IMG/VR virus record: IMGVR_UViG_3300036791_001578
Location: 3,069 to 67,068 of that record
Length of the DNA stretch: 64,000 nucleotides
Strand: one strand, 5' to 3'
DNA from: a virus
Below the pieces are notes generated by a model. It ran no database searches and was not told the origin of the DNA. It worked only from the letters and a program-made list of their open reading frames with translations. Positions 1-64,000 of this stretch are shown in pieces (the stretch's first letter is position 1; the number at the start of each line of letters is the position of its first letter). The position numbers and the translations under genes are program-made.

Positions 1-45
1 AATGAAAAAACCGTAGGCAACATCATTAAGCTGACCGCCAGGTCC

Positions 46-360
46 CTATAAAGTAAAAGGTTGCTCCTGTGGCCCGACTGGCAGTACATGATAGTAACTG
101 GCCCGTCGGTCAATAACCTCATAGTTGAGCAAGCCCCGCTGGCGCAAGTCCCTTAAAATCCGATCTGGGCTTGCTGGGGCAACCTTCAAGCGCTCGACCA
201 CAAAATCGCGCAGATCCTGGGCGTGAAAGTATCTGCCTTCTTCGCAAAATTCTATTACGACCCAGCCGATCCTACTGCGCACTCGCTCCAAGTGCTCGCC
301 CTGCGAATCGCCCCAAGCGAAAAGATCGAAGTCGCCGTCAGGACTTTTCCCTTTGCTCAT
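46..360 (-). CDS. small hypothetical protein, possible winged-helix DNA-binding protein
   Basis: 104 aa; SPDRILRDLRQRGLLNYEV segment resembles a wHTH recognition helix plus wing; overlaps the upstream ORF. Confidence 0.5.
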   Translation of the reverse strand: MSKGKSPDGDFDLFAWGDSQGEHLERVRSRIGWVVIEFCEEGRYFHAQDLRDFVVERLKVAPASPDRILRDLRQRGLLNYEVIDRRASYYHVLPVGPQEQPFTL

Positions 361-649
361 ACACGGGCTTCCACTTAGGCAGTAGTCCTTCTAGTTCATC
401 TCGATCTTGGGGCCACAAATAAGCGACGACCCACCACTCTTTGCCTTCCCGGTATTCGGCCATCAGAGTGATCATCCCGCCGGTTGGCGTTTCAACAGTA
501 CTGCCAACAGAAAAGCGGTGGAAGTTTGGAAGCGTGCCGAAGTTCTTGATGAAGTTGAGCTCCAAGAGCCGCTCGAGGTCGGGGATGTCGCCCTCTTCGT
601 TTTCATAGCCCTCAAAAAACACTGGTCGGTGTTGGCGGTAGTGAATCAT
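338..649 (-). CDS. hypothetical phage protein
   Basis: 103 aa ORF with protein-like composition, overlapping the 46..360 ORF on the same strand. Confidence 0.55.
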   Translation of the reverse strand: MIHYRQHRPVFFEGYENEEGDIPDLERLLELNFIKNFGTLPNFHRFSVGSTVETPTGGMITLMAEYREGKEWWVVAYLWPQDRDELEGLLPKWKPVYEQREKS

Positions 650-1139
650 CCGGCAGTTAGATCCTCTAAGATTTGTCCTCCAAAATTTGGATGCGCTCGG
701 CTTGAACTTTGGAAATGTCCCGAAGCACAGACAAGGCTTGGTCAGCTAGGGCTGCTTTCTTTTCGAGCTTTTCAACTCTCTCTAAGAGCAATGCTAGCTG
801 TCGCTCTTTCTCGTAGGGTTGCGGCGGCATAGGGTTTAGGCTTGCGGTTTATAGCCAGTAAAGGGGCCAATTTAATAAAATCTTTACAATTGTCTAGCAA
901 TGCAAGCTTGCAAGCAGCGTTACTGTGGAATAACCTCGCGGCGGTGGAATAATTTCCTGTAGGGCGGACAGGAGGTGATTTATACGAGAAAGAATTGGCA
1001 GAAGCCTAAGCGAAGGAAAAGAGTCTGTGCGGAAGAAGCACCGGTTTTCCAAAAATTGCGGCGCAAATTCCGTCACGCCACTTTTCCTAAATTTGTCCAG
1101 ATGGACCTTTTTGAAATTGTCGCTGCCGAGAGACAGCGT

Positions 1140-1610
1140 TGAATGCGATGCCGCAATCTCAAGCTGCTGCGGCCCGCTGACCATAATATCTGTGACTCGC
1201 AATCCAGATCCAGGGTCGCAGCAGCTTCTCTCAAAAGACTGTTCTGACTGGCACCGTCTCTGAACTACCGCTTGCTCATAACCGGCGCACATACTGGGCA
1301 GGGGCGGTGCCACTTCGAGCAGTCTTTTAACACGAATGGGGATAGCTGTCAGCTACATCGGTAGCCATACATTGAACTCCTAGAAGGATAGACAACGAAA
1401 CGAACGAATCCGATGGCCGGTGGGATCCCGGCTCCCTGTTCACCTAAATATGGTGGAGGCGCTCCCAGGTTGCCGCTGGGGAAAACCCGCTCCTATAAAA
1501 TGGACCGACGGACATTAGCCAAGGTCGCGAATTAACGCCGGAGGTTGCGCTTAAGAACGGGGCGCTCGGTACACGCCCACTCCACCACCCTTTCGTCGTT
1601 CGGATTCGTC
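1140..1610 (-). ncRNA. candidate large structured non-coding RNA or cis element
   Basis: No convincing ORF. Inverted repeats at 1161-1171/1217-1227 (11 bp), 1233-1241/1320-1328 enclosing 1249-1256/1305-1312, and 1404-1413/1600-1609; GCAA-tetraloop hairpin at 1451-1493. Strand is inferred. Confidence 0.45.
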
Positions 1611-1611
1611 T

Positions 1612-2445
1612 TTAAGCCACCTCTTGAGCTCGGCGTCCTTGTAGTTTGATTGGCGGCTGTGAATCTTCCGGCATCCAGATGCCTTCGCCGATGTGGCCGG
1701 CGCGGATCTCGGTATCAAGCACCGGCTTGATTCCGGCAGCACGAGCGCGATCGCAAAAGACCACGTCCTCACCCTTGTTACCCTGTTGTTCGAAAAACGG
1801 ATAAAAGGCGGTCGGGAACGGTGGCGTCCAGGGAAAGTGCTTCATAATGCTTTCGAAGACCGTCCGGTGGACCAACATCAATCCGGCGGCAACCCATTCG
1901 ACTGGCTGCAAGCCTCCGGCGGCTTTGCCTTCCCGCAAGCTTTGGGCGATGCGGGTATCGTTAGGATTGCGCGGTGCTAGGTCGGGCTGGATCGTTAATG
2001 GAGTACCTTTGCAGCGGCCAGCATAACAGCCACCAACCAGAGGATACTTGTGAGAAAGCAGCCGGGTAATTGTATTGTGCTGCGCAAAATTCTGGCCCTT
2101 GGTGGCGCGGGAATAGGTGAGGAAAGTTCCAGCATCGCCATATGGTATAAACACGTCGGAATCGAGCCACAAGCTCCATTCTGTCTTGCTGCGCAGGAAA
2201 CGACTGGCGAGTTCGTTTCGAGCGTTTGAGAGCAACGTATTCCCAACCAGTTCAAACCCAACGTCGAGGTGCTTTGCATAGTAGAGCAAGCTAGCAACGA
2301 CCGGGCCGCGAATTCCACCAAGGTATGGCATCAATATCGTCACAGGATATTGGGCCTTGCGGTAGGTCATGGAGAAAGTGGAACGCTCGAGATCGGTGAA
2401 ACTCTCGGCGTCTGGCGTCAAGGGATGGGCGATGGCAGTGCTCAT
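1612..2445 (-). CDS. GT-A fold glycosyltransferase (GT2-like)
   Basis: SNARNELA, SLWLDSD (DxD), AAGLMLVHRTVF, GEDVVFC and AGHIG motifs typical of phage GT2-like proteins. Confidence 0.8.
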   Translation of the reverse strand: MSTAIAHPLTPDAESFTDLERSTFSMTYRKAQYPVTILMPYLGGIRGPVVASLLYYAKHLDVGFELVGNTLLSNARNELASRFLRSKTEWSLWLDSDVFIPYGDAGTFLTYSRATKGQNFAQHNTITRLLSHKYPLVGGCYAGRCKGTPLTIQPDLAPRNPNDTRIAQSLREGKAAGGLQPVEWVAAGLMLVHRTVFESIMKHFPWTPPFPTAFYPFFEQQGNKGEDVVFCDRARAAGIKPVLDTEIRAGHIGEGIWMPEDSQPPIKLQGRRAQEVA

Positions 2446-3788
2446 GTTGTTCCGAAGTGCTCTCGCACGGCGTCCTCAGCACTCTGCCCTAGGCGCTTTC
2501 TTGGGGCCATGCCTGCGGCGATGGTCGAGGAGCCGGTGCTGTTGTTAACCCGGCTGCGGGCGGAGCTGATCTTGTTTAATTCGTCCTGGGCGGCTTTGAG
2601 TTCGGCCTGGAGTTTGGTCATTTTGGTGTTCGCGGCTTCTAAATCGCGTCGGTAGCGTTCTGCCATGACCGCCTGGACGGCAACTCGAGTCATCCCCCGC
2701 GGCCCTTGGGTCGCGGCGTCGGTAATCGCCCGCTGGAACACCGTCTCGTACTCTTTGTAGACGTTGTTATGGGCCTCAAAAGCTGCGCGTTCCTGCGCCG
2801 TCTTAGCCATGGCCAGATCTTTGGGCGCCGCCCAGTCCCCCATGGTCGGAATCAATTTCTTGGCTTCGTCTTCGGCTTCGACGCTGAAATTCTGCCAATA
2901 ATCAGCGGCTTGCTGCTGGCGGAATTTATTATAAGCGTTGGGTTCTGCCTCCATTTGGGAGCGGAACTCGTTGCGCTTCTCTTGCGCCTCGAGTAACGAG
3001 CCAATCTTACGAATCAACCGTTCCCGGTGCAGCGGATCCTGGCATTGGCTGATGACGCCCTCGTTCCAATAGGCTCGGTCCAACCGGTCTGGGCCGGCAC
3101 CGCGAATCTCTTTTTCCCATTCTGCGGCAGCGGCTGGATCTCCCGCTAGCCCCTTGACGTCTTTGATGATGTCGTCAAAGAGGGTATGCACCGGCTGCTC
3201 GTATTGGACTTGGTAACCGCTGTCATCAAAAACTTGGTGCTTGGAGTGGAAGGAACGCAGATCGTCCAGCTCTTTCTGCACCGTGGGATCGCTTACCGGG
3301 CGCACCGCGCCGCGATGAGTGAGTAGCTCTTTTTCCTGTGCTTCGACCCGTTCTCTCAGCTCTTTGGCGGCTTTCTTCTCAGTTTTGAGCATGCCTCGGA
3401 CCCGGCGGAAAGCGGCCATAGTCTCGGGGCGCGAGTCCTGATGCAGCCTGATTTGATCAAGTTCGTCGTCCGACTCATCATCGGGATGTGTCGTCGGCTC
3501 AGCTGGTGGCGCTTTAGGTTCAGGTTTTAGCTCCGGTGAGGGCTCAGTTTCCTTAGCTGGTGGCGGTTCTTCCTTTGGGGGAGCCGCAGATTCCTTAGCT
3601 CCTGGCAGCTCGGGGGATTGAGGCTCTGGTTTCTTTTCGGGCTCCGGCGCTACTTCATGCAACGGCCCGAATTCCTTATCGAAGGCTCGCTCCAAATCCA
3701 GCGCTTGCTCCGCTGTGGTGATTGTCATTTTTGGATCGACGATTTTAGGGATCGATCCAACCTGGGCGGTAGAATTGTTAGCAGCCAT
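2442..3788 (-). CDS. putative capsid scaffolding protein
   Basis: 448 aa; acidic Pro/Glu-rich N-terminus, coiled-coil-like core, short C-terminal tail; lies just downstream of the portal. Confidence 0.6.
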   Translation of the reverse strand: MAANNSTAQVGSIPKIVDPKMTITTAEQALDLERAFDKEFGPLHEVAPEPEKKPEPQSPELPGAKESAAPPKEEPPPAKETEPSPELKPEPKAPPAEPTTHPDDESDDELDQIRLHQDSRPETMAAFRRVRGMLKTEKKAAKELRERVEAQEKELLTHRGAVRPVSDPTVQKELDDLRSFHSKHQVFDDSGYQVQYEQPVHTLFDDIIKDVKGLAGDPAAAAEWEKEIRGAGPDRLDRAYWNEGVISQCQDPLHRERLIRKIGSLLEAQEKRNEFRSQMEAEPNAYNKFRQQQAADYWQNFSVEAEDEAKKLIPTMGDWAAPKDLAMAKTAQERAAFEAHNNVYKEYETVFQRAITDAATQGPRGMTRVAVQAVMAERYRRDLEAANTKMTKLQAELKAAQDELNKISSARSRVNNSTGSSTIAAGMAPRKRLGQSAEDAVREHFGTT

Positions 3789-3793
3789 AACCT

Positions 3794-4051
3794 TTAGTCA
3801 GTTACTGTGTCGACGAACTCCCTGGTTGGAGCCGATTGGAGGTCGAGCTTGCGCATCCGGTCGATTTCGTTAATCGCAAGCTGAAAGCCCTTGGCTATGG
3901 CACCGGCCATCGCCATTTTGGTTAGATCATCAGCCTCTTCGGGAAAGTCCGGTCGTTGCTGCTCGAGATAATGCAGAAACTTTTGTCCGATACTCTTTAC
4001 CAACCATTCGTTGAGTGCGACCCGATCATCGTTCGTCCAAACTATTTTCAT
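3794..4051 (-). CDS. small protein between portal and scaffold
   Basis: 85 aa helical ORF; start overlaps the portal stop (ATGA); typical podovirus position. Confidence 0.6.
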   Translation of the reverse strand: MKIVWTNDDRVALNEWLVKSIGQKFLHYLEQQRPDFPEEADDLTKMAMAGAIAKGFQLAINEIDRMRKLDLQSAPTREFVDTVTD

Positions 4052-6474
4052 GCAGGGATTCCGGTCATTGCCGCGGGATTAGCCGTCGGGGGCGGTGGGC
4101 CGCCGGGAATGCCACCAATGCCTCGGCTGGCGTGCGGCGGTACAGGAGGTTGAGCCGCGCTTGGGCCGGTGTAACCAGGCGGCATCGGACCGGTGCCTTG
4201 AGCGGCGGCAGCGGCTTGGGCTTTGGATCTAGCATCCAAAATTTGACTAAACACTTGATGGGCCTGGGTGAGTTGCTGTACGAGAGGCTGCAACTGTTTG
4301 GTCCTTTTCGTACGGGCGGCACCCGCCTTGGTCGATGAAGGCTTTTTGTCTTCGGCCTGCGCGTGCGCGTCCCCGTGCATCAACGCGAGATTCATCGTGT
4401 TCAATTCCTGCTCTGGGATTACTTCCGGCGGGACTGAACGCATGGTGTTGAGCGAACCCTGCACCTTCTGGTTTAGCGCGGTCAGGTGCTGAATATGATC
4501 GTCGCGATCGCTGACCGGTATGGCTTGCCCCTGCGTCATATCAACCCATTCGCTGTATTGCTGACGCTGCTCTTCCAAGTTGGTCGACATCGCCGGATCG
4601 CCGGCAAATAAATATTTGGCTCTCCGGTGCCCGATCATGGCGGCACCACAATCGAAATTTAACTTTCCTTGGTCCCAGTACGGATTGCCTTGAGCGACTT
4701 GTCCGAATTGCAAAAGTTTCGCGTCTTCAACCGAGCCAACGTTCGTGTTGTACTCGGTCGCCGGCGTATGAGCCAAAAGTAAGATTTCCTCCGCGGCTAG
4801 GCCTCCATCGAGCAGTTCAACAACGGTCTGGACCGCGTCTCCGTCCGCACGTCCCAGCTCCGGCGCAACCGAATAAGTCTCTTCCGCTGCCGGGTCGACT
4901 TTGCGGAGCAATTCCATCATGTCTTCGTCGACCAGTTTGATTCCGCTAGCCGAGGCAATGTCTCGCGCTTCGGTGAAGGCAAGTGCCGCCTTGATATTCA
5001 AGGGCGAGAAGATCCGGCGCTGCATCTGGCTGACCAAGTGCGTGAATTGGTTCCAGAATCGGTTCAATATTCCCTGCTTAATTTCCTCTTCTCTGGTCGC
5101 ATCGATCGTGGCTTCGGTAGCTGTCGTCTGGCTTTGTCCGTTGTTCTGAATTTGTTCGGGCATGAAGGTGCCGGCGATGATTTCCGCGATCGCGGTTAAC
5201 TTGGCATCGAGGCCCTGAATAGCTTCTGGATTAAATTGAAGCTGTTGCGCCATCAATTCGAATCCTTTGGGCAGAATCAAGAAAGGCGAGAGCACCTTGG
5301 GCTGCAAAAAAGGGATGTCTTTTTCTTCGGCAGTACCTATCAAAAGTCCAGCGATGTACTGCTGATCGAAGTACAAATTGCGCTCGCGCTCAATCGAGGT
5401 TGCAATGTTGACAAGTAATCTCCCTAATCCTTTGCTACCAAACAGCCGATCGTTGCCCGCCTGGAACGTAAACAACGTGATCAAATCCTCCATTCGCTCG
5501 GTGATATCGTCGCCGTAAAAGAGCTCGTCTCCGCCGCCGGTGTCGTCTTCGCTTTGCGGTGGCGTGTCCCGGCCACCCATAGTCGAGTTGTTGCGGTTGA
5601 CCCACCAGTGATCGACTCCGCCATCGTAGGTCCTAACAAAAACGTGGACCGTTTGGACCATCTTCGAAGCCCTATGCCAGCTGAAGTAAAGACTCCCCTC
5701 TCGTGCCATGTCGGAGAGCTGACGCGGATCGCTCGGCAAGTCTTCTCGCGGCGGCATCGCGTGCTCGATGGCCTTTTTCAAGTTCTCGACGTTGAAGCCG
5801 GCCTTTTCGGTCGTCTCTTCCTCATCAAGTAAGCTCACCAGTTCATGGATGTAGAAATCCTGCTGGACGCAGAAACAGTCCAAGCGGTGAACGTCCTGCG
5901 AAGTCTGCTCGTCAAAATAAATATCTTCCTGCCGATAGGTCCGCGGGCGCCAGTTGTGTTCGTCGAGATTCAGCGCTGCCGTATAGCCTTGCAGCACATT
6001 TTCTGTGGCTACGCGCTGGACGAAGTCCGTCCACCCAGGCCACCGGCGCAGGAGCTCGGTCGTCTTCTCTTGGAATAAATCCGTCTTGCCGGCGTAATCG
6101 TCGTAGCTGTCTGGCAGCTCGGCTGCGGTCAAGTATTTGATATCGTGGATCGCCTGACAAAACCGAGGTTGCACCCGGTCGACGATCGAAGAGAGAAATT
6201 GAGTTGAAGTATTGCTGCGCCAGCCCTGATTCTGATCGTCTAGTTCGCGCTGATCGTACGGTGGTTTTCCGTTATAGACATCTTGGATAATTTTGTTGCG
6301 AGTAGCTCTCGCTCGGTTCTGCTTCTTAAAGCGCAAAAACAAGGCGTAAGCCTGTTGGGCGCTATTGATCGGCTTATTCTGCGGCCTCCCCGTCTCGCTT
6401 AAATCGGGCGGGCTGAATTGCCCAATTCCAGCGTTCGAATCATAGGGGGGCGCACTTTTGGTCTTTGTGGCCAT
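4048..6474 (-). CDS. portal protein
   Basis: 808 aa; size, SKGLGRLL and TTATEA motifs, Gln/Pro-rich C-terminal tail; adjacent to scaffold-like gene. Confidence 0.75.
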   Translation of the reverse strand: MATKTKSAPPYDSNAGIGQFSPPDLSETGRPQNKPINSAQQAYALFLRFKKQNRARATRNKIIQDVYNGKPPYDQRELDDQNQGWRSNTSTQFLSSIVDRVQPRFCQAIHDIKYLTAAELPDSYDDYAGKTDLFQEKTTELLRRWPGWTDFVQRVATENVLQGYTAALNLDEHNWRPRTYRQEDIYFDEQTSQDVHRLDCFCVQQDFYIHELVSLLDEEETTEKAGFNVENLKKAIEHAMPPREDLPSDPRQLSDMAREGSLYFSWHRASKMVQTVHVFVRTYDGGVDHWWVNRNNSTMGGRDTPPQSEDDTGGGDELFYGDDITERMEDLITLFTFQAGNDRLFGSKGLGRLLVNIATSIERERNLYFDQQYIAGLLIGTAEEKDIPFLQPKVLSPFLILPKGFELMAQQLQFNPEAIQGLDAKLTAIAEIIAGTFMPEQIQNNGQSQTTATEATIDATREEEIKQGILNRFWNQFTHLVSQMQRRIFSPLNIKAALAFTEARDIASASGIKLVDEDMMELLRKVDPAAEETYSVAPELGRADGDAVQTVVELLDGGLAAEEILLLAHTPATEYNTNVGSVEDAKLLQFGQVAQGNPYWDQGKLNFDCGAAMIGHRRAKYLFAGDPAMSTNLEEQRQQYSEWVDMTQGQAIPVSDRDDHIQHLTALNQKVQGSLNTMRSVPPEVIPEQELNTMNLALMHGDAHAQAEDKKPSSTKAGAARTKRTKQLQPLVQQLTQAHQVFSQILDARSKAQAAAAAQGTGPMPPGYTGPSAAQPPVPPHASRGIGGIPGGPPPPTANPAAMTGIPA

Positions 6475-6527
6475 CGGACTCGCAATCCAATGGCGATTTT
6501 GCTCGCGCCTTTAACACAAAGCAAGGG

Positions 6528-7187
6528 CTAAGAACTAACCGCGGCTTCGGTTAGCTTCCAGCATTCGGGCGGAGGCGTGCCCCGCGGCTTGGAATAATCT
6601 TGTTCTAGCCACACACTCAACTCGAGTAACGTGCCGTAGCTGACGCAGTAACGGAGCTTTTTATCGAGCGCGGTCGAATGCGTTCCGCGGATTAAGGTCG
6701 CTCGCCGGATCGCGTTATCGTTGCAAGGTGCGCAGCCGGTGCGCCAGCTGCGATTCAAGGGACATTCCACGCAGATTCGAGCGCGTTCATGGGCGCGAGC
6801 TTGATCGATCCACCTTAATTCTTCTTGCTGTCCGAGGCCGGTGATCCAGTCTTCGATTCTGGTGAGGGGTCGCCGGTAATCGACTCGCTGGATTGGTCCT
6901 GGCCATTTGCCTTCGGCCATGAGCTGCAACTGTGCGCGAGAGCCGGTGCAAGAATGTGGCCACCGGCCACAAAGATAAAAAGTGATATCGTGCTCAACTT
7001 GTTCCTTAGTGGCGGTGCCGATCGCCACGATCTCTAAATTGTTTAGCCTGAAACGCAAAACGAAATCGAGCAGCTGAGTGTAAGTCGCTGCTTCGATTCG
7101 CTGATGCTTTGGGCGTTGCGGGCTGGATGTCAACTTCTGCATGAAGTGCCATCCTCCCGGTGGCACAACGCCCTCCACCACCCTCAC
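6528..7187 (-). CDS. Cys-rich hypothetical protein, probable metal-binding
   Basis: RARICVECPLN...CAPC...C...CWK pattern; GTGA-coupled to the upstream HNH gene. Confidence 0.65.
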   Translation of the reverse strand: MRVVEGVVPPGGWHFMQKLTSSPQRPKHQRIEAATYTQLLDFVLRFRLNNLEIVAIGTATKEQVEHDITFYLCGRWPHSCTGSRAQLQLMAEGKWPGPIQRVDYRRPLTRIEDWITGLGQQEELRWIDQARAHERARICVECPLNRSWRTGCAPCNDNAIRRATLIRGTHSTALDKKLRYCVSYGTLLELSVWLEQDYSKPRGTPPPECWKLTEAAVSS

Positions 7188-7774
7188 TGTTGAGCCTCCT
7201 CAATGGAATCAGATTCTTGTTTCTCCTCTTTCCAGAGTTTCTGAGCGGCAATGTCGTAGATTGTTCTACGACAGACTCCAAACATCTCTACAAGCTCTCC
7301 CCTGAATCCAACCAGCCAAAGTAATCGAATCCTGCGGGCCTTCTCCAATGTGATCTTGGTGCTTCGACGATTCCGCGATTGTTCGATAGGGGTTCCCCAT
7401 TTGCAATTTTCTGGGGTATAACCTTTTGAGTTGTCTATGCGTTCGACCGAAATACGGGGTCCCTTCGGTTTTGGACCCATATCTTCAAAGAATGCTTCAA
7501 AATTAGACCAGCGCTCGCAAACCGTAATTCCACGACCACCCCAATCTTTATAACCAGGGCAGGTAGGATCCGAGCATCGCCGTCTCAATGATCTCCAAGA
7601 CTGATATTCCGGTGTCCTACTACGACTATGAGTTTTGACGGTGTCTCGTCCACAATCGAAGCAGCAAAATCTTCGCGACTGGAAATTGACTACCGATTCG
7701 CGCTGGCCTCGCACAAAAACATTCCCGCAGGCCTCGCATGATTTACTGAAAGTTTCGATCTTCCTCATCGCCAA
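7184..7774 (-). CDS. HNH homing endonuclease
   Basis: Zn-ribbon N-terminus, YKDWGGRGITVCERW, SVERIDNSKGYTPENCKW and a C-terminal HTH. Confidence 0.9.
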   Translation of the reverse strand: MAMRKIETFSKSCEACGNVFVRGQRESVVNFQSRRFCCFDCGRDTVKTHSRSRTPEYQSWRSLRRRCSDPTCPGYKDWGGRGITVCERWSNFEAFFEDMGPKPKGPRISVERIDNSKGYTPENCKWGTPIEQSRNRRSTKITLEKARRIRLLWLVGFRGELVEMFGVCRRTIYDIAAQKLWKEEKQESDSIEEAQQ

Positions 7775-7796
7775 CGATGCAGTCCCTCAGTGACCC

Positions 7797-8027
7797 TCAT
7801 CGATTGCCGTGGTAATCGTCAGTGCCTTTGGCGTCGAGATTTTTGAACTCAGGGTCAAAGGGAGCTCGGTCGTACCAGGGTTCGCTGTAGACTTTGAGCT
7901 TTGGCGCTGGACCTGGGACCGGCTTGGTATCGTCTCGAGTAATCGTCTCGTGTTTGGTAAACCCGGTGCGGGTAACGCTGTCTTTGAGAGCGGCTTTGTC
8001 GCCGCCCCAATCTCCACTTTTAGCCAT
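7797..8027 (-). CDS. small hydrophilic hypothetical protein
   Basis: 76 aa ORF in the structural operon, following 8043..8321. Confidence 0.5.
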   Translation of the reverse strand: MAKSGDWGGDKAALKDSVTRTGFTKHETITRDDTKPVPGPAPKLKVYSEPWYDRAPFDPEFKNLDAKGTDDYHGNR

Positions 8028-8042
8028 AAAATATTCCTTGGT

Positions 8043-8321
8043 TTATTCCTTGAAGGCTTTGTAGCCGTGCGGATTAGGCAGGCTACCTTCGCGCTCATGG
8101 AAGGCTGGATGATCCTCGTTGCGGTTGCCGCCAGGACCACTCGGGCCGGTCTTAAATGGGCTCAGTTCAGTCACGTTGCGGCTGGCCGTGTCGATATTGA
8201 CGTTGGGCGTAAAGCCTTCGCGAACGTGCTCTTTACTCGTACTTCCACCGATGCTCGTCGAGCCAGTGTCGCCCTTCTTAAAGGGAGTTAATTCACCTGT
8301 TCCAACTTTCGCTTTTGCCAT
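8043..8321 (-). CDS. small Gly-rich hypothetical protein
   Basis: 92 aa with internal repeat ELTPFKKG/ELSPFKTG. Confidence 0.55.
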   Translation of the reverse strand: MAKAKVGTGELTPFKKGDTGSTSIGGSTSKEHVREGFTPNVNIDTASRNVTELSPFKTGPSGPGGNRNEDHPAFHEREGSLPNPHGYKAFKE

Positions 8322-8336
8322 AGGACTTGGAAATTT

Positions 8337-10370
8337 CTACATGATTTGAGGAAAGGCATTGCCGTAAGTGTTCGTCGCCCATTGCAGCTGAATGGTGCTG
8401 TGAGGATAACGCGAGCGCCATTCGTCGTCGAGCATATCGACAGCGAGATTGAGCTGATCCATCGCGATCTGCACGGGTGCCGTGGGCATAAAGGGCGAAG
8501 CGTTGGTGCCACCGCCGCCGGTCCGCATGGTCGCCACTGCGGTCATTGCCAGAATCACCGCTTCTCGCGAACGAACGTGAATCGGATCGGTAAGCTGCGA
8601 AATCTTGAGCCAGTTTTTCTTGTATCGCACCCGTACCCGTTTACACATGACGCCAATTCGGATCAGCCGGTACATGGGCTCAGTGTCCCAAGGCCAATAC
8701 ATCGAGATGAACTGGGTCTGCGGCGGTGCCCAGCCGTTGCTCGTGGGCGGTTCCATCGCGTTAGCCGCAAATAAATTGATGAATCCGTAGGTCGGATCTT
8801 TGCTGATCCGGTCGATCTGATCAAAAACGTAAGGGGCTGGTTTCCACCGGTTCAGATAACAACCGATGTCAACGCCCCAGTGGCCGCTAGAATCGCATAC
8901 CGGGACGCCGGCGAGATAACCGTAGACGGTCAACCGGGCTCCATTGTCCTGGCCTAACTCGGGCTGCGCAATCAACTTGGCCGGCCCTTTTAAACGGAAG
9001 GCCAAGGGCGTTGAGCTGACCTCCTCCCAACCTTTGGCTAAGCGGTTCGAACCGTTGATTGAGACCGGGCTGCAATTGCCGACTCCGTAGGTCGGGGCAG
9101 TGACGCCGCGATTCTGATTGGCCGCTAGTGCTGGCCAGGGTTGCCAGTTCTCAGGGTCCTGCTCGAGGTCGCCGAATTCGCCACTGCCGGCGTAACTGAA
9201 TTCGAACCAGGGCGAATGATACGCTCCGATAGTCCGGTTAACGTTTAGCGCTAAAATCGTGTCAACGTAGCGAGGCAGCGCCACATAATAATCGTTGTCG
9301 GCCCGCATCGTGACGACGCCCACTAGTGAGTCCCAGTACTGACATTTGTTGTACAGAATTTCGAGCGTCGAAGTGATCCGATCAAAAACTCGCTGTCGTC
9401 CGATAAATCCAAAAATGCGACAGGCGTCATCGAAAACATCCGCCACAATAACCGTGTCGCGCTGGCCGATTGTCAGGTTGAGCGCGGTCGTAACTTCGCT
9501 AGCGCCGGCGGCTGCTGCGTACTGAGTGCGAGCGGCCTGCTCCTCATTGAGATAGGTGATTGCCTGCTGCTCAGCAGCTTGGCCGATATCAAAATGAACA
9601 TCGTCGTAGTACTTAATCGCCTGACACTGCATGATCACCGCTTGGGCACTATTGAGCGGGATGACATCAAGCAGGCTCGCAATTTTTATTGTCTTGCGGC
9701 GAGCGAGCATTCGCACCCAAACCGCTTTCTGCGAAAGCTTAATACAGCTGAACTCTGGAAAAGTGACGTTAGGATAGTAATGAGCTAGCGCGTAATTGCC
9801 CCCATACAATGTCACCGTGCCCACCGTAAGCGGTTTAACGACTTCGATGACTCCATACACCGTTTGAGCACTCGAGACGACCGTGGCGCCCGAGGGCGTG
9901 ATTGGCAGGGTCGTTACGTAATCGCTCCGGCTGCGTCCCCGAACCTTGATCGAGAGAGTGAGATTTACGTCAGCTTCCGAATCGCTCGAGGCCGAGAGCG
10001 TTTGGCCCCCTCTGGGGAACCGCCTTTGGATGGGGCTGGTGAGCCGGTCCTGCCAGCTCCAGCCGGCTTCCAGATCAGAAGAGCCAGGACCATTTTGGGT
10101 GAACTCATAGAGCGGCGAATGGCTGAACGCAGGGTTGCCGTTGATGTTGATTTTAAGTGGCTTTTCAACTTGGTAAGGGAGAAAAATATAAAAGTCCTGT
10201 TGCACCGGCAGGTCCAAATAGATCTGCAAGGGATCAAAGGTAAGGGAGCTTGAACAGGCCTTGCGAGCTAAAGTTTCGACCGCCCGCGTCAGTATGCTAA
10301 AAAGATAAGGCTGATCGCAACGCCCAACACATTGCTGGACCTCCCCTATAATATCTTGCACCACAATCAT
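8337..10370 (-). CDS. virion structural protein, two tandem adaptor/tail-tubular-A-like domains
   Basis: 677 aa; the two halves align (LPYQVEKPLKININ..HSPLYEF vs LPRYVDTILALNVN..HSPWFEF); located in the structural operon. Confidence 0.6.
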   Translation of the reverse strand: MIVVQDIIGEVQQCVGRCDQPYLFSILTRAVETLARKACSSSLTFDPLQIYLDLPVQQDFYIFLPYQVEKPLKININGNPAFSHSPLYEFTQNGPGSSDLEAGWSWQDRLTSPIQRRFPRGGQTLSASSDSEADVNLTLSIKVRGRSRSDYVTTLPITPSGATVVSSAQTVYGVIEVVKPLTVGTVTLYGGNYALAHYYPNVTFPEFSCIKLSQKAVWVRMLARRKTIKIASLLDVIPLNSAQAVIMQCQAIKYYDDVHFDIGQAAEQQAITYLNEEQAARTQYAAAAGASEVTTALNLTIGQRDTVIVADVFDDACRIFGFIGRQRVFDRITSTLEILYNKCQYWDSLVGVVTMRADNDYYVALPRYVDTILALNVNRTIGAYHSPWFEFSYAGSGEFGDLEQDPENWQPWPALAANQNRGVTAPTYGVGNCSPVSINGSNRLAKGWEEVSSTPLAFRLKGPAKLIAQPELGQDNGARLTVYGYLAGVPVCDSSGHWGVDIGCYLNRWKPAPYVFDQIDRISKDPTYGFINLFAANAMEPPTSNGWAPPQTQFISMYWPWDTEPMYRLIRIGVMCKRVRVRYKKNWLKISQLTDPIHVRSREAVILAMTAVATMRTGGGGTNASPFMPTAPVQIAMDQLNLAVDMLDDEWRSRYPHSTIQLQWATNTYGNAFPQIM

Positions 10371-10547
10371 TCAGAGCTTCTTTAGCGTTTTTGCCAGTCT
10401 TGCGCGTTGTCCGATTTTGCCGCCCTTTTCAGCGGCTGCTGCAAGCTTCTTTGCCGGAATAGGTTTGCCCGGTTTCGCACCCAGATCTTTCCTTAACGCG
10501 CCAGGATGCTTTATCGCACCGGCAATCCATTTCTTTTTTTCCGCCAT
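10371..10547 (-). CDS. small basic phage protein (not in ORF track)
   Basis: 58 aa MAEKKKWIAGAIKHPGALRKDLGAKPGKPIPAKKL...RARLAKTLKKL, a pattern familiar from phage structural regions; abuts both neighbours. Confidence 0.75.
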   Translation of the reverse strand: MAEKKKWIAGAIKHPGALRKDLGAKPGKPIPAKKLAAAAEKGGKIGQRARLAKTLKKL

Positions 10548-10549
10548 TT

Positions 10550-10903
10550 TTAGTCTTTCTCCTTTTTCTCCTCTTTCTTAGAGGCAACCTCCTTATCGTG
10601 CTTATCCATCGCTTCGTCGATCTCGTCGCGAGCAGACTTCTTTTTGCCGTTTCCGCCTTTGCCGTTGTGATCGAAGTGATGGACGTCCAGATCGTAGGAA
10701 TGTTCCTCTTTGCCGCCGCGATCGTCGACGGTGTGGCCGCGGCATTTGCCCTTGATACCGGCTTCGAAATCTTTGCCGCCTTCAAGGCCTTCAATCGGTT
10801 TACTCAAACCCCTGATCATGAGGCTGGGCGCAATCTCACCATCGCCTTCGTCCGAAGCTTTGAGGATCTTATCAAGTGATTCTCTTTTGCGAGTTACTTT
10901 CAT
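10550..10903 (-). CDS. hypothetical protein
   Basis: 117 aa charged ORF, ATGA-coupled to the upstream gene. Confidence 0.6.
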   Translation of the reverse strand: MKVTRKRESLDKILKASDEGDGEIAPSLMIRGLSKPIEGLEGGKDFEAGIKGKCRGHTVDDRGGKEEHSYDLDVHHFDHNGKGGNGKKKSARDEIDEAMDKHDKEVASKKEEKKEKD

Positions 10904-11190
10904 TCAGCGTGAGCTTTTATCTTGTTCTTATAACGTTCGAAAATGATTTCCCGCACTGCCTTGAAGTCAAAGTGCGGCCATTCCACGATTGCCCCACCCC
11001 TAAAGACTAGCTTCAGATCATGTTCGGTTGGCGTGACATTGATCAAAACTTCATTTTCCTCAGAATTCTTGGTCTCAAACTTCCGCGAATCGATCTCGAT
11101 CCTGGCGATCGCCAACCCGGTACTATTAACAAAAAGTACATTGTTTTGGGCTAAACCGACGAAAGCGAATATCGCTAATAGCCATCGCAT
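10900..11190 (-). CDS. small exported protein
   Basis: N-terminal signal peptide MRWLLAIFAFVGLA followed by a beta-rich domain. Confidence 0.6.
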   Translation of the reverse strand: MRWLLAIFAFVGLAQNNVLFVNSTGLAIARIEIDSRKFETKNSEENEVLINVTPTEHDLKLVFRGGAIVEWPHFDFKAVREIIFERYKNKIKAHAE

Positions 11191-11199
11191 GGAAGGTGG

Positions 11200-11400
11200 T
11201 CATTTCTTCCTGCGGTAACCGCCCTTCGGCTTTTTCGCGATGTTGTGCAGGTCGCGGGGCGCGATGTCTCGGGCGATCTGACCGGCTGCGGTCTTGCTCG
11301 TCTTTCCGCTCTCCTGCATCCCTCGAGCAGTCCCGAATAAGCGCTGTTGCGCCGGCGTGATTTTGTGACCTTTGACGGTTCCTTTGGCTTTCCCAGGCAT
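11200..11400 (-). CDS. DUF3008-like small basic protein
   Basis: PAQQRLFGTARGMQ...DLHNIAKK resembles the DUF3008 pattern. Confidence 0.5.
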   Translation of the reverse strand: MPGKAKGTVKGHKITPAQQRLFGTARGMQESGKTSKTAAGQIARDIAPRDLHNIAKKPKGGYRRKK

Positions 11401-11409
11401 TAGAGTTCC

Positions 11410-11778
11410 TTACTTGTCGAAGATGATTTGCAGTGCTGCCTTGAGCCTAGCTTCGACTTTGGTCAGCTCGTGGCTTCGCCCTCGATTAAACCCTAAAAGG
11501 TATACCTGCATCAAGGCGGTTAATCCTTTGAGGTCGAAAGATAAGAGGTTCGCATCAAAAGAAAATAATTCCTGCCCGGTGGACAGCCACAGGCGCACTA
11601 AGCCGTTTTCGCTGGTCGCGTAATTGCCGCTGTCTAAGTTCAGCCGCTGTTCGAAAGGCGGTGGCAGCGGCAATTGATCGGCCCTTGGTTTTTCTGGTTG
11701 CGCTCCGTTCTCTGCTAGCACTTCAACCAGCGGTCGGCCTTTGCGGTTATTTGTCATAGACTGAAATTCCTCCATCAT
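11410..11778 (-). CDS. hypothetical protein
   Basis: 122 aa ORF in a same-strand run; start uncertain. Confidence 0.55.
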   Translation of the reverse strand: MMEEFQSMTNNRKGRPLVEVLAENGAQPEKPRADQLPLPPPFEQRLNLDSGNYATSENGLVRLWLSTGQELFSFDANLLSFDLKGLTALMQVYLLGFNRGRSHELTKVEARLKAALQIIFDK

Positions 11779-12010
11779 AAGCTTGAATTGCTTTACCCAA
11801 TCTCATTGAAGCGTCTTCAATATGCCTGAAACTCAGCAGGATGTTTGCCTTCATCTCGGCATCCTGACCTTCGAATTCCTCGGGTAGAAGGAACGATGCC
11901 GACTTGTGTAACTCTTTCACTTCGTTCCCCACAAGTTTAAGCTTGCGACGCAAGACTTGGGCTTGTTCGTCAAAGGTAACAGGGGTGAGCTGTTCCTGAG
12001 TTGAGCTCAT
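11747..12010 (-). CDS. helical-hairpin protein, Acb2/Tad1-like candidate
   Basis: 87 aa; ANILLSFRHIEDASMRLGKAI resembles the conserved second helix of Acb2/Tad1-type proteins. Confidence 0.4.
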   Translation of the reverse strand: MSSTQEQLTPVTFDEQAQVLRRKLKLVGNEVKELHKSASFLLPEEFEGQDAEMKANILLSFRHIEDASMRLGKAIQAYDGGISVYDK

Positions 12011-12061
12011 AATAATGCCATAATTTTGGCATAACTTTAGGTCTTTATAATGTAGGACTCT

Positions 12062-12256
12062 TCAATTTGGGGGATTCGTGGATTCATAGTGGGGTACTGT
12101 GTCATTTGCCCGGTGGAGCATGGCGCGAATAAGGTAATCCGAATAACGTCGACCGCCGCTTTTGAGAATGGCTTCTAAAATCTGTCGTTCAAATTTGCGT
12201 CGGACCCGCTCTGTTTGGGTTAAACAGATACCTGCTGTGGAGGGGCAGCATTTCAT
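12062..12256 (-). CDS. small hypothetical protein
   Basis: 64 aa ORF starting 10 nt after the fibre gene stop. Confidence 0.4.
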   Translation of the reverse strand: MKCCPSTAGICLTQTERVRRKFERQILEAILKSGGRRYSDYLIRAMLHRANDTVPHYESTNPPN

Positions 12257-12265
12257 CTCATAATT

Positions 12266-13468
12266 TTACGGGTTGGTAAATTTGACCCAATCCATGGCAG
12301 CGGAAGCTGATCCGTCATAAGCAGCTCTGGCTCCAAGTCTAAAAACCGTCCCGGTTACGGGTGGACCCACAATACCAGCAGCAACAAGCCTGGTCGTTTG
12401 AAGCCAGTTTACACCATTCGCCGAAAACGAAATGATGTAATTGGTGCCATCATAAACAATCCTGACATATTTAACCGGTGAACTGAGGGAGCTGACAACT
12501 AAACCTCTAGTAGTGCCCAAAGAAGCCCCATAGTAAAAGGTCAGCGAGTTAGTAGGATTTTCCCCATTCGTCTGGGTACATAGCCACCTTATCACCAGTC
12601 CGCTACCACTTGGATTAAGCAGGCTAACATCAGCGGCAGCTTCACCAAGATTACTATTGCCTGCCCCAATGTTATAAGGCATTAGCAGTGCTTCTACCTT
12701 GCAGGTGACAGTAAAAGGATTGGCATTAGGTATTCGTTGCTGGATATTACTATTGATAACAGCCGTACTGTTACCTTGATTACCTGCTATATGAACCCGA
12801 CTAGCGACAAGCTCCATTACAGGATTCAGCAAACCGGCAGTATAGGTCCATTTCGGATCTAGGGTTGCCCCATCAAAGCCATCATCAAAACTAGTTTGCG
12901 GAGTCCAGATCGCATCAGGATGATTTTTGAACTGCGGGATAAATATCCCGTTCGGCACCTGGGGATCACTGACACTATCGCCGATAACGAACCGATCCGT
13001 AGCAGTAGGGATGGGATGGCTAGCATTATCGCCGCCTACATAGTCACTAGACTTGCCGCTCAATTGGGCTAATAACCCAGCCGCGGTGGCGCTGGCTAGC
13101 CCAATAGGATCACTCCCGCCGACATGCTGTGGTGCGTGGGGCAGCGGGGGAAAGAGATTAGGTTTGTTGGTGATGACCGACCAATCACTAGGAAAGCTTG
13201 CCGGCGCTCCGGTAACCCCGTTCCAGGGCACCGCATCAGCTAGGGCACTATGATTGCACTTGGTGGCCGTATCCGCCAGGATCGCGTGATCGACCTCGCC
13301 ACTGATCCCGCTCGGCGCATATTCGCTTTTGAGCATGTCGCCGGTTCCACCCGTGCCTGAACCGGTCACAGTGATGGTGATCGCGCTAGCAGTTTCCTGC
13401 AGGGTGATGCCACTGCCCTCAAGCAACGCTTTAAAGGGCCAATAAACTCCAGGCTGACCTATAGGCAT
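12266..13468 (-). CDS. tail fibre/spike-like protein with C-terminal lectin-like beta-sandwich
   Basis: DMLKSEY..VDHAILAD and HAPQHVGGSDPI fibre motifs; FDDGFDGATLDPKW...FSANGVNW...AMDWVKF ConA-like C-terminus. Confidence 0.65.
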   Translation of the reverse strand: MPIGQPGVYWPFKALLEGSGITLQETASAITITVTGSGTGGTGDMLKSEYAPSGISGEVDHAILADTATKCNHSALADAVPWNGVTGAPASFPSDWSVITNKPNLFPPLPHAPQHVGGSDPIGLASATAAGLLAQLSGKSSDYVGGDNASHPIPTATDRFVIGDSVSDPQVPNGIFIPQFKNHPDAIWTPQTSFDDGFDGATLDPKWTYTAGLLNPVMELVASRVHIAGNQGNSTAVINSNIQQRIPNANPFTVTCKVEALLMPYNIGAGNSNLGEAAADVSLLNPSGSGLVIRWLCTQTNGENPTNSLTFYYGASLGTTRGLVVSSLSSPVKYVRIVYDGTNYIISFSANGVNWLQTTRLVAAGIVGPPVTGTVFRLGARAAYDGSASAAMDWVKFTNP

Positions 13469-13469
13469 A

Positions 13470-14225
13470 TTATGGAAGGGTCTGAAGACCCGAGAGGAAA
13501 AAATTTATACCAGCGGTAAAATAACAGGTTACGCCTTGAGTCTGATCGAGCACCAGGCGCCAAGTTAGTTGATTAGGGCCAGCGGCAAAGCTTTGCAACA
13601 TCGCGGCCGAAAGCAGTACTGGTCTTGCCACTACCTTCGGTGCTGTTAAGACACTGATATCAGTGGCCTGGGTTACTTGCACCCAGCCAGGAATGCTCGT
13701 GTCGTAAACTTCGAAATGCACGAGCCCCGCAGGGGTAAAACCAGGGGATGGTGCATAGAGATAAGGCGCATCGACAACGTAAACGCCAGGAGAAGGATTG
13801 GCTAAAATCCCAGTGGCAATGACGGCACCGCTCGTGGTCCCAGCTTGCAAACTCACGGCAGTTTCCGCCCTTAAGAAAGTTCGCAATGGCAGCGAATGCA
13901 ACTGGATATCGCCTCCTAGATAGGAGCTCGGATCCCCATTGCCGGCAGGGCACAAGCCGTCAGAAAAAGTCGTGGCTACATTGATGGGGTCATTGCCAGT
14001 TTGCAGATGTTGCAGCGCGTGCTTGGGCAAAATGGTAACCGTGTCAGCTAACAATGCATGATCCACTACGCCGGGTTGACCGTTAGTCGCGTAGTTGGAT
14101 TTTAACATGTAGTTAGTTGCGTCCGCTGTCGGCTGCATAATTACCAAGGGTAAGCACTGCTGATCTTGGAAATCGCTGGGCAGCGGGACTTCGATTATGT
14201 CAGCGCGGGTAAGTCTGTTTGACAT
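13470..14225 (-). CDS. tail fibre-like protein, paralog of 12266..13468
   Basis: Shares YMLKSNY..VDHALLADT and HALQHLQTGNDPI motifs. Confidence 0.6.
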   Translation of the reverse strand: MSNRLTRADIIEVPLPSDFQDQQCLPLVIMQPTADATNYMLKSNYATNGQPGVVDHALLADTVTILPKHALQHLQTGNDPINVATTFSDGLCPAGNGDPSSYLGGDIQLHSLPLRTFLRAETAVSLQAGTTSGAVIATGILANPSPGVYVVDAPYLYAPSPGFTPAGLVHFEVYDTSIPGWVQVTQATDISVLTAPKVVARPVLLSAAMLQSFAAGPNQLTWRLVLDQTQGVTCYFTAGINFFLSGLQTLP

Positions 14226-14227
14226 AG

Positions 14228-14728
14228 TTAAGAAGCCTGTCTAGCAAAAGCGTTTTGAACTAACACACTGATAGGCGGCCCCGCGATGGGCGGAGGGATC
14301 TCGCCTAGTGGCGACATGTCCGTGTTCGTGCTGGGCAGTACGTCTAGTTCGCCCCGGCGGATGGTTTGGACTAACGCCGTGCTGGGAGTTCGGTATTTGA
14401 GATCAAAGGCATAAGAACCGGGCGGCAGATTCATGGTCTGACCGGGCAACACAATGAGTGCGGTATAGCCGCAAGCCCCATGCTGCTCGTTCCAGATCAC
14501 TTGCAACAGATCGTTCGGATCCGAGACATCCAGGCTGGCTTTGACCGTGAATAGAAAGGTCCAATCGGTGATGTCCGGTATCATGGGACATCCACAAAAG
14601 AGCTCGATGAAATAAACTAGCGCATCGCCCTGGATCACATCCCAGCGCTCGTTATGCTCGAAGTCACCCATCCAGGCTGGCCGCAGCGGTTGCTGCGGTC
14701 GCATCATCGGATACAGACTAGGATCCAT
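14228..14728 (-). CDS. BppU-N-like fibre adaptor domain protein
   Basis: VIQGD...DITDWTFLFTVK...LPPGSYAFDLKY...RRGELDV pattern. Confidence 0.6.
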   Translation of the reverse strand: MDPSLYPMMRPQQPLRPAWMGDFEHNERWDVIQGDALVYFIELFCGCPMIPDITDWTFLFTVKASLDVSDPNDLLQVIWNEQHGACGYTALIVLPGQTMNLPPGSYAFDLKYRTPSTALVQTIRRGELDVLPSTNTDMSPLGEIPPPIAGPPISVLVQNAFARQAS

Positions 14729-14735
14729 AGAAGTT

Positions 14736-14832
14736 ACGCGAGCTTCTCTGGAGTAAACCTTGAAGAATTAACCGGTGGACGAGGCCTGCTAATTCTCCTG
14801 AGGAAAATGAAGAAGCTCTGAGAAGCTCGCGT
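14736..14832. promoter_or_regulatory. long stem-loop between the capsid gene and downstream structural genes
   Basis: 13-bp inverted repeat acgcgagcttctc (14736-14748)/gagaagctcgcgt (14820-14832) with inner agaatta/taattct. Confidence 0.5.
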
Positions 14833-14858
14833 TCTGTCGCTGGTTTGTCGGACACTCA

Positions 14859-16118
14859 CTAAATGGTAAGCGAACCAACCATCATTCCGGTTCCCGTTCC
14901 GCCAGGATAACCTGGGCAAGTCGCAAAACCGAAGTCTGGCTGACAACGCTTGAATGCAATCGGGATCACGGCGTGCGGGCGCTCGGGCCGATACGCTCTA
15001 GTTATTTGATAGATGTGAAACCCGAAATCGCCGAATAGATTACAGTCGTTATCTCTGATACAAGTGAATTCCAATTCTCCTTGAGAAAATTGCGGGGGGA
15101 AGCGCCACTCACCTGCACCCGTAAATTGTTCAGGAACTAACCGTCTGAAACTATTCGCGAAAACTAAGAAAGCAATTTCGTATTGGGCTTCTAAGTAAGC
15201 GGGGTTAGCTCGCGCACCTACCCCCTTACTAACTTGCACGGCCACCTCTGGCTCAACGAAGTCAGGAATTAACTGACCATTAAGTTCTTGGAAACTATCA
15301 AACCGCAGGGGCTGCTGATCAATGCCTAGGGCAATCCCCTGGTATGGGCCAGCCCAGGTATAGCCTGTAATAGTTTCTTCACCTAACGGATAGCGACCGG
15401 TAGTAAGCGCTCGCATATCATAGCGCACATTTAACTCATCGCGCAGCACATCGATTATATCGGCACCACCAATAAATTTACAGATAGTACCGGCCTCACT
15501 TTCGAAAGGTTCTGCTAGTAAAGCTTCGTGCGCCCAGCTCTCGGTGTACTTGAGGAATTTCCACGTAATGGCCGTGTCAGGAACATTGTCATCGTTGAAC
15601 GACGCGTCAATATCTTGCACGTCACCACTAACCATCTGCGGGAAAGTGTAAGCGGTGTTGCACTTAATTTTGACACCGGAGCGCAGCAGGAGTTGGCTCC
15701 TGACGTCGATGTTCATGAAGTACAACAACTGCTTCTGAATCGCATCTTGGGTGGCAGAATATGAGGCCGCGAATGCGGATCTCATTTGTTTTATGCAAAC
15801 CTTAGGTCCGCGGCCACGGATTGTGCCAAGTTTCGTGGTGTACTCGGTCGAACCGGTCTCAGTCACGTTGCCCAGATCCGCGCACGAATCGATATCGTTA
15901 AAGAATGTGGGTAATACTAACGAGTTGTTCAGAAGCGGTCGCTCCATTACGATGTTACGTTGTTCGTCGCTGATACCAGCTTCGAAGGTACCTCCATCGA
16001 GCACGTCTGAAAAAGGACTTCTCCTCATCAGTAGTAAAGTAATATTACCAACGAGACGCGAGACATCCCGGTTGGCAAAATCGATAGCCTGTTGGGGGCT
16101 AATTAGGCAGTCGCCCAT
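14859..16118 (-). CDS. major capsid protein
   Basis: 419 aa; size and composition fit; first gene of a structural operon after a long leader; called from context and general resemblance. Confidence 0.7.
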   Translation of the reverse strand: MGDCLISPQQAIDFANRDVSRLVGNITLLLMRRSPFSDVLDGGTFEAGISDEQRNIVMERPLLNNSLVLPTFFNDIDSCADLGNVTETGSTEYTTKLGTIRGRGPKVCIKQMRSAFAASYSATQDAIQKQLLYFMNIDVRSQLLLRSGVKIKCNTAYTFPQMVSGDVQDIDASFNDDNVPDTAITWKFLKYTESWAHEALLAEPFESEAGTICKFIGGADIIDVLRDELNVRYDMRALTTGRYPLGEETITGYTWAGPYQGIALGIDQQPLRFDSFQELNGQLIPDFVEPEVAVQVSKGVGARANPAYLEAQYEIAFLVFANSFRRLVPEQFTGAGEWRFPPQFSQGELEFTCIRDNDCNLFGDFGFHIYQITRAYRPERPHAVIPIAFKRCQPDFGFATCPGYPGGTGTGMMVGSLTI

Positions 16119-16415
16119 AACATTTTAAAAAGGTGAATTAAGGGTTTCGGGTTTGAGAAGTGGACGGAGTTCACCCGCGGACGCGAGGTTTACTACGGCA
16201 CCCGAATTGTTACGCCGCGGCGACCGGCGAGTTCCTCGATTTTGACTTTTCCCAGGCTCGAAGCGGAACCAAGAGCAAACTGTAACGAATCCTTTACATC
16301 GCTTGATTGCACTTGACAAGCCTAAAGCGTCCAGCGGAAGAACTTGACTAGCACTGAGACTCGATGATGCGGGCTCAGCGCCAACTCCAAACCCTATTAA
16401 GAAAAAGACTTCCCC

Positions 16416-17111
16416 ATGTATTTAAGCGTCACTAAGTCGTTTCCCGTTCCGCCGATTCTGGTTCCGACGCCGCCGCCAGACGGGGCGCACCCAGAGCATC
16501 CAATCTACATTCCCATTTACCCTGCGCATCCGATTGAGATAGTCCCGCCCACGCCAGAGCATCCGATCTATTTGCCACCACCATCCTGCGATTGTGGGCC
16601 AGAGCATCCTATTTACATCCCGATCCGGCCCGAGCACCCAATAGTGCTGCCACCGCCGGGAGAAACGCCGCCTTCAGGAACGCACCCAGAGCATCCGATT
16701 TACTATCCGATTGCGCCCAGTCATCCGATAGTGATTGTGCCGCCAACACCGGAGCACCCAATTTATCTACCGTTGCCTCCGTCTGACGCGCATCCTGAAC
16801 ATCCCATTTACTACCCGGTGGCACCCGAACACCCGATTGTTTTGCCACCTGAACAGCCACCATCAAGTGGTGGAGTACCAACCCATCCAATCTATTATCC
16901 TGTGGCTCCGGCACATCCGATCTATTTGCCACCGGAGGAGCCGCCGATTATTCCAGGTTTGTCACCCGAACATCCGATTTACCTGCCGCCTTCTCAACCA
17001 CCACCGCAGAATTTTTATGTGATGGTTGCAGATCCTTCGACGCATGAATATGTAGCGGTGTCGTTTGTTCCTGGGGGTAAGCCACCAACAAGTCCAGGGC
17101 CTAAGAGATAA
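16416..17111 (+). CDS. proline-rich repeat protein with 13 PxHPI repeats
   Basis: Repeats such as PEHPIYLP conserved at protein level with synonymous variation; opposite strand to neighbours. Confidence 0.8.
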   Translation: MYLSVTKSFPVPPILVPTPPPDGAHPEHPIYIPIYPAHPIEIVPPTPEHPIYLPPPSCDCGPEHPIYIPIRPEHPIVLPPPGETPPSGTHPEHPIYYPIAPSHPIVIVPPTPEHPIYLPLPPSDAHPEHPIYYPVAPEHPIVLPPEQPPSSGGVPTHPIYYPVAPAHPIYLPPEEPPIIPGLSPEHPIYLPPSQPPPQNFYVMVADPSTHEYVAVSFVPGGKPPTSPGPKR

Positions 17112-17261
17112 ATCAACCGGTCCCTGGTTCTGGACCCAAACAGCCGGGAACCTAATTCTTGACAACTGAGGGCAACATTCGAAAGTTCACCGGAGCACAA
17201 TCCTTGGCTAGGCATATCCGAGGATCCTGATCGTAACGGATCGAAATCTAGACATCATCTT

Positions 17262-17291
17262 TTGGGGCGAGTTCGTAAGGGCTCGCCCCAA
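17262..17291. terminator. probable intrinsic terminator between convergent genes
   Basis: ttggggcgag/ctcgccccaa stem with GTAA tetraloop, followed by tcgtttt on the + strand. Confidence 0.7.
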
Positions 17292-17454
17292 TCGTTTTCA
17301 TTGCAGCCACCAAGCTACAAACCAATCGACAATTTCGGGCTCGTCAGGATTCCAAGCGAATTCGTCGGTGAACATGATTTTATCATTTAGGCGCGCCCAT
17401 CTGAAAGTCATCAGTCCGCCTGTTTGCCTCAAGGTTTTCTCAAATTCTTTCATG

Positions 17455-18138
17455 TCATGCTACTGCTAACGGTTTCAGGCCGTTCATCGCTACGGTGTGG
17501 TAGGTCCTTAGATCCCAGTCGTTACTGGCTATCAGTTCCTTGTAGTACCTGGTCCGATACACCGTCGCATGCAGTATTTCCTTTGAGTGGGTCGCTAACC
17601 AATTGTGGCGAGCATGAGTGTATTGCTCAATCCACTCCTTTTCGTTGCCGCCCTGGGCCGGAGTCCGTTCGGCGAACTTAGATCGGATCGAGGACAAGAT
17701 TGATCCGCTATGCAAGTAAGAATCGCAGATCACTAGGAAAGAGAGCGGCAAAGTAAATCCCTCGGTTTCGCCCCATTTAACGCCGGGAGCCAAGTAGAAT
17801 TTGTCGAACATCTCTTCCTGCACCTTCTGCATCACGGGATCCTTGCCTGCCTCTTTTAACAAGTTGATGAACTCGTTACTATCGACGGTGCCCCGGTTCT
17901 GCATCTGCTTAGCCCAGGGTCCGAGCTGCTCGCTCAGTTTGCCTTGGGCTTTGCCATACACCTCGAGCACCGCTCCGAGATTGCCATACTGAGTAAAGCC
18001 GATCGAAAGGGTGATTTGTCTACAGTTGTTCGGCCCATCGTGATAACGGTAGACCTCAGAATAGTTCATTGTTTGCCGGCCTTGCTCGGCCACGATCAAC
18101 ACATTACGAATCTTTTCTAATTCACTTTGCGGTATCAT
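17455..18138 (-). CDS. endolysin, GH46 chitosanase/lysozyme-like fold
   Basis: AEQG...YHDG...RQITLSIGFTQ...DPVMQKVQ...ICDSYLHSG...EKEWI..Y..AR pattern; coupled to a membrane protein gene. Confidence 0.75.
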   Translation of the reverse strand: MIPQSELEKIRNVLIVAEQGRQTMNYSEVYRYHDGPNNCRQITLSIGFTQYGNLGAVLEVYGKAQGKLSEQLGPWAKQMQNRGTVDSNEFINLLKEAGKDPVMQKVQEEMFDKFYLAPGVKWGETEGFTLPLSFLVICDSYLHSGSILSSIRSKFAERTPAQGGNEKEWIEQYTHARHNWLATHSKEILHATVYRTRYYKELIASNDWDLRTYHTVAMNGLKPLAVA

Positions 18139-18329
18139 CTAGTGAGTACTGGAGCGTGGACTCCCAAGAATCCCATTAGAAGATAGATCACGTAGATCAC
18201 AAAAATGACCACGCAGATCACGCGGATGATGTGAGCGAACGGCTGAAGGAACGGAATCTGAGTCGTTACCCAATAGATCAGGCCCAGGACCAACGCCACA
18301 ATTACCAGATAGAGAAGCGCAACGATCAC
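18135..18329 (-). CDS. two-TM membrane protein, holin candidate
   Basis: 64 aa with two hydrophobic helices; abuts the endolysin start. Confidence 0.65.
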   Translation of the reverse strand: MIVALLYLVIVALVLGLIYWVTTQIPFLQPFAHIIRVICVVIFVIYVIYLLMGFLGVHAPVLTR

Positions 18330-18370
18330 GACAGCTCGCCGTTATAAGAAAAATCCGGCCCCTATGCAAG

Positions 18371-18556
18371 TTATTGCGGACCGCGTGGGCGATCACAGAA
18401 AATGTAGGGATGTTCTCGGGGCCGGCCCGCGATTCGCCGTAACATCCTCAAAGACTTACGCGCACATAACACCTTGGCGATTGCTTCCTCTTTTAAGCCG
18501 AACCACAAGCACAAGCTCTTCAGCTCCACTCGCTTGCCGTTCCACTCCACGCGCAC
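18371..18556 (-). CDS. small hypothetical protein
   Basis: 61 aa basic ORF in a same-strand run. Confidence 0.35.
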   Translation of the reverse strand: MRVEWNGKRVELKSLCLWFGLKEEAIAKVLCARKSLRMLRRIAGRPREHPYIFCDRPRGPQ

Positions 18557-18606
18557 ACTTTAGCATTCGCAGCTCAAGAATCATGCACGCTTGGTTAGGA
18601 TCATAA

Positions 18607-19005
18607 TCAGTTTCGGGAATGCATTCCCGTTTCTCGAGTACGCTTCAGAATGCGCCAAACGGTCGTTCGTCCGCAACCCACCTCTGCAGCGATCCATTCC
18701 CGGCTCAGTCCCAGTTTGTGCAAATAGCGAATCTCCTCGATCTGCTCTTTCCTCAGCTTGGTCTTAATCGCGATGGGTTCGAAGTTTGGCGCCGGCGCAT
18801 TTTGGAGGTGCCATTTTTTATGGCAGCTCGGGCAAACCCACCGCACGACCAAAGGTTTGGAATAGTCATCGTGGTGCGCCCAGATTGTTCGTCTGCGCCG
18901 CAACGGATTCTCCCTTCGACCGCAGCCGCTGCAATTCGAGGGTACCAGGAGTTCTCCGCGGTTAATTGCTCGGAGCACCTGCGCGTTCGCTCGTTTGTCC
19001 TTCAT
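18607..19005 (-). CDS. HNH endonuclease-like protein with C-terminal HTH
   Basis: CSGCG...AHHDDYSKPLVVRWVCPSCHKKWH plus SREWIAAEVGCGRTTVWRI. Confidence 0.8.
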   Translation of the reverse strand: MKDKRANAQVLRAINRGELLVPSNCSGCGRRENPLRRRRTIWAHHDDYSKPLVVRWVCPSCHKKWHLQNAPAPNFEPIAIKTKLRKEQIEEIRYLHKLGLSREWIAAEVGCGRTTVWRILKRTRETGMHSRN

Positions 19006-20344
19006 TGGCTTGGATGTACTCGCACACTCTGTCGAGGCATAGCTTTAGCTTGTCCTTCATCCCTGGAAGCGTTTCGCGGATCTGCGGGTCATCGCCCAGC
19101 GCCTTTATGCCCTCTTGGTTGAGATACCAGAGCTCGTTGCCTAAAAAGTCGATCACGATTCGTCGCAGCGGTTCGACCTCCCATTCACGTTGCCGCTTCA
19201 TATCTTCTTCGGTTGCGTCATTTGTGCCATTTGTTGATGACGTGCTTTCGGAGTTTTTACGTACGTCTTCAGGAAACCTCAATCGTGATTGGGGTTTATT
19301 TCCTTTGCTAGACTTGATCTTGAAAATTTCTATCCCTAAAGCGCCCTCTTTTTCCGCTTTTTCGAGACGCTTATAAAACTGCTCTTCGGAAAGTGCAGAA
19401 AGCAGCGAAGCCAGCTTTATTTCGTACGCCGTCAGCGGTGGTTCACTTCTCTTGCCTCGCCCGCCAGGATTGGGTTCGCGCATTCTGCCGAGCCAATACA
19501 GACTTTCGTATTGAAGCATTCTCGCTTGCACTTTGCCTTCGCGCCCAAGTTTCAGGAACGAAATCAACTCCTCAAGAACGGTGGTGAATTGACTAATCTG
19601 ATGAAGCTCAATGGGATTTTTCGTCGTCTGACGGATTCGCTCTCTCGCCTGCTTGCACCATGCGAAAAGCTCCTCGCCGGTCTTGATAAAGGCTGGGCTG
19701 ACTAATGCTTCGCTCTCGGTGTTGACCGGTTCAACCTCTTGACTAGGTTGCTCGACGTCTTCGAGCGTTTCACGAGGGGCCGTGGGGTTAACCTCCTCGC
19801 GGCCCTCTTCTTCGGTCGGCGGTCGGCCTCCCAACAGCTGTTCTTTCAGCCCCGTGAGTTCCTGTACTCCTGTCGGCGGCAGACTTGCTCCGCGTCCGGC
19901 TTCATCGTTTTCTCCGCTTGCCGGATCGCCTTCGAGCGGTGCTAGCGGAGGCTCTGGATGATCCGTGCGCCACTGCTCGTCGGTCTCGTCATCTTCGAGC
20001 CGCTGCAACATGCTCACCGCCCATTTCCGCGCCCAAAGATCTTTTCGCAGGTCAGTTTTTTGACTCTCGCTGTACTGATCGCTATCGAGGTAAGCATCCA
20101 GATTGATCTTCTCGAAGCATTGATCCCATTGCTTTACTTCCTCGCGAGATAACATACCGACTAGCCTCCCTCTAACTGTCGGCATTGCCTTCAGATTCAC
20201 GGCTATTGTGTGGTCCATCCAGGCCGAATTCATCTCTCCTTTGCTCCCTCCAGAACCATAAGTCACGGTCACTAGTAGCTTCTTCACCCAAGGGTGAAAC
20301 TGATCGAAATTGCGGTACAGCTCGCGCACATCATCTGAACTCAT
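18962..20344 (-). CDS. hypothetical protein
   Basis: 460 aa ORF with an acidic disordered middle, directly after terminase; no family recognised. Confidence 0.7.
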   Translation of the reverse strand: MSSDDVRELYRNFDQFHPWVKKLLVTVTYGSGGSKGEMNSAWMDHTIAVNLKAMPTVRGRLVGMLSREEVKQWDQCFEKINLDAYLDSDQYSESQKTDLRKDLWARKWAVSMLQRLEDDETDEQWRTDHPEPPLAPLEGDPASGENDEAGRGASLPPTGVQELTGLKEQLLGGRPPTEEEGREEVNPTAPRETLEDVEQPSQEVEPVNTESEALVSPAFIKTGEELFAWCKQARERIRQTTKNPIELHQISQFTTVLEELISFLKLGREGKVQARMLQYESLYWLGRMREPNPGGRGKRSEPPLTAYEIKLASLLSALSEEQFYKRLEKAEKEGALGIEIFKIKSSKGNKPQSRLRFPEDVRKNSESTSSTNGTNDATEEDMKRQREWEVEPLRRIVIDFLGNELWYLNQEGIKALGDDPQIRETLPGMKDKLKLCLDRVCEYIQANEGQTSERAGAPSN

Positions 20345-20353
20345 ACTCTTTCA

Positions 20354-22219
20354 CTAACTGTCCAGATCTGGGTTCCAAGCAACCCCTGCTTTCGCTCCAC
20401 GCTCAATTATTCCGATCACTCCACGACGCTTGCGAATGACACTGCGTCCCGTAGCTCGAGCTCGCTCCGGCCCCTGGATTCTCACTTGATGCAGCATCAT
20501 GACCATGGCGTCGGCTCGGTCCGGCGACCAACCGTAATGGGATTTGAATTCTTTCTTAGGCTGAATGCGAACGCGGGCCATCCCGGTCGGACCTTTAGTG
20601 GAGAGTCCGTATTTGCGCTGAGTGATCTCTTTGATCAGCTTGTCGTTGTCGAGCGTCGGAGAGAGCTTCAGGTAACCGAACTCGATCCAGCGTCTCAGCG
20701 CCATGTACATCTCGGTCGCGATCCCGTCGTTCTCTTCGATCGCTTTATGCGTGTCGTCTTCGAGGATCGGTTTATCGGTCGCGTCCTGGCCCCAGTTAAT
20801 GCCGGCGACTTCGGGATCCCACAGGCTGATCAGCGCGTCATGCAAGCCCGTGCCGACGCCCGTCCGATCGCACAGAAACCACTCTGGGCTTACTGCCAGC
20901 TTGTCGCATAGCTCAATAACAGCTTCCGCCTGCTCAATTGTGCGGATCTTTGGTAATGGGAAAAACTGGTCGACCTGCAAAGCGAATCTTTGCTTGTCGA
21001 AATAGTAGACCTTGCCGGTGAGCGGATCTCGCCAGCCGCTAGCCAGCCCATAGCGCCCAGCACAAAATATGGCCTCGTCGTCACCTTCAAATGCGATGTC
21101 CAACGCACCAGTGGGCACTACCCGTCCGATAAAGAGTAGCGTAGCGGTGAGCTGATCCAAGTAGGAAAGTGGAATGACGGTGTTAGCGGCACCCTCTAGA
21201 GGGTACATACCTCGGGCCATCGTATAGTAGTCGGGGCTGTTGCCTCCGCCTTTTAGCCGCAAGTTTTCGAAGCCGGTCCACGTCATGAAGCCTGGGTAGA
21301 CCACGGAATGTTGGACGACGTTCTCTAAATCGGCACCATCGATTCGCACGACCTTCCATCGCTCTCTTGATACCCATTCTTTGTCGCGATCCAGCTGCAC
21401 TCGAGTCCAACCGATGGGCGGTTGCGCGTATGCAGCGAGCGGGGACAGAACATCGCTCGGATTGCACGCTGCCGTCACCTTAATCAGGTCCGAGCCGTGC
21501 ATCGAAAGCAGCATGTTGCTAATTCCGCGCCACAGGCCGATTGGCACTTCCTCGGCCTCATCCACAAAAGCGCGGACTCTTCCTACGTTGCCAAAAATTG
21601 AATCCGGCGCGGTCCGCGGCAATGGGTGAAACCCTTGCAGCGCGGCGCGGCCTGTGGCACCCGGGGGAATCGAAACTCTGCTGATGCCGGCGTGCCGGTT
21701 CTTGGCGTCCAAACCGATAAAACCGTCCAAACGAATCCCTGGCAGCTTTATTCGCGATTGCGAATGGAGCATGTGCAACGTCGAAAATACGTTTGATTTG
21801 GCGTGGCCAGCTGTGCTCGAAATTATTTTCGTGTTGGTGAACTGCGGATCACGCAGCCAGTCCAGCAGATACCAGGCGATCGACGAATAGCTCTTACCGC
21901 AGCTGCCGGCACCCATCAAAATGAGCATCGGCTCTTTGTAAATGTTGGACCAAATGCGCTGAACGCACTGCGGACGCGGATCGAAGAGCTCGTCGGTCCA
22001 GATGAGCTTAGCAACCTCGCTAAGCAGGTTAGCGCGAAGCAGGCGCCAGACCAACGCCCACAAATACGCATCGGCCTGGGCCACTAATTCACAGCTAGGC
22101 TCGAGTTGGCGAACCGCCTCGAGCCTTTCTTCGTCGGATCCGCCCCCGAGCGTTTCCCTTAACTCATCAATCAGTCTTTGTCCGGTAACTGGAGCGCTGA
22201 GCATTCTGGGTGCATCCAC
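20354..22219 (-). CDS. terL: terminase large subunit
   Basis: Walker A GAGSCGKS, Walker B AFVDEAEE, nuclease ALDIAFEGDD, CDRTGVG and SPDRADA. Confidence 0.92.
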   Translation of the reverse strand: MDAPRMLSAPVTGQRLIDELRETLGGGSDEERLEAVRQLEPSCELVAQADAYLWALVWRLLRANLLSEVAKLIWTDELFDPRPQCVQRIWSNIYKEPMLILMGAGSCGKSYSSIAWYLLDWLRDPQFTNTKIISSTAGHAKSNVFSTLHMLHSQSRIKLPGIRLDGFIGLDAKNRHAGISRVSIPPGATGRAALQGFHPLPRTAPDSIFGNVGRVRAFVDEAEEVPIGLWRGISNMLLSMHGSDLIKVTAACNPSDVLSPLAAYAQPPIGWTRVQLDRDKEWVSRERWKVVRIDGADLENVVQHSVVYPGFMTWTGFENLRLKGGGNSPDYYTMARGMYPLEGAANTVIPLSYLDQLTATLLFIGRVVPTGALDIAFEGDDEAIFCAGRYGLASGWRDPLTGKVYYFDKQRFALQVDQFFPLPKIRTIEQAEAVIELCDKLAVSPEWFLCDRTGVGTGLHDALISLWDPEVAGINWGQDATDKPILEDDTHKAIEENDGIATEMYMALRRWIEFGYLKLSPTLDNDKLIKEITQRKYGLSTKGPTGMARVRIQPKKEFKSHYGWSPDRADAMVMMLHQVRIQGPERARATGRSVIRKRRGVIGIIERGAKAGVAWNPDLDS

Positions 22220-22572
22220 GCTAGCAGCCGATAGATCACATCGGAAGGACTATGTCCATCAAAGGGCGGCGCTTTACTCCGAGTCTCCACCTCGGTGCCA
22301 TCGAAGAAGCTCCAGAACTTCATCTCGAGGTGATAGGTGATCATGCCGCCAGGCAGTCCCATCCCGGCTACGAAAAAACCTCCGAACATCGAGCCGTCAT
22401 CGTGGAGTTGGCTTCGCCACGATATCTTGGGAAAGGCCCGCATCAGAGAAATAAAGAGCACAGCGCGGTGGTCGTACAGCTCCGCAAACGTATGATAGCC
22501 GTCGCTCACCTCGCGCACATCACAAGGCAACTTCAGCGTCGTGTTCATCTCATTTGTCATGGTGGGGATCAA
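22171..22572 (-). CDS. WDGH-type conserved phage protein
   Basis: SDGYHTFAELYDHR..LF, ITYHL and FDGHS motifs. Confidence 0.75.
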   Translation of the reverse strand: MIPTMTNEMNTTLKLPCDVREVSDGYHTFAELYDHRAVLFISLMRAFPKISWRSQLHDDGSMFGGFFVAGMGLPGGMITYHLEMKFWSFFDGTEVETRSKAPPFDGHSPSDVIYRLLAWMHPECSALQLPDKD

Positions 22573-22918
22573 ATTCTAAAATTTCGTCGAACTTGCCGCT
22601 CTGTTCCGCTCCCTTCAGAATGAAATCGGCGATTTCGTTGCGCTTTTCTACCGCTTCCTTGAAGTGCTCTTTATTGTTGCAAAGCCAGACCATTCCCTCA
22701 CCGTCCACCAGTCCGAGAACGTCAATGCGAACTCCGAGCAAGAACGCGTAACGATAGTTGCCGGCGAAATGTTCCGCGATGATCGGACTGAAAGCGATTT
22801 TGCGCTCCGCCTTCTCAGTTAAGAGCGCAACGACCTTCGCAATTTCGCTTTCCAGTTGAAACGCCCGAATCCAGAATTGCACCTCTGGCTTGGTCTTGAC
22901 CGGGATAGCCACTAACAC
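22550..22918 (-). CDS. hypothetical protein
   Basis: 122 aa; AAGGAG Shine-Dalgarno-like sequence upstream of the GTG. Confidence 0.6.
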   Translation of the reverse strand: MLVAIPVKTKPEVQFWIRAFQLESEIAKVVALLTEKAERKIAFSPIIAEHFAGNYRYAFLLGVRIDVLGLVDGEGMVWLCNNKEHFKEAVEKRNEIADFILKGAEQSGKFDEILEFDPHHDK

Positions 22919-22985
22919 GGCACCTGCTCCTTTTCGTGAGTCATCATGCCCTCTGTTGTCTCACAAGCAAGTAGCGCTAGCAAAC

Positions 22986-23036
22986 GAGAAAAGCCGCGCA
23001 AGTTTCGGTGTCTTCTCCCGACGGCGCGGCTTCTCG
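22986..23036. terminator. stem-loop, possible terminator after the beta-helix gene
   Basis: aagccgcgc/gcgcggctt stem extended by cgag/ctcg. Confidence 0.45.
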
Positions 23037-23107
23037 GTTCTATGAAGTACCCAATGAATCGTTTTCTTTTTTTTGGCACCACCTCACTTTCTAATGCGGA
23101 ATGAAAT

Positions 23108-24973
23108 TTAATAATTGCCTGATTTATAGCGGGTCTCCGCCGGATTCATACCGTTCATCGGATCTAGATCCGGCCCGATAATCGGCCACTTGATCCCAGT
23201 TGGCCACCAGCTAGGCTTAGCCGAGTACAGCAGACTCGCCGGTAGGCTCAAGCTCGCGGGATCTCCGACCGTAGCTTTACCGATCAAATCGTAGTTGCTC
23301 GCAATATAAGGGGTCGCGGTTAATCCATTTTTCGATACGACAGAGAGCGGGGCGTATGACGGGACATAGGTGAGTCCAGGCGCTCCCAGTACGCAACCGA
23401 TCAAATTATCCTGATACGACATCTCCCAGAAAATGACCGGGCGATTGTTACCACTCGGTGTCGGAGTACCGGACGAATAAGCGCGGTTCCATTCCCTAAA
23501 AAACGTGTTGAAGCAGTCCCCGCCATGCACGCTGTCACAGTTAAGCTGATTCACATTATTGCCCTCATGCAGGTTCATCCAGGTCTCGGCACCGTGCCCA
23601 CTCTCGTCGGGAGCCATCCAGTTTGCGCCGGAATCACTCTCCCAATTCGCTAGCGAGTAATTGTAGGAAAACACATTGCCGCTGTCGCCTCCGGCGTGAA
23701 TCCAGGAGTGGCGTAAACGGTAGCCGATATTATCCTCGGCTAAACACTCGCTGGTGTTATTCGTAAAATAGATCCCGTAGTTGCTGCCGCTCGGATTATT
23801 GCCGCTCCCTTCGACATAGCACTGCCGCCACTCACAAGCATAGCTGTCCCTGACCATATAATGAGCGTAACAGGAGGCGCTAGATGGAGAAGAAACGGTG
23901 CGAACGTTTTTAAACCACGCTTGATCGCACCCATTCAGTTGAAAGAATGTGGAAGCACGGGGTGCCGTCCCATCGTTAGGTGCTTGGGCGGTGCCAATAA
24001 CTTGCAGGTTCTCAACCCCCGACTGAAACGCGGGAGTCATCGTGTTGTACGCAGGCGAGTTGGAGTAGTTAATATAAAGCGGACGCTCCAAGGAGAGGGT
24101 ATTACCGCTGATCGAGACTATCTTGTTAACCTGCGCCATTAGTCTGCCGGTGTCGTTACTACCCCCGCCACCGCTTCCGGGGGCTCCTCCCCAGCTCATA
24201 TCACCACGTACAACATAGCTAGGATTGGTCTGGCTGATCACGATCAAGTCTCCAACCTTGATACCGGAAGCATCCCCGACCGTGATAGAAGTAGACCCTT
24301 GGGTTGCTCCTCCAGTTATGTTCCCCCGGCTTCTCCAGGCTGCACCCGCCCCAAGAGTGAAGAAAGTCGAGGGTTGCGTAAAGGTAATTGAGGTTTTGTC
24401 TGGAGTAGCGCCACCTCCCTTTAAGGTAACCCCAGCCGGTATATTAAATGAGCTGGTATTTGTCCAGGTGTAAGCGCCTGCCGCTAATACAACGATTGAG
24501 TTCTTAGGTGCGGCGTTGAGCGCGGACTGGAGCGAATTGAGATTGTTGACCGTTGCGGAAACGTTAGTGCGGCTAGGGAACCCGCTACGAAAACTCAAGC
24601 CCGGTGCCCACTGGTTAAGAGCATTATTAGGCAGGATCGGTTTTTGCGGCGGCGTTGGAGCCGGAGTAGGAGTCGGAGCAGGAGTGGGAGTGGGCGTAGG
24701 CATAGGAGTGGGTGTAGGTGTGGGTGCGGGCGTTGGCGTTGGTGTAGGGCCAGCGACAGAAAACCCAAACTGAAATTGCAAGAAATAACACCCAGGCGTC
24801 GTCACGTCGAACTGACTCAGATCGCCACTAAACACTCCTGGTTGATCTGCGACCAGTTTCCCTGCCTGATCGTAGATTTTGATGTGGCCTTTGAAAGTCT
24901 GCTGCTGTGCGTACGCGGGCGTAGAGAGCAACCAACCAAACAGCAGACCCAGTATCACTATGTGTTTGCTCAT
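23108..24973 (-). CDS. secreted-type right-handed beta-helix protein (pectate-lyase/GH55-like fold)
   Basis: Signal peptide ending AYA, (PT)n linker, LQSALNAA..IVVLAAGAY..GVTLKG, GVENL and SGNVFSYN. Confidence 0.75.
   Translation of the reverse strand: MSKHIVILGLLFGWLLSTPAYAQQQTFKGHIKIYDQAGKLVADQPGVFSGDLSQFDVTTPGCYFLQFQFGFSVAGPTPTPTPAPTPTPTPMPTPTPTPAPTPTPAPTPPQKPILPNNALNQWAPGLSFRSGFPSRTNVSATVNNLNSLQSALNAAPKNSIVVLAAGAYTWTNTSSFNIPAGVTLKGGGATPDKTSITFTQPSTFFTLGAGAAWRSRGNITGGATQGSTSITVGDASGIKVGDLIVISQTNPSYVVRGDMSWGGAPGSGGGGSNDTGRLMAQVNKIVSISGNTLSLERPLYINYSNSPAYNTMTPAFQSGVENLQVIGTAQAPNDGTAPRASTFFQLNGCDQAWFKNVRTVSSPSSASCYAHYMVRDSYACEWRQCYVEGSGNNPSGSNYGIYFTNNTSECLAEDNIGYRLRHSWIHAGGDSGNVFSYNYSLANWESDSGANWMAPDESGHGAETWMNLHEGNNVNQLNCDSVHGGDCFNTFFREWNRAYSSGTPTPSGNNRPVIFWEMSYQDNLIGCVLGAPGLTYVPSYAPLSVVSKNGLTATPYIASNYDLIGKATVGDPASLSLPASLLYSAKPSWWPTGIKWPIIGPDLDPMNGMNPAETRYKSGNY
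24640..24750 (-). repeat. Pro-Thr linker repeat
   Basis: PTPTPTPAPTPTPTPMPTPTPTPAPTPTPAPTPP. Confidence 0.8.
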
Positions 24974-25047
24974 TTCGATTTACTCTTTCTAATGATGATT
25001 TTTACCAGCCGGTGTTTGGAATAGCTGCTGGCATAGATTTTATCCGT

Positions 25048-27912
25048 TCAACCAAGAATGCCGCTCATCCAGCCAGTACCGCTAAACGTACCTGCTGACA
25101 TGCTCGAATAGAGGGCAACAACGTGGTAGCCTTCACTCGGATTCCAGGCACCTTGAACAGCGGTAGGTTCGTATTTCGCGGTCGTGCCTGTCGTCGAGCA
25201 AGCGCTTCTCGAAATCGACACCCCGTCTAACTCCATAAACAGGGTATAATTCGCCACAACTGACCCAGTGCCGAAGGCGTTTCCTGACGCAAACAAGGCA
25301 TCATCACCGAAACAAACAAGGCTCACGGTTACTGCTGTTGCTGCTTCTCCTCCTGAGGACGCTGCGCTGCCTGATGCTGCAAATGGTAACCGCCCCCGGT
25401 TAAACCAGGATCGAGTAAAACGAACTGTAGGCGAATCGGTAAATCCTCCTGACGAGATAATGCGGATTAAGCCAATGAGAGTGCGAGTGTCATCACCGCT
25501 TTTAATTTCCGTACCGACATTGCCTGCTGTCGAACTCGTGGCATGCCCAGTTGTTGAAAAGTCGGCAGTTAGAACGCCAGCATTGTTGAAACAATAAACA
25601 TAATAATTTGTGCTAACCGCGAAGTTTTGACCAGCAACGCCATCTATATAAATGCCAGTACTTGCTAAGCCAACCACGCCCGTGGGTGGAATATTGTAAA
25701 CAACGCCGTTGATCTGGATACCCGAACCTTTGAATGGCAGGAAACTTAGTTGGGTAGTGCTGACATATTTCAGGATACCACCGATCTGAGCAACCTTTGG
25801 CGCGGGCACGAAAACTAGATGATCCGTTCCGAGGGATGCCGTATTACCGGCATCGGCACTAATCGCAGTGGGGCCGGGACCACCTTGAGCAGCTAATAAA
25901 TTCCAATGAGTAGTATCAGTTGCCGGATCGCCGCCAGTATTAGCAACTACACAAATATAACTTTGATTCGTCCGACTAACGCCGTCATTAACTGCGTAAG
26001 TTGTGCTACTACTCCAAATGCCGCGCCAGACCATCGGCACTCCCGGCACGCCTTGCGGCCCTTGACTTCCAGCGGGTCCGGTACTTCCAGCAGGCCCAGG
26101 TACAGTCGAAGCGGGACCAGTCGGACCTTGAGGACCCGGAGCACCAACCTGCGCGACTATTTGCCAGTAGGTTGCATTCGGCGGCGTGTTCCCAGTGTTA
26201 GCACTGATGCAGATGTAGCTTGAGCCGCCTTGGCTAACGACATCGTTAAGGGCATAAGCGGCGGCACCGGCCCAGGCTCCCCGCCAAGTCATGCCGACAC
26301 CCGTAGGGCCAGCCGGCCCAACCGGGCCTTGGATTCCGGTTGCCCCAGTTGCGCCAGCGGGACCTTGAACACCCGTAGCACCTATTTGAGCTACCAATTG
26401 CCAATAAGTCGCATTCGGCGGCTGATTATTGGTATTGCCTGAAATGCAGATATAGCTTGAGCCGCCGGAGCTAACGACATCATTAAGGACATAAGCCGTA
26501 GCGCCAGACCATGCCCCCCGCCAAACCATTCCAGGCACGCCGGGAGCTCCAGTTGGGCCAGCCGTTCCCGCCGGCCCCTGAATTCCGCTCGGTCCAGTTG
26601 CGCCCGTCGGTCCCGCACTTCCGGCGGGGCCGCTGGTCCCCTGAACGCCTTGAACGCCTTGAAGACCTTGGGGAATGGTAAAATTTAAAACTGCGGCGCT
26701 CGAACTTCCTGAATTACTAACGTTAGCTGGGGTGCCTGCCGCACCCGTCGTGGTGGTGCCCACTGCAACGCTAGCCGCAGCACCAGGAGCTCCATCTGTT
26801 CCATTGGCACCTGACGCTCCGGTAGGACCGACTGGTCCTTGGATTGGACCGATGTCGATCCAGGCGGTGCCGTTCCATGTCCAGGCATGGCCGGTGTCCA
26901 GTGCCGTATAGGTGTCGTTTGTCTGTTGGCCACTGGTCGGTAGATTGGCGCTCGTCGCTACCGTGCCCTTCATGTTGATCCCGATGCCAGGAGGCCCCTG
27001 CGGCCCACTAGTTCCTTGTGGACCTTTAGCGCCTACTTGCGCCATCAGGCCCCAATGGACGCCGGCGTCCGTCGCCGGATCGTTACCTACGCTTAAAGCG
27101 ATACAGACGTAGCTCGAACCACTGCGGCTGACACTATCGTAGAGGGCATAATTGGTCGTATTAGACCAAACGCCTTTCCAATTAAAACCCTGGCCAACAG
27201 GTCCTTGGCTTCCTTGAGGGCCAGCAGGCCCTACAATGCCTTGAGGCCCTTGGATGCCTTGACTGCCAGGAATTCCTTGAGGTCCAGTACCCCCCGTTGG
27301 CCCAGGAACGCCTTGATTACCTTGAATGCCCACAGGACCGATAGGTCCCTGAACGCCTTGAGGCCCGGTAGACCCTGGAGGCCCTTCGATTGGACCGACA
27401 TTATTCCACAGCGTTCCGTCCCACGCATAGCAATCAAGAGTGTCCTCGGCGATATAGAGATCACCGGGATTGTTGCCGCTAGTCGGTAAATCAGCCGCTG
27501 TCGCAACGGTACCTTTCAGGACGAGCGGAGCACCAATAGGCCCCTGCGGGCCGATTGGGCCTATTTTGCCGGTTGGCCCCGTATTACCGATTGGGCCTTG
27601 CGGACCTGGAGGACCTTGAACGCCCGGTCCGCCGCTGGGACCTTGCGGGCCTGGATTGCCCGTCGGACCGATTTGACCGTCTTGGCCTGCTGGGCCGCTC
27701 GGGCCGATCGGACCTGGATCACCTTGCGGACCTGGGATCTGCGGCGGGACACGTTGCCAGCCGGCGTTTTCGCGGCCATAGAGAAAATCATCTATCGGGG
27801 CCTCAGGAATGCCGCCCCCGTTGCCCTGTGGTGCCTGGATGTAGTAATACTCCGGCGAATAAGGAACAGGCACTACCTGAGGCCCAGTCTCCGTTTTGGG
27901 AGGACTGGACAT
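25048..27912 (-). CDS. collagen-like tail fibre protein with carbohydrate-binding-like repeats
   Basis: Long Gly-X-Y runs; four W(R/K)GxW..Y..D.VS...SY.C modules; two KGTVAT.A.LPTSG modules; distinct C-terminal domain. Confidence 0.85.
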
Positions 27913-27933
27913 AGACTAGCCCTCGCTAAAATC

Positions 27934-28140
27934 TTAGTGTTGCCAACCTCCTGCAAAGACCAATGTGGGTAAGCCTGGAGCGCAGCCTGGAGGCACCGCG
28001 GTCGGGCCATCTTCCGGCGCCGGATAACCGCCCTGACCCAACGTTACGCTGGGCGGGTATTTAGGATTCCAAGGACACATGATGCCAGCAACCTCTGTTC
28101 CGGTTGTGGCCAAGGGTTGGGGAGATGTACCGCTGCTCAT
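27934..28140 (-). CDS. small Pro/Gly-rich protein
   Basis: 68 aa ORF between the HNH and fibre genes. Confidence 0.5.
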   Translation of the reverse strand: MSSGTSPQPLATTGTEVAGIMCPWNPKYPPSVTLGQGGYPAPEDGPTAVPPGCAPGLPTLVFAGGWQH

Positions 28141-28159
28141 AATGCGCGAATCTTAAGCC

Positions 28160-28573
28160 TTAGTGCCGTCGACGTCGAGCCCAGTTCCGATGATGCATTC
28201 TTTGGCAGATATTACAGAAACGGTTACCGCTAGCACTATTTATCCCGATGTTTTCTGGAGTCCAAGGATGCACTCTTTTGCAATGATGAGTCTGGTGATA
28301 TTTGTGCATGTGTTCCTTGAAAGTGGTCGGGATCAAATGAGTCGGATTCGCGCAAGAATGCGTTTTGCACCAATGATGAAAACTTTGAGGAGGTGGCCCA
28401 ATCAATAGTTCCCAAATTGCTCTATGCGCTTGGCGGCTCTTGCAATTATAATGACATTGTCCATATCCGTGACTCAGGCCTGCCATCCAGAGCCAACAGC
28501 CGGTATTTGGCTCGATAAAAATATTATCTCGAATGCGCGTCGGCAACGCGCTAATGTCAGCGCGAAAATTCAT
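28160..28573 (-). CDS. HNH endonuclease
   Basis: GCWLW..GYG..AHRAIWE..HHWCKTHSCANPTHL, then HCKRVHPWTPEN..CNIC zinc finger. Confidence 0.88.
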   Translation of the reverse strand: MNFRADISALPTRIRDNIFIEPNTGCWLWMAGLSHGYGQCHYNCKSRQAHRAIWELLIGPPPQSFHHWCKTHSCANPTHLIPTTFKEHMHKYHQTHHCKRVHPWTPENIGINSASGNRFCNICQRMHHRNWARRRRH

Positions 28574-28632
28574 TGCACCCCCACGGTAATCGGAAGATTG
28601 CTGTGGGGGAATTTTTTTGTAAGCTCGAGCCC

Positions 28633-29436
28633 ATGGCGAACATATTAATGTGCCTCCAGCTCTCGCCCGTGGACGCGGACCAAGCGGTCGAATTGGTCAG
28701 GTTGATCGTAGCGCTGGATAAGCTCAAACCTGCCAACGCTCGGCCCGAATGGATGGTGTCTTATCGCAGAGACACGCCGCGGGGCCGCGTCACGACTATC
28801 TCTAACGAGCTCTGTGAGCGTTTCATGACCGTTTACACAACCGAAGCTAGCCACTATGCCAACGGCTGGCCGGCGGGTTCTAACGCCCTGTGGCGCTCAA
28901 CCATGGAAGACGTGGCCAGCATCTATCAAGCCGACGAACTTGAGGCTAAAGGCGTGTTAACTTTTGAGCCCGATTGCTGCCCGCTATCGCTCGATTGGAT
29001 TGACCGGCTAGCCGAGGCCTACGGGATGCGGTTACAGCCGATTCTTGGTAACCAGCATGGTGCCGGACTAGAAGCCACTCACATTAATGGAAACGCCATC
29101 TGGCCGGTGCAGTTAGCGATCGAATGGCCCCAGATGCTGAGCACTCCGCCCGAGACCGCCTGGGATTGGTATCATCGGGATTTTGTTTTGCAGCATGCCG
29201 AGGATACGCCGCTGATCACTCAGCTTTACCGGCGCAAAAACCTCTCGCCAACCGAATGGAAAAATATCGAGAAATCAGGGATCCGCCCGGTTCTGCTGCA
29301 TGGCATTAAGGACTCCTCTGCTCGCGCCCACGCTAGGACTCATCTCTTGCAGGCTAGCCCCGCCACTCGCAGGGTGCCACAAACAGTCCCGAAGGCGGTG
29401 ACTAAACGCAATTTGCAAACTCCGATGCAGCCCTAA
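28633..29436 (+). CDS. glycosyltransferase-like protein
   Basis: LTFEPDCCPL (ExD), HINGNAIW, AWD and LLHGIK pattern suggests a GT-A fold; ATG 28633 preferred as start. Confidence 0.5.
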   Translation: MANILMCLQLSPVDADQAVELVRLIVALDKLKPANARPEWMVSYRRDTPRGRVTTISNELCERFMTVYTTEASHYANGWPAGSNALWRSTMEDVASIYQADELEAKGVLTFEPDCCPLSLDWIDRLAEAYGMRLQPILGNQHGAGLEATHINGNAIWPVQLAIEWPQMLSTPPETAWDWYHRDFVLQHAEDTPLITQLYRRKNLSPTEWKNIEKSGIRPVLLHGIKDSSARAHARTHLLQASPATRRVPQTVPKAVTKRNLQTPMQP

Positions 29437-30153
29437 ATCCGCTGGATTCTGGGTCCAGCTGTGATACTGATGCCAGCGGTTAGGCGGCATGGCGGACTCA
29501 TGCATAAATGCGTACTCTTTGGCTTGGAAACGATAGGCATAACTCCCGAGCAGATCGTAGTCCATTAGTGTGATCGGATGGCTCGAAAATTTTAGCGGAT
29601 CAAACTCGTTATCCGAATAGACCAGCGCGTCATAGTAGCGGCCATGCATCCGAGCTAACCAATCCCGCATACCTTCGAAAGTATCTCGATGGTAAAGGAT
29701 CGGGTTGCGGGACATGAAATGAACCTCTGCCGGTTCTTGAGTGAGCCTTTCAGTAACCTTTTTCCAGGGGCTATGTGGAAAGAGCCCCATGTGTTCGTCG
29801 TAACGCACGTAGCCTAGTCGCGGGCGCTTCCCGTTGGCCAGATCGTTAAAGCGAACCGGCTCGAGCAGTATGCAATCCGAGTCCATAAGCAAGATGTAGT
29901 CGCCAGTGCAAAAATGGTCAGCCAGCGTTTTCATCCACATGGCGTGACAGTATCCGTCCGGCCAGGGCACCCGATAATAGACGTTCAGATCTAAAGCAAA
30001 AGCGTCTGGGTCAAATTCGCCGCGGCAATCTTCATCGAGCACGATCACTACCTGCGGCTCCTCTTCCATCCAATTGCATTCAAGGAAACGCAGGGCATAG
30101 GCTAGCCATTCCAAGTCCTGCAACCAGCTTTTGATAAAGATTGATACTTGCAT
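29275..30153 (-). CDS. glycosyltransferase-like protein (DUF6492-like)
   Basis: VSIFIKSW..D, KTLADHF..DYILLMDSDC (DxD), DYDLLG and QYHSW. Confidence 0.6.
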   Translation of the reverse strand: MQVSIFIKSWLQDLEWLAYALRFLECNWMEEEPQVVIVLDEDCRGEFDPDAFALDLNVYYRVPWPDGYCHAMWMKTLADHFCTGDYILLMDSDCILLEPVRFNDLANGKRPRLGYVRYDEHMGLFPHSPWKKVTERLTQEPAEVHFMSRNPILYHRDTFEGMRDWLARMHGRYYDALVYSDNEFDPLKFSSHPITLMDYDLLGSYAYRFQAKEYAFMHESAMPPNRWHQYHSWTQNPADLGLHRSLQIAFSHRLRDCLWHPASGGASLQEMSPSVGASRGVLNAMQQNRADP

Positions 30154-30195
30154 ATTTTTGAAGAGGGCCGGTACGCCTGATCCCCTGGTAAAGTC

Positions 30196-30612
30196 CTAGG
30201 CTTCTATCCTCGGCTCGAGCCCTAGCGAGTCCCTGGTGAATTCGCGTGCCTCGATGAATGAGGTAGTGACCAAAATCGGCGTACCGCGCTCACATTGACG
30301 AGCGATAAAAGCTTCTTGCTCCGGCGTCAAGCGTCCATAAGCGCTTTTGAATTCAATGAAACAATGCCGTTTTCCTTTCCACACATGAAAGTCACTGATG
30401 CCAACTCCGATGGAGCTTTTCTTGTCCATGCGTGAGTGGCAAAAGTCAAGATCGTTCAGTGTGAGCCAAGACTGGTATTGTTTGTGCAACCCGCGTTCGT
30501 CTTTTATCACGAATCGCTCGATGGCTTGGTCCTTGGTGAGCTGGCCTCCAGCGTAGAGCTTGCGATCGGCTGCATTCATCCAGCGTAAGATGTTTTCAGG
30601 AATGAGGGCCAT
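30196..30612 (-). CDS. VRR-NUC (PD-(D/E)xK) nuclease
   Basis: GISDF..CFIEFKSAYGRLTPEQEAF motif. Confidence 0.85.
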   Translation of the reverse strand: MALIPENILRWMNAADRKLYAGGQLTKDQAIERFVIKDERGLHKQYQSWLTLNDLDFCHSRMDKKSSIGVGISDFHVWKGKRHCFIEFKSAYGRLTPEQEAFIARQCERGTPILVTTSFIEAREFTRDSLGLEPRIEA

Positions 30613-30629
30613 ATGCTAACTGCTAGGAT

Positions 30630-31010
30630 ATGAGCGTTACCAAAGAGCAATGTCGTCGAGTCGCACAGCTTATGTTCCCAGAACTCTGGGTAGCCAATCC
30701 AGTGGAAGCCGTCGCTAAAGCGGTCGAATTTCTCTACGAAGCCGCCGAAGCCACCAGCGACGAATTAAATTTTACTGAAACCCAAAATTCGCAGCACGCT
30801 CAGAGCGGTGTTGTTCGAACGCTAGCGGACCACATCCGCCGGCACAAGCTCCACATCAATGTGGTCGCCAGGACTATAGGTGTCTCGCAGTATACGGTTA
30901 GAACTTGGTTAGAAGGAAAATATTCTCCCAACGAGGTCAATAGCGCCAAGATTACGGACTTTATCGAAAACCTTCAGGCTACACCGGAGCTCTTGAAGCC
31001 CGAGGCCTGA
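30630..31010 (+). CDS. Cro/C1-type HTH protein with N-terminal helical domain
   Basis: INVVARTIGVSQYTVRTWLEGKYSP; paralog of 48546..48911. Confidence 0.75.
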   Translation: MSVTKEQCRRVAQLMFPELWVANPVEAVAKAVEFLYEAAEATSDELNFTETQNSQHAQSGVVRTLADHIRRHKLHINVVARTIGVSQYTVRTWLEGKYSPNEVNSAKITDFIENLQATPELLKPEA

Positions 31011-31575
31011 CTTCGACCGCGATAACAAAAGTGCTGGACGCCGAAGGGATGTGCTCGTTGCTGAAAATATACGTCCCTCCATTTTTTATCGCCCTCTCTA
31101 GGAGTTGGGCCACCGTGGACTGATAGTTAAAGCCCGCACGGACCTGCGGCGGAACTGGCGGCGGTGCGACAGGAGCGCTCGGTGCCGGTTGTTCCACCGT
31201 CCCATTGCTAGGTTTCATGGCATCGACATCCATTCCCGTCATGAGGCTAGGGAAAGCCAGCGCCGGGTTGCCAGCTCGCAGGTCTTCTTCCGGTGTCGGC
31301 GCCTTGACCGTTTTGGAAGGCGCCCGCGGATTCGTTATCGGATTACTGGCCTGGGTCCGGCGTTTGGTATTCGAATTACGAATGACTCCGCCTTTGGTGA
31401 TGCCCATCGTGCTGAGACTCTTCGGGCCTTGCGGCCCCGCCGGCGCCGAGGGTGGCGGATAGATGGTTAGACTCAGATCCTCCGCGGGAGGCTCTGGCGC
31501 TCGCCTTAGCTCTGCTTCGGCCTTAGCTACCGATTCGCTTAAACCCTCATTGAGCCATTTATCGAGGTCACTCAT
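30979..31575 (-). CDS. Pro-rich hypothetical protein
   Basis: 198 aa; ATGA overlap with the recT stop. Confidence 0.6.
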   Translation of the reverse strand: MSDLDKWLNEGLSESVAKAEAELRRAPEPPAEDLSLTIYPPPSAPAGPQGPKSLSTMGITKGGVIRNSNTKRRTQASNPITNPRAPSKTVKAPTPEEDLRAGNPALAFPSLMTGMDVDAMKPSNGTVEQPAPSAPVAPPPVPPQVRAGFNYQSTVAQLLERAIKNGGTYIFSNEHIPSASSTFVIAVEVRPRASRAPV

Positions 31576-32630
31576 GGTTGAGGTCCAAACTCGAGCCCAT
31601 CCGCTACGCTCGCCAGCTCCGCTTGATAATCCGCGTCAGCTCGTGCCTTGATCGCTTTATAATGGCTTTTGAGGTTTTCGTCTACGTTTCCCCAGCCTTT
31701 AGCCACCTTCTCTAACCAAGGCTTGATCCCAATAATTTCGCCTTTGGTCAGGCTTCCCACCGTGCGTCCGTCGAATACTTCGATGCGCGTGATCTGGAAT
31801 TCGTGCCAGTCCTCCTCGATTACTGGAGCAGCGTGGATGGGTGCCGGCGGGCTCTGGATTCTAGGGGCCACCGGTAATGTCGGCTGTTGCGGCTGTTCTG
31901 AGCGTGGGAAGACGCCTTGAGCCCGTTGGGCGGCTCCAATATCGAGATTGCCTTTCTCGCGTTCGCCTTCCCAGTACTTTTTCTCTCTGCTGGCCCGCCG
32001 GATCATTTCGGCCTCAACTCCTTCCTCGCTGTTCGGATCCAGAATCGGGGCGAGCTCCTCGGGGATGTAGAGCCCACTGCATTGCTGGCTATAGGCACCG
32101 CGGTAGCAAGCCGCCAGCGTGCATTTACCCAGCATATGACTGGCCATGCGTTTCCAGAACGCGTTGGGCACTTCGTTGCCTTGCTTATCCCACTCGAGCT
32201 GTACGACGGCATCCCAGCGCACGACCGCATATTGAGGCCGGCTTCGGTCGTTGCGATAAATGCAGGCCTTGGCGGCGAGTGGCGGATCCGGTAACAGCCA
32301 GACCTTGGTCCACACTCCATCAGCATCGCACCACTCTATTTCGCTCTCCCCATCGTGCTTGCCGCTGCGCTCGGCTATATTGCGCAGGCCTTGCAAGGTC
32401 GTGATGATAAGAAGGCTCGGAACCTTGGTGCCGTCTGGCAGCGTTTGTTCGCGAATGAGGGGTTTAATCTGGGCGGTAAAAGGATCGAGGCACGTCCTCT
32501 CGCAAACCTCAAAAAAATATAAACAGTACTCTTCGTTCAGGGCGGCACAGACTGGTGAACCGCGTAAAATGTTTCTTTGCTCGTCACTGAGAAAGCCGCT
32601 TGAGCGCACTTCGCCATTGGCATTCGACAT
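31572..32630 (-). CDS. recT: RecT/Red-beta family single-strand annealing protein
   Basis: CERTCLDPFTAQI, GLRNIAERSGKHDG, WTKVWL..PPLAAK, WKRMASHMLGKC and SGLYIPEEL; ATG 32630 preferred as start. Confidence 0.88.
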   Translation of the reverse strand: MSNANGEVRSSGFLSDEQRNILRGSPVCAALNEEYCLYFFEVCERTCLDPFTAQIKPLIREQTLPDGTKVPSLLIITTLQGLRNIAERSGKHDGESEIEWCDADGVWTKVWLLPDPPLAAKACIYRNDRSRPQYAVVRWDAVVQLEWDKQGNEVPNAFWKRMASHMLGKCTLAACYRGAYSQQCSGLYIPEELAPILDPNSEEGVEAEMIRRASREKKYWEGEREKGNLDIGAAQRAQGVFPRSEQPQQPTLPVAPRIQSPPAPIHAAPVIEEDWHEFQITRIEVFDGRTVGSLTKGEIIGIKPWLEKVAKGWGNVDENLKSHYKAIKARADADYQAELASVADGLEFGPQP

Positions 32631-32670
32631 AGAAGCCAAGATAAAGTTCGCTCAAGCCAGGGAGTCAAGC

Positions 32671-32910
32671 ATGGTTTTAGTCGACGTCTTATGGAGCTTT
32701 CCGGTGAACACTCTGATCGTAGAGTGTGCCTGCGAAAACGTCTTTTTCTGGCCTTCGAATTACTCGGTCGTGCGTTGCGGAAAATGCAACAAACAGATGC
32801 TGTGGCACAGCGTAGATCCAAAGCCAGCTACCGGCCCGTGGAGCTTGCCGGTGATGGAGCACCGACTCTGGGATCGACAGCCAATAATCCATCGGGGTCG
32901 AATTGAGTGA
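32671..32910 (+). CDS. small zinc-ribbon protein
   Basis: ECAC...VRCGKC in the 3' part of ORF 32260..32910; ATG 32671 lies divergent from recT. Confidence 0.5.
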   Translation: MVLVDVLWSFPVNTLIVECACENVFFWPSNYSVVRCGKCNKQMLWHSVDPKPATGPWSLPVMEHRLWDRQPIIHRGRIE

Positions 32911-33002
32911 GCCCGTTCACCGAGACGTTGTGAGAAAGGGAACGTGTTTGGCGGGCTCATGCGCAGGCTCGCCATTCTGCTTTGCGGTAGCCATGAGACT
33001 AG

Positions 33003-33483
33003 GGAAACGCACCTAGTCCTCCTCAGTCAAGAATCACTTTGGTTATCGTTGAAAGATCGAAAACGACCGTTTCGCCACGATGCCCAGTCCTGATGCCTGT
33101 ATAGCCGTCGGCCAGAAAGTATTCGCGAACCAGTTTGGCAATGATGTCCCGATCGTTGTCACGTACTGTCAGCATTTCCTGATCGCGAAATGCTATGAAA
33201 TGGAAAAACTGCTCCTCGTAGGTCGAGGGTTCCAGATTCACGCCATTATCCAGGAAGTAAGGATTCTCAATATAGGCAAAGCGACTGACGTCGACGTAGA
33301 CCTTGAGGACTTTCCCATGGCACTTGGCAATCCGGTATTGAGGTGTCAGGTAAATGCCTAGACCAAAATCGCCAGCGTCCTTGCGTCGCGGTCCGTCGAG
33401 TCTAAAGCCTTCAGCAATGATCTTTTCAGCTGCGTCGGTTCCGTGGTAGTAACGCTGATTCATTGAGGAAACGCACCTAGTCC
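33003..33483. repeat. 17-bp direct repeats flanking the ART-like gene
   Basis: ggaaacgcacctagtcc at 33003-33019 and 33467-33483, each followed by gtcaaga. Confidence 0.85.
33023..33463 (-). CDS. ADP-ribosyltransferase-fold protein (H-Y-E type)
   Basis: YYHGT, FGLGIYLT, GYTGI and ETVVFD motifs. Confidence 0.65.
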   Translation of the reverse strand: MNQRYYHGTDAAEKIIAEGFRLDGPRRKDAGDFGLGIYLTPQYRIAKCHGKVLKVYVDVSRFAYIENPYFLDNGVNLEPSTYEEQFFHFIAFRDQEMLTVRDNDRDIIAKLVREYFLADGYTGIRTGHRGETVVFDLSTITKVILD

Positions 33484-33509
33484 CGTCACGTCAAGAGGGG
33501 ATTACTTTC

Positions 33510-33716
33510 TTAAGTTCCGTAGAACGGATCGTGCCAGCAACAACTGTCAGCGGGCCGTAGGACCCAAACGTTATCGATTTCGTAGAGCCCGAAAATATTC
33601 GCGGCCTTATTTAGCATCGGTTGAGTAGAGATGACTGCCTCGCCGCTTTCGGATATCCAATTCAAAAGCTCGGCAACCATTTCGCGTTCCTCTTTGTGCA
33701 TTTCTTCTGTAGTCAT
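33510..33716 (-). CDS. hypothetical protein
   Basis: 68 aa, ATGA-coupled. Confidence 0.5.
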   Translation of the reverse strand: MTTEEMHKEEREMVAELLNWISESGEAVISTQPMLNKAANIFGLYEIDNVWVLRPADSCCWHDPFYGT

Positions 33717-34069
33717 AAAGGGAACGGATCTGGAATGACCACCTCTTTGAACTCGCCCTTTTCGATATCCAATACCAGGTTGGCCTTAGCCTCGATGTCC
33801 ATCGCCTGGACGAAAGAATATCTGCCGGCCTCTTTGATCGAACGAGTGTAGCCGCTTGAACCAGGTTTCCACCACCAGGCAAAGTGTTCCTCGCTCCAGA
33901 TCAAATACGGACCCTTGGGGCTTTCCTCGATCATAGACATTAGCAACTCGCGATAGCGTTGGATCCGATCCGGCCAAGTACCTTGGATTTTTTTGAGGTA
34001 GAGGTAGAGCGCGGCTAGCTCGCAGATGTATTCGAGGTCTTTAAGCTGGGTCGAATTAAATTGTTCCAC
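33713..34069 (-). CDS. hypothetical protein
   Basis: YLIWSEEHFAWWKPGSSGYT..AGRY pattern seen in small phage proteins; GTG 34069 preferred as start. Confidence 0.6.
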   Translation of the reverse strand: MEQFNSTQLKDLEYICELAALYLYLKKIQGTWPDRIQRYRELLMSMIEESPKGPYLIWSEEHFAWWWKPGSSGYTRSIKEAGRYSFVQAMDIEAKANLVLDIEKGEFKEVVIPDPFPL

Positions 34070-34071
34070 GG

Positions 34072-34449
34072 TTAGAAGTCCTCCCGATAACCAATCGTAA
34101 TCACGGGCTCGGCGTCGTCGCCAGGACCGCAGTGGCAAACCAACGTCTTGGTTCTCGGCGCTCTGTCGGTCTGGAGACTCACCTTAAACTCAAACTCGCT
34201 TTGGGAGCGGTTCCTCCGAGCCTCGAAGGATGCCATCCATAGGACGTCCCAGAGTCGCCCTTCGACATCCTGGCAACTCATGATGGGAACCTCTTGAACG
34301 TCACTCCAAGCATGTTGGGTTAACGCTACCGGGATTTTAAATCCGGCCTCGCTCGCCAATTGCGTGCAATCAAATAACAGCCCATCCTCAATCGCTTGCT
34401 TGCGCGAGTAAGAATAAATCACTTCGCCAAATATCGATTCGTCGCTCAT
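34072..34449 (-). CDS. DUF6573-like phage/plasmid protein
   Basis: VIYSYSRKQAIEDG..EAGFKIPVALT..GRLWDVLWM..GPGDDAEPVITI. Confidence 0.75.
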   Translation of the reverse strand: MSDESIFGEVIYSYSRKQAIEDGLLFDCTQLASEAGFKIPVALTQHAWSDVQEVPIMSCQDVEGRLWDVLWMASFEARRNRSQSEFEFKVSLQTDRAPRTKTLVCHCGPGDDAEPVITIGYREDF

Positions 34450-34457
34450 ATGGCTCT

Positions 34458-34679
34458 TTAATCGTAGATTTTGTAGACGGCAGCGTAGCGGCGTAGTTCG
34501 GCAAGTATCTGCTCGCCGATCGGCGTCCAAATATAATCTTCGCCCTCGAAGGTCTTAAGCTCTTCAATGGCCTTTTTATCCATCAAAGATATGTTCTGCT
34601 CAAAGTGTTGTGCTTCGTAACGATAAACCGCTCGAAGCTTGCAAAGCAGACTCTCAAAGTCTTTGCCGATGTTGCTCAT
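34458..34679 (-). CDS. hypothetical protein
   Basis: 73 aa, ATGA-coupled. Confidence 0.55.
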   Translation of the reverse strand: MSNIGKDFESLLCKLRAVYRYEAQHFEQNISLMDKKAIEELKTFEGEDYIWTPIGEQILAELRRYAAVYKIYD

Positions 34680-34957
34680 AGTGAGACGTAACCTCCTTCG
34701 GCTTTGCGGGCGGCTGCTACGATATCCGCGAAGCCTTCCCGGCCACTGAAGTAGCGCTGCCGTCCGTCAGGAAATTTCACGCACAGGCCTCCATTGTTGC
34801 TGCACCGGACGATCTCGGCAGGCAGCGGCTCCGAGAACGGTGGATCGTTTACCAGGACAAAATCACCGGGTTTGAGCTGTCGATGGAGTTGGTCAAACAT
34901 TCTCATTAGACGTAGCGAGGCATTTTTTAAAGCGCTTGAGTCGCCGGAATAGTCCAT
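34676..34957 (-). CDS. small SH3/KOW-like protein
   Basis: LKPGDFVLV..AEIV..LCVKFPDG. Confidence 0.5.
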   Translation of the reverse strand: MDYSGDSSALKNASLRLMRMFDQLHRQLKPGDFVLVNDPPFSEPLPAEIVRCSNNGGLCVKFPDGRQRYFSGREGFADIVAAARKAEGGYVSL

Positions 34958-35148
34958 TAGCGCTCCTCTCGATAGTCGTTAACGGCATCTTCAATGTCGC
35001 GGTTCTCCGCGGCGCAGTGGCCGCAGAGCTCATCGCCGCTTTGCACCAGGTTGCCGCATTGGACGCAGCGATCAGACTCCTCCTCCTCATCGTGGCGAAG
35101 GCCTTGAACGATGTCCCTGGAGGTGTTTTGGATCGAAGTGTTGTTCAT
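34957..35148 (-). CDS. small Zn-finger protein
   Basis: RCVQCG..LCGHC; ATG lies just after the leftward promoter. Confidence 0.55.
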   Translation of the reverse strand: MNNTSIQNTSRDIVQGLRHDEEEESDRCVQCGNLVQSGDELCGHCAAENRDIEDAVNDYREER

Positions 35149-35156
35149 TGTGCAGG

Positions 35157-35201
35157 AATATGTCATGCTCCCTTTCGTAGTGCAAGAAAAAGTTTCAATA
35201 A
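35157..35201 (-). promoter_or_regulatory. leftward sigma70-like promoter, copy 1
   Basis: TTGCAC-17-CATATT with extended TG; 21 bp (35181-35201) is an exact inverted copy of 37251-37271. Confidence 0.65.
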
Positions 35202-35210
35202 ATTATTCTA

Positions 35211-35501
35211 ATGCCTAGCCCCAACATCACTCCTGGGAGAAGTCTCCGTTGCTTTTGGGAAGTCACCGCCGGCGTTATCCCCGGCCAGCCTATGCCGGAG
35301 CTCGGCCAAAGCTGGACCATCACTGACGAATACATCCAAACCCTCCAAGAGATGGGAGAGCTGACTCAAGAACAGTGGAAAGAGCACTTTCCCGACGGCT
35401 CCAAGTTTTATCAGTTCCAGCAAGAGGCCTTCGACTATGCCCGCTCCCTGAGTGATCCCTCTAAGGTCAACTGGGTCAAAGTAGTATGGATCTGGCTTTA
35501 G
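35211..35501 (+). CDS. hypothetical protein
   Basis: 96 aa isolated + strand ORF with protein-like composition. Confidence 0.55.
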   Translation: MPSPNITPGRSLRCFWEVTAGVIPGQPMPELGQSWTITDEYIQTLQEMGELTQEQWKEHFPDGSKFYQFQQEAFDYARSLSDPSKVNWVKVVWIWL

Positions 35502-35650
35502 GGCATTACGCCTCGGTAATTAAGCGCGGCATCGAGCACCTTGATGATCCAGCTTGAATCTAATGTGTGCATCGGTCGTCGGAGGGATGCCGCTCGAGCC
35601 ACGTTAGCTCGAGCGGCTTAAGCCCCAGTGACAATGAGAATTGCCGTTCG

Positions 35651-35857
35651 TCAACGGCCACCGGAGCTCTGTGTGCGGTCCCCCACCGCGACATCTTTAC
35701 TAAGTAATTTTTGCTCGCAATAAGTCCGCAGCGCGGATTTTAGGCGCTTATGCAAACGCTCAGTGGCCTCGTCGTACAGGTCAGGACGGTTCCTTTTAAC
35801 GAGGGCTAGCTGAGTTATTATAAATTCAATTGCTTTAAAGATTAGGTCTTCAGCCAT
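35651..35857 (-). CDS. hypothetical protein
   Basis: Helical ORF; MAEDLIFK start preferred. Confidence 0.4.
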   Translation of the reverse strand: MAEDLIFKAIEFIITQLALVKRNRPDLYDEATERLHKRLKSALRTYCEQKLLSKDVAVGDRTQSSGGR

Positions 35858-36028
35858 TGGGATCCTTTGTCTAGCAGTAAATTTTAATGAAAGCTTTCGA
35901 GCGTAGTTCACCGGAGATTTCCATGTCGACTTCGAGAGTCGCCTCCTGGCCGTTGCCGCCGACTACGCGGAAGCTGTGGACCTTAACTACCACGGCGTAA
36001 ATACTCGCGAGCACTTCAGTCAGGTTGA

Positions 36029-36511
36029 TCATAAGAGATCGATGAGCCGGTCGAAGAAAGCGTCTTTTTCTGCCGGCCTTCGCTCCTCAGGGAGTAGATC
36101 GATGCAGCGTCCCTCTGCATCGCGAATGATGTCGAAGAATTGACGTAGCTTGGTGCGCCGATCGCTGGCAAAGCTCATCACGATCTCTTTGCGCTGGTCC
36201 GCCGGACGTTGGCTTGCCGGTGTCATATCCAGCGGATTATCCGGCGGATTGGTTGCCGTCCACGCCTCCCCCACAAAGGAAAAGGCGACGGCGTTGAGCC
36301 TGCGAAGATGCTCTTTGATCGCGATTAGGATAATAAGTTTCTCTCGGGGACTCTTCCAGGGCGCCCCGATAACTTCCATGTTCCCATCCGGCTTGACGAT
36401 GACAAAGACACCTAGCAGATCTTGATGCAGTCCGACCATCACGGTAGTGGCCTGCTGTTGGGCTAAATCCATCAGATGCCCAACTACGTCTCGCGATAAA
36501 TCCAAGCTCAT
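36029..36511 (-). CDS. hypothetical protein
   Basis: 160 aa with FVGEAW..RKEIV pattern; ATGA-coupled. Confidence 0.65.
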   Translation of the reverse strand: MSLDLSRDVVGHLMDLAQQQATTVMVGLHQDLLGVFVIVKPDGNMEVIGAPWKSPREKLIILIAIKEHLRRLNAVAFSFVGEAWTATNPPDNPLDMTPASQRPADQRKEIVMSFASDRRTKLRQFFDIIRDAEGRCIDLLPEERRPAEKDAFFDRLIDLL

Positions 36512-36981
36512 AAAGCGGTCCCTTCTGCATAGTAAATTTCTCCGTCAGCTCCTTTGTGGCCGACTTTTTGCCAAGTGGCGTGACTCCAGCGTGGGTAGCC
36601 TTCGGGCACGCCAGTGCAAGCCAATTCGTGGAGAATTGAGGTTCGCGAGAGTGGACGCCTGCTATTAGCTTGTAGCCATTCCAACAAATCTTCGAGCCTT
36701 TCCTGACTGAGGTTTCGTGTGGCAAACCAGCAGGCTGCTCGGATCTGATCCCCGCTAAGGCCGTACTGACGCAATCGCGTGTAATCTGGGCACGGGTAAA
36801 GGAAGCTACCGCCGCCGTGGCGATAGTTTACACGTCGAAATTGGACCAGTTCTTCGTGCTCGACCATCTGGCCGAGGCTATTCATGATTCCAGCCCACTT
36901 TTTTGTAGCCAAGAAATCGCGCTTGCGCGGGCTGGGAAGCATTTTGAGCGCTGCGCAGAGATGTTTTATTCCAGTATTCAT
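36508..36981 (-). CDS. hypothetical protein
   Basis: 157 aa, ATGA-coupled on both sides. Confidence 0.6.
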   Translation of the reverse strand: MNTGIKHLCAALKMLPSPRKRDFLATKKWAGIMNSLGQMVEHEELVQFRRVNYRHGGGSFLYPCPDYTRLRQYGLSGDQIRAACWFATRNLSQERLEDLLEWLQANSRRPLSRTSILHELACTGVPEGYPRWSHATWQKVGHKGADGEIYYAEGTAL

Positions 36982-37208
36982 AACAACTGAAAACTGTATT
37001 CGTAGTCCATGTCGATCGCTTCGAGTAGCTCGTCGATAGCGGCCTGCGGCGTCGGCCCCCAGCCCTGGCGATCGCCCAAATCGTAGTCCGCGAATGTCGC
37101 TCGGTAATCCGAAGTTCGGGACGGAATAGGAGGATACACAAAATCAGTCACGACGGTACGGGTACGCCCATTGTAGGTGACCTCGCCTTGCAAAAGTTTA
37201 TGTCTCAT
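36978..37208 (-). CDS. hypothetical protein
   Basis: VYPPIP..DYRA..GWGPTPQAAIDEL pattern; ATG 37208 preferred as start. Confidence 0.55.
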   Translation of the reverse strand: MRHKLLQGEVTYNGRTRTVVTDFVYPPIPSRTSDYRATFADYDLGDRQGWGPTPQAAIDELLEAIDMDYEYSFQLL

Positions 37209-37250
37209 TTGTCTCTGAGAGTACAGGCGTCTTTCGCGAAGCGCAAACAA

Positions 37251-37295
37251 TTATTGAAACTTTTTCTTGCATACTAATGACCACCGTCTTATGAT
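37251..37295 (+). promoter_or_regulatory. rightward sigma70-like promoter, copy 2
   Basis: TTGCAT (37267-72), 17-nt spacer, TATGAT (37290-95); ATG at 37305. Confidence 0.75.
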
Positions 37296-37304
37296 GCTCT
37301 CACA

Positions 37305-37661
37305 ATGAGCATCATGTACGGCAAAGAAAGAGTAGTGTTGCGGACAGGCGTACGTCAGCTGGCCGCAGTGTGCGGTTCCAATGGTGAATCCGCGAATTAT
37401 CCCGGCACCGGAAAGCACTCCGGCAATTATTCGCCCCTGGGATACTGGTATCAGGAGGGCGACCTGTACTACGTCGACCTAGCAGCCCCCAGTCAGTTTT
37501 ATTGTGGACTGCGTCCTGACACTGTCGCGTTCCGGCGACGCGGTGGCGTCTCCACTCGCAAAGCGTTGAGAGAATTCATCATGGGCTATTACAAAGCCAC
37601 ATGGCCCGCCAACACTACCGATGCTGAGGCCGATAAGGCGGCAGGTAACGAGCATGTCTAA
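37305..37661 (+). CDS. hypothetical early protein
   Basis: 118 aa, first gene after the promoter. Confidence 0.6.
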   Translation: MSIMYGKERVVLRTGVRQLAAVCGSNGESANYPGTGKHSGNYSPLGYWYQEGDLYYVDLAAPSQFYCGLRPDTVAFRRRGGVSTRKALREFIMGYYKATWPANTTDAEADKAAGNEHV

Positions 37662-38106
37662 TCATCGATTCGCTGATCTGGAAACAGCGCGAGCCTATAC
37701 CCTCGCCGGCAACGCTACGCTGACTCTAGAGAGCCTGAAAACCGGCACGCATTACACTTTTCGTGTTCGTCAGGCCACCGACAAGAAATCCGGCGACCCG
37801 GTTCCCGGCCTCTACTTTGTTAACCTCCTAACCACAGGCAATGCGGACGAGGGTAATTTCGTTTACGTCGGCATCATCCGAGACGGCAAATTCACGCTGA
37901 CCCAAAAAAGCGGCTTTGGCGTCGGCTCTGGGCCGGTCCACGCGTGGGCATTCTTCTGGGCCTGCACCAACGCGATCCCAGAGCAATTAGCTGTGTATCA
38001 TCACGGGACCTGCGGGCGCTGCGGACGCACTCTGACGGTGCCCTCCTCGATCGACGCTGGCATTGGACCCGAATGCCTAACCAAAATGGAAGGAGCGCTG
38101 CTATGA
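37654..38106 (+). CDS. DUF6011-like Zn-binding phage protein
   Basis: AGNATLTL..TGTHYTF..HHGTCGRCGRTLTVPSSIDAGIGPEC. Confidence 0.8.
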   Translation: MSNHRFADLETARAYTLAGNATLTLESLKTGTHYTFRVRQATDKKSGDPVPGLYFVNLLTTGNADEGNFVYVGIIRDGKFTLTQKSGFGVGSGPVHAWAFFWACTNAIPEQLAVYHHGTCGRCGRTLTVPSSIDAGIGPECLTKMEGALL

Positions 38107-38315
38107 AGTTGAAAATAGAAAAGGGCGTCCCGGTCCCGGCCAAGCACGAAAGCTGGGCCAGCATCGTCGAACGAATGGAGATCGGCGATTCAGTTCTGGC
38201 ACCTGATGCCGAGACTATCAAGTGCCTCAAGAGGGCTATCAACCGGGTTGGCTTTTCCAGCCAAACCCAGCGCGAAGACAAGGGCATCCGAATTTGGAAA
38301 CTCAACTCGAAATGA
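38103..38315 (+). CDS. small phage DNA-binding-like protein
   Basis: KIEKGVPVP..MEIGDSV..GIRIW pattern. Confidence 0.7.
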   Translation: MKLKIEKGVPVPAKHESWASIVERMEIGDSVLAPDAETIKCLKRAINRVGFSSQTQREDKGIRIWKLNSK

Positions 38316-38554
38316 AACGTAAATCCCTTCTCAAGTTTGAAGCTTTTTCGGATAAGACCTTTGCCGCGAAAGTTCCGATGTTGGATTGGAACCGGCAGGA
38401 AATTGCCGAAGAGGCTATCCCCATCTTCGTGTTAGCGGCGCTGGACGCGTGGAGCGATATCCTGGCCGAGTACAATTGTGTCGATCAAAAGATTATGCGC
38501 CGGCGCCTACAGCTCAACTTGCGCAGAAGTCTCGAGAAAGAGATTTTGGCATGA
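38312..38554 (+). CDS. hypothetical protein
   Basis: ATGA-coupled, starts MKRKSLLKF. Confidence 0.55.
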   Translation: MKRKSLLKFEAFSDKTFAAKVPMLDWNRQEIAEEAIPIFVLAALDAWSDILAEYNCVDQKIMRRRLQLNLRRSLEKEILA

Positions 38555-38712
38555 AGAGAAAAGCAGGACGGCCACGCGGTCATCGTACCCGCAAGGCCAA
38601 ACCAAGCTGTGCCTGTTACCAACGATCCTTTGGCGGATGATTTGCGCCAGCTTCTGCACTCTGGAATGCAGTTATATAGAAATCTCCGAAAGCTAATAAG
38701 CGAGGAAACTAA

Positions 38713-38892
38713 ATGAACCGAGCCCTAGTAATCGTGGTAGGCGACCAGCTCTACGTTAGCCTCCGAGCCGCCCTCTATCTCGCCGAATCCAAATCGATAG
38801 ATAACCAGTTGGAATTCAGTCAAGAAGTCACGTTGCCCCTCACCAACGCTTTAGAATATCTGCGCCAGATCACCCACATGGGGACCAACTAA
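38713..38892 (+). CDS. 59-aa hypothetical protein (not in ORF track)
   Basis: MNRALVIVVGDQLYVSLRAAL...; GAGG Shine-Dalgarno-like sequence upstream. Confidence 0.5.
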   Translation: MNRALVIVVGDQLYVSLRAALYLAESKSIDNQLEFSQEVTLPLTNALEYLRQITHMGTN

Positions 38893-38894
38893 TT

Positions 38895-38922
38895 ATTGGT
38901 ATCACAAATTTGTGAGACCAAT
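38895..38922. promoter_or_regulatory. 28-bp near-perfect palindrome, putative operator
   Basis: attggt-a-tcacaaa|tttgtga-g-accaat; one mismatched pair, no loop. Confidence 0.6.
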
Positions 38923-39015
38923 TCTCCATCGCCTAAGTTTTGCGTCTAGGTAAGCGTGGAGTGCTGACGTAAACCGAGGGTTCTTGTCTTAGTTTTCCTT
39001 CGGATAACCCACGCA

Positions 39016-39059
39016 GCGGGGCGACAGGTCCTTAACAGCCTGGGCGCTCCGCACTTTTT
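39016..39059 (+). terminator. probable intrinsic terminator
   Basis: gcggggcg...cgctccgc stem followed by acttttt. Confidence 0.5.
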
Positions 39060-39293
39060 ATGAGCCGAGAACGCACCCGTTGCCCCCGCGGTCATTTATT
39101 GTCAGCGGCCAACCGAATTCCCAACGCTCAAGGCAAATACAGTTGGTGCCGGGAATGCCGACGGATGCATCAATGGCTCATCAAACGGGGGATGCGGATT
39201 TCCGATTACACGCCCAGAGAGCTCTTAGTGATCGTGCCGCCCAGGCAGACCAAAGCTCACTCTAAAAGCCGCCCTCGGGCGCCTCGGGCTTGA
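39060..39293 (+). CDS. stand-alone Zn-finger protein of the HNH C-terminal type
   Basis: TRCPRGH..N..CRECRR; similar to the C-terminus of 28160..28573. Confidence 0.5.
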   Translation: MSRERTRCPRGHLLSAANRIPNAQGKYSWCRECRRMHQWLIKRGMRISDYTPRELLVIVPPRQTKAHSKSRPRAPRA

Positions 39294-39612
39294 CTGCCGC
39301 GGCGCCGATCGCGGTCGGCGTCCCTTGCGTCGGAGGTTTCGTCCCTTGTTTCTTGCCGCCGCCTGGCATCGGTTGGGAGACCGCTTCTTGCGGTGGTAAC
39401 GGACCTTGAGCAGGCGTCCCTTCGGGCGGTCCCGTCTCGCGCATATGTTCTGCGGCCAACTCGGTGGTCGTGTCCGGCACCTGTGGCCCTTCGTAGAGAC
39501 CTGGGTGCGGACCGTGGCCAGTGTGATGCAAGAGCGCTTTCTCTAAGTGCTCGTGGAACTCGGGCGGCTGCTTGTCGAATTCGTCCTGATCGCTGTCGCT
39601 AGCTAATATCAT
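39262..39612 (-). CDS. acidic/Pro-rich hypothetical protein
   Basis: 116 aa, ATGA-coupled to the large protein. Confidence 0.55.
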   Translation of the reverse strand: MILASDSDQDEFDKQPPEFHEHLEKALLHHTGHGPHPGLYEGPQVPDTTTELAAEHMRETGPPEGTPAQGPLPPQEAVSQPMPGGGKKQGTKPPTQGTPTAIGAAAVKPEAPEGGF

Positions 39613-42600
39613 AGAGCTTCTTCTTTCACTTTGCGCACCAAGTCATGCGCGGCATCAAGATAGTCATGCGAAGTTTCCTTCGCTCCGGTCGCACCCTGAA
39701 ACAGCCGTTGTTCTAAAAACCAAAGCAGGGCTTGGCGGTCGGCGTTGGTGATATTGATTCCGGCCTTCTGCATATTGCCACGCACCTCATCCATGACCTT
39801 AATCCAGTTGGCCCGTTCGGTGCCATTACGCGGATCGCCTTGCAGAGCCTTGAAGTTTTCGTCGATGTTTTTCGCATTGAGATTCTCGGCGGTCGCTCGG
39901 TCGGGATGATAACTGCGTTTGGTGCTGTCTGGATTAACAATCGTCTCAGCGTAGAATTTGTGCTGCCGCTGCGCCCAGTCCCGAATGGTCGGCATCAACT
40001 GGTCAGCTTTCTCACGGGTCAGGTTTTTAACCGCCATCACCCGGTCGATTTCCTTAGTCATCTTGCCTTGAGTTTTCGCGTCGACGTTAGTGAGTTGTCC
40101 TGACTTTAAGAGCTCGCGCAAACTCTGGAGCTGCCCAGGATCCTTCTCACTTTGCCGCTGCATCGAGTCGGGCGAGAACCCGAACATGTTGCCGGCTAAG
40201 CGGTTCATCGTGCGGCTGAACCACAGATCCATCGTGATCGGATCTTCATTGCCCGAAAGGTTCTGGTGAAAAATACCGATCTTGGGTCCGAACACCGCGC
40301 TCATCGGTAACTCGGCATCAGCTAAAGTGCTTCCAACCTTGATCCTGTAGTTCTTAGCAAGGTCGCCATGGCGGATGGTTTGACCCAGCCAATTGTCGAA
40401 ATCTTCGGCACTGCCATGTTGGTTCCAGAGCCGATTGGCTTTCGCGAAATTAAAGAGCATCTGCGGTGCTTTGATGCCGCCGCCGAAAATCTCTTTTGCT
40501 TTATCGGTCGGAAAAGTGCCGTGCTCTTTCCAATACTGATAAACTTTCCAGGCGCTGCCGGCATTAGCGAAAACGTCCTGGCCTTGGCTAGTAACTGCTA
40601 ACGCTATGCGGAACGCTAGATTAGAGGCTTTATCAGTTTTCAGTTCCGGCGCGATCTCACTGAATTTATCAAAGGCTTTGCGGACGGTCTCGCCGTACCA
40701 GCCAAGCGCACTGGAGTTATTCGAGAGCGCGTGCATGACGTCGTGAGTCAACGCCTTTGCTGCCTTGGAGCGATCTTCAGCTTTGTCGTAGTCGAGCTTC
40801 GGATTGCGAGCGTCAAAGAATTCGCCGACGTGCTCATTTTTTTCCACGCTCTCGGGCAGCGTTTCATGTTTATCCAGGAAATGATGAGCACTTAACTCTT
40901 CGGTCTCTGGATTGTTTTTGACCCAATCTTTCGCCTTCTGCCCCTCTCTTTGGAGCATGCGCTGGCGTTCAAGCGGTACGTCTTCTCGGTGCGCCTTAGC
41001 CGACTTAATCGCTAGGGCTCGCTGCTGATTCTTTAGCTCCTGAGTCTGAGCTAGCTTTTGGTAGTTTTCTTCGGCTTCGCGTGCGAAGGAGTCCCACCAA
41101 GGTGCTTGGTTGCCCCTAGCTCGGTCGTCTTCTCCTTCGGCCCCGCCGGGACGTGCTTGATCCCAGCGGCTTTTAGCCTCTCGTAAAATTCCGCGGTACG
41201 CTTGCGCCGCTGCGGCTCTGGATTCGCCATTTTGGTCTCCGATTAATTCTCCGGTGCCTTCATGGTGCCACGCTTCTTGGACGTGCCCTTTTTTGATGAG
41301 GCCCTCGATTACAGGTAATAGTTTACCATCCTCGCTCAAATCTGCAACATGTGCATGCACGGGCCTGCCTTTGCTAGCGGGATACAAGGTCCGTACTCCA
41401 ATACCTGCCTTAGTTAATAGGTCTCGCGCCTCTTCTTCATTGTCTGTGTTGAGCGCTAGCCGGTACAGGCTGTGAGGCCCTTCGTCGTGATGCCGGAAAA
41501 GCAGGGCCTGTTTCTGAGCCGCATGATGTGCCTTTATCGCAGCGGCCACACGCCGGTCTTCGTAGTCGTGACCCTGGCTTTCGGTAGCCAACGTGTTCTC
41601 GGCGCCATCGTTCCAGTCGCCAATGGTATCTTCCTGCGAGGCTGGCTGAACTCCTTTGGCTTGAGCTAAACCGTTTTCTACTCTGGAACTAAAATCACGA
41701 AACTGAGAATGGGCTGGCCGATTCAGCGCTCGTTTTGCGCCGGCGTAAGTCTGCTCCTCTTTAACGCTGGGAGAGATTGCTTCAAAGGTTTGCTGCGGTG
41801 CCGGCGCGGCTCCCTCATCGGAAGCGGATTGCTCGAGTAGTCCTGGTCCTCCCGCCGGATTGACGTCGCCTGCCGGTCCGCCGACTTCTGGATTCTCACT
41901 GATCGGCGCCGGTCGGCCTGGTTCGTACATGGCTAGCGTCTGCCGGAAGTGCGGCACCGTGTGAATCAACTGAGACTGCACTGGGCCGCGCATTGACTCT
42001 GTTCCAATGTTCGGCATGCCGTGTCGGATCAGCTCGAGCCGGTAAGCACGCCAGGTTGGTTCGAGCGTGCCCGCACTCCAAGGAACGGTCCGCGTGATAT
42101 TGCCTTTCTTGCCTCTGATTCCGACTTCAGGAAGTTTCTGGTCCAGCTGGTTTAAAAGCCCGTTGTAGCCTGCTGGCTGGCCCGTATAGCCTTCATTGAT
42201 GCGTCTCTGCCAGGATGCACGCTCTCCAAATCCCGGTGGCTGCAAGGGGCCTTTAGGATTCTTTGGTGGCCTGATATTGAGCATCGCATGGAGGAATTCC
42301 GCTTGCGGTCTCTGCAAGAGATTTGGTATGTAGGGATTTTGGCTTTTTGCGTTAGCGACATGCAAGGGATGCGGATTGCCGTTTTCGTCCAACATTGGCG
42401 AACCGTCCCCTTTAAAACCATGAACTTGGTTTTCCAGAAAGCCCATCAGGTCGCGCTGGAAATTGAAATCCTTCGGATTGTTGTAGGGGACCGGAATCTT
42501 GGCTTGGCCTGCACCATTCATGAGATGCTGGGCGTTGTTCATCACCGCGTCACTGCCCAGGCCTTCGAGTAAAACATTGGAGGGCTTGTCCACCTTCGGC

Positions 42601-43715
42601 ATGGTTGCCATCATCTGCATAGGCAACATCGTGACGCGCTGATCTTGGGTCTGGTGTTCGCCGGAGATGCGTTGCGCAGCAGGGGATTGACCGATCTCGT
42701 AAGCTCGGCTTTCGCCGGTCGGTCTCTCCCCTTCATTCTCCGCTGGCCCTCCTTCTTGCTGAGCGCTCCCGTACATGTACGAGAATGGTCCGCCGCGCAG
42801 AATCGCCTGTGATAGCCATGGCAGCTTCGCCCGCTCTGCCGGATCCAGATTTTGCAAGAGGTCCTCATGCAACGGATCTCCCGGCACGAAGTAAGAGCCT
42901 ACGATTTTATTGGATCCGGTGTCTGGATTGATCCGCCTTGTGACCCTCTGATCGGTCGGCACGAGGTTCGCGGAATGGTTATCGAGGTTCAGGCCAAGGG
43001 TTTTGTCGTAGATGGCCGCGGCGCGTTTATTCTCGTCATCAATGTTCTGAACATCAGGATCCTGCTGGGCCTGCGCCTGATTGGCATCCATCTGATCCTG
43101 AGTGATCGGATGCTCTGTGGCCTGCGCCGCTTGAGGTAATCCTTGAGGTCCTACTCCTTGAGGCCCTGCTTGCGGTGCTGCTTGGGGTTCCTCTGGCGCA
43201 GGCGCGACTTGAGCCGCGGCAGGTGTTTTTAAGGTCGACCCGGCAGGCGGTTCGGGAACAGCTGAGAGTTTCGAACCGGCGGGAGGTTCCTGGTAAGAGC
43301 TGGCATGTTCGCCAGGTTGGTAGCCCTGGATGTGGGACTGGGTATAGGCGATATGCTGCTGGATCGTGTCCTGGCTGACTCCTTTATCTGCCGGATGATC
43401 GGGATCATAGACATCGATTGTCTCGCTTGTCGCGCTCTCCGGCCTGTCGTCGTAGCGATAGGTATGCCCGTTAAAGAGATCCTCGTCCGGTTTGTCCGGC
43501 CCCTTGTACGTAAATTCCTCACCGGGACTCACTCCTATCTCTCCGGCTTTCTTGGGACTCAAGGCTACCGAATAGTGCTTAACTAAACTGCCGGGTTGTT
43601 CGACGTGTTTAAACGCGCCGACTCCACGTCCACTGGCACTGTCCCAGCTTGAATCTCCTGGGTAGCCATAGACCGATGGGCATAAAATGGCCTTGAGTAT
43701 TCGCAACCAGTCCAC
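39609..43715 (-). CDS. large multidomain putative internal virion (ejection) protein
   Basis: 1368 aa; N-terminal 3D/DPBB-like segment (VALSP..YDD..IDVY); C-terminal ALGWY..AVTS..FGPKI..F..N..ITMDLW..QALLW domain. Confidence 0.65.
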   Translation of the reverse strand: MDWLRILKAILCPSVYGYPGDSSWDSASGRGVGAFKHVEQPGSLVKHYSVALSPKKAGEIGVSPGEEFTYKGPDKPDEDLFNGHTYRYDDRPESATSETIDVYDPDHPADKGVSQDTIQQHIAYTQSHIQGYQPGEHASSYQEPPAGSKLSAVPEPPAGSTLKTPAAAQVAPAPEEPQAAPQAGPQGVGPQGLPQAAQATEHPITQDQMDANQAQAQQDPDVQNIDDENKRAAAIYDKTLGLNLDNHSANLVPTDQRVTRRINPDTGSNKIVGSYFVPGDPLHEDLLQNLDPAERAKLPWLSQAILRGGPFSYMYGSAQQEGGPAENEGERPTGESRAYEIGQSPAAQRISGEHQTQDQRVTMLPMQMMATMPKVDKPSNVLLEGLGSDAVMNNAQHLMNGAGQAKIPVPYNNPKDFNFQRDLMGFLENQVHGFKGDGSPMLDENGNPHPLHVANAKSQNPYIPNLLQRPQAEFLHAMLNIRPPKNPKGPLQPPGFGERASWQRRINEGYTGQPAGYNGLLNQLDQKLPEVGIRGKKGNITRTVPWSAGTLEPTWRAYRLELIRHGMPNIGTESMRGPVQSQLIHTVPHFRQTLAMYEPGRPAPISENPEVGGPAGDVNPAGGPGLLEQSASDEGAAPAPQQTFEAISPSVKEEQTYAGAKRALNRPAHSQFRDFSSRVENGLAQAKGVQPASQEDTIGDWNDGAENTLATESQGHDYEDRRVAAAIKAHHAAQKQALLFRHHDEGPHSLYRLALNTDNEEEARDLLTKAGIGVRTLYPASKGRPVHAHVADLSEDGKLLPVIEGLIKKGHVQEAWHHEGTGELIGDQNGESRAAAAQAYRGILREAKSRWDQARPGGAEGEDDRARGNQAPWWDSFAREAEENYQKLAQTQELKNQQRALAIKSAKAHREDVPLERQRMLQREGQKAKDWVKNNPETEELSAHHFLDKHETLPESVEKNEHVGEFFDARNPKLDYDKAEDRSKAAKALTHDVMHALSNNSSALGWYGETVRKAFDKFSEIAPELKTDKASNLAFRIALAVTSQGQDVFANAGSAWKVYQYWKEHGTFPTDKAKEIFGGGIKAPQMLFNFAKANRLWNQHGSAEDFDNWLGQTIRHGDLAKNYRIKVGSTLADAELPMSAVFGPKIGIFHQNLSGNEDPITMDLWFSRTMNRLAGNMFGFSPDSMQRQSEKDPGQLQSLRELLKSGQLTNVDAKTQGKMTKEIDRVMAVKNLTREKADQLMPTIRDWAQRQHKFYAETIVNPDSTKRSYHPDRATAENLNAKNIDENFKALQGDPRNGTERANWIKVMDEVRGNMQKAGINITNADRQALLWFLEQRLFQGATGAKETSHDYLDAAHDLVRKVKEEAL

Positions 43716-44254
43716 GGCTCACGAGACTAACTTGACAGCCGCCCTCAAGAAAGAATAAATCTCGGGCGATCCTCTGAGGGCTGGTCCGCGACAAAAACAA
43801 ACTCGGAGTCAACACTTCCGGCGGCCAACCTCAGAGGATTGTTTTTTTGAAACCGAGCGGCATTTTTTCGGAAGCTCCGAAAACACATCACGCGAGCCCT
43901 GCACTTTGGGCTAAAGCCACTAGCTGTTGCTAAGGATGAAAGGCGAGCTCTTTAACTAACGTCTCACACGTATGTTTACACTCTCTTTTGATAACGCCTT
44001 GTCAGGCGTAATATATGTCTGAATTTTTTGTGTCAACTATTAAATTGTAACATTTTGAACACTGTTTTGTTGTTCACAAAAACGCGAAGTTACTCGCAGG
44101 TTATTCGCAAATCCCTTTAAGGCTGGCTCGGTCCGTAGATGTCGTGAGTTGCAGGATCTAGCGGACACACTATGTGCTTAAATCCGGCATTGACCGGCCA
44201 GGAGAGTTCAATCGGACAGGCTTGAAAATCGCCGTATAACCATTCCATATCGTT

Positions 44255-45022
44255 TTATTCTTTGGTGTACTGCTTGCCATTAGGCACCCAGATAAAATCG
44301 CTTCCGCTCGGAAGTCTTTGCCACTCTTCCTCGCTTCTGATTCTCGGCATGGGAGCGCTACTTGGAGCCTTTGGAGCGTTACTTGGAGTTTGAGCCCGTT
44401 CAGTTGGAGCCTCGGGCGCTTCAGCTGGAGAACCTATCGGTGCAGCCGGGATTCTTCTGCCCGCAGCCCGCACGCGCACTCGTGGTTTTGCTAGCCCTGC
44501 ATCGGAGGGCTTCCATCCCGGCGGCGCACCCACAACCTGAGTGTAAGGAGTTGCCCCTCCTTCAATTGGCGCAGAAGGGCTCGATATCGGTGCCCTTGGT
44601 ACAAACGAACGCAGATTGATATTCGGACGGGTTTGAGCAGCCGCGGCGCCGGAACCGGCTTGCTGTTGTGGGACAAAGGATCTAAGAAGCGAAGGACGCA
44701 TCCCGGCACCACCTCCGATCGGAGTCGGCATCGGTGCTGTTGGCGTTGGGCCTGGACCCGGCCCTGGCACCGGCGTCGGCCCTCGCCGCACGATAGGACT
44801 GGCGTTTCTCGGACCGCCGGGAACAGCAACCGGCGCCATGTTCCTACTTTGGGCGTGACCTTGCAGCGCCAGGCGCATCATGTTGCCGACGTCGTCTTCC
44901 TTCATTCCAGAGAGAAGGTCGGTCGCGTACTTTTTGCCCAGACCCATTCCGACCAGTCCCGATAGGACCGCATCGTGGCTCTTACTCCACCCTTCAGGCA
45001 GCGTTGGCTTTTTCGTCGCCAT
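44255..45022 (-). CDS. Pro-rich putative virion protein
   Basis: RuvA-C/UBA-like N-terminal helices; C-terminal PRIRSEEEWQRLPSGSDFIW.PNG motif; ATG 45022 preferred as start. Confidence 0.6.
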   Translation of the reverse strand: MATKKPTLPEGWSKSHDAVLSGLVGMGLGKKYATDLLSGMKEDDVGNMMRLALQGHAQSRNMAPVAVPGGPRNASPIVRRGPTPVPGPGPGPTPTAPMPTPIGGGAGMRPSLLRSFVPQQQAGSGAAAAQTRPNINLRSFVPRAPISSPSAPIEGGATPYTQVVGAPPGWKPSDAGLAKPRVRVRAAGRRIPAAPIGSPAEAPEAPTERAQTPSNAPKAPSSAPMPRIRSEEEWQRLPSGSDFIWVPNGKQYTKE

Positions 45023-45665
45023 TGAACAGCACTTGGTAGGCTTTTTTCTTGGCTGCGTCGAGGGCCTCAATCGCTTTGGGACCCTCCTTCACCGCCATAT
45101 CGTATAAAAACGGTAACCCACTTTCAATCGATTCCTCAATCTCGTGCCGCAGCGCCGGTCGGCCTTGCGCCCACATGGAGATCTCGAGCGGTTCGCCCAT
45201 TCGGAAAATAGGTCCCGTCTGAGTCTGCCAGATTTCGTACGATTCAGTTATCCAAATGATGGCGCAGCCTGGATTACGCCTGATCATTTCCCCACCTGGG
45301 GGCGTCGCGTCGTCGGTTCTGTAAGCTCTGGGGTTGCGCTTCTGGTTTGGGTTCACCAAAAAGGGACAAGCTTGCACCGCGAATTCCGCGCACTCTCTGT
45401 GTTCGGGCGGTTCACCGCTAGTCCGGTTAATCACGCACATCGGTCCGACCGTGAAAGCCAGATACTTGCCGAACGGTTCTCCGCAAATGAAGCAGCGTCT
45501 CTCTTTAACGGCTGCGATCAGTTTCCGCGCATCGGTCAGCCGGAAGTCCGGTTCACCGGTATCGTCATAGCCGACAAACCAGGGAATCACATAGCCGCGC
45601 TTGTCGAGCGGCAATTTTGCGATGCGTTTCGGAATCGGAACTTTAATCTGAGTTGCGATACTCAT
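44994..45665 (-). CDS. Cys/His metal-binding hypothetical protein
   Basis: GYVIPWF..RCFICG..GPMC..EPPEHRECA..ACPFL. Confidence 0.7.
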   Translation of the reverse strand: MSIATQIKVPIPKRIAKLPLDKRGYVIPWFVGYDDTGEPDFRLTDARKLIAAVKERRCFICGEPFGKYLAFTVGPMCVINRTSGEPPEHRECAEFAVQACPFLVNPNQKRNPRAYRTDDATPPGGEMIRRNPGCAIIWITESYEIWQTQTGPIFRMGEPLEISMWAQGRPALRHEIEESIESGLPFLYDMAVKEGPKAIEALDAAKKKAYQVLFNGDEKANAA

Positions 45666-45721
45666 AAAATTTGTCAATCTTTCGCGAGCCGGGCCGCACT
45701 TCAACCAATTTACCGGTGGCT

Positions 45722-46195
45722 TTATCGATCCGGTATTTTTTGCCTTTCATTGAGATAGTCCTTCAGCCATTCGATTCCTTCTTGGTGCCTCTTGAGTGCC
45801 TCTTGAAGCGTGCAGTCCCGCTCCTGCCAAAGGCTGGGCCGCATCATCCTCGTCGTTCCGTCGAACCATTCGCTTTCCTCCGGTGGGCCGAAAACCATGG
45901 TTTTAAACACAATTGGTCTTGCGGGATCATGCAGGCCATAACAGATGTCTAGACCCTCAAAAATGGTGGATACCTTGTGATCCTCGAAATAATCCTGCTG
46001 GATCACGCGCTGTGGGTTTCGCTCGAACCAGAAAGTCCATTCTAACAGACTAGCGGGAATGACCTCGCCTGATTCGTTGAGAATCCAATGGTGCGCTCCG
46101 TACTTCTCCATTTGCTCATCGGAGAATCTTTTGAGCTCATCCAGAGCTTTGGTCTTGTCGTCCGGTTCTTCAGGGCGATTGATTCGGTCCTTCAT
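45722..46195 (-). CDS. hypothetical protein
   Basis: VSTIFEGLD..FKTMVFG..EALKRH pattern. Confidence 0.65.
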   Translation of the reverse strand: MKDRINRPEEPDDKTKALDELKRFSDEQMEKYGAHHWILNESGEVIPASLLEWTFWFERNPQRVIQQDYFEDHKVSTIFEGLDICYGLHDPARPIVFKTMVFGPPEESEWFDGTTRMMRPSLWQERDCTLQEALKRHQEGIEWLKDYLNERQKIPDR

Positions 46196-46566
46196 AACAC
46201 CATTCCAGCATACGGAATCGCAACCTCGTCGTCTGAATAACCACGGGACAATTTTTCGTTGTTAGGCTCAATGGATTCTCCTCGTTTTCGCAAACACCGG
46301 ATTTTGCGCGGGATATAACCGACCGAGACCGCACTCTGGATGCCCGCCTGCACGTCAGCCAGAGCGTCTTGCCCGTTCTGGTTCGGGCTGAACTCCGCGA
46401 CCGCCATGCCCTTACCATCCTGAATATTCCAAGTCCTAATTATCCCGATCCGGTTATCCCAGTTATGGTTCCAAAGTAACGGCACAACCCCGCGCTCGAG
46501 CCGGTCAGTCATCATGGCGCCCGGATCATGCGATAAGACCTCTTTAAATCCTTGGCGGCTAGCCAC
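46192..46566 (-). CDS. HK97-type prohead protease-like domain, short and possibly degenerate
   Basis: EVLSHD..RL..PLLWNH..IG..FS..VSVGY, with candidate catalytic His and Ser present. Confidence 0.65.
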   Translation of the reverse strand: MASRQGFKEVLSHDPGAMMTDRLERGVVPLLWNHNWDNRIGIIRTWNIQDGKGMAVAEFSPNQNGQDALADVQAGIQSAVSVGYIPRKIRCLRKRGESIEPNNEKLSRGYSDDEVAIPYAGMVL

Positions 46567-46645
46567 GCGATCTGAGCTCGGCGCTTGTCAGTTGAGCTGC
46601 CAAACTTCCAGTGTTGGTTGTACCACTCTTCGAATGTCATAGCAG

Positions 46646-46679
46646 AAAAGCCCGAGGGGGTTTCAGGCCTCGGGCTTTT
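46646..46679. terminator. bidirectional intrinsic terminator
   Basis: aaaagcccgagg/cctcgggctttt. Confidence 0.75.
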
Positions 46680-46707
46680 TCACTTTCTCAAGAGTTTGAG
46701 TTTGATT

Positions 46708-46998
46708 TTAGGAGACTTCGAAGCGCATCGCTTCCTCAATGCGCTCTTGAGCTGCCTGATCGGCAGCTTTCTTTTCCACGAGCCCTGGCAGCATTATCAC
46801 CTTCTTGTCGGAGCGCTTAGGACGTGCTGGCACAGTTTCGGCCAACATCAATTCTTGCAGAGGCGGCGAGTATCTGGAAATAACTTCCGCACTCTCGATG
46901 CTGATCTGGCCCTCTTGAAGCGCCTGATCAACTGCCGGAATCGCTTGGAGTAGTATACGCTTAAGCCGTGCCGCGGTTCTCTTTGAATTAGCTTTCAT
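46708..46998 (-). CDS. small protein resembling the ParB/Spo0J helical region
   Basis: IPAVDQALQEGQISIESAEVISR..Q. Confidence 0.45.
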   Translation of the reverse strand: MKANSKRTAARLKRILLQAIPAVDQALQEGQISIESAEVISRYSPPLQELMLAETVPARPKRSDKKVIMLPGLVEKKAADQAAQERIEEAMRFEVS

Positions 46999-47597
46999 TT
47001 ACCGCCCTTGGCCTTCTTCTGGACCTCTGCATCGACCCGTTTGTCTTCCTCAATGATGGGACCGAACGCAACCTGCCACTCTTCCACATACTTCTTCGCG
47101 AGTTCAAAAAAATCATCCCAAGTGATCACGTCGTAATTGTCCCGCATGATCTGGCCGATTGGCGTTAAATGGTGCTTTTTTATATCGTCGAGCAGTAATT
47201 TCTTAGCCGCCTGCTTGCGGTCTTTGTCGACCTCTTCCTGCACCTCATTGATTCGCTCCATGGCTTTTTTCCCATAGCCTTTGTATCCATTGATCAATTT
47301 GCGAACTGCCTTCTTGCGACCCTGAGTCGCTTTGCCATTCTGCATCGCCCCTGCTGAGCGAAAGGCGGTATGGATATCAGTGTAAACTCTCCGGCTCATC
47401 GCATAGCCCTCGGCTTTGTAAACGGACAAAATCCGTTCCTGATCGCCGTCTACAGCTCCATATTCGACGAGATCACTTACTAGGTCTTTAAACTGTCTTC
47501 CTGCGTTTACCTGTCTTTCTGCGATGTCTGCACAGTAATTTTGGTAATCGCCAAACTTTGGAACCCAATATCGGATTTGTTTATCGGTCATAGGCAT
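46995..47597 (-). CDS. hypothetical protein
   Basis: MPMTDKQ start preferred, because the 5' extension overlaps + strand genes. Confidence 0.6.
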   Translation of the reverse strand: MPMTDKQIRYWVPKFGDYQNYCADIAERQVNAGRQFKDLVSDLVEYGAVDGDQERILSVYKAEGYAMSRRVYTDIHTAFRSAGAMQNGKATQGRKKAVRKLINGYKGYGKKAMERINEVQEEVDKDRKQAAKKLLLDDIKKHHLTPIGQIMRDNYDVITWDDFFELAKKYVEEWQVAFGPIIEEDKRVDAEVQKKAKGGK

Positions 47598-47726
47598 AGG
47601 CTCGAAACCTACGATCGCTCCGCCGGCGCGTCTACAAGAAATCAGTGTGCGAATTAATTGCGTTAAGCTTGAGGCATTATTTGATTCACTGTTGACGAAT
47701 TCAAAGATGGTGCGAATTTGCCAGCC

Positions 47727-47912
47727 ATGAGCCCAAGAGGAGGAGCGCGAGTTGGGGCCGGTAGAAAAAAAGGCACCACCAAGATCGCTAAACAGTATTA
47801 CCTCGCCGTCGAGGTCGTTCGGGTTGTCGCCCGAATCGCCGAACGTGAGGGCATCAGTGAGAGCCAAGCTCTCACCAACGTCATCAAAGCACACAGAAAA
47901 CACAATGTATAA
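47727..47912 (+). CDS. ribbon-helix-helix-like DNA-binding protein
   Basis: RGGARVGAGR motif then QYYL..IAEREGISESQAL. Confidence 0.65.
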   Translation: MSPRGGARVGAGRKKGTTKIAKQYYLAVEVVRVVARIAEREGISESQALTNVIKAHRKHNV

Positions 47913-48480
47913 ATCGTTCGTTGCAATCGCTCTACTGGGCCTTGGCTTGAGTTCAGCTAAGGCAAATCTCGGCATGACCTATCAGGAAGCGTGCCGATTG
48001 TGGGGGGGGCCAGGGAAAGTTGACAGGGTGGCCAAAAGCATGATCTGGCAAAAAAAAGGCTATGAGATCTCTGAGATCTTCGTGAAGAACCATTCGGTGC
48101 TCATCAGGGCAATTCCCAGCGATGGACAGTGGTATCGGCCCGGTTGGGTCGAGGAAAAAATCCTGCCAGATAACAAAGGTGGTTATGACGGTGAGTGGCA
48201 CCGTATGGAAAACGTTAACCCCGATAAATACGCAGCGTCGTGGTATCTGGATGGCGGCGAAGTGCTCGCTGCCATTTATCCGAATGGCGTCATGCAAATC
48301 ACCTATCGCTGGTACATCAAAGCTAAGGGCTTACTGGATAATCCAAATGACAGTTCGGGCTCATCAGGAAATGGATTGGACTCAGATAAAGCTCCCATGG
48401 AAGACAATGGAGTAGATGGAAGCGTTTCCGATAATAAAGACCCTCTAGGAGTTAACAAGAAAGCGCTGGTCTCCAACTAA
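47905..48480 (+). CDS. exported protein
   Basis: Signal peptide MYKSFVAIALLGLGLSSAKA from ATG 47905. Confidence 0.7.
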   Translation: MYKSFVAIALLGLGLSSAKANLGMTYQEACRLWGGPGKVDRVAKSMIWQKKGYEISEIFVKNHSVLIRAIPSDGQWYRPGWVEEKILPDNKGGYDGEWHRMENVNPDKYAASWYLDGGEVLAAIYPNGVMQITYRWYIKAKGLLDNPNDSSGSSGNGLDSDKAPMEDNGVDGSVSDNKDPLGVNKKALVSN

Positions 48481-48487
48481 AAAAAGC

Positions 48488-48519
48488 GGGCGTCCTCGAG
48501 GACACACTCGAGGACGCCC
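48488..48519 (-). terminator. perfect 13-bp hairpin
   Basis: gggcgtcctcgag-gacaca-ctcgaggacgccc; an A7 run on its left gives a U-tract on the minus strand. Confidence 0.65.
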
Positions 48520-48545
48520 AAACACAGATCACACAAAGAACATTT

Positions 48546-48911
48546 ATGACTGCTGAAGAGCTAATCAAAATCGCCAAGCTAATCAATCCCGAATTGCTGG
48601 CCACTTACCCGCAGGCGGCTCTGGAAGACGCCTACGTCTTCTTACAAGCCCTCCGAAAGGCCGAGGCGGACCAACCGTCAGAACCAGAACTGAAGTCCAA
48701 AAAGGACGCAGAGCTCACCGCGGTGGGTCGACTCGCGCTCTATCTGGAGAAGAACAAAGACCAAAGCGTTTACAAAATCGCTAAAAAACTGAAAATCACC
48801 AGCGGGGCCATTTATAAGTGGTTTGACGGCACGACCGAGCCCAACTCTAAAAGTATTGCCAAAGTTGAGGCTTTCCTCCGCGACGCCGGCTACTACTCCT
48901 TTTATCGCTGA
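48546..48911 (+). CDS. Cro/C1-type HTH protein with N-terminal helical domain
   Basis: SVYKIAKKLKITSGAIYKWFDGTTEP; paralog of 30630..31010. Confidence 0.75.
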   Translation: MTAEELIKIAKLINPELLATYPQAALEDAYVFLQALRKAEADQPSEPELKSKKDAELTAVGRLALYLEKNKDQSVYKIAKKLKITSGAIYKWFDGTTEPNSKSIAKVEAFLRDAGYYSFYR

Positions 48912-49044
48912 GGTGCTATACAATAAATAATTCATTTGAATTATTTATTGTATAGCCGTATCGTTCAGCAATGGAAAGGCTGGCTTTCTTCTTTTACCTG
49001 CTAGCGGCCCTCGTCTTTGCGGGGGCGCTGGCTTTAGAAATCTT

Positions 49045-49227
49045 ATGAGCACCGAAGCGGATAAACCGGCTACCAAACAGGATCTGGAAAAGGCAATCAC
49101 GCGCCTGGAACGCTTCGTCTTGGAGCGGGAAACCGCCATGGTGTGGAAAGTCCTTCTATTGTCCCTGACCCTCTTAGGAGCGCAATGGACGGCCATTTCT
49201 TGGATGATGGCCCATTGGAAGCCCTAA
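49045..49227 (+). CDS. small coiled-coil protein with C-terminal TM
   Basis: ATKQDL motif plus hydrophobic tail. Confidence 0.6.
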   Translation: MSTEADKPATKQDLEKAITRLERFVLERETAMVWKVLLLSLTLLGAQWTAISWMMAHWKP

Positions 49228-49245
49228 TGCCCCTTTAGAAATCTT

Positions 49246-49587
49246 ATGACAACTACACCTCGAATACTCCAGCTGCTGAAAGACCTCCAGACTAATCCTA
49301 GCAAGTTGAGCCAGGACGATATCAAGGAGCTGGTAAACTACTCCTGTCAGAACCTGATCTCTGGCGACAACGCTGGCCTCTTGGCCGACCCTGTTCTGCG
49401 CCAGCAAGTCAAGGATTATCTAGCGCTCCAGGGTGCCGGCACGTTTCAGGAGCAAGTTAAGGTTGGCACCCGAAATATGAGCGTTGCTCTAGTCGGATTG
49501 GTCGTCGGTGGCGTGCCGATTCTAATTGGCTTTGCCATCTTCTGCTGGCTGCTTTCCGGTGGTCTGTCCCGCATGCTCGGCCATTAG
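49246..49587 (+). CDS. membrane protein
   Basis: 113 aa with a long C-terminal hydrophobic segment. Confidence 0.6.
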   Translation: MTTTPRILQLLKDLQTNPSKLSQDDIKELVNYSCQNLISGDNAGLLADPVLRQQVKDYLALQGAGTFQEQVKVGTRNMSVALVGLVVGGVPILIGFAIFCWLLSGGLSRMLGH

Positions 49588-52085
49588 GCTACTTTCATGT
49601 AGGGATCTGGGTGATCTTGCCAGTAGAACGGATCGCCAACGTCTAAATTGTCGACGTCGTCCTGATTGTGTAAATGCGGGACGTCCATTCCTCCTACGCT
49701 GACTACGCCTTTAGGAGGCTCCTTCGCAGATATTTTCTGAGATGGCTCTTTGCCGGTCGCGAATTCCTCTTCGCTCGCTGATGGGGCACCGGTTACTTGG
49801 CCGGCAGGCACGGCGGTTTTGGCCATTTCTTTAGCCGCTAATTCAGTGGCTAACTGTTCTGGACTAGTTCCCTGGCCAGCGGCTTTTTTCGGTGGCCCGA
49901 TAGGACTAAGGAATTCCTTCTTTAGGTCAATCGGTGCATTCCAATCAACGATCTGTCTATGTTCAGGTTCCGGTTCGTACTGGCCGGTGCGGAATTGCCA
50001 TTGGTCCGAGCTCGGAGCGCCGGTTGTTTGACCGGTTGGCGATTCTGCCGGCGTTTGGATCGGAGCGCTCGGCAACGGTGAGGGTTTGGCCGCGGTGCTT
50101 GCCGCTGGGGAGGCTATTACGGGAGGACGCGGTTGGAGCGCCTCAACGTTTGGATAAGCTCCTGCGGCTGCGCCGGCCACCGGCATTGCTCGTCGCACGG
50201 TAGGCTGAAGCATTTGCGAAGTAGGATGATACTGGCCAGTTGCGAATTGTTCTTCGCTTGAGGTCGGCAGACCGCTTGTCTGGCCAGGGCTCGCGACAGG
50301 AACACCCGCTTTGGCTAAAGCATTGGCCTTTTTAGCCATGTCCAGGGCAGTGTCAGGCTCGGCACCTTTGTCTCCTTGATTTGTCGGCGTTACCGCTGGC
50401 TTGGCCCCAGGCTTTTGCGCTACCTCGGGCTTAGCGGCTGGCTTCTCTCCCGGTATATCAGGCTCCCCCGCGCCGGCAACAGATTGCCAGATGCCCTTGA
50501 CGGCATTCCAGAACATCCCAAAACCTTGCTGTTCGGGATCTTCCTCTTTTGTCGGTGTCGCTGACTTTTGTCCATCGGTCGCAGGCTTTTGTCCGTCAGT
50601 TCCTGTTTTGGTGCCATCCGTCCCACCCGTCCCACCGACCACGGGAGCGACTTTTACGGGAACTCCATCTCGGCCCGCCGCCTTTTGATCCGCGCCCTCT
50701 TCGCCAGGTTCGGGGATTGGGTTTGATTTTTCTCTTATGTCATCGTTAGGACCTACGCCATCATCGGCCAAGTCGTTGGTAGCAACCTTGTAATAGCGCC
50801 GGTAGCTGTCGTCCATGTTTGGCGCTCCCGAAGGCTTGGCCAAATCGATGACATTCATGCGCAGAGTATTATCGACCTGATGCTTTGCCAGCGTCGTCTG
50901 ATACTTCAACGAGTCGGAATCGAAATCGCCTTTAACCATTTCTTTCGCAGAATCCAAGACGTTATTGACCAAAGGGCCTAATAGCGCACCATAGACGCCT
51001 CCTTTTAGATTTATAAGGCTACTCAGGATACCGTTAACATTTGTTGCAACTCCTCCGGCTTGGCCTGCTGGCGCTTGGTCAGAAAGACGCCCAATGTCCA
51101 CATTAGCCTTCTTCAATTGCATCAAATCAGTTTGCAGGTTGAGGAAAGCCTTTCTGGCATCGCTATCTGGGCCAGACATGTTCGCCCAATGACTAAAGGC
51201 TGTCTCCGTATCCAGATTGTTAATAGCCTGCGAAAATTTATTAAGACCTCCCCTGCCTCCGGCTCGCACGTATTGCCTTTCAACGTCTCTGAGTAATTCT
51301 TGAACGTTCCCTGCACCGTTTATGCTCGCCTTTTGGTAGGTATCAAGATCTTTACCTCCAGCTCGCTTTGCGATTTTCAGCATCTGAGTTAATTGACCAG
51401 CATTTGCGGTCGAAACGTCGACCGGTTTGCCTCCAAGCGTCCAATCCTTCCCAGTTAGAGGATTTTCAGGATGGTTGTCTGCGAGCCATTTTCTTTTGTT
51501 AGTAATCGTATCTGCGTAATCATCACCACCAAGATTTACTGGTGCAGATTCTGTTCCATCAGGATTGCGAAAAATGAGTCTCGAATTCGGAGCACTCCTA
51601 TCAATTCGCACGTATTGAGGCGTGCCTTGTATGTTGCGTAGTTCCCACTTTTGCGGGACGCCGGAAGGATTGTTCAGATAGTCAACTCGAATGAGTTTGC
51701 CAGCCATATCGCTCATTCGCTGCTTATTTTGACCATTAATAAAGTCGATGGATTTTTGATCATCCTCCGGCAGCATTTTGCCAATTGGCCGATACCCTTT
51801 TTTTTGGGCGTTGCCATTGAGGGTGAGATCAACGTCGCTATCTGGGTTGTTGACCGAATTTGCATTGTTAACTGGAGCGTTTTGAACTGGCACACGGCCT
51901 CCCGCGTTAGCATTGTTAGATGGAGTAGGGTTCGGCGCAGGATTTCCAGAAACGCCGTTAGGGAATCGCTGCTTGAAAATTCGCGTAACCTGAGGGTCGT
52001 CCATGTAAATGCCTTTGGTCCCTTTTGCTTCGAGCTCATGGAGGATTTGCGCTCGTTGCTGGACCTCGGCATCGCTCATTGCCAT
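49584..52085 (-). CDS. putative internal virion (ejection) protein
   Basis: 833 aa, low-complexity; position in the post-tail operon; three GQxxGxP..FxTG repeats. Confidence 0.6.
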   Translation of the reverse strand: MAMSDAEVQQRAQILHELEAKGTKGIYMDDPQVTRIFKQRFPNGVSGNPAPNPTPSNNANAGGRVPVQNAPVNNANSVNNPDSDVDLTLNGNAQKKGYRPIGKMLPEDDQKSIDFINGQNKQRMSDMAGKLIRVDYLNNPSGVPQKWELRNIQGTPQYVRIDRSAPNSRLIFRNPDGTESAPVNLGGDDYADTITNKRKWLADNHPENPLTGKDWTLGGKPVDVSTANAGQLTQMLKIAKRAGGKDLDTYQKASINGAGNVQELLRDVERQYVRAGGRGGLNKFSQAINNLDTETAFSHWANMSGPDSDARKAFLNLQTDLMQLKKANVDIGRLSDQAPAGQAGGVATNVNGILSSLINLKGGVYGALLGPLVNNVLDSAKEMVKGDFDSDSLKYQTTLAKHQVDNTLRMNVIDLAKPSGAPNMDDSYRRYYKVATNDLADDGVGPNDDIREKSNPIPEPGEEGADQKAAGRDGVPVKVAPVVGGTGGTDGTKTGTDGQKPATDGQKSATPTKEEDPEQQGFGMFWNAVKGIWQSVAGAGEPDIPGEKPAAKPEVAQKPGAKPAVTPTNQGDKGAEPDTALDMAKKANALAKAGVPVASPGQTSGLPTSSEEQFATGQYHPTSQMLQPTVRRAMPVAGAAAGAYPNVEALQPRPPVIASPAASTAAKPSPLPSAPIQTPAESPTGQTTGAPSSDQWQFRTGQYEPEPEHRQIVDWNAPIDLKKEFLSPIGPPKKAAGQGTSPEQLATELAAKEMAKTAVPAGQVTGAPSASEEEFATGKEPSQKISAKEPPKGVVSVGGMDVPHLHNQDDVDNLDVGDPFYWQDHPDPYMKVA

Positions 52086-52089
52086 AACG

Positions 52090-52878
52090 TTAACCTAACG
52101 CAGTGTCGTTGATCGGAGCTGGCGGATACTGGGCGTAGTTCTGTCCTGACACATCGCTGTTATATGTAGGATTTGCGAATACCGCTGGGCGCACATCGAC
52201 CACATTCTGATCATTCGCTCCACCAGTGTAAGATGTCTCTTTTTGAATGGCTTTGTCGATGTCGCTGTCATTATCGCCGCCATCGCCTCCCTTGTTTTGT
52301 CCCCCATCCTTACCTCCGCTGGTTTTAGCCGGAGCAGGAGCCGGTGCCGCTTGCTTTGCCTTAAGGTTCGCCTCGTACTCCTCCCTGGTCATGTAGGTAT
52401 TACTGGCCCCTGGGACATTGAAGGATTTCGCACCGTACATATTTACGGGGACCGAAGGATTATAATAGCCGCCAGTGCCCTGGCCTCCGTACTGCATCCC
52501 ACTTGGGACGGTTAGGTTTCGCAGTAATTGGTTCTGATAGGCCGTGTTTTCTGCTGGACTCAAAGGAACCCATTGGCCATTAACCTCTTTGCCGTACTGC
52601 GTAGACATGATCTGCTTCTGCTGATTCAGCATTCCCTTTGCTTGGCCCTTGAAATACTCTGCGTAGGTTTTTTGCAGGGCATTTTCAGCTCCTTCGCGTG
52701 GCATCTTTGCCAGCAATTCGCCGACCTCGGCACCTTTTTTGAATCGCTCGGTCATGTCGACGAGCTGTTGATTGGCAACGTAATCGCCCGGTGTTGGGGT
52801 TCCCGCGACGATTCCTGGCTGGAACAGGCTCGGGACTGCAAATCTAGCGGGGGGCGCTGGAAGTGGGGCTTGTGGCAA
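52090..52878 (-). CDS. putative internal virion protein
   Basis: 262 aa Gln/Gly/Ala-rich, same operon. Confidence 0.55.
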   Translation of the reverse strand: MPQAPLPAPPARFAVPSLFQPGIVAGTPTPGDYVANQQLVDMTERFKKGAEVGELLAKMPREGAENALQKTYAEYFKGQAKGMLNQQKQIMSTQYGKEVNGQWVPLSPAENTAYQNQLLRNLTVPSGMQYGGQGTGGYYNPSVPVNMYGAKSFNVPGASNTYMTREEYEANLKAKQAAPAPAPAKTSGGKDGGQNKGGDGGDNDSDIDKAIQKETSYTGGANDQNVVDVRPAVFANPTYNSDVSGQNYAQYPPAPINDTALG

Positions 52879-52931
52879 AACGTTTTATCAGTCTGTTATT
52901 ACGACTGACCCTCCGGTAAATGTGTCCATCG

Positions 52932-53729
52932 TTAGTAGCTCACTCTCGTGTTAGGGCTAAGATTTGGCGGCGTAAAAAACGCTGGTTTAGGTAGCGGCAG
53001 ATTGGGTGCCGTGTAGCTAGCTTTCTCTGAGGAGATGTTCTTACCAATGTTCTGCAACCCAGAGCCGATCGCGCCAATAGCCGAGCTGCCCATCTCGCCA
53101 CCACTCATACCTCCGCCTCCAAAAGAAGTGTTTGCAGCGTTGGAAGCGTCGATCCCCGAGGAGTCAGTTGCTACACCTCCGGTAGTCTGAGGCGCTTGCG
53201 GAGTAGCAGGAGTTGGAGGGCCAACTTGAGTACTCTGGTCAAGGAGGGGAACGTTGAGGGGGGCTGTTGTTGGTTGTTGGGACTGGCCTGCACCGCCGCC
53301 AAAAAAGTTGCGTATCCAATCGAGGAAACCTCCGCTGCTCGAACCATCGGCGCTGTCATTATTGGCTGGCTGGCCGACCTCTGGATTCCGGTTCATCGGC
53401 GTAGGACTCTGCCGAACCGCCTCTCGTTCTATGTGACCAGGGAAATGCCTGTTGAGATGACTCAAGTAGAGGCTGCGCAAAGCTTCGTTGTTTGGCTGCC
53501 CATCACTTGCCAGCGCCTGATGATAGAGCCGGTGGGCTTCATCATAAGGATCCAGGGCTTGCGCGGCGGGCGCAGCGGCGGGCGCAGCCGGTTGAGCGAT
53601 AGGAGCAACGGGTTGTTGCAGTGCTGGTGGCACCTGGGCTTGTGCTACGGGCGCAGCAACCGGGCGACCGTACATTTGCTGATAGCCACGGTTAAATTGA
53701 TCAATCGAATTATTCAGGAAGTTTGGCAT
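52932..53729 (-). CDS. putative internal virion protein
   Basis: 265 aa Pro/Gln/Gly-rich with GGFLDWIRNFFGG and SSAIGAIGSGL; start overlaps the tfuA 3' end. Confidence 0.6.
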   Translation of the reverse strand: MPNFLNNSIDQFNRGYQQMYGRPVAAPVAQAQVPPALQQPVAPIAQPAAPAAAPAAQALDPYDEAHRLYHQALASDGQPNNEALRSLYLSHLNRHFPGHIEREAVRQSPTPMNRNPEVGQPANNDSADGSSSGGFLDWIRNFFGGGAGQSQQPTTAPLNVPLLDQSTQVGPPTPATPQAPQTTGGVATDSSGIDASNAANTSFGGGGMSGGEMGSSAIGAIGSGLQNIGKNISSEKASYTAPNLPLPKPAFFTPPNLSPNTRVSY

Positions 53730-55041
53730 CGCCTAAACGGTCCCGTGCCAAGGCGACCATCAGCTCTCGGACGGTCCCAAATCCCATCTCGCGCACATAA
53801 TCCTCTAAAGACAGGGAGATCGTCAAGCCTGCCCTCTGGGCGTGGCGGGCCAGGAGGTTAGCAATGTCGACTTGGCCACCAAAAGTTAGTGCCTCTTCTC
53901 CGCCTTTTTTAGCGACTTGGGCCTCGTGACGGCCTGCGGCATTAGTCCAGTAAACGTACTGGCCCGAGAGTTTGAGGTAATCGAGCAAGCGCTGCGTCCG
54001 GCGCCGCGGCCCGCTTCGGACCATCAGGGCTCGGCGCAGTTTTCGTAAACGCACCTCTTCGCTTAAGATCCGTACTAGCTCTTTCCCGTTGAGATGATGT
54101 TCGCGCATCCAACGGTCGTGCTCTTCGAGCGAGCGCAGATTGCGGCGGATGTTCGAGCGCTGCCATTCCTGATTGATTTCGTCATTGGTCACCGGGATCC
54201 GGTAGATATCGGCGAGCAAAAGCGCCAGGGTCCGGTTATCGGCGTCCTCGGTGTGCTGTTCGTACTCTTGGTCGTGCAAGGTAATGAACGCATCCAGATC
54301 TTGGAGCTTGATGTGTTGCTGGCCTACCCAGATCGCTCGGTCGCGCTCAAACTGTGCGCTAAATAACCAAGAGAGCGCCTCCTCGGTCGGTTTAATCGCA
54401 TTGTCGGCCTGCTTCAACTCGCGGAAGGTGCAGAGCAATTCCAGAGCATCGATTGCCTTCTGATTATGGCCTCTCAAGATCTCCAAAAGGATTGGGTACT
54501 CGGCGAGCATTCGCTCGGTCCGTTCAGTCCAATGAATACTGCTGGCAAGGGCGAAGATTTCTTCAGCCTCTTCCTGCTCGAGTACTTCCGTCTCGAGGGC
54601 CTTCATGAGTGCTCCGCGCACGTTGACCAACGGGATCGTAGTAGCAACGAGTGACCCGTCTCGGGCGTGAGCGTAAGTTGAGGCGACTTCGCTCTCCTCA
54701 GTGATAACGCCTTCGTTATACCAATGGAAAATTCGACCAGCTCCGATCATTCCAAAGGGCGACAAGTCCGCGGCTCTCAGAGCCCCCATCGAAGCGGCTC
54801 CGTAGATGCCTTTGACTCCCGGCACTTGCAACGCCCACACGATTTCCTTGTGCCAGACCGAAAGGGCTTGATGAAAACAACCTGTTATGAGTAGAACGTG
54901 ACTGGGCTCAAAATGCATCAGATCACTGATGAAATCGCCCTGGCTTACTGGGGGCTGGATGATAGCGGCAGGGATCCGTTCGCGAATACTGTCGTGATCT
55001 AATTCAGGCCCCGTATAGACCAGCACTCTCTCCTCATCCAT
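53710..55041 (-). CDS. tfuA: TfuA protein with long C-terminal helical extension
   Basis: VYTGP, PPVSQGD, GCFHQALSVWHKEI, GAASMGALRAADL..FGMIGAG.IF, EESEVA, PLVNVR and NQKAIDA. Confidence 0.95.
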   Translation of the reverse strand: MDEERVLVYTGPELDHDSIRERIPAAIIQPPVSQGDFISDLMHFEPSHVLLITGCFHQALSVWHKEIVWALQVPGVKGIYGAASMGALRAADLSPFGMIGAGRIFHWYNEGVITEESEVASTYAHARDGSLVATTIPLVNVRGALMKALETEVLEQEEAEEIFALASSIHWTERTERMLAEYPILLEILRGHNQKAIDALELLCTFRELKQADNAIKPTEEALSWLFSAQFERDRAIWVGQQHIKLQDLDAFITLHDQEYEQHTEDADNRTLALLLADIYRIPVTNDEINQEWQRSNIRRNLRSLEEHDRWMREHHLNGKELVRILSEEVRLRKLRRALMVRSGPRRRTQRLLDYLKLSGQYVYWTNAAGRHEAQVAKKGGEEALTFGGQVDIANLLARHAQRAGLTISLSLEDYVREMGFGTVRELMVALARDRLGDAKLPE

Positions 55042-55165
55042 ATGAGATCAAAAATTATTGAAGCTTTGCCACCGTGGTTACGAGTGCTTTGGAAGGTTGA
55101 AGTAGATTTCGTAAATGGAAAGCGAATAATAGTGCAAAGAAAAGAGCATCACCGCCTGCCGGAAA

Positions 55166-56419
55166 TTAGGATGGCTCGGTTTTTTGGATCTCTCGGGCTA
55201 GCGCCGCGGGCGCTCGGCCATTTGTCTTCCATTGTTCGCACCACGCTCCTTCAAGCTGCGGAGCCACTGCTTTGACGACGATCAACCTCTGATCTCCGAA
55301 ATCTTCTCGCGCCAGCTGCGCGTAGTAAAGCCGGTCTATGCCCTCGGCGCTTAGCCGACCGAGAAGAAATGACAGCTCTTGTTTAATCGAATCAAATCTG
55401 AACTCTGGATACTGGGCCGCGAATTCATTCCACGTTGGTTTAACCGCTGGCAGCATTTCTAGTTGCCCGATGAGCTGCTCGGAGCTGTGACGTTTCATCA
55501 AAATGAAATCACGCCGGTAGAGATCATCGCGAGCGCCGGAGATGTAACAGAGCCGACTCTGGATCGCCTCGAGTAAAGCCCGCTGAGCTGCAACCCTGAG
55601 ACTTTGGCTGCAACCGTAGCCGCCGAAGAGTCCGACGCCGTCCCGGCCAAATAGGGCACAAGCCATTACCGGAATGCCAAGCTCTTGAGTGCAATCGTAA
55701 AGAAAGGGATAGAGTCCTGCTCTACGCATTAGGGCCACACTCCATTCCAGTTCCGCCGGCAGGCCAACTAGCGGAACCTTGATTGGCGGGATCCCGATCG
55801 ATTCGCGAATGAACTGGTTGCAGGTCCACCCGTCGCGCTCGACCAACTCATAGAGCGCCTGCAAGACCGCGTCCTCTACATCGATCCCGCTCGCCAGGCC
55901 GTTGCTGGTTTGCTGAACGTCCAGAAACTGCTGCAACACCCGGTCTTTTAGCCAGACCATGTGCGAGGGCATCCAGACAAGCTTGCCGCTTCCTAAATGG
56001 TGGACGACTTCCCAGGCTACCGGCGTGTTTTCGTCCAGTATGTTGTCCCTGGCCAACGGATAGTCTTGCAGCGGCAGCACTTCCGCCGCTGTGTCCTTTT
56101 GTATATCGACATAACTGCAAAGCTTGTAGGCGCTGGTTGGATTCTCCGCAGCCCAGAATTCGATCGCTTCGACAATCGATCCCACGCAGCTCAAGACCGT
56201 GTCAGGATTCTTCCCGGCAGTGACCGATATGGTCGTAGCCAGTGGCCGGTAACAGACCCAGATCGGAACGCCGATGATGTCGAGCCCATCGATCTGGCGA
56301 TAAGAACTGATCCCGTACCGGAGCAGACTCGAGTAGGGCAGGCGATAGACAGTCTGGGCTAGGTCGGCGCGGGCATTGGCCCTAGCGTCGTTACCGAGAT
56401 AGGCTAGGCAAGGCTGCAT
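55166..56419 (-). CDS. ycaO: YcaO-family ATP-dependent enzyme, TfuA-associated type
   Basis: GLDIIGVP, AGK..SIVEAIE, TSNGLASG..ALYELVERD, GYGC..RALLEAIQSR..ISGARDD and VVKAVAPQLE; ATG 56419 preferred over TTG 56431. Confidence 0.95.
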   Translation of the reverse strand: MQPCLAYLGNDARANARADLAQTVYRLPYSSLLRYGISSYRQIDGLDIIGVPIWVCYRPLATTISVTAGKNPDTVLSCVGSIVEAIEFWAAENPTSAYKLCSYVDIQKDTAAEVLPLQDYPLARDNILDENTPVAWEVVHHLGSGKLVWMPSHMVWLKDRVLQQFLDVQQTSNGLASGIDVEDAVLQALYELVERDGWTCNQFIRESIGIPPIKVPLVGLPAELEWSVALMRRAGLYPFLYDCTQELGIPVMACALFGRDGVGLFGGYGCSQSLRVAAQRALLEAIQSRLCYISGARDDLYRRDFILMKRHSSEQLIGQLEMLPAVKPTWNEFAAQYPEFRFDSIKQELSFLLGRLSAEGIDRLYYAQLAREDFGDQRLIVVKAVAPQLEGAWCEQWKTNGRAPAALAREIQKTEPS

Positions 56420-57260
56420 AGGGCAAGCCAAAGGTCACAAATTCCATGGCTAGACGGACTGGCGCTTTCGCCCAAGAATGCCGCTCAAGCCATTCGGCCA
56501 TCTTTGGCCCATGCTGCACGTACAATGACCGTAAAGGCTTCGGGGCACGGCTAAGCATAAAGTATCGGAAGCGCTTCCACCGTGGGTGGTAGCGCCCATA
56601 GGCGGCGCGGGCCAGCCAGCAGAACGCGACTACGGCTAACGCACTGACTGCGGTGCCGGCTGCGCCGACTGCACTGCCCGTCGATGCGTTGGCGGCATTT
56701 GCGCTAGCCACTGACTGTTGAGCAGCCATGTTCGCGGCAAACTGACTTTCCTGAACTTTGTAGGCGTAGTCCGTTTGGTTCCAATTATTTTGGCCAGCGA
56801 TGTTGCCAAGTGCGATTTGGGAAGCGTCGGCACCGGAAAGTCCGAAGCTGCGCGGCTGGAAAGTCTGATTGGCGGTTTGGAACTGGTTCATCAGCTGTTG
56901 CTGATAGTTCATCTGGTTCACGCCCAAGTTTCTGGCGATGTTCGCTATCCCTGGCGTGCCAGTGCCCAAGCTCCAGCCGCCGGTCGCACCTAGCGCTCCG
57001 GTCAGTCCGCTGCGAGCCCACAGATTCTGGAATTGCGGCGTGATGTTGCCGGTCTCCTGATTCTGAAGGTTGTTTAGAAACGTCTGCTGAGTATTCCAGA
57101 GCTGCGGATAACGCTGCCGAAAATCCGCGTCGGAGAGCCCATATGCCGTCTGATCCATTCCGACGGCTTGCTGTTCAATCGCGGTCGGATTGGCAGCGAT
57201 AAAGGGCGGCATCGAGCCTGGCAGAGTCGGTTTTGGAAAACTGGGCGCGGTACTGGGCAT
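56391..57260 (-). CDS. putative pilot/ejection protein with C-terminal Cys-initiated domain
   Basis: Gln/Asn-rich body, Ala/Gly-rich hydrophobic stretch, then CWLARAAYG..W..FR..AP..LY..HG. Confidence 0.65.
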   Translation of the reverse strand: MPSTAPSFPKPTLPGSMPPFIAANPTAIEQQAVGMDQTAYGLSDADFRQRYPQLWNTQQTFLNNLQNQETGNITPQFQNLWARSGLTGALGATGGWSLGTGTPGIANIARNLGVNQMNYQQQLMNQFQTANQTFQPRSFGLSGADASQIALGNIAGQNNWNQTDYAYKVQESQFAANMAAQQSVASANAANASTGSAVGAAGTAVSALAVVAFCWLARAAYGRYHPRWKRFRYFMLSRAPKPLRSLYVQHGPKMAEWLERHSWAKAPVRLAMEFVTFGLPYAALPSLSR

Positions 57261-57646
57261 TAGTCTACCTCGAAGGGTTTAAGCGGTAGATCACTGAGGC
57301 CCAGCTTAGCGAGAAGCTCTGGGTTCGCCAACACACTTTTATCGTCGATTAGCCAGAGCGGATTTCCGAAAACACGTTTGCTTGTCGCGATCACAACCTT
57401 GGCCACTTCGTAAAATTCTCGTGGGCTCAGCGCATCTGGCGAAACCGTTGGCCGAATCACGACCTGGGGTTGTGCGTAATAGTAAGCAATAGGCCGCTCA
57501 TCTACTAAAACGACAAAAATTGGAAAAACCGGCACCACCTCGACCTTCGATTCCTTGGCCAACTCATCGAGGCCCCACATGAAAATGCCCTCTTCATTGT
57601 CGATGCGGATCTGGGAGATCTTTTGGCGAGGAGTAAAGGTTCTCAC
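57260..57646 (-). CDS. degenerate GNAT-fold-like protein
   Basis: GTG 57646 overlaps the upstream TGA; FVVLVDERPIAY..LLAKLG pattern; position matches acetyltransferase-like genes of podoviruses. Confidence 0.4.
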   Translation of the reverse strand: MRTFTPRQKISQIRIDNEEGIFMWGLDELAKESKVEVVPVFPIFVVLVDERPIAYYYAQPQVVIRPTVSPDALSPREFYEVAKVVIATSKRVFGNPLWLIDDKSVLANPELLAKLGLSDLPLKPFEVD

Positions 57647-58467
57647 TGATATTTGATCATATGGTTGATGCAGGCAAAGGGCGGCATGATTGGAAATTGC
57701 TGTTGGGCACTTCCCAGTGCCTTGCCGGTCATATCCGTAACCCCCCAAGAAAAGGTCGAGGTAAAGTTTGGCGTGCCGGGCGCTTGAAGGTTGGGAATCG
57801 GATTACCCGGCAGATTGGGCGGCAGTGCGTTAGCCACTTTAAATGGAGAGGTGCGTAGCGTTATTTTCATCCAGTCGAAGTGTGAACAGGTAACGTCAGT
57901 GGCAAGCAAGTCGCCCGACAATTGGCTGCCGCCTCTTGAGCCTACTCCGCTAGTGGGCGGAGTAATCGGGTTCCCGCTCTCGTCGGTAATATCCAAGGGC
58001 ACTCTGCTTTGAGGAACCCAGCCAGCCGCGTTCATATAGATTTTCGCTCCCGGCGGCAAATTGAAGGTGCTGGCTCCGTCCCCAGCGCCCCAGGTTTCCC
58101 CGACCGCTTGGAACAGCCGGCGATAGGTCGAACGCGAAATCTCAGAGCCATCACAGGTGATCCACCCTTGCGGCTGGTAACCCTGGCTACCGGCAATCAT
58201 GGCAATGGTGCCAATCGGGCAACCTTGCTCTCCCGGCTGATACTGAGAACTGCCAGGATCAAAAAACCACCACTGGTTAGTGGCATAGTCGAACCAAGGC
58301 CCAATGTCATGCGTCGGCATCGCTCCCCCGCTTCGCCCAATGAGCACGCTCGGATCCAACTCGCCAGAGAGTGATTCTCCGAACAAATTGATAAAACCCG
58401 GCACCTTACCGTTCCAACCCAGCGGAGCTGCGGCCATCGTTAAGTTGATCAGGATGGGCACTGACAT
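57643..58467 (-). CDS. tail-collar domain protein 3
   Basis: PIGTI..GWITCDGSEISRSTY..LF..VG.TWGAGDG.STFNLP; C-terminal MPPF..NHMIK. Confidence 0.85.
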   Translation of the reverse strand: MSVPILINLTMAAAPLGWNGKVPGFINLFGESLSGELDPSVLIGRSGGAMPTHDIGPWFDYATNQWWFFDPGSSQYQPGEQGCPIGTIAMIAGSQGYQPQGWITCDGSEISRSTYRRLFQAVGETWGAGDGASTFNLPPGAKIYMNAAGWVPQSRVPLDITDESGNPITPPTSGVGSRGGSQLSGDLLATDVTCSHFDWMKITLRTSPFKVANALPPNLPGNPIPNLQAPGTPNFTSTFSWGVTDMTGKALGSAQQQFPIMPPFACINHMIKYQ

Positions 58468-58473
58468 AGGTTC

Positions 58474-59220
58474 TTAGAGGTATTTGATGATAAAGTTACA
58501 GCCAACGTAGGGCGGCATCACCGAAACCGGTTGTTGGTTAGTTCCAACTAGCACTCCGTTGTTATCGATTACCGGGTAATCATAGGCCGCACCTAGAACA
58601 CCAGAGAGCGTGTCCGGCACATTGGTGCCATCATCGATAATTGCGGGATTCAAGAAAGGCACTTGAATGTTCAAGGGCGGCAGTGCGCTTGCCGGAATAA
58701 CTACCTGTTGTGCCCCGCCGGTGCCTCCCGCCGGAACATCTGGGTTTCCATTAAATGAAACCCCAGGCTCAAGGAAGAAGCCCTGCGCGTTCATGAAGAA
58801 GACGCCACTGGGAGGTAGGCGGAAAGTGTTGTTTCCTCCGACTCCCCAAGTGGTGCCGATGGCGTTAAAAAGCCGAGGATAGGTGGCAATATTGAGTGGT
58901 CTGCCGTCACAAAGCAGCCAACGAGCTGGCACCATATCGTTTCCGGCTTGTCCCCAGATGGCAACGGTGCCAATGGGGCAACCTCCTTCAGAAGGTTGGT
59001 AGCCATATCCCGGCACCCAGACCCACCATTCATCCCCGTTTAACCAGGGGCCGACATTGGACGAGGGCGCAGGGCCTCCGACCTGACCGGTAATGAAACT
59101 GACATCGATTGAGCCGCTCAAGCATTCGCTTACCAACGTGGCAATATCGAGAACTGATTCACCCTGCCAACCGATCGGCGGAGGAGAGGCCTCAATTAAA
59201 ACTGGAACTGGAACAGCCAT
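58474..59220 (-). CDS. tail-collar domain protein 2
   Basis: PIGTV..WLLCDG..TYPRLFNAIGTTWG..TFRLP; MPPYV..NFIIK. Confidence 0.85.
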   Translation of the reverse strand: MAVPVPVLIEASPPPIGWQGESVLDIATLVSECLSGSIDVSFITGQVGGPAPSSNVGPWLNGDEWWVWVPGYGYQPSEGGCPIGTVAIWGQAGNDMVPARWLLCDGRPLNIATYPRLFNAIGTTWGVGGNNTFRLPPSGVFFMNAQGFFLEPGVSFNGNPDVPAGGTGGAQQVVIPASALPPLNIQVPFLNPAIIDDGTNVPDTLSGVLGAAYDYPVIDNNGVLVGTNQQPVSVMPPYVGCNFIIKYL

Positions 59221-59997
59221 CTAGCCTGCTTTAATGATGTAGTTGACCGCAACGAAGGGAGGAGTAATCGAGAATTGCGTCTGGGTTAAGGTATTAAGTT
59301 GGGTCCCTTGGGCATCGCATAAGATAAAGTCCCAACCCTCAACGTTTGGCTGATTAGCCGGGTATAAAAAAGCCAGCGTGTACACTCCTCCTTGGGTTTT
59401 TTTGGCGGCCATTACATAGGGCACCGGCACTTTCATCGGCGGCATGTTAGCCGCAACTAACAGCGCAGCTAATTGGTTACCGCCCTGGCCATTAACAAAG
59501 TAACCACGTCCATTGCCGCTGGCATCGATGGGGACGCTCGCTACAGGCCTAAAGCCCTTTTGGTTCAGATAAAACAGACCCCCAGGAGGAAGGTTAAAGG
59601 TCGTAACGCCGTCGCCCCCGCCCCAAGTGTCGCCAATCACCTGATGGAGCTGATTATACTGAGTACGTAAAACCTCGCTTCCGTCACACAACAGCCAATT
59701 GGGAGGAACACCAGGCGAGCCCCACATCATGACCATGCCGATGGGCACCCCTTCTATGCCGCGTTGGTATTTGCCTAAACTCGGCTCCCAGAACCACCAT
59801 TGGGCTCCATTAGCCCATGGCCCAATGTTTGTGGTCGGTGCCGAGCCTCCTAACTGGCCGAAAATAATATTCGGAGGATTGATGAAAGTCGTGCCCAGCG
59901 AATCGGCCACCCGGTTCATGAGTTCTTGCACGCTCTCCGGTATGTCCTCCATCGGCGGAGTCTTCACATAAAAATCGACTGGGAGGGGCGCAGACAT
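59221..59997 (-). CDS. tail-collar domain protein 1
   Basis: PIGMV..WLLCDGSEV.R..Y..L..VIG.TWGGGDG.TTFNLP; PPFVAVNYIIK. Confidence 0.85.
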   Translation of the reverse strand: MSAPLPVDFYVKTPPMEDIPESVQELMNRVADSLGTTFINPPNIIFGQLGGSAPTTNIGPWANGAQWWFWEPSLGKYQRGIEGVPIGMVMMWGSPGVPPNWLLCDGSEVLRTQYNQLHQVIGDTWGGGDGVTTFNLPPGGLFYLNQKGFRPVASVPIDASGNGRGYFVNGQGGNQLAALLVAANMPPMKVPVPYVMAAKKTQGGVYTLAFLYPANQPNVEGWDFILCDAQGTQLNTLTQTQFSITPPFVAVNYIIKAG

Positions 59998-59998
59998 G

Positions 59999-61441
59999 CT
60001 AGCTTCGATTCCAACTCATGCGGAAGGTCAGTTGCAGACTCGATCCAGCAAGGAGCGCATGCGGCTGGTCCCAGCAGTAAGTGATTATCTGGTTGGTTCT
60101 ATCGGGATTGCCGTAGCCAAATGAATTGACGTTTTGCTGGCTATTGCCGATCACGATGTCGGCAGTCTGATCGAGGTAATAATCGCCAAGCTCATAGAGC
60201 GGGGCCGGTGCCACGACTGCGACATCCACTGTCGAGGGATCCAGCAAGGTTGGCGAACCGTTCGAACCCATAAGGGCGGGTCCAAGGCTGGAGCACCAAA
60301 TTCGTCCAGCGATTGAAGGTTCGCCCAGGCCGAGGAAGGTATCATCGGTCGGCGTCGGCGCGGCGCTCTGACCGAATTGATTGACCAGATAGATCCCGAG
60401 GTTCCCGCGGAAGAATACTCCACTCAGCGGGATAGTCACTGAACCGCCGGTCGGGCTGGCCGTGCTCGCCCAAGCCACTCCCAGACTCATAACCGTAGTG
60501 ATACCGTGGGTCGGATCGGTTATCGTAACCGCGTCCAATATCTGCCAAGTGCCATTATAGGCGGCGTAGCTCGAACCGCTTAAGATCAAGTCTTCGCCGA
60601 TAATTACCGGGACATTGCCGGTGACATTTACAGCCAAATGATTGGGCTGGGTAGCGCTCGCTGCGTATTGCCAAATCGAAAATACAATGGGGAGATTAGT
60701 GATGCCGATCGTCGCCGACGTGTTGCCGGGAACGAAGATGCCGGGACCGGAGCCAAAGTCGAAATTAATGATCAGCTGATAGGTGACCTGCAAGGCTTGA
60801 CCAGAAGGGATTTCGGACTCCGGGCCTAAGAGGCTAACCGGCTGAGCCAACAGAATCCGGCTGAACAAATTGGGGCCGGCGACGGTTTGGTCCGAGAGAC
60901 CGATTTCGGTATACGTGATTGCGGCCACTTCCGGCGTAAAAAGAAAAGTGCGTTGCAGGGTTATGGCGGCAGGCTCAACGTCTGAAAAATTGGCACCGGG
61001 AACTTGACTGCAATTCACGGTGCGCTTCATCTCGTTACCCAAGGTGGCTTGGTTGGTGTACTGGACGGTGAAGGCTGTAGCGGTAGTAATAGTTCCGCTT
61101 GTGAATAAGGTAACGTGTTGAGGGTCGATGTAAGCTGTGATCTTGAAACGCTGGCCAGTCGAAAAGACCACACTTGCATCGAGATCAGCATTGCTAAATG
61201 CCGCAGCCGCAGCGCTTAACGCCGTACCGGCTACCGTTGCCGTAGTGTTCGGGTTACGGTTGGTGACTTGCGTGCCGGTGCCACAACAACAAGCTGCGAA
61301 TAACTGGTTGTAGAGGACGCTAGCTACCTTATCGAGGCCCTGGTCAAGGATGAGGTTGTCTTGCCAGGGATAGCTCCTCACTAGCTCGCCATCCGGCCCA
61401 AGCACCGCTATTTTGACTCTTCCTTTTAGGCTCTGGTGCAT
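59999..61441 (-). CDS. virion tail structural protein
   Basis: NLILDQGLD..GTG..LGNE..TEIGL..LFSRI..LQVTYQL; Thr-rich beta composition. Confidence 0.65.
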   Translation of the reverse strand: MHQSLKGRVKIAVLGPDGELVRSYPWQDNLILDQGLDKVASVLYNQLFAACCCGTGTQVTNRNPNTTATVAGTALSAAAAAFSNADLDASVVFSTGQRFKITAYIDPQHVTLFTSGTITTATAFTVQYTNQATLGNEMKRTVNCSQVPGANFSDVEPAAITLQRTFLFTPEVAAITYTEIGLSDQTVAGPNLFSRILLAQPVSLLGPESEIPSGQALQVTYQLIINFDFGSGPGIFVPGNTSATIGITNLPIVFSIWQYAASATQPNHLAVNVTGNVPVIIGEDLILSGSSYAAYNGTWQILDAVTITDPTHGITTVMSLGVAWASTASPTGGSVTIPLSGVFFRGNLGIYLVNQFGQSAAPTPTDDTFLGLGEPSIAGRIWCSSLGPALMGSNGSPTLLDPSTVDVAVVAPAPLYELGDYYLDQTADIVIGNSQQNVNSFGYGNPDRTNQIITYCWDQPHALLAGSSLQLTFRMSWNRS

Positions 61442-61443
61442 AC

Positions 61444-61722
61444 TTAAGGTGGCGGCGCAATGTAACCGCCTAGGTGCAAGAACATGCCAGTACCTAGTGA
61501 ATCGCTAGCACTGGTTGAGACCGTTTGGGCGTAATAGGCACCGACTTGCAAGAAAACTCCCGTGCCCATCGATTCAGTTAAAAGCGCCTGATTGGCATCG
61601 CCAGGATTAGGTGTGGGAACAATCGGCTTCGGCGGCGGATAAATTCCGAAGCTCGTGTAGCTCGAGTCCGGCGTGCGCGGCGTGAAGACTTTCTGAAATG
61701 GCTGAAAGATGCGCGTCTTCAT
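61444..61722 (-). CDS. small structural-operon protein
   Basis: ATG 61722 overlaps the upstream TGA; internal repeat ESMGTGVFLQVGAY/DSLGTGMFLHLGGY. Confidence 0.6.
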   Translation of the reverse strand: MKTRIFQPFQKVFTPRTPDSSYTSFGIYPPPKPIVPTPNPGDANQALLTESMGTGVFLQVGAYYAQTVSTSASDSLGTGMFLHLGGYIAPPP

Positions 61723-63599
61723 GGCACTGGAATAACACAAACAGTGGGACTTGGGAGGCAGCCGATGGCGCTCACGATATTGACTTCGCCTACTTCGGTT
61801 GGGGTACAGGTGCCGATCCCAGGCTGTGGATAGGTATCCACAAAAAGCCGAAGCTCGCGGATCCCCATGCGACCTTGCCAATTAAACAAGAGTTGAAACC
61901 CCTTATCGACGTTGTGGATATAGGTGGATTCGACCTCGCAGGTATCGGCACAGTTATCCGCCTCGGCTTGACTGCCGGTAAACTCGGGCGTCCTGACCGT
62001 GCGCGTCTGCGGGCGGAATGATTGGATGAGCGTATCGGTCGCTAACCCACTGTAAGTCCAGATCGGAAAGTTATCATTGCCGGCGATCCCTTCCTCGGCA
62101 CTGAGTAAGAGCTCATAGGCTAGCCGGTAATGACCTTTGATTCCGGCATAATAAATCTGCAAGCTGACCTCGCCTACCAGCTCGACCACATCGATCTCGG
62201 CGAATTTAAAGCGCATCAGCTCGCCGATCTGCGACACTTCGAAAATTTTGGTCTCCCAAGAGCAACTGATGGGACTATCCATGTAGTCGGTCCGGCGCCC
62301 GATAAAATCTTCCCAGATGGCGATGTGACTCAGCTGACCATTGGGCATGGCGATAGGATTGCAGGAATAGGAGAGCTCGAAACAACGCGGAACGTCTTGC
62401 ACTTCGCCCGTGGCGAATTGCACTGGAAAGGTACCGGTCCAAATGCCGGCGTAACAAGGGCTAGCGGTAGAGCCTAGCTGCGCTTGGGGGCTTCCATCCA
62501 TCACCCAGGTATGGCGGTTAAAGCGCGAACCGCTCGGGACCGAATAAAGTAGCCAATTCTCAAAAGACACTGAGCAAATGCCGGAACGATTCGGCGACAT
62601 GTTCGATTTGGAACGCGTCATCTCCCCGTCTCGCGGATTGACGGTGCTCGAACGGTATTGCTGGAGCGCTTCGTTTAAGTTAACCAGGCCAACCTCACTA
62701 AAGAACCAGGGCATCCCAAATTGGTTAGCCGGCGAGAAGGGGGCTACGCTGCCGTAATCGCTTGAGACGATCGCTTGAAAGTTGGGCGTATTTTGCCATT
62801 GCGTCCGGTCCAGCACGCTGGATTGCAGGCTCGTAATGCTAAAGGGCGAGAAAGCTAACAGTCCTGGGGCTACGTTATTGGAGGGATCGCCTGGTGTCTG
62901 GAGCATCCCCGTGCAAGCTTCGGGAAGCTTGAATCCATCGGCCTCGGCCAAGTAAGTCGCCTCCGTGAACGAATTAGGATTCATGATATCGCTCGCAAAG
63001 ATCGTTTCCAGATAAGCGACCCAAAGCCGATATCCGCTGAAAGCCATCATTTGGCCGACCGGGCACTGATAGAAAGGAGGTCCGCCCTGATTGTGCCCGC
63101 TTTGCAGTGGCCCAGCGGCAGAGCTGCCAATGTAAAAAGCGCTGGCCGTGTACCCGTCCTGAATAAGCAATAGGTCGACCGGCGTCGGCAGGAAAACGAG
63201 CGTGCCGTCCGGTGCCAAAGTCACCGCTTGGCGAGCTTGGCAGAAATAGACCCGCGGCGAATATTTGTAAAAGGAGATTGGCAAAATCTGAGCGTAGGTT
63301 GTGAAGGGGTATTCGCTCCAGAAAACGTTCCCATCCACCGCCCAGACCAATTGTTCCTTTTGCCGGTAAGGCCGATAGAGGGTGATGCCCTGGGCCTTGG
63401 TGCCGGGAAGCAGAAAAACCAATTTCCGCCCTGGTCGGGTTTGCGGGATCCCGCCGCGATTGACGATATTCTCGCCCCAATAATAGCCGCCTTGCTGGAT
63501 ATCGGTCGGAAAGACGAGGGTGTTTGCGCCCCCGATCCAATATCGATCTTCGACGGGGACATGAAGTGGCTGACCGGTACTCGTTTGAGGGTAGGCCAT
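61719..63599 (-). CDS. tail tubular B/nozzle-like protein
   Basis: 626 aa; ENIVNRGGIPQTRPG N-terminus, RLWV..IFASD propeller-like segments; precedes tail and ejection genes. Confidence 0.65.
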   Translation of the reverse strand: MAYPQTSTGQPLHVPVEDRYWIGGANTLVFPTDIQQGGYYWGENIVNRGGIPQTRPGRKLVFLLPGTKAQGITLYRPYRQKEQLVWAVDGNVFWSEYPFTTYAQILPISFYKYSPRVYFCQARQAVTLAPDGTLVFLPTPVDLLLIQDGYTASAFYIGSSAAGPLQSGHNQGGPPFYQCPVGQMMAFSGYRLWVAYLETIFASDIMNPNSFTEATYLAEADGFKLPEACTGMLQTPGDPSNNVAPGLLAFSPFSITSLQSSVLDRTQWQNTPNFQAIVSSDYGSVAPFSPANQFGMPWFFSEVGLVNLNEALQQYRSSTVNPRDGEMTRSKSNMSPNRSGICSVSFENWLLYSVPSGSRFNRHTWVMDGSPQAQLGSTASPCYAGIWTGTFPVQFATGEVQDVPRCFELSYSCNPIAMPNGQLSHIAIWEDFIGRRTDYMDSPISCSWETKIFEVSQIGELMRFKFAEIDVVELVGEVSLQIYYAGIKGHYRLAYELLLSAEEGIAGNDNFPIWTYSGLATDTLIQSFRPQTRTVRTPEFTGSQAEADNCADTCEVESTYIHNVDKGFQLLFNWQGRMGIRELRLFVDTYPQPGIGTCTPTEVGEVNIVSAIGCLPSPTVCVIPVP

Positions 63600-63672
63600 C
63601 GCTGTGACTCGCTGTCAGCGATGTTAACCACCACAAAAGGCTCTTGCCAGCGTTTAGTTGCCCTTAAGGCTT

Positions 63673-63975
63673 TCATTCGGGGATGTCGAAGCGGCGGCGG
63701 AATTTTTCAATCTGCGATTGGATCCGAATGCAATCGCGCCGGTCTTGTTTCTCGGCTTCTCTGTCCGCGTTGCGGCAAACCTCACGGAGATTCTCTTTGT
63801 GATGAGGAGTGAATTCATCCGCATGTTCCTCGAAAATAGGGGTGTCAAACGGCAAATTAGCGATTGTGGGGATTTGGAGTTCCGGCTCGGCGAGGCAGTC
63901 CACTTGCACCATTTTTCCGCTCTCCTTGTCGTATTTATATAACTTCATTTTGTTTTCAGATAAGCTTTTAGCCAT
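63673..63975 (-). CDS. hypothetical protein
   Basis: 100 aa charged ORF. Confidence 0.5.
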   Translation of the reverse strand: MAKSLSENKMKLYKYDKESGKMVQVDCLAEPELQIPTIANLPFDTPIFEEHADEFTPHHKENLREVCRNADREAEKQDRRDCIRIQSQIEKFRRRFDIPE

Positions 63976-64000
63976 TCCTTGCCTTGCTCATGGGCTCTCA

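What the first reader, a model, noticed from the sequence alone, without database searches (positions are those of the whole stretch)
53710..56419. Phage-encoded YcaO-TfuA thioamidation pair embedded in the ejection-protein operon
Seen: a full-length YcaO with intact ATP/Mg-binding motifs (SIVEAIE, SNGLASG..ELVERD, EAIQSR..SGARDD) followed by a TfuA with its full motif set. The ycaO start overlaps the upstream gene by 29 nt, and the tfuA end overlaps the downstream gene by 20 nt. No RiPP transporter, tailoring enzymes, ThiS/ThiF or typical leader peptide were recognised in the window. Established: YcaO-TfuA pairs install backbone thioamides (thioglycine of methyl-coenzyme M reductase; thioviridamide-class peptides), with TfuA mobilising sulfur from thiocarboxylated ThiS. 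Inference: the phage co-expresses the pair with late genes to thioamidate its own virion or ejected proteins, perhaps for protease resistance, stability or defence evasion, using host sulfur carriers. A host protein target is an alternative. I know of no described phage example; novelty needs a literature check.
Basis: partly seen in the sequence, partly recalled or inferred. Interest (0 to 1): 0.95.

Follow-up and report, generated by a model that had tools for sequence, protein, structure and literature searches.

The report
Phage-encoded YcaO-TfuA thioamidation gene pair
An uncultured soil phage and all its readable relatives carry, inside their tail and virion gene operon, an intact pair of enzymes that in cells swap a backbone oxygen for sulfur in proteins or peptides, and the likeliest target is an alanine-rich stretch of the phage protein encoded just upstream, which would be the first such modification known in a virus.

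Summary
Window 55166-56431(-) is a full YcaO (Pfam 1.1e-47) and 53710-55041(-) a 443-aa TfuA (3.5e-34; fold Z 24.9 to archaeal TfuA).

The window lies in a 67-kb IMG/VR virus record. In all 20 related viral loci whose DNA continues past ycaO, a long tfuA follows directly. No relative lacks the pair. dN/dS is 0.055-0.11, and phage TfuA forms one clade.

The pair belongs to a widespread bacterial "YcaO + long TfuA" type. Its extra C-terminal half looks like a SurA/trigger-factor chaperone domain, though all scores are sub-threshold. In bacteria this type sits beside Nif11-leader precursors with Ala/Thr/Val-rich cores.

The phage gene always coupled upstream (56391-57260) carries a matching Ala/Gly-rich segment, so it is the best substrate candidate. 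This is inferred, not shown.

"Ejection-protein operon" is plausible, but profile comparisons with P22 gp7 and gp10 gave no support.

Eight literature searches found no paper on a phage YcaO-TfuA. This scan had already noted the same system on other DNA: 22 notes in at least 16 other genomes.

Verdict: a real, conserved, probably functional system, a new variant of a known kind. Interest 0.8.

The parts
55166..56431 (-). ycaO, 421 aa from TTG 56431 (417 aa from ATG 56419). ATP-dependent backbone amide activating enzyme.
   Evidence: PF02624 E 1.1e-47, full length. The clade profile's best solved relative is the thioamide-forming MJ1094 (6PE3/6PEU), E 2.7e-39, against 1e-16 to 1e-18 for azoline-forming MusD, LynD and TruD. 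44 invariant columns in 31 sequences. dN/dS 0.055-0.080 in relatives.
54511..55041 (-). tfuA N-terminal half (residues 1-177): the canonical TfuA domain.
   Evidence: PF07812 E 3.5e-34. AlphaFold model of pLDDT 84.6. VIA Z 24.9, rmsd 2.2, 199 residues aligned to M. acetivorans TfuA 6XP8. Foldseek E 4.3e-11.
53713..54510 (-). tfuA C-terminal half (residues 178-443): a helical domain shared with bacterial 'long TfuA'. Probably a SurA/trigger-factor-like peptide-holding module.
   Evidence: Conserved across 16 phage and 18 bacterial sequences. Model pLDDT 90.2. 8 of the top 11 VIA rows are SurA, PrsA, SurA-like or trigger factor, Z 4.0-6.5. Foldseek's top rows are YacD, SurA and Cj1289, prob 0.84-0.95 but E above 0.1. 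Pfam SurA_N_3 hits 8 of 34 members, best E 2.7e-4; the window's own copy has no hit. All of this is sub-threshold.
55042..55165 (-). 124-nt spacer between ycaO and tfuA.
   Evidence: Read. Not conserved: the two genes overlap in most relatives. L002 holds an unrelated 101-aa ORF at this position. No precursor peptide is encoded here.
56391..57260 (-). Upstream 289-aa Q/N/G/A-rich protein, overlapping ycaO by 29 nt. Best candidate substrate.
   Evidence: An orthologue lies directly upstream of ycaO in every locus read, 22 distinct orthologues in all. No Pfam or PHROG family. dN/dS 0.093-0.127.
56622..56735 (-). Ala/Gly/Ser/Thr/Val-rich segment (residues about 176-213) of the upstream protein. 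Proposed thioamidation site or sites.
   Evidence: The best small-residue 20-mer (19 of 20) is residues 193-212, ending just before Cys214. The richest 20-mer sits at this place in 18 of 22 orthologues. Such a window occurs in 18 of 22 orthologues against 9 of 223 other gene-like ORFs. Its composition matches the cores of bacterial Nif11 precursors next to YcaO + long TfuA.
56394..56621 (-). 76-aa Cys-initiated basic/aromatic C-terminal domain of the upstream protein. An independent, widespread module distantly like CFI-box-CTERM.
   Evidence: NF041770 E 2.1e-5, 24.2 bits, below the cut-off of 40. 1442 cluster representatives at E<=1e-3, always C-terminal. Absent from three phage lineages that keep the pair.
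52932..53729 (-). Downstream 265-aa A/P/G-rich protein, overlapping the tfuA end by 20 nt.
   Evidence: ORF. No family. Homologue found in L006 only. Alternative substrate.
52090..52878 (-). 262-aa A/G/P/Q-rich protein.
49584..52085 (-). 833-aa low-complexity protein, the last large gene of the operon.
   Evidence: Counterparts of 617-908 aa in relatives.
48487..48520 (-). Terminator-like hairpin (14-bp stem, 10 GC pairs, T run) closing the operon.
57260..57748 (-). Conserved 162-aa (or shorter) protein between the tail collar genes and the candidate substrate.
   Evidence: Orthologues in 18 of the 21 loci (none detected in L019 or L022) and in L106, L107 and L119. No family.
57643..61441 (-). 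Three tandem tail-collar-domain genes and a tail fibre gene, upstream in the same operon.
   Evidence: PF07484 E 1e-15 and 2e-15. PHROG tail and tail fibre families.
61719..63599 (-). Conserved 626-aa virion-module protein, used as the clade marker.
   Evidence: 34-88% identical in 27 viral loci. No Pfam family in 17 of 17 members. Weak atlas lead to PF11134 Phage_stabilise, 17% of one cluster.

Best explanation
The phage encodes a working two-enzyme backbone-thioamidation system, transcribed with its late tail and virion genes.

Proposed mechanism. YcaO uses ATP to activate a peptide-bond oxygen. TfuA releases sulfide from a host thiocarboxylated ThiS-like carrier, because the phage has none of its own. 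The oxygen is then replaced by sulfur.

Type of system. The pair belongs to the bacterial 'YcaO + long TfuA' type. The extra C-terminal half of its TfuA is probably a SurA/trigger-factor-like module that holds an unfolded, hydrophobic substrate segment.

Most likely substrate. It is the Ala/Gly/Ser/Thr/Val-rich stretch of about 25-40 residues near the C-terminus of the 289-aa virion-module protein. That protein is encoded immediately upstream and is translationally coupled to ycaO. One or several thioamides would be installed there, as happens iteratively on Ala-rich cores of thioamitides.

Shown here: enzyme identities, intact catalytic motifs, conservation, purifying selection, operon context, kinship to the bacterial type, and the compositional match of the neighbouring segment.

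Inferred: the chemistry in this phage, the sulfur source, the substrate, and any benefit such as protease resistance or altered membrane or channel behaviour of a virion or ejected protein.
For: 1. Identity. Pfam YcaO 1.1e-47 and TfuA 3.5e-34. The TfuA fold has Z 24.9 to 6XP8. The YcaO clade profile is closest to the thioamide-forming MJ1094 at 2.7e-39, against at best 2.7e-18 for cyclodehydratases.

2. Conservation.
- 21 viral loci were found with the YcaO profile.
- Long tfuA follows ycaO in 18 of 21. The other three end at the contig edge.
- The same holds in L109 and L119 among seven further contigs found with the 626-aa marker. The other five end before that position.
- No locus lacks the pair.
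- Gene order holds down to 29-38% YcaO identity.

3. Selection. dN/dS is 0.055-0.080 for YcaO and 0.078-0.112 for TfuA. This is as low as, or lower than, the flanking structural genes at 0.079-0.127.

4. Single lineage. 18 phage TfuA form one clade (SH-aLRT 95; 0 of 500 shuffles as low). For YcaO, the tree with all 19 phage rows held together is 46 lnL units better than the free quick tree, p-AU 0.90.

5. Bacterial type. Of 599 matched stretches in genome contigs, 591 encode TfuA relatives. Of the 80 best loci, 68 match the phage TfuA to residue 420 or beyond, and 74 have ycaO directly upstream.

6. Substrate logic.
- Next to the bacterial pairs lie Nif11-leader ORFs. PF07862 is above cut-off in 6 of 10 tested.
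- Of 40 such ORFs of 180 aa or fewer, 23 (in 17 loci) end in small-residue/Ala tails. Among control ORFs the figure is 47 of 3628.
- Azospirillum has Nif11-like leaders fused to about 350 aa of Ala-rich repeats.
- The phage upstream protein has such a segment in 18 of 22 orthologues, against 9 of 223 other ORFs.
- The segment persists while its flanks vary. In three lineages the protein ends at it.

7. Literature (passages read).
- TsaH/TsaI (YcaO/TfuA) iteratively thioamidate an Ala/Val/Ile-rich core, and thioamides protect against proteolysis (PMC8153245).
- TfuA with thiocarboxylated ThiS delivers sulfide. Only MCR and uL16 are characterised thioamidated proteins (PMC13063428).
Against: - No experiment or proteomic datum bears on this phage.
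- The substrate link rests on adjacency and composition. The upstream protein is low-complexity throughout.
- Four close relatives (L002, L003, L006, L107) miss my 17-of-20 criterion.
- The segment's hydropathy (KD19 1.1-1.96) is compatible with a plain membrane anchor.
- P22 gp7, from a phage without YcaO-TfuA, also ends in a Gly/Ala-rich hydrophobic tail. Such tails therefore exist without thioamidation.
- The phage protein has no Nif11 leader (0 of 22), so recognition would have to differ from the bacterial clusters.
- The products of those bacterial clusters are themselves uncharacterised.
- Both enzymes score below the NCBIfam equivalog cut-offs: 119 against 365, and 134 against 235.
- The SurA-like reading of the TfuA C-domain rests only on sub-threshold scores, and the window's own copy gave no SurA hit.
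- In the free quick tree the L022 YcaO sat apart from the other phage rows.
Confidence: 0.55

Rival explanations
1. The pair is functional, but its target is another phage protein of the operon. Candidates are the A/G/P/Q-rich proteins encoded downstream (52932-53729, 52090-52878, 49584-52085) or a tail protein. On this reading the Ala-rich segment upstream is only a membrane anchor.
For: - tfuA overlaps the downstream gene by 20 nt.
- All relatives have 2-3 large low-complexity proteins after tfuA.
- A few other ORFs, including tail fibre genes and the L006 downstream protein, also contain small-residue windows (9 of 223).
- Hydropathy of the upstream segment fits a membrane helix in about half of the orthologues.
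- P22 gp7 has a similar tail without any YcaO.
Against: - None of the downstream proteins ends in, or conserves, an Ala-rich tail.
- Their sequence similarity across the clade is too low for BLAST, with hits only in L002 and L006.
- The upstream position is where the bacterial clusters keep their precursors.
Confidence: 0.15
2. The pair modifies a host protein during infection as a take-over or anti-defence function, in the way that E. coli YcaO modifies ribosomal protein uL16.
For: - YcaO enzymes can recognise folded proteins (uL16 and MCR; PMC13063428 passages).
- No leader peptide is recognisable in the phage.
- The host is unknown, so host targets cannot be excluded.
Against: - The genes sit in the late structural operon, not among early genes.
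- uL16-type YcaOs lack TfuA, according to that paper.
- E. coli YcaO is the most distant solved relative at 3e-8.
- The nearest bacterial relatives are precursor-linked clusters.
Confidence: 0.12
3. The Ala-rich end of the upstream protein is released as a small modified peptide, a phage-borne RiPP-like membrane-active or signalling product, rather than acting as part of a virion protein.
For: - The bacterial relatives are RiPP-like, with Nif11 leaders, GG motifs and short cores.
- Three phage lineages end the protein exactly at the Ala-rich tail.
- The following Cys-initiated domain is a detachable, widespread module.
Against: - No peptidase, transporter or GG cleavage site was recognised next to the phage segment.
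- The N-terminal 170-450 residues are conserved and under purifying selection. That suits a functional protein better than a leader.
Confidence: 0.1
4. YcaO performs another YcaO reaction here, either azoline formation at the invariant Cys214 or amidine formation, or the pair is a recently captured passenger without function.
For: - YcaO chemistry is diverse: MusD, LynD and TruD are detectable relatives.
- An invariant Cys directly follows the segment wherever the C-domain is present (19 of 19).
Against: - TfuA partners are tied to thioamidation (PMC8153245 and PMC13063428 passages).
- The closest solved YcaO is a thioamide former.
- Three lineages lack the Cys and still keep the pair.
- Strong purifying selection and deep, clade-wide retention exclude a passenger.
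Confidence: 0.05

Closest known systems
Bacterial YcaO + long (about 430-470 aa) TfuA clusters with Nif11-type precursors. They are uncharacterised. Nif11-like precursors in TfuA clusters are mentioned in PMC8120280 (passages read).
   Same: - Same two-gene order, with ycaO directly before tfuA.
- Same full-length TfuA architecture, including the C-terminal helical domain (matches to residues 5-437 at 26-34% identity).
- An Ala/Thr/Val/Gly/Ser-rich putative substrate segment is encoded just upstream.
   Different: - The phage has no Nif11 leader and no GG site (0 of 22).
- The candidate substrate segment is part of a 210-576 aa virion-module protein.
- The context is a phage structural operon.
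- The phage enzymes form their own clade.
Archaeal YcaO-TfuA that forms thioglycine in methyl-coenzyme M reductase McrA (TIGR03266 / NF033432; structures MJ1094 6PE3/6PEU and TfuA 6XP8).
   Same: - Best solved relatives of both proteins.
- Best NCBIfam models for both.
- The substrate is a protein rather than a small peptide.
   Different: - Scores are far below the equivalog cut-offs: 119.4 against 365, and 134.4 against 235.2.
- Archaeal TfuA is about 217 aa and lacks the C-terminal domain.
- There is no MCR in a phage.
Thioamitide (thioviridamide / thiostreptamide) TsaH/TsaI YcaO-TfuA.
   Same: YcaO plus TfuA act iteratively on an Ala/Val/Ile-rich stretch, and thioamides protect against proteolysis (PMC8153245 passages).
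   Different: - The phage operon has no HopA1-like, phosphotransferase or other tailoring genes and no leader.
- The cellular relatives listed are at most 32% identical. No thioamitide enzyme was compared directly.
E. coli YcaO thioamidating ribosomal protein uL16 (PMC13063428).
   Same: Backbone thioamidation of a full-size protein by a YcaO.
   Different: - It has no TfuA partner, according to the paper.
- E. coli YcaO is the weakest solved match, 3e-8 over about 120 residues.
P22 gp7 / gp20 / gp16 ejection-protein module.
   Same: - Position after the tail and hub genes.
- gp7 (229 aa) is Q/N-rich and ends in a Gly/Ala-rich hydrophobic tail like the 289-aa protein.
- Weak atlas leads to P22_gp7 (13% of one cluster, score 0.81) and Phage_stabilise (17%).
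   Different: - No significant profile similarity: hhalign 3.25%, 1.2% and 0.16%.
- HMMER finds nothing, and Pfam P22_gp7 hits 0 of 22.
- P22 has no YcaO or TfuA.

Membership tests
YcaO superfamily (PF02624) | Full-length match to the YcaO ATP/Mg-binding domain above the gathering score. | tested here: met
   163.5 bits against 25.7, profile positions 2-325 of 325. Also found by the genome search at 9.4e-50.
YcaO superfamily (PF02624) | Conserved acidic and basic residues of the nucleotide and Mg site. | tested here: met
   E88, E91, E195, E198, R199, D200, E288, Q291, R293, R301, D302 and D303 are invariant in 31 clade sequences. Assigning them to the ATP/Mg site is recalled from the literature and was not mapped on a structure here.
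McrA-glycine thioamidation YcaO (TIGR03266 equivalog) | Score above the equivalog cut-off of 365 bits. | tested here: not met
   119.4 bits. This is the best model, but the protein is not an equivalog.
TfuA (PF07812) | TfuA domain above the gathering score, and the TfuA fold. | tested here: met
   117.6 bits against 30. Z 24.9, rmsd 2.2, 199 residues aligned to 6XP8.
TfuA-related McrA-glycine thioamidation protein (NF033432 equivalog) | Score above the cut-off of 235.2 bits. | tested here: not met
   134.4 bits.
Thioamide-forming YcaO-TfuA pair | ycaO and tfuA adjacent and co-oriented. | tested here: met
   Window. 20 of 20 viral loci that continue past ycaO.
Thioamide-forming YcaO-TfuA pair | Thioamide actually installed (+15.977 Da). 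| not testable with these tools
   Needs mass spectrometry.
Thioamide-forming YcaO-TfuA pair | Thiocarboxylated ThiS-like sulfur carrier available. | tested here: not met
   No PF02597 or PF00899 match in the 67-kb record. The carrier would have to come from the host, which is unknown.
Bacterial YcaO + long TfuA / Nif11-precursor clusters | TfuA with the conserved C-terminal domain of about 260 aa. | tested here: met
   Full-length alignments to 68 of 80 bacterial loci. Joint alignment A4.
Bacterial YcaO + long TfuA / Nif11-precursor clusters | Nif11-type leader with a GG motif on the neighbouring precursor. | tested here: not met
   0 of 22 phage orthologues match Nif11 at E<=1. Of 10 bacterial precursors tested, 6 do.
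Bacterial YcaO + long TfuA / Nif11-precursor clusters | Ala/small-residue-rich core encoded directly upstream. | tested here: met
   18 of 22 phage orthologues against 9 of 223 other ORFs. 23 of 40 bacterial precursors against 47 of 3628 control ORFs.
SurA / trigger-factor chaperone domain (for the TfuA C-terminal half) | Significant structural or sequence match. | tested here: inconclusive
   VIA Z 4.0-6.5. Foldseek prob 0.84-0.95 but E 0.19-1.4. SurA_N_3 in 8 of 34 members, best E 2.7e-4, none for the window's copy.
P22-type ejection proteins (PF25688 P22_gp7) | Profile similarity of the 289-aa protein to gp7. | tested here: inconclusive
   hhalign 3.25% and 1.2%. Pfam 0 of 22. HMMER none. 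Only a weak atlas lead and a similar overall architecture.
CFI-box-CTERM (NF041770) for the 76-aa C-domain | Score above the cut-off of 40 bits. | tested here: not met
   24.2 bits, E 2.1e-5, model positions 1-67 of 69. 6 of 6 related domains hit, all below the cut-off.

The most novel reading that the evidence does not exclude
A deep clade of soil phages thioamidates the Ala-rich C-terminal segment of its own virion-module, possibly ejected, protein. It would use a YcaO together with a TfuA that carries its own SurA-like substrate-holding domain. This would be the first virus-encoded backbone thioamidation and only the third kind of thioamidated protein known, after MCR and uL16. It would also imply that a RiPP-type modification system has been recruited to build or arm a virus particle.
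Probability: 0.4. Interest if true: 0.9.

Novelty: new variant of a known kind. Interest (0 to 1): 0.8.

Why it matters
Backbone thioamides are among the rarest protein modifications. A 2026 paper states that MCR and ribosomal protein uL16 are the only characterised protein cases (PMC13063428, passage read).

Finding the dedicated enzyme pair as a conserved, strongly selected core gene set of a phage structural operon has three consequences:
- It extends this chemistry to viruses.
- It names a concrete protein-sized candidate substrate that can be tested by simple co-expression and mass spectrometry.
- It links the phage system to a large, unstudied bacterial family: YcaO + long TfuA with Nif11 or Ala-rich precursors, for which 591 of 599 matched stretches in one scan encoded TfuA relatives. 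The products and the extra TfuA domain of that family are unknown.

It may also show how phages harden or tune proteins that meet host proteases or membranes.

Tried and rejected
**GenBank phages.**
- blastn of 53000-57500 and tblastn of YcaO found no match. The tool warns that the window's own record or very near ones may be left out.
- A single-protein scan of IMG/VR found nothing. Only the profile scan did.

**PHROGs and Pfam on neighbours.** About 30 neighbouring and distant ORFs were tested. Hits were limited to tail collar and fibre families, TerL, RecT, GH46 and DUF6492, plus a few sub-threshold matches. The low-complexity proteins around the pair gave nothing.

**Precursor in the spacer.** The idea that a small precursor lies in the 124-nt ycaO-tfuA spacer is rejected. 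The spacer is not conserved.

**The Cys-initiated C-domain as a YcaO-specific 'follower' recognition element.** Rejected on three grounds:
- It is missing in L003, L109 and L111, with no second copy in the fetched DNA.
- It is a widespread independent module: 1442 representatives, with only 28 of 147 preceded by small-residue runs.
- PHROGs has no family for it, and no paper mentions CFI-box-CTERM.

**Homology of the 289-aa protein to P22 gp7, and of the 626-aa protein to P22 gp10.** Not supported (Pfam).

**Complex prediction** (YcaO + TfuA + residues 82-216 of the upstream protein). No verdict: score 0.00 against a mark of 0.32, and the controls were not run. This counts neither for nor against binding.

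**Sequencing runs.** The look-up of sequencing runs listed one DNA run, which may be the source. No RNA holder was listed. Read laying showed only contigs of that run.

**Other tool results.**
- The search for homologous proteins on TfuA residues 180-443 returned only metagenomic phage-clade proteins, because of word-index limits. The bacterial relatives came from the genome scan.
- Foldseek on the whole TfuA model found nothing for the C-terminal half, so that half was folded alone.
- No tRNA was found in the window.

**Not seen or not done.**
- Supplementary files of PMC8120280, which hold its cluster lists and precursor logos, were not seen. They may already list some of the bacterial clusters used here.
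- The host of the phage was not determined.

Full report
**1. What is there**

All genes around the finding lie on the minus strand.

- ycaO occupies 55166-56431: 421 aa from a TTG, or 417 aa from the ATG at 56419.
- tfuA occupies 53710-55041 (443 aa). A 124-nt spacer separates the two genes.
- Pfam gives YcaO at 1.1e-47 over the whole model. It gives TfuA at 3.5e-34, but only over residues 54-175, so about 260 C-terminal residues stay unassigned.
- The best NCBIfam models are the two McrA-glycine thioamidation families. Both scores are far below the equivalog cut-offs: 119.4 against 365, and 134.4 against 235.2.
- The window is bases 3069-67068 of a 67,068-bp IMG/VR virus record, rated 91% complete by CheckV.
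- The record has a large terminase, tail fibre and tail collar genes, RecT and a GH46-like hydrolase. Most of its proteins match no Pfam or PHROG family. It is therefore a very divergent phage.

**2. The operon**

From about 63.6 kb down to 49.6 kb the minus strand carries these genes in order:

- a conserved 626-aa protein;
- a tail fibre gene;
- three tail-collar genes;
- a 162-aa protein;
- a 289-aa Q/N/G/A-rich protein;
- ycaO and tfuA;
- three A/G/P/Q-rich proteins of 265, 262 and 833 aa.

Several neighbours overlap. The scan found no terminator-like site between 49584 and 57260. A 14-bp GC-rich hairpin with a T run lies at 48520-48487. Co-transcription with late structural genes is thus likely, though not measured.

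**3. Is the pair a stable part of the phage?**

- GenBank phages gave no hit.
- The protein collection held about 47 metagenomic YcaOs of 35-92% identity, several on contigs of 68-78 kb. Identity then drops sharply to cellular YcaOs of 32% or less.
- A profile of 31 of these found 21 IMG/VR loci. Four of them, L015-L018, are near-identical.
- In 18 of the 21, a 430-483 aa TfuA follows ycaO directly. The other three end at the contig edge.
- A scan with the 626-aa marker added seven new contigs. L109 and L119 reach far enough and have the pair. Five end before that position.
- No relative without the pair was seen.
- Gene order (626-aa protein, fibres, 162-aa protein, 289-aa-type protein, ycaO, tfuA) holds down to 29-38% YcaO identity.
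- In four closer relatives, dN/dS is 0.055-0.080 for YcaO and 0.078-0.112 for TfuA. The flanking genes give 0.079-0.127.
- Phage TfuAs form one clade (SH-aLRT 95).
- In the free quick YcaO tree, L022 sat apart among long branches. The tree with all 19 phage rows held together is 46 log-likelihood units better, with p-AU 0.90.

Together this argues for one old acquisition, vertical inheritance and function.

**4. What kind of YcaO-TfuA is it?**

- The YcaO profile is closest to the thioamide-forming MJ1094 at 2.7e-39. Azoline-forming MusD, LynD and TruD (1e-16 to 1e-18) and E. coli YcaO (3e-8) are much further.
- The TfuA N-terminal half superposes on M. acetivorans TfuA with Z 24.9.
- A genome scan with the phage TfuA alignment matched 599 stretches, 591 of them relatives. 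The best 80 loci come from many bacterial phyla.
- Of those 80, 68 match the phage protein to residue 420 or beyond, and 74 have ycaO directly upstream. None holds a homologue of the phage virion genes.
- The 'long TfuA' is therefore a bacterial architecture that the phage shares.
- I folded the C-terminal half alone, with 34 phage and bacterial sequences (pLDDT 90.2). Its best structural neighbours are the chaperone domains of SurA, PrsA, Cj1289/PEB4 and trigger factor. VIA gives Z 4.0-6.5, with 8 of the top 11 rows from these families. Foldseek gives prob 0.84-0.95 at E 0.19-1.4.
- The commonest weak Pfam hit among the 34 is SurA_N_3, in 8 members with best E 2.7e-4. The window's own copy has no such hit.
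- These three lines agree, but each is below its significance mark. I treat 'peptide-holding chaperone-like domain' as a lead.

**5. The likely substrate**

*In the bacterial loci:*

- ORFs just upstream of ycaO carry Nif11-type leaders. PF07862 is above cut-off in 6 of 10 tested.
- These leaders are followed by cores rich in Ala, Thr, Val, Ser and Gly.
- Of 40 such ORFs of 180 aa or fewer, 23 (in 17 loci) end in a small-residue/Ala tail. Among control ORFs the figure is 47 of 3628.
- Azospirillum loci instead have a Nif11-like leader fused to about 350 aa of Ala-rich repeats.
- Nif11-like precursors in TfuA clusters are mentioned in PMC8120280 (passages read). That paper does not use the words phage or virus.

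*In the phages:*

- The gene coupled to ycaO encodes a protein of 210-576 aa with conserved N-terminal and central motifs and variable Q/G repeats.
- It always carries an Ala/Gly/Ser/Thr/Val-rich segment. In the window this is residues about 176-213.
- The richest 20-mer (19 of 20 small residues) ends just before Cys214.
- Such a window is present in 18 of 22 orthologues, against 9 of 223 other gene-like ORFs.
- In 19 orthologues the segment is followed by a 65-90 aa Cys-initiated basic/aromatic domain.
- In three lineages (L003, L109, L111) the protein simply ends at the Ala-rich tail, and the fetched DNA holds no other copy of that domain.

*The Cys-initiated domain:*

- It is an independent, widespread module: 1442 cluster representatives, always C-terminal, in proteins of 84-1030 aa.
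- It is distantly like NCBIfam CFI-box-CTERM (24.2 bits against a cut-off of 40).
- It is therefore not specific to the YcaO system.

*Conclusion.* The only feature shared by the three kinds of neighbour is the Ala-rich small-residue stretch. The three kinds are short Nif11 precursors, long Azospirillum proteins, and the phage protein. That stretch is my candidate site.

Characterised thioamitide enzymes (YcaO TsaH with TfuA TsaI) do act iteratively on an Ala/Val/Ile-rich core, and thioamides there protect against proteolysis (PMC8153245, passages read).

**6. Caveats**

- The link is by adjacency and composition only.
- The segment could be a plain membrane anchor. Its hydropathy is 1.1-1.96.
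- P22 gp7, an ejection protein of a phage without YcaO, also ends in a Gly/Ala-rich hydrophobic tail.
- The phage protein has no Nif11 leader (0 of 22).
- The bacterial products are themselves unknown.
- The phage has no ThiS or ThiF. Sulfur must come from the host, and the host is unknown.

**7. 'Ejection-protein operon'**

Position and composition fit internal or ejected proteins. A protein language-model search gave weak leads to P22_gp7 (13% of one cluster, score 0.81) and Phage_stabilise (17% of one cluster).

Direct tests failed:

- Pfam: 0 of 22 and 0 of 17.
- hhalign against P22 gp7, a gp7 family alignment and gp10: 3.25%, 1.2% and 0.16%.
- HMMER: nothing.

The label is plausible but unproven.

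**8. Novelty**

Eight full-text searches found no paper describing a phage or viral YcaO-TfuA. Search terms included YcaO, TfuA, phage, bacteriophage, viral, phage genome and Nif11.

A 2026 paper states that MCR and uL16 are the only characterised thioamidated proteins. It also states that TfuA with thiocarboxylated ThiS delivers sulfide (PMC13063428, passages read).

This scan had already noted the same system on other DNA: 22 notes in at least 16 genomes. Two first-reader notes on this window cover the candidate substrate and the TfuA extension. I used those as leads and re-derived the evidence here.

**9. Verdict**

The pair is a real, conserved, strongly selected phage system.

- It most likely installs backbone thioamides (about 0.75).
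- It most likely does so on the Ala-rich segment of the upstream virion-module protein (about 0.45-0.5).

It is a new variant of a known kind, and it is directly testable by co-expression and mass spectrometry.

Noticed in passing
window 56394-56621 (-): The 76-aa Cys-initiated, W/R/F/Y-rich C-terminal domain of the upstream protein is a widespread module. It has 1442 cluster representatives at E<=1e-3, always at the C-terminus of proteins of 84-1030 aa, often after Gly/Met/Ala-rich runs. It is distantly like NCBIfam CFI-box-CTERM, below the cut-off. Its function is unknown. The three phage lineages that lack it end their protein at or within a few residues of the junction before the Cys, which hints that the domain may be removable.
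   Followed up: partly
L066:5108-6487 and L073:5267-6565 (Azospirillum loci): Directly upstream of ycaO and long tfuA lie 430-460 aa proteins. Each has a Nif11-like leader followed by about 350 aa of Ala/Gly/Ser/Thr/Phe-rich tandem repeats. They could be protein-sized, multi-core substrates in bacteria.
   Followed up: partly
L028, L038, L039 (ycaO-tfuA-ycaO); L042, L046, L052, L060, L062 (ycaO-ycaO-tfuA): Several bacterial long-TfuA clusters carry two YcaO genes. The phages carry one.
   Followed up: no
L029, L044, L055, L086, L090 (Chlamydiota/Verrucomicrobiota loci): Nif11-like ORFs lie on the opposite strand, in two to three copies, with cores that are not Ala-rich. This may be a different substrate class for the same enzyme type.
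   Followed up: no
L002:11253-11558: A 101-aa Cys-rich ORF is inserted between ycaO and tfuA in one relative only.
   Followed up: no
L129:9369-10058 (phage P22 gene 7): The P22 ejection protein gp7 is Q/N-rich and ends in a Gly/Ala-rich hydrophobic tail. The overall architecture is like the 289-aa protein, although no profile similarity could be shown.
   Followed up: yes
window 57643-59997 (-): Three tandem paralogous tail-collar-domain genes of 274, 248 and 258 aa. Relatives have one to three.
   Followed up: no
window 25048-27912 (-): A 954-aa protein matches 45 PHROG families, most of the 25 listed being tail fibre or tail families, one of them a collagen-like minor tail family. It lies in the window's highest-GC stretch (0.60 at 26001-28000).
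   Followed up: no
window 17455-18138 (-) and 31572-32639 (-): A GH46 (chitosanase-family) hydrolase at 2.6e-15, possibly a lysis enzyme, and a RecT recombinase at 4.9e-14.
   Followed up: no
window 48487-48520 (-): A strong terminator-like hairpin (14-bp stem, 10 GC pairs, T run) marks the end of the long structural operon.
   Followed up: no
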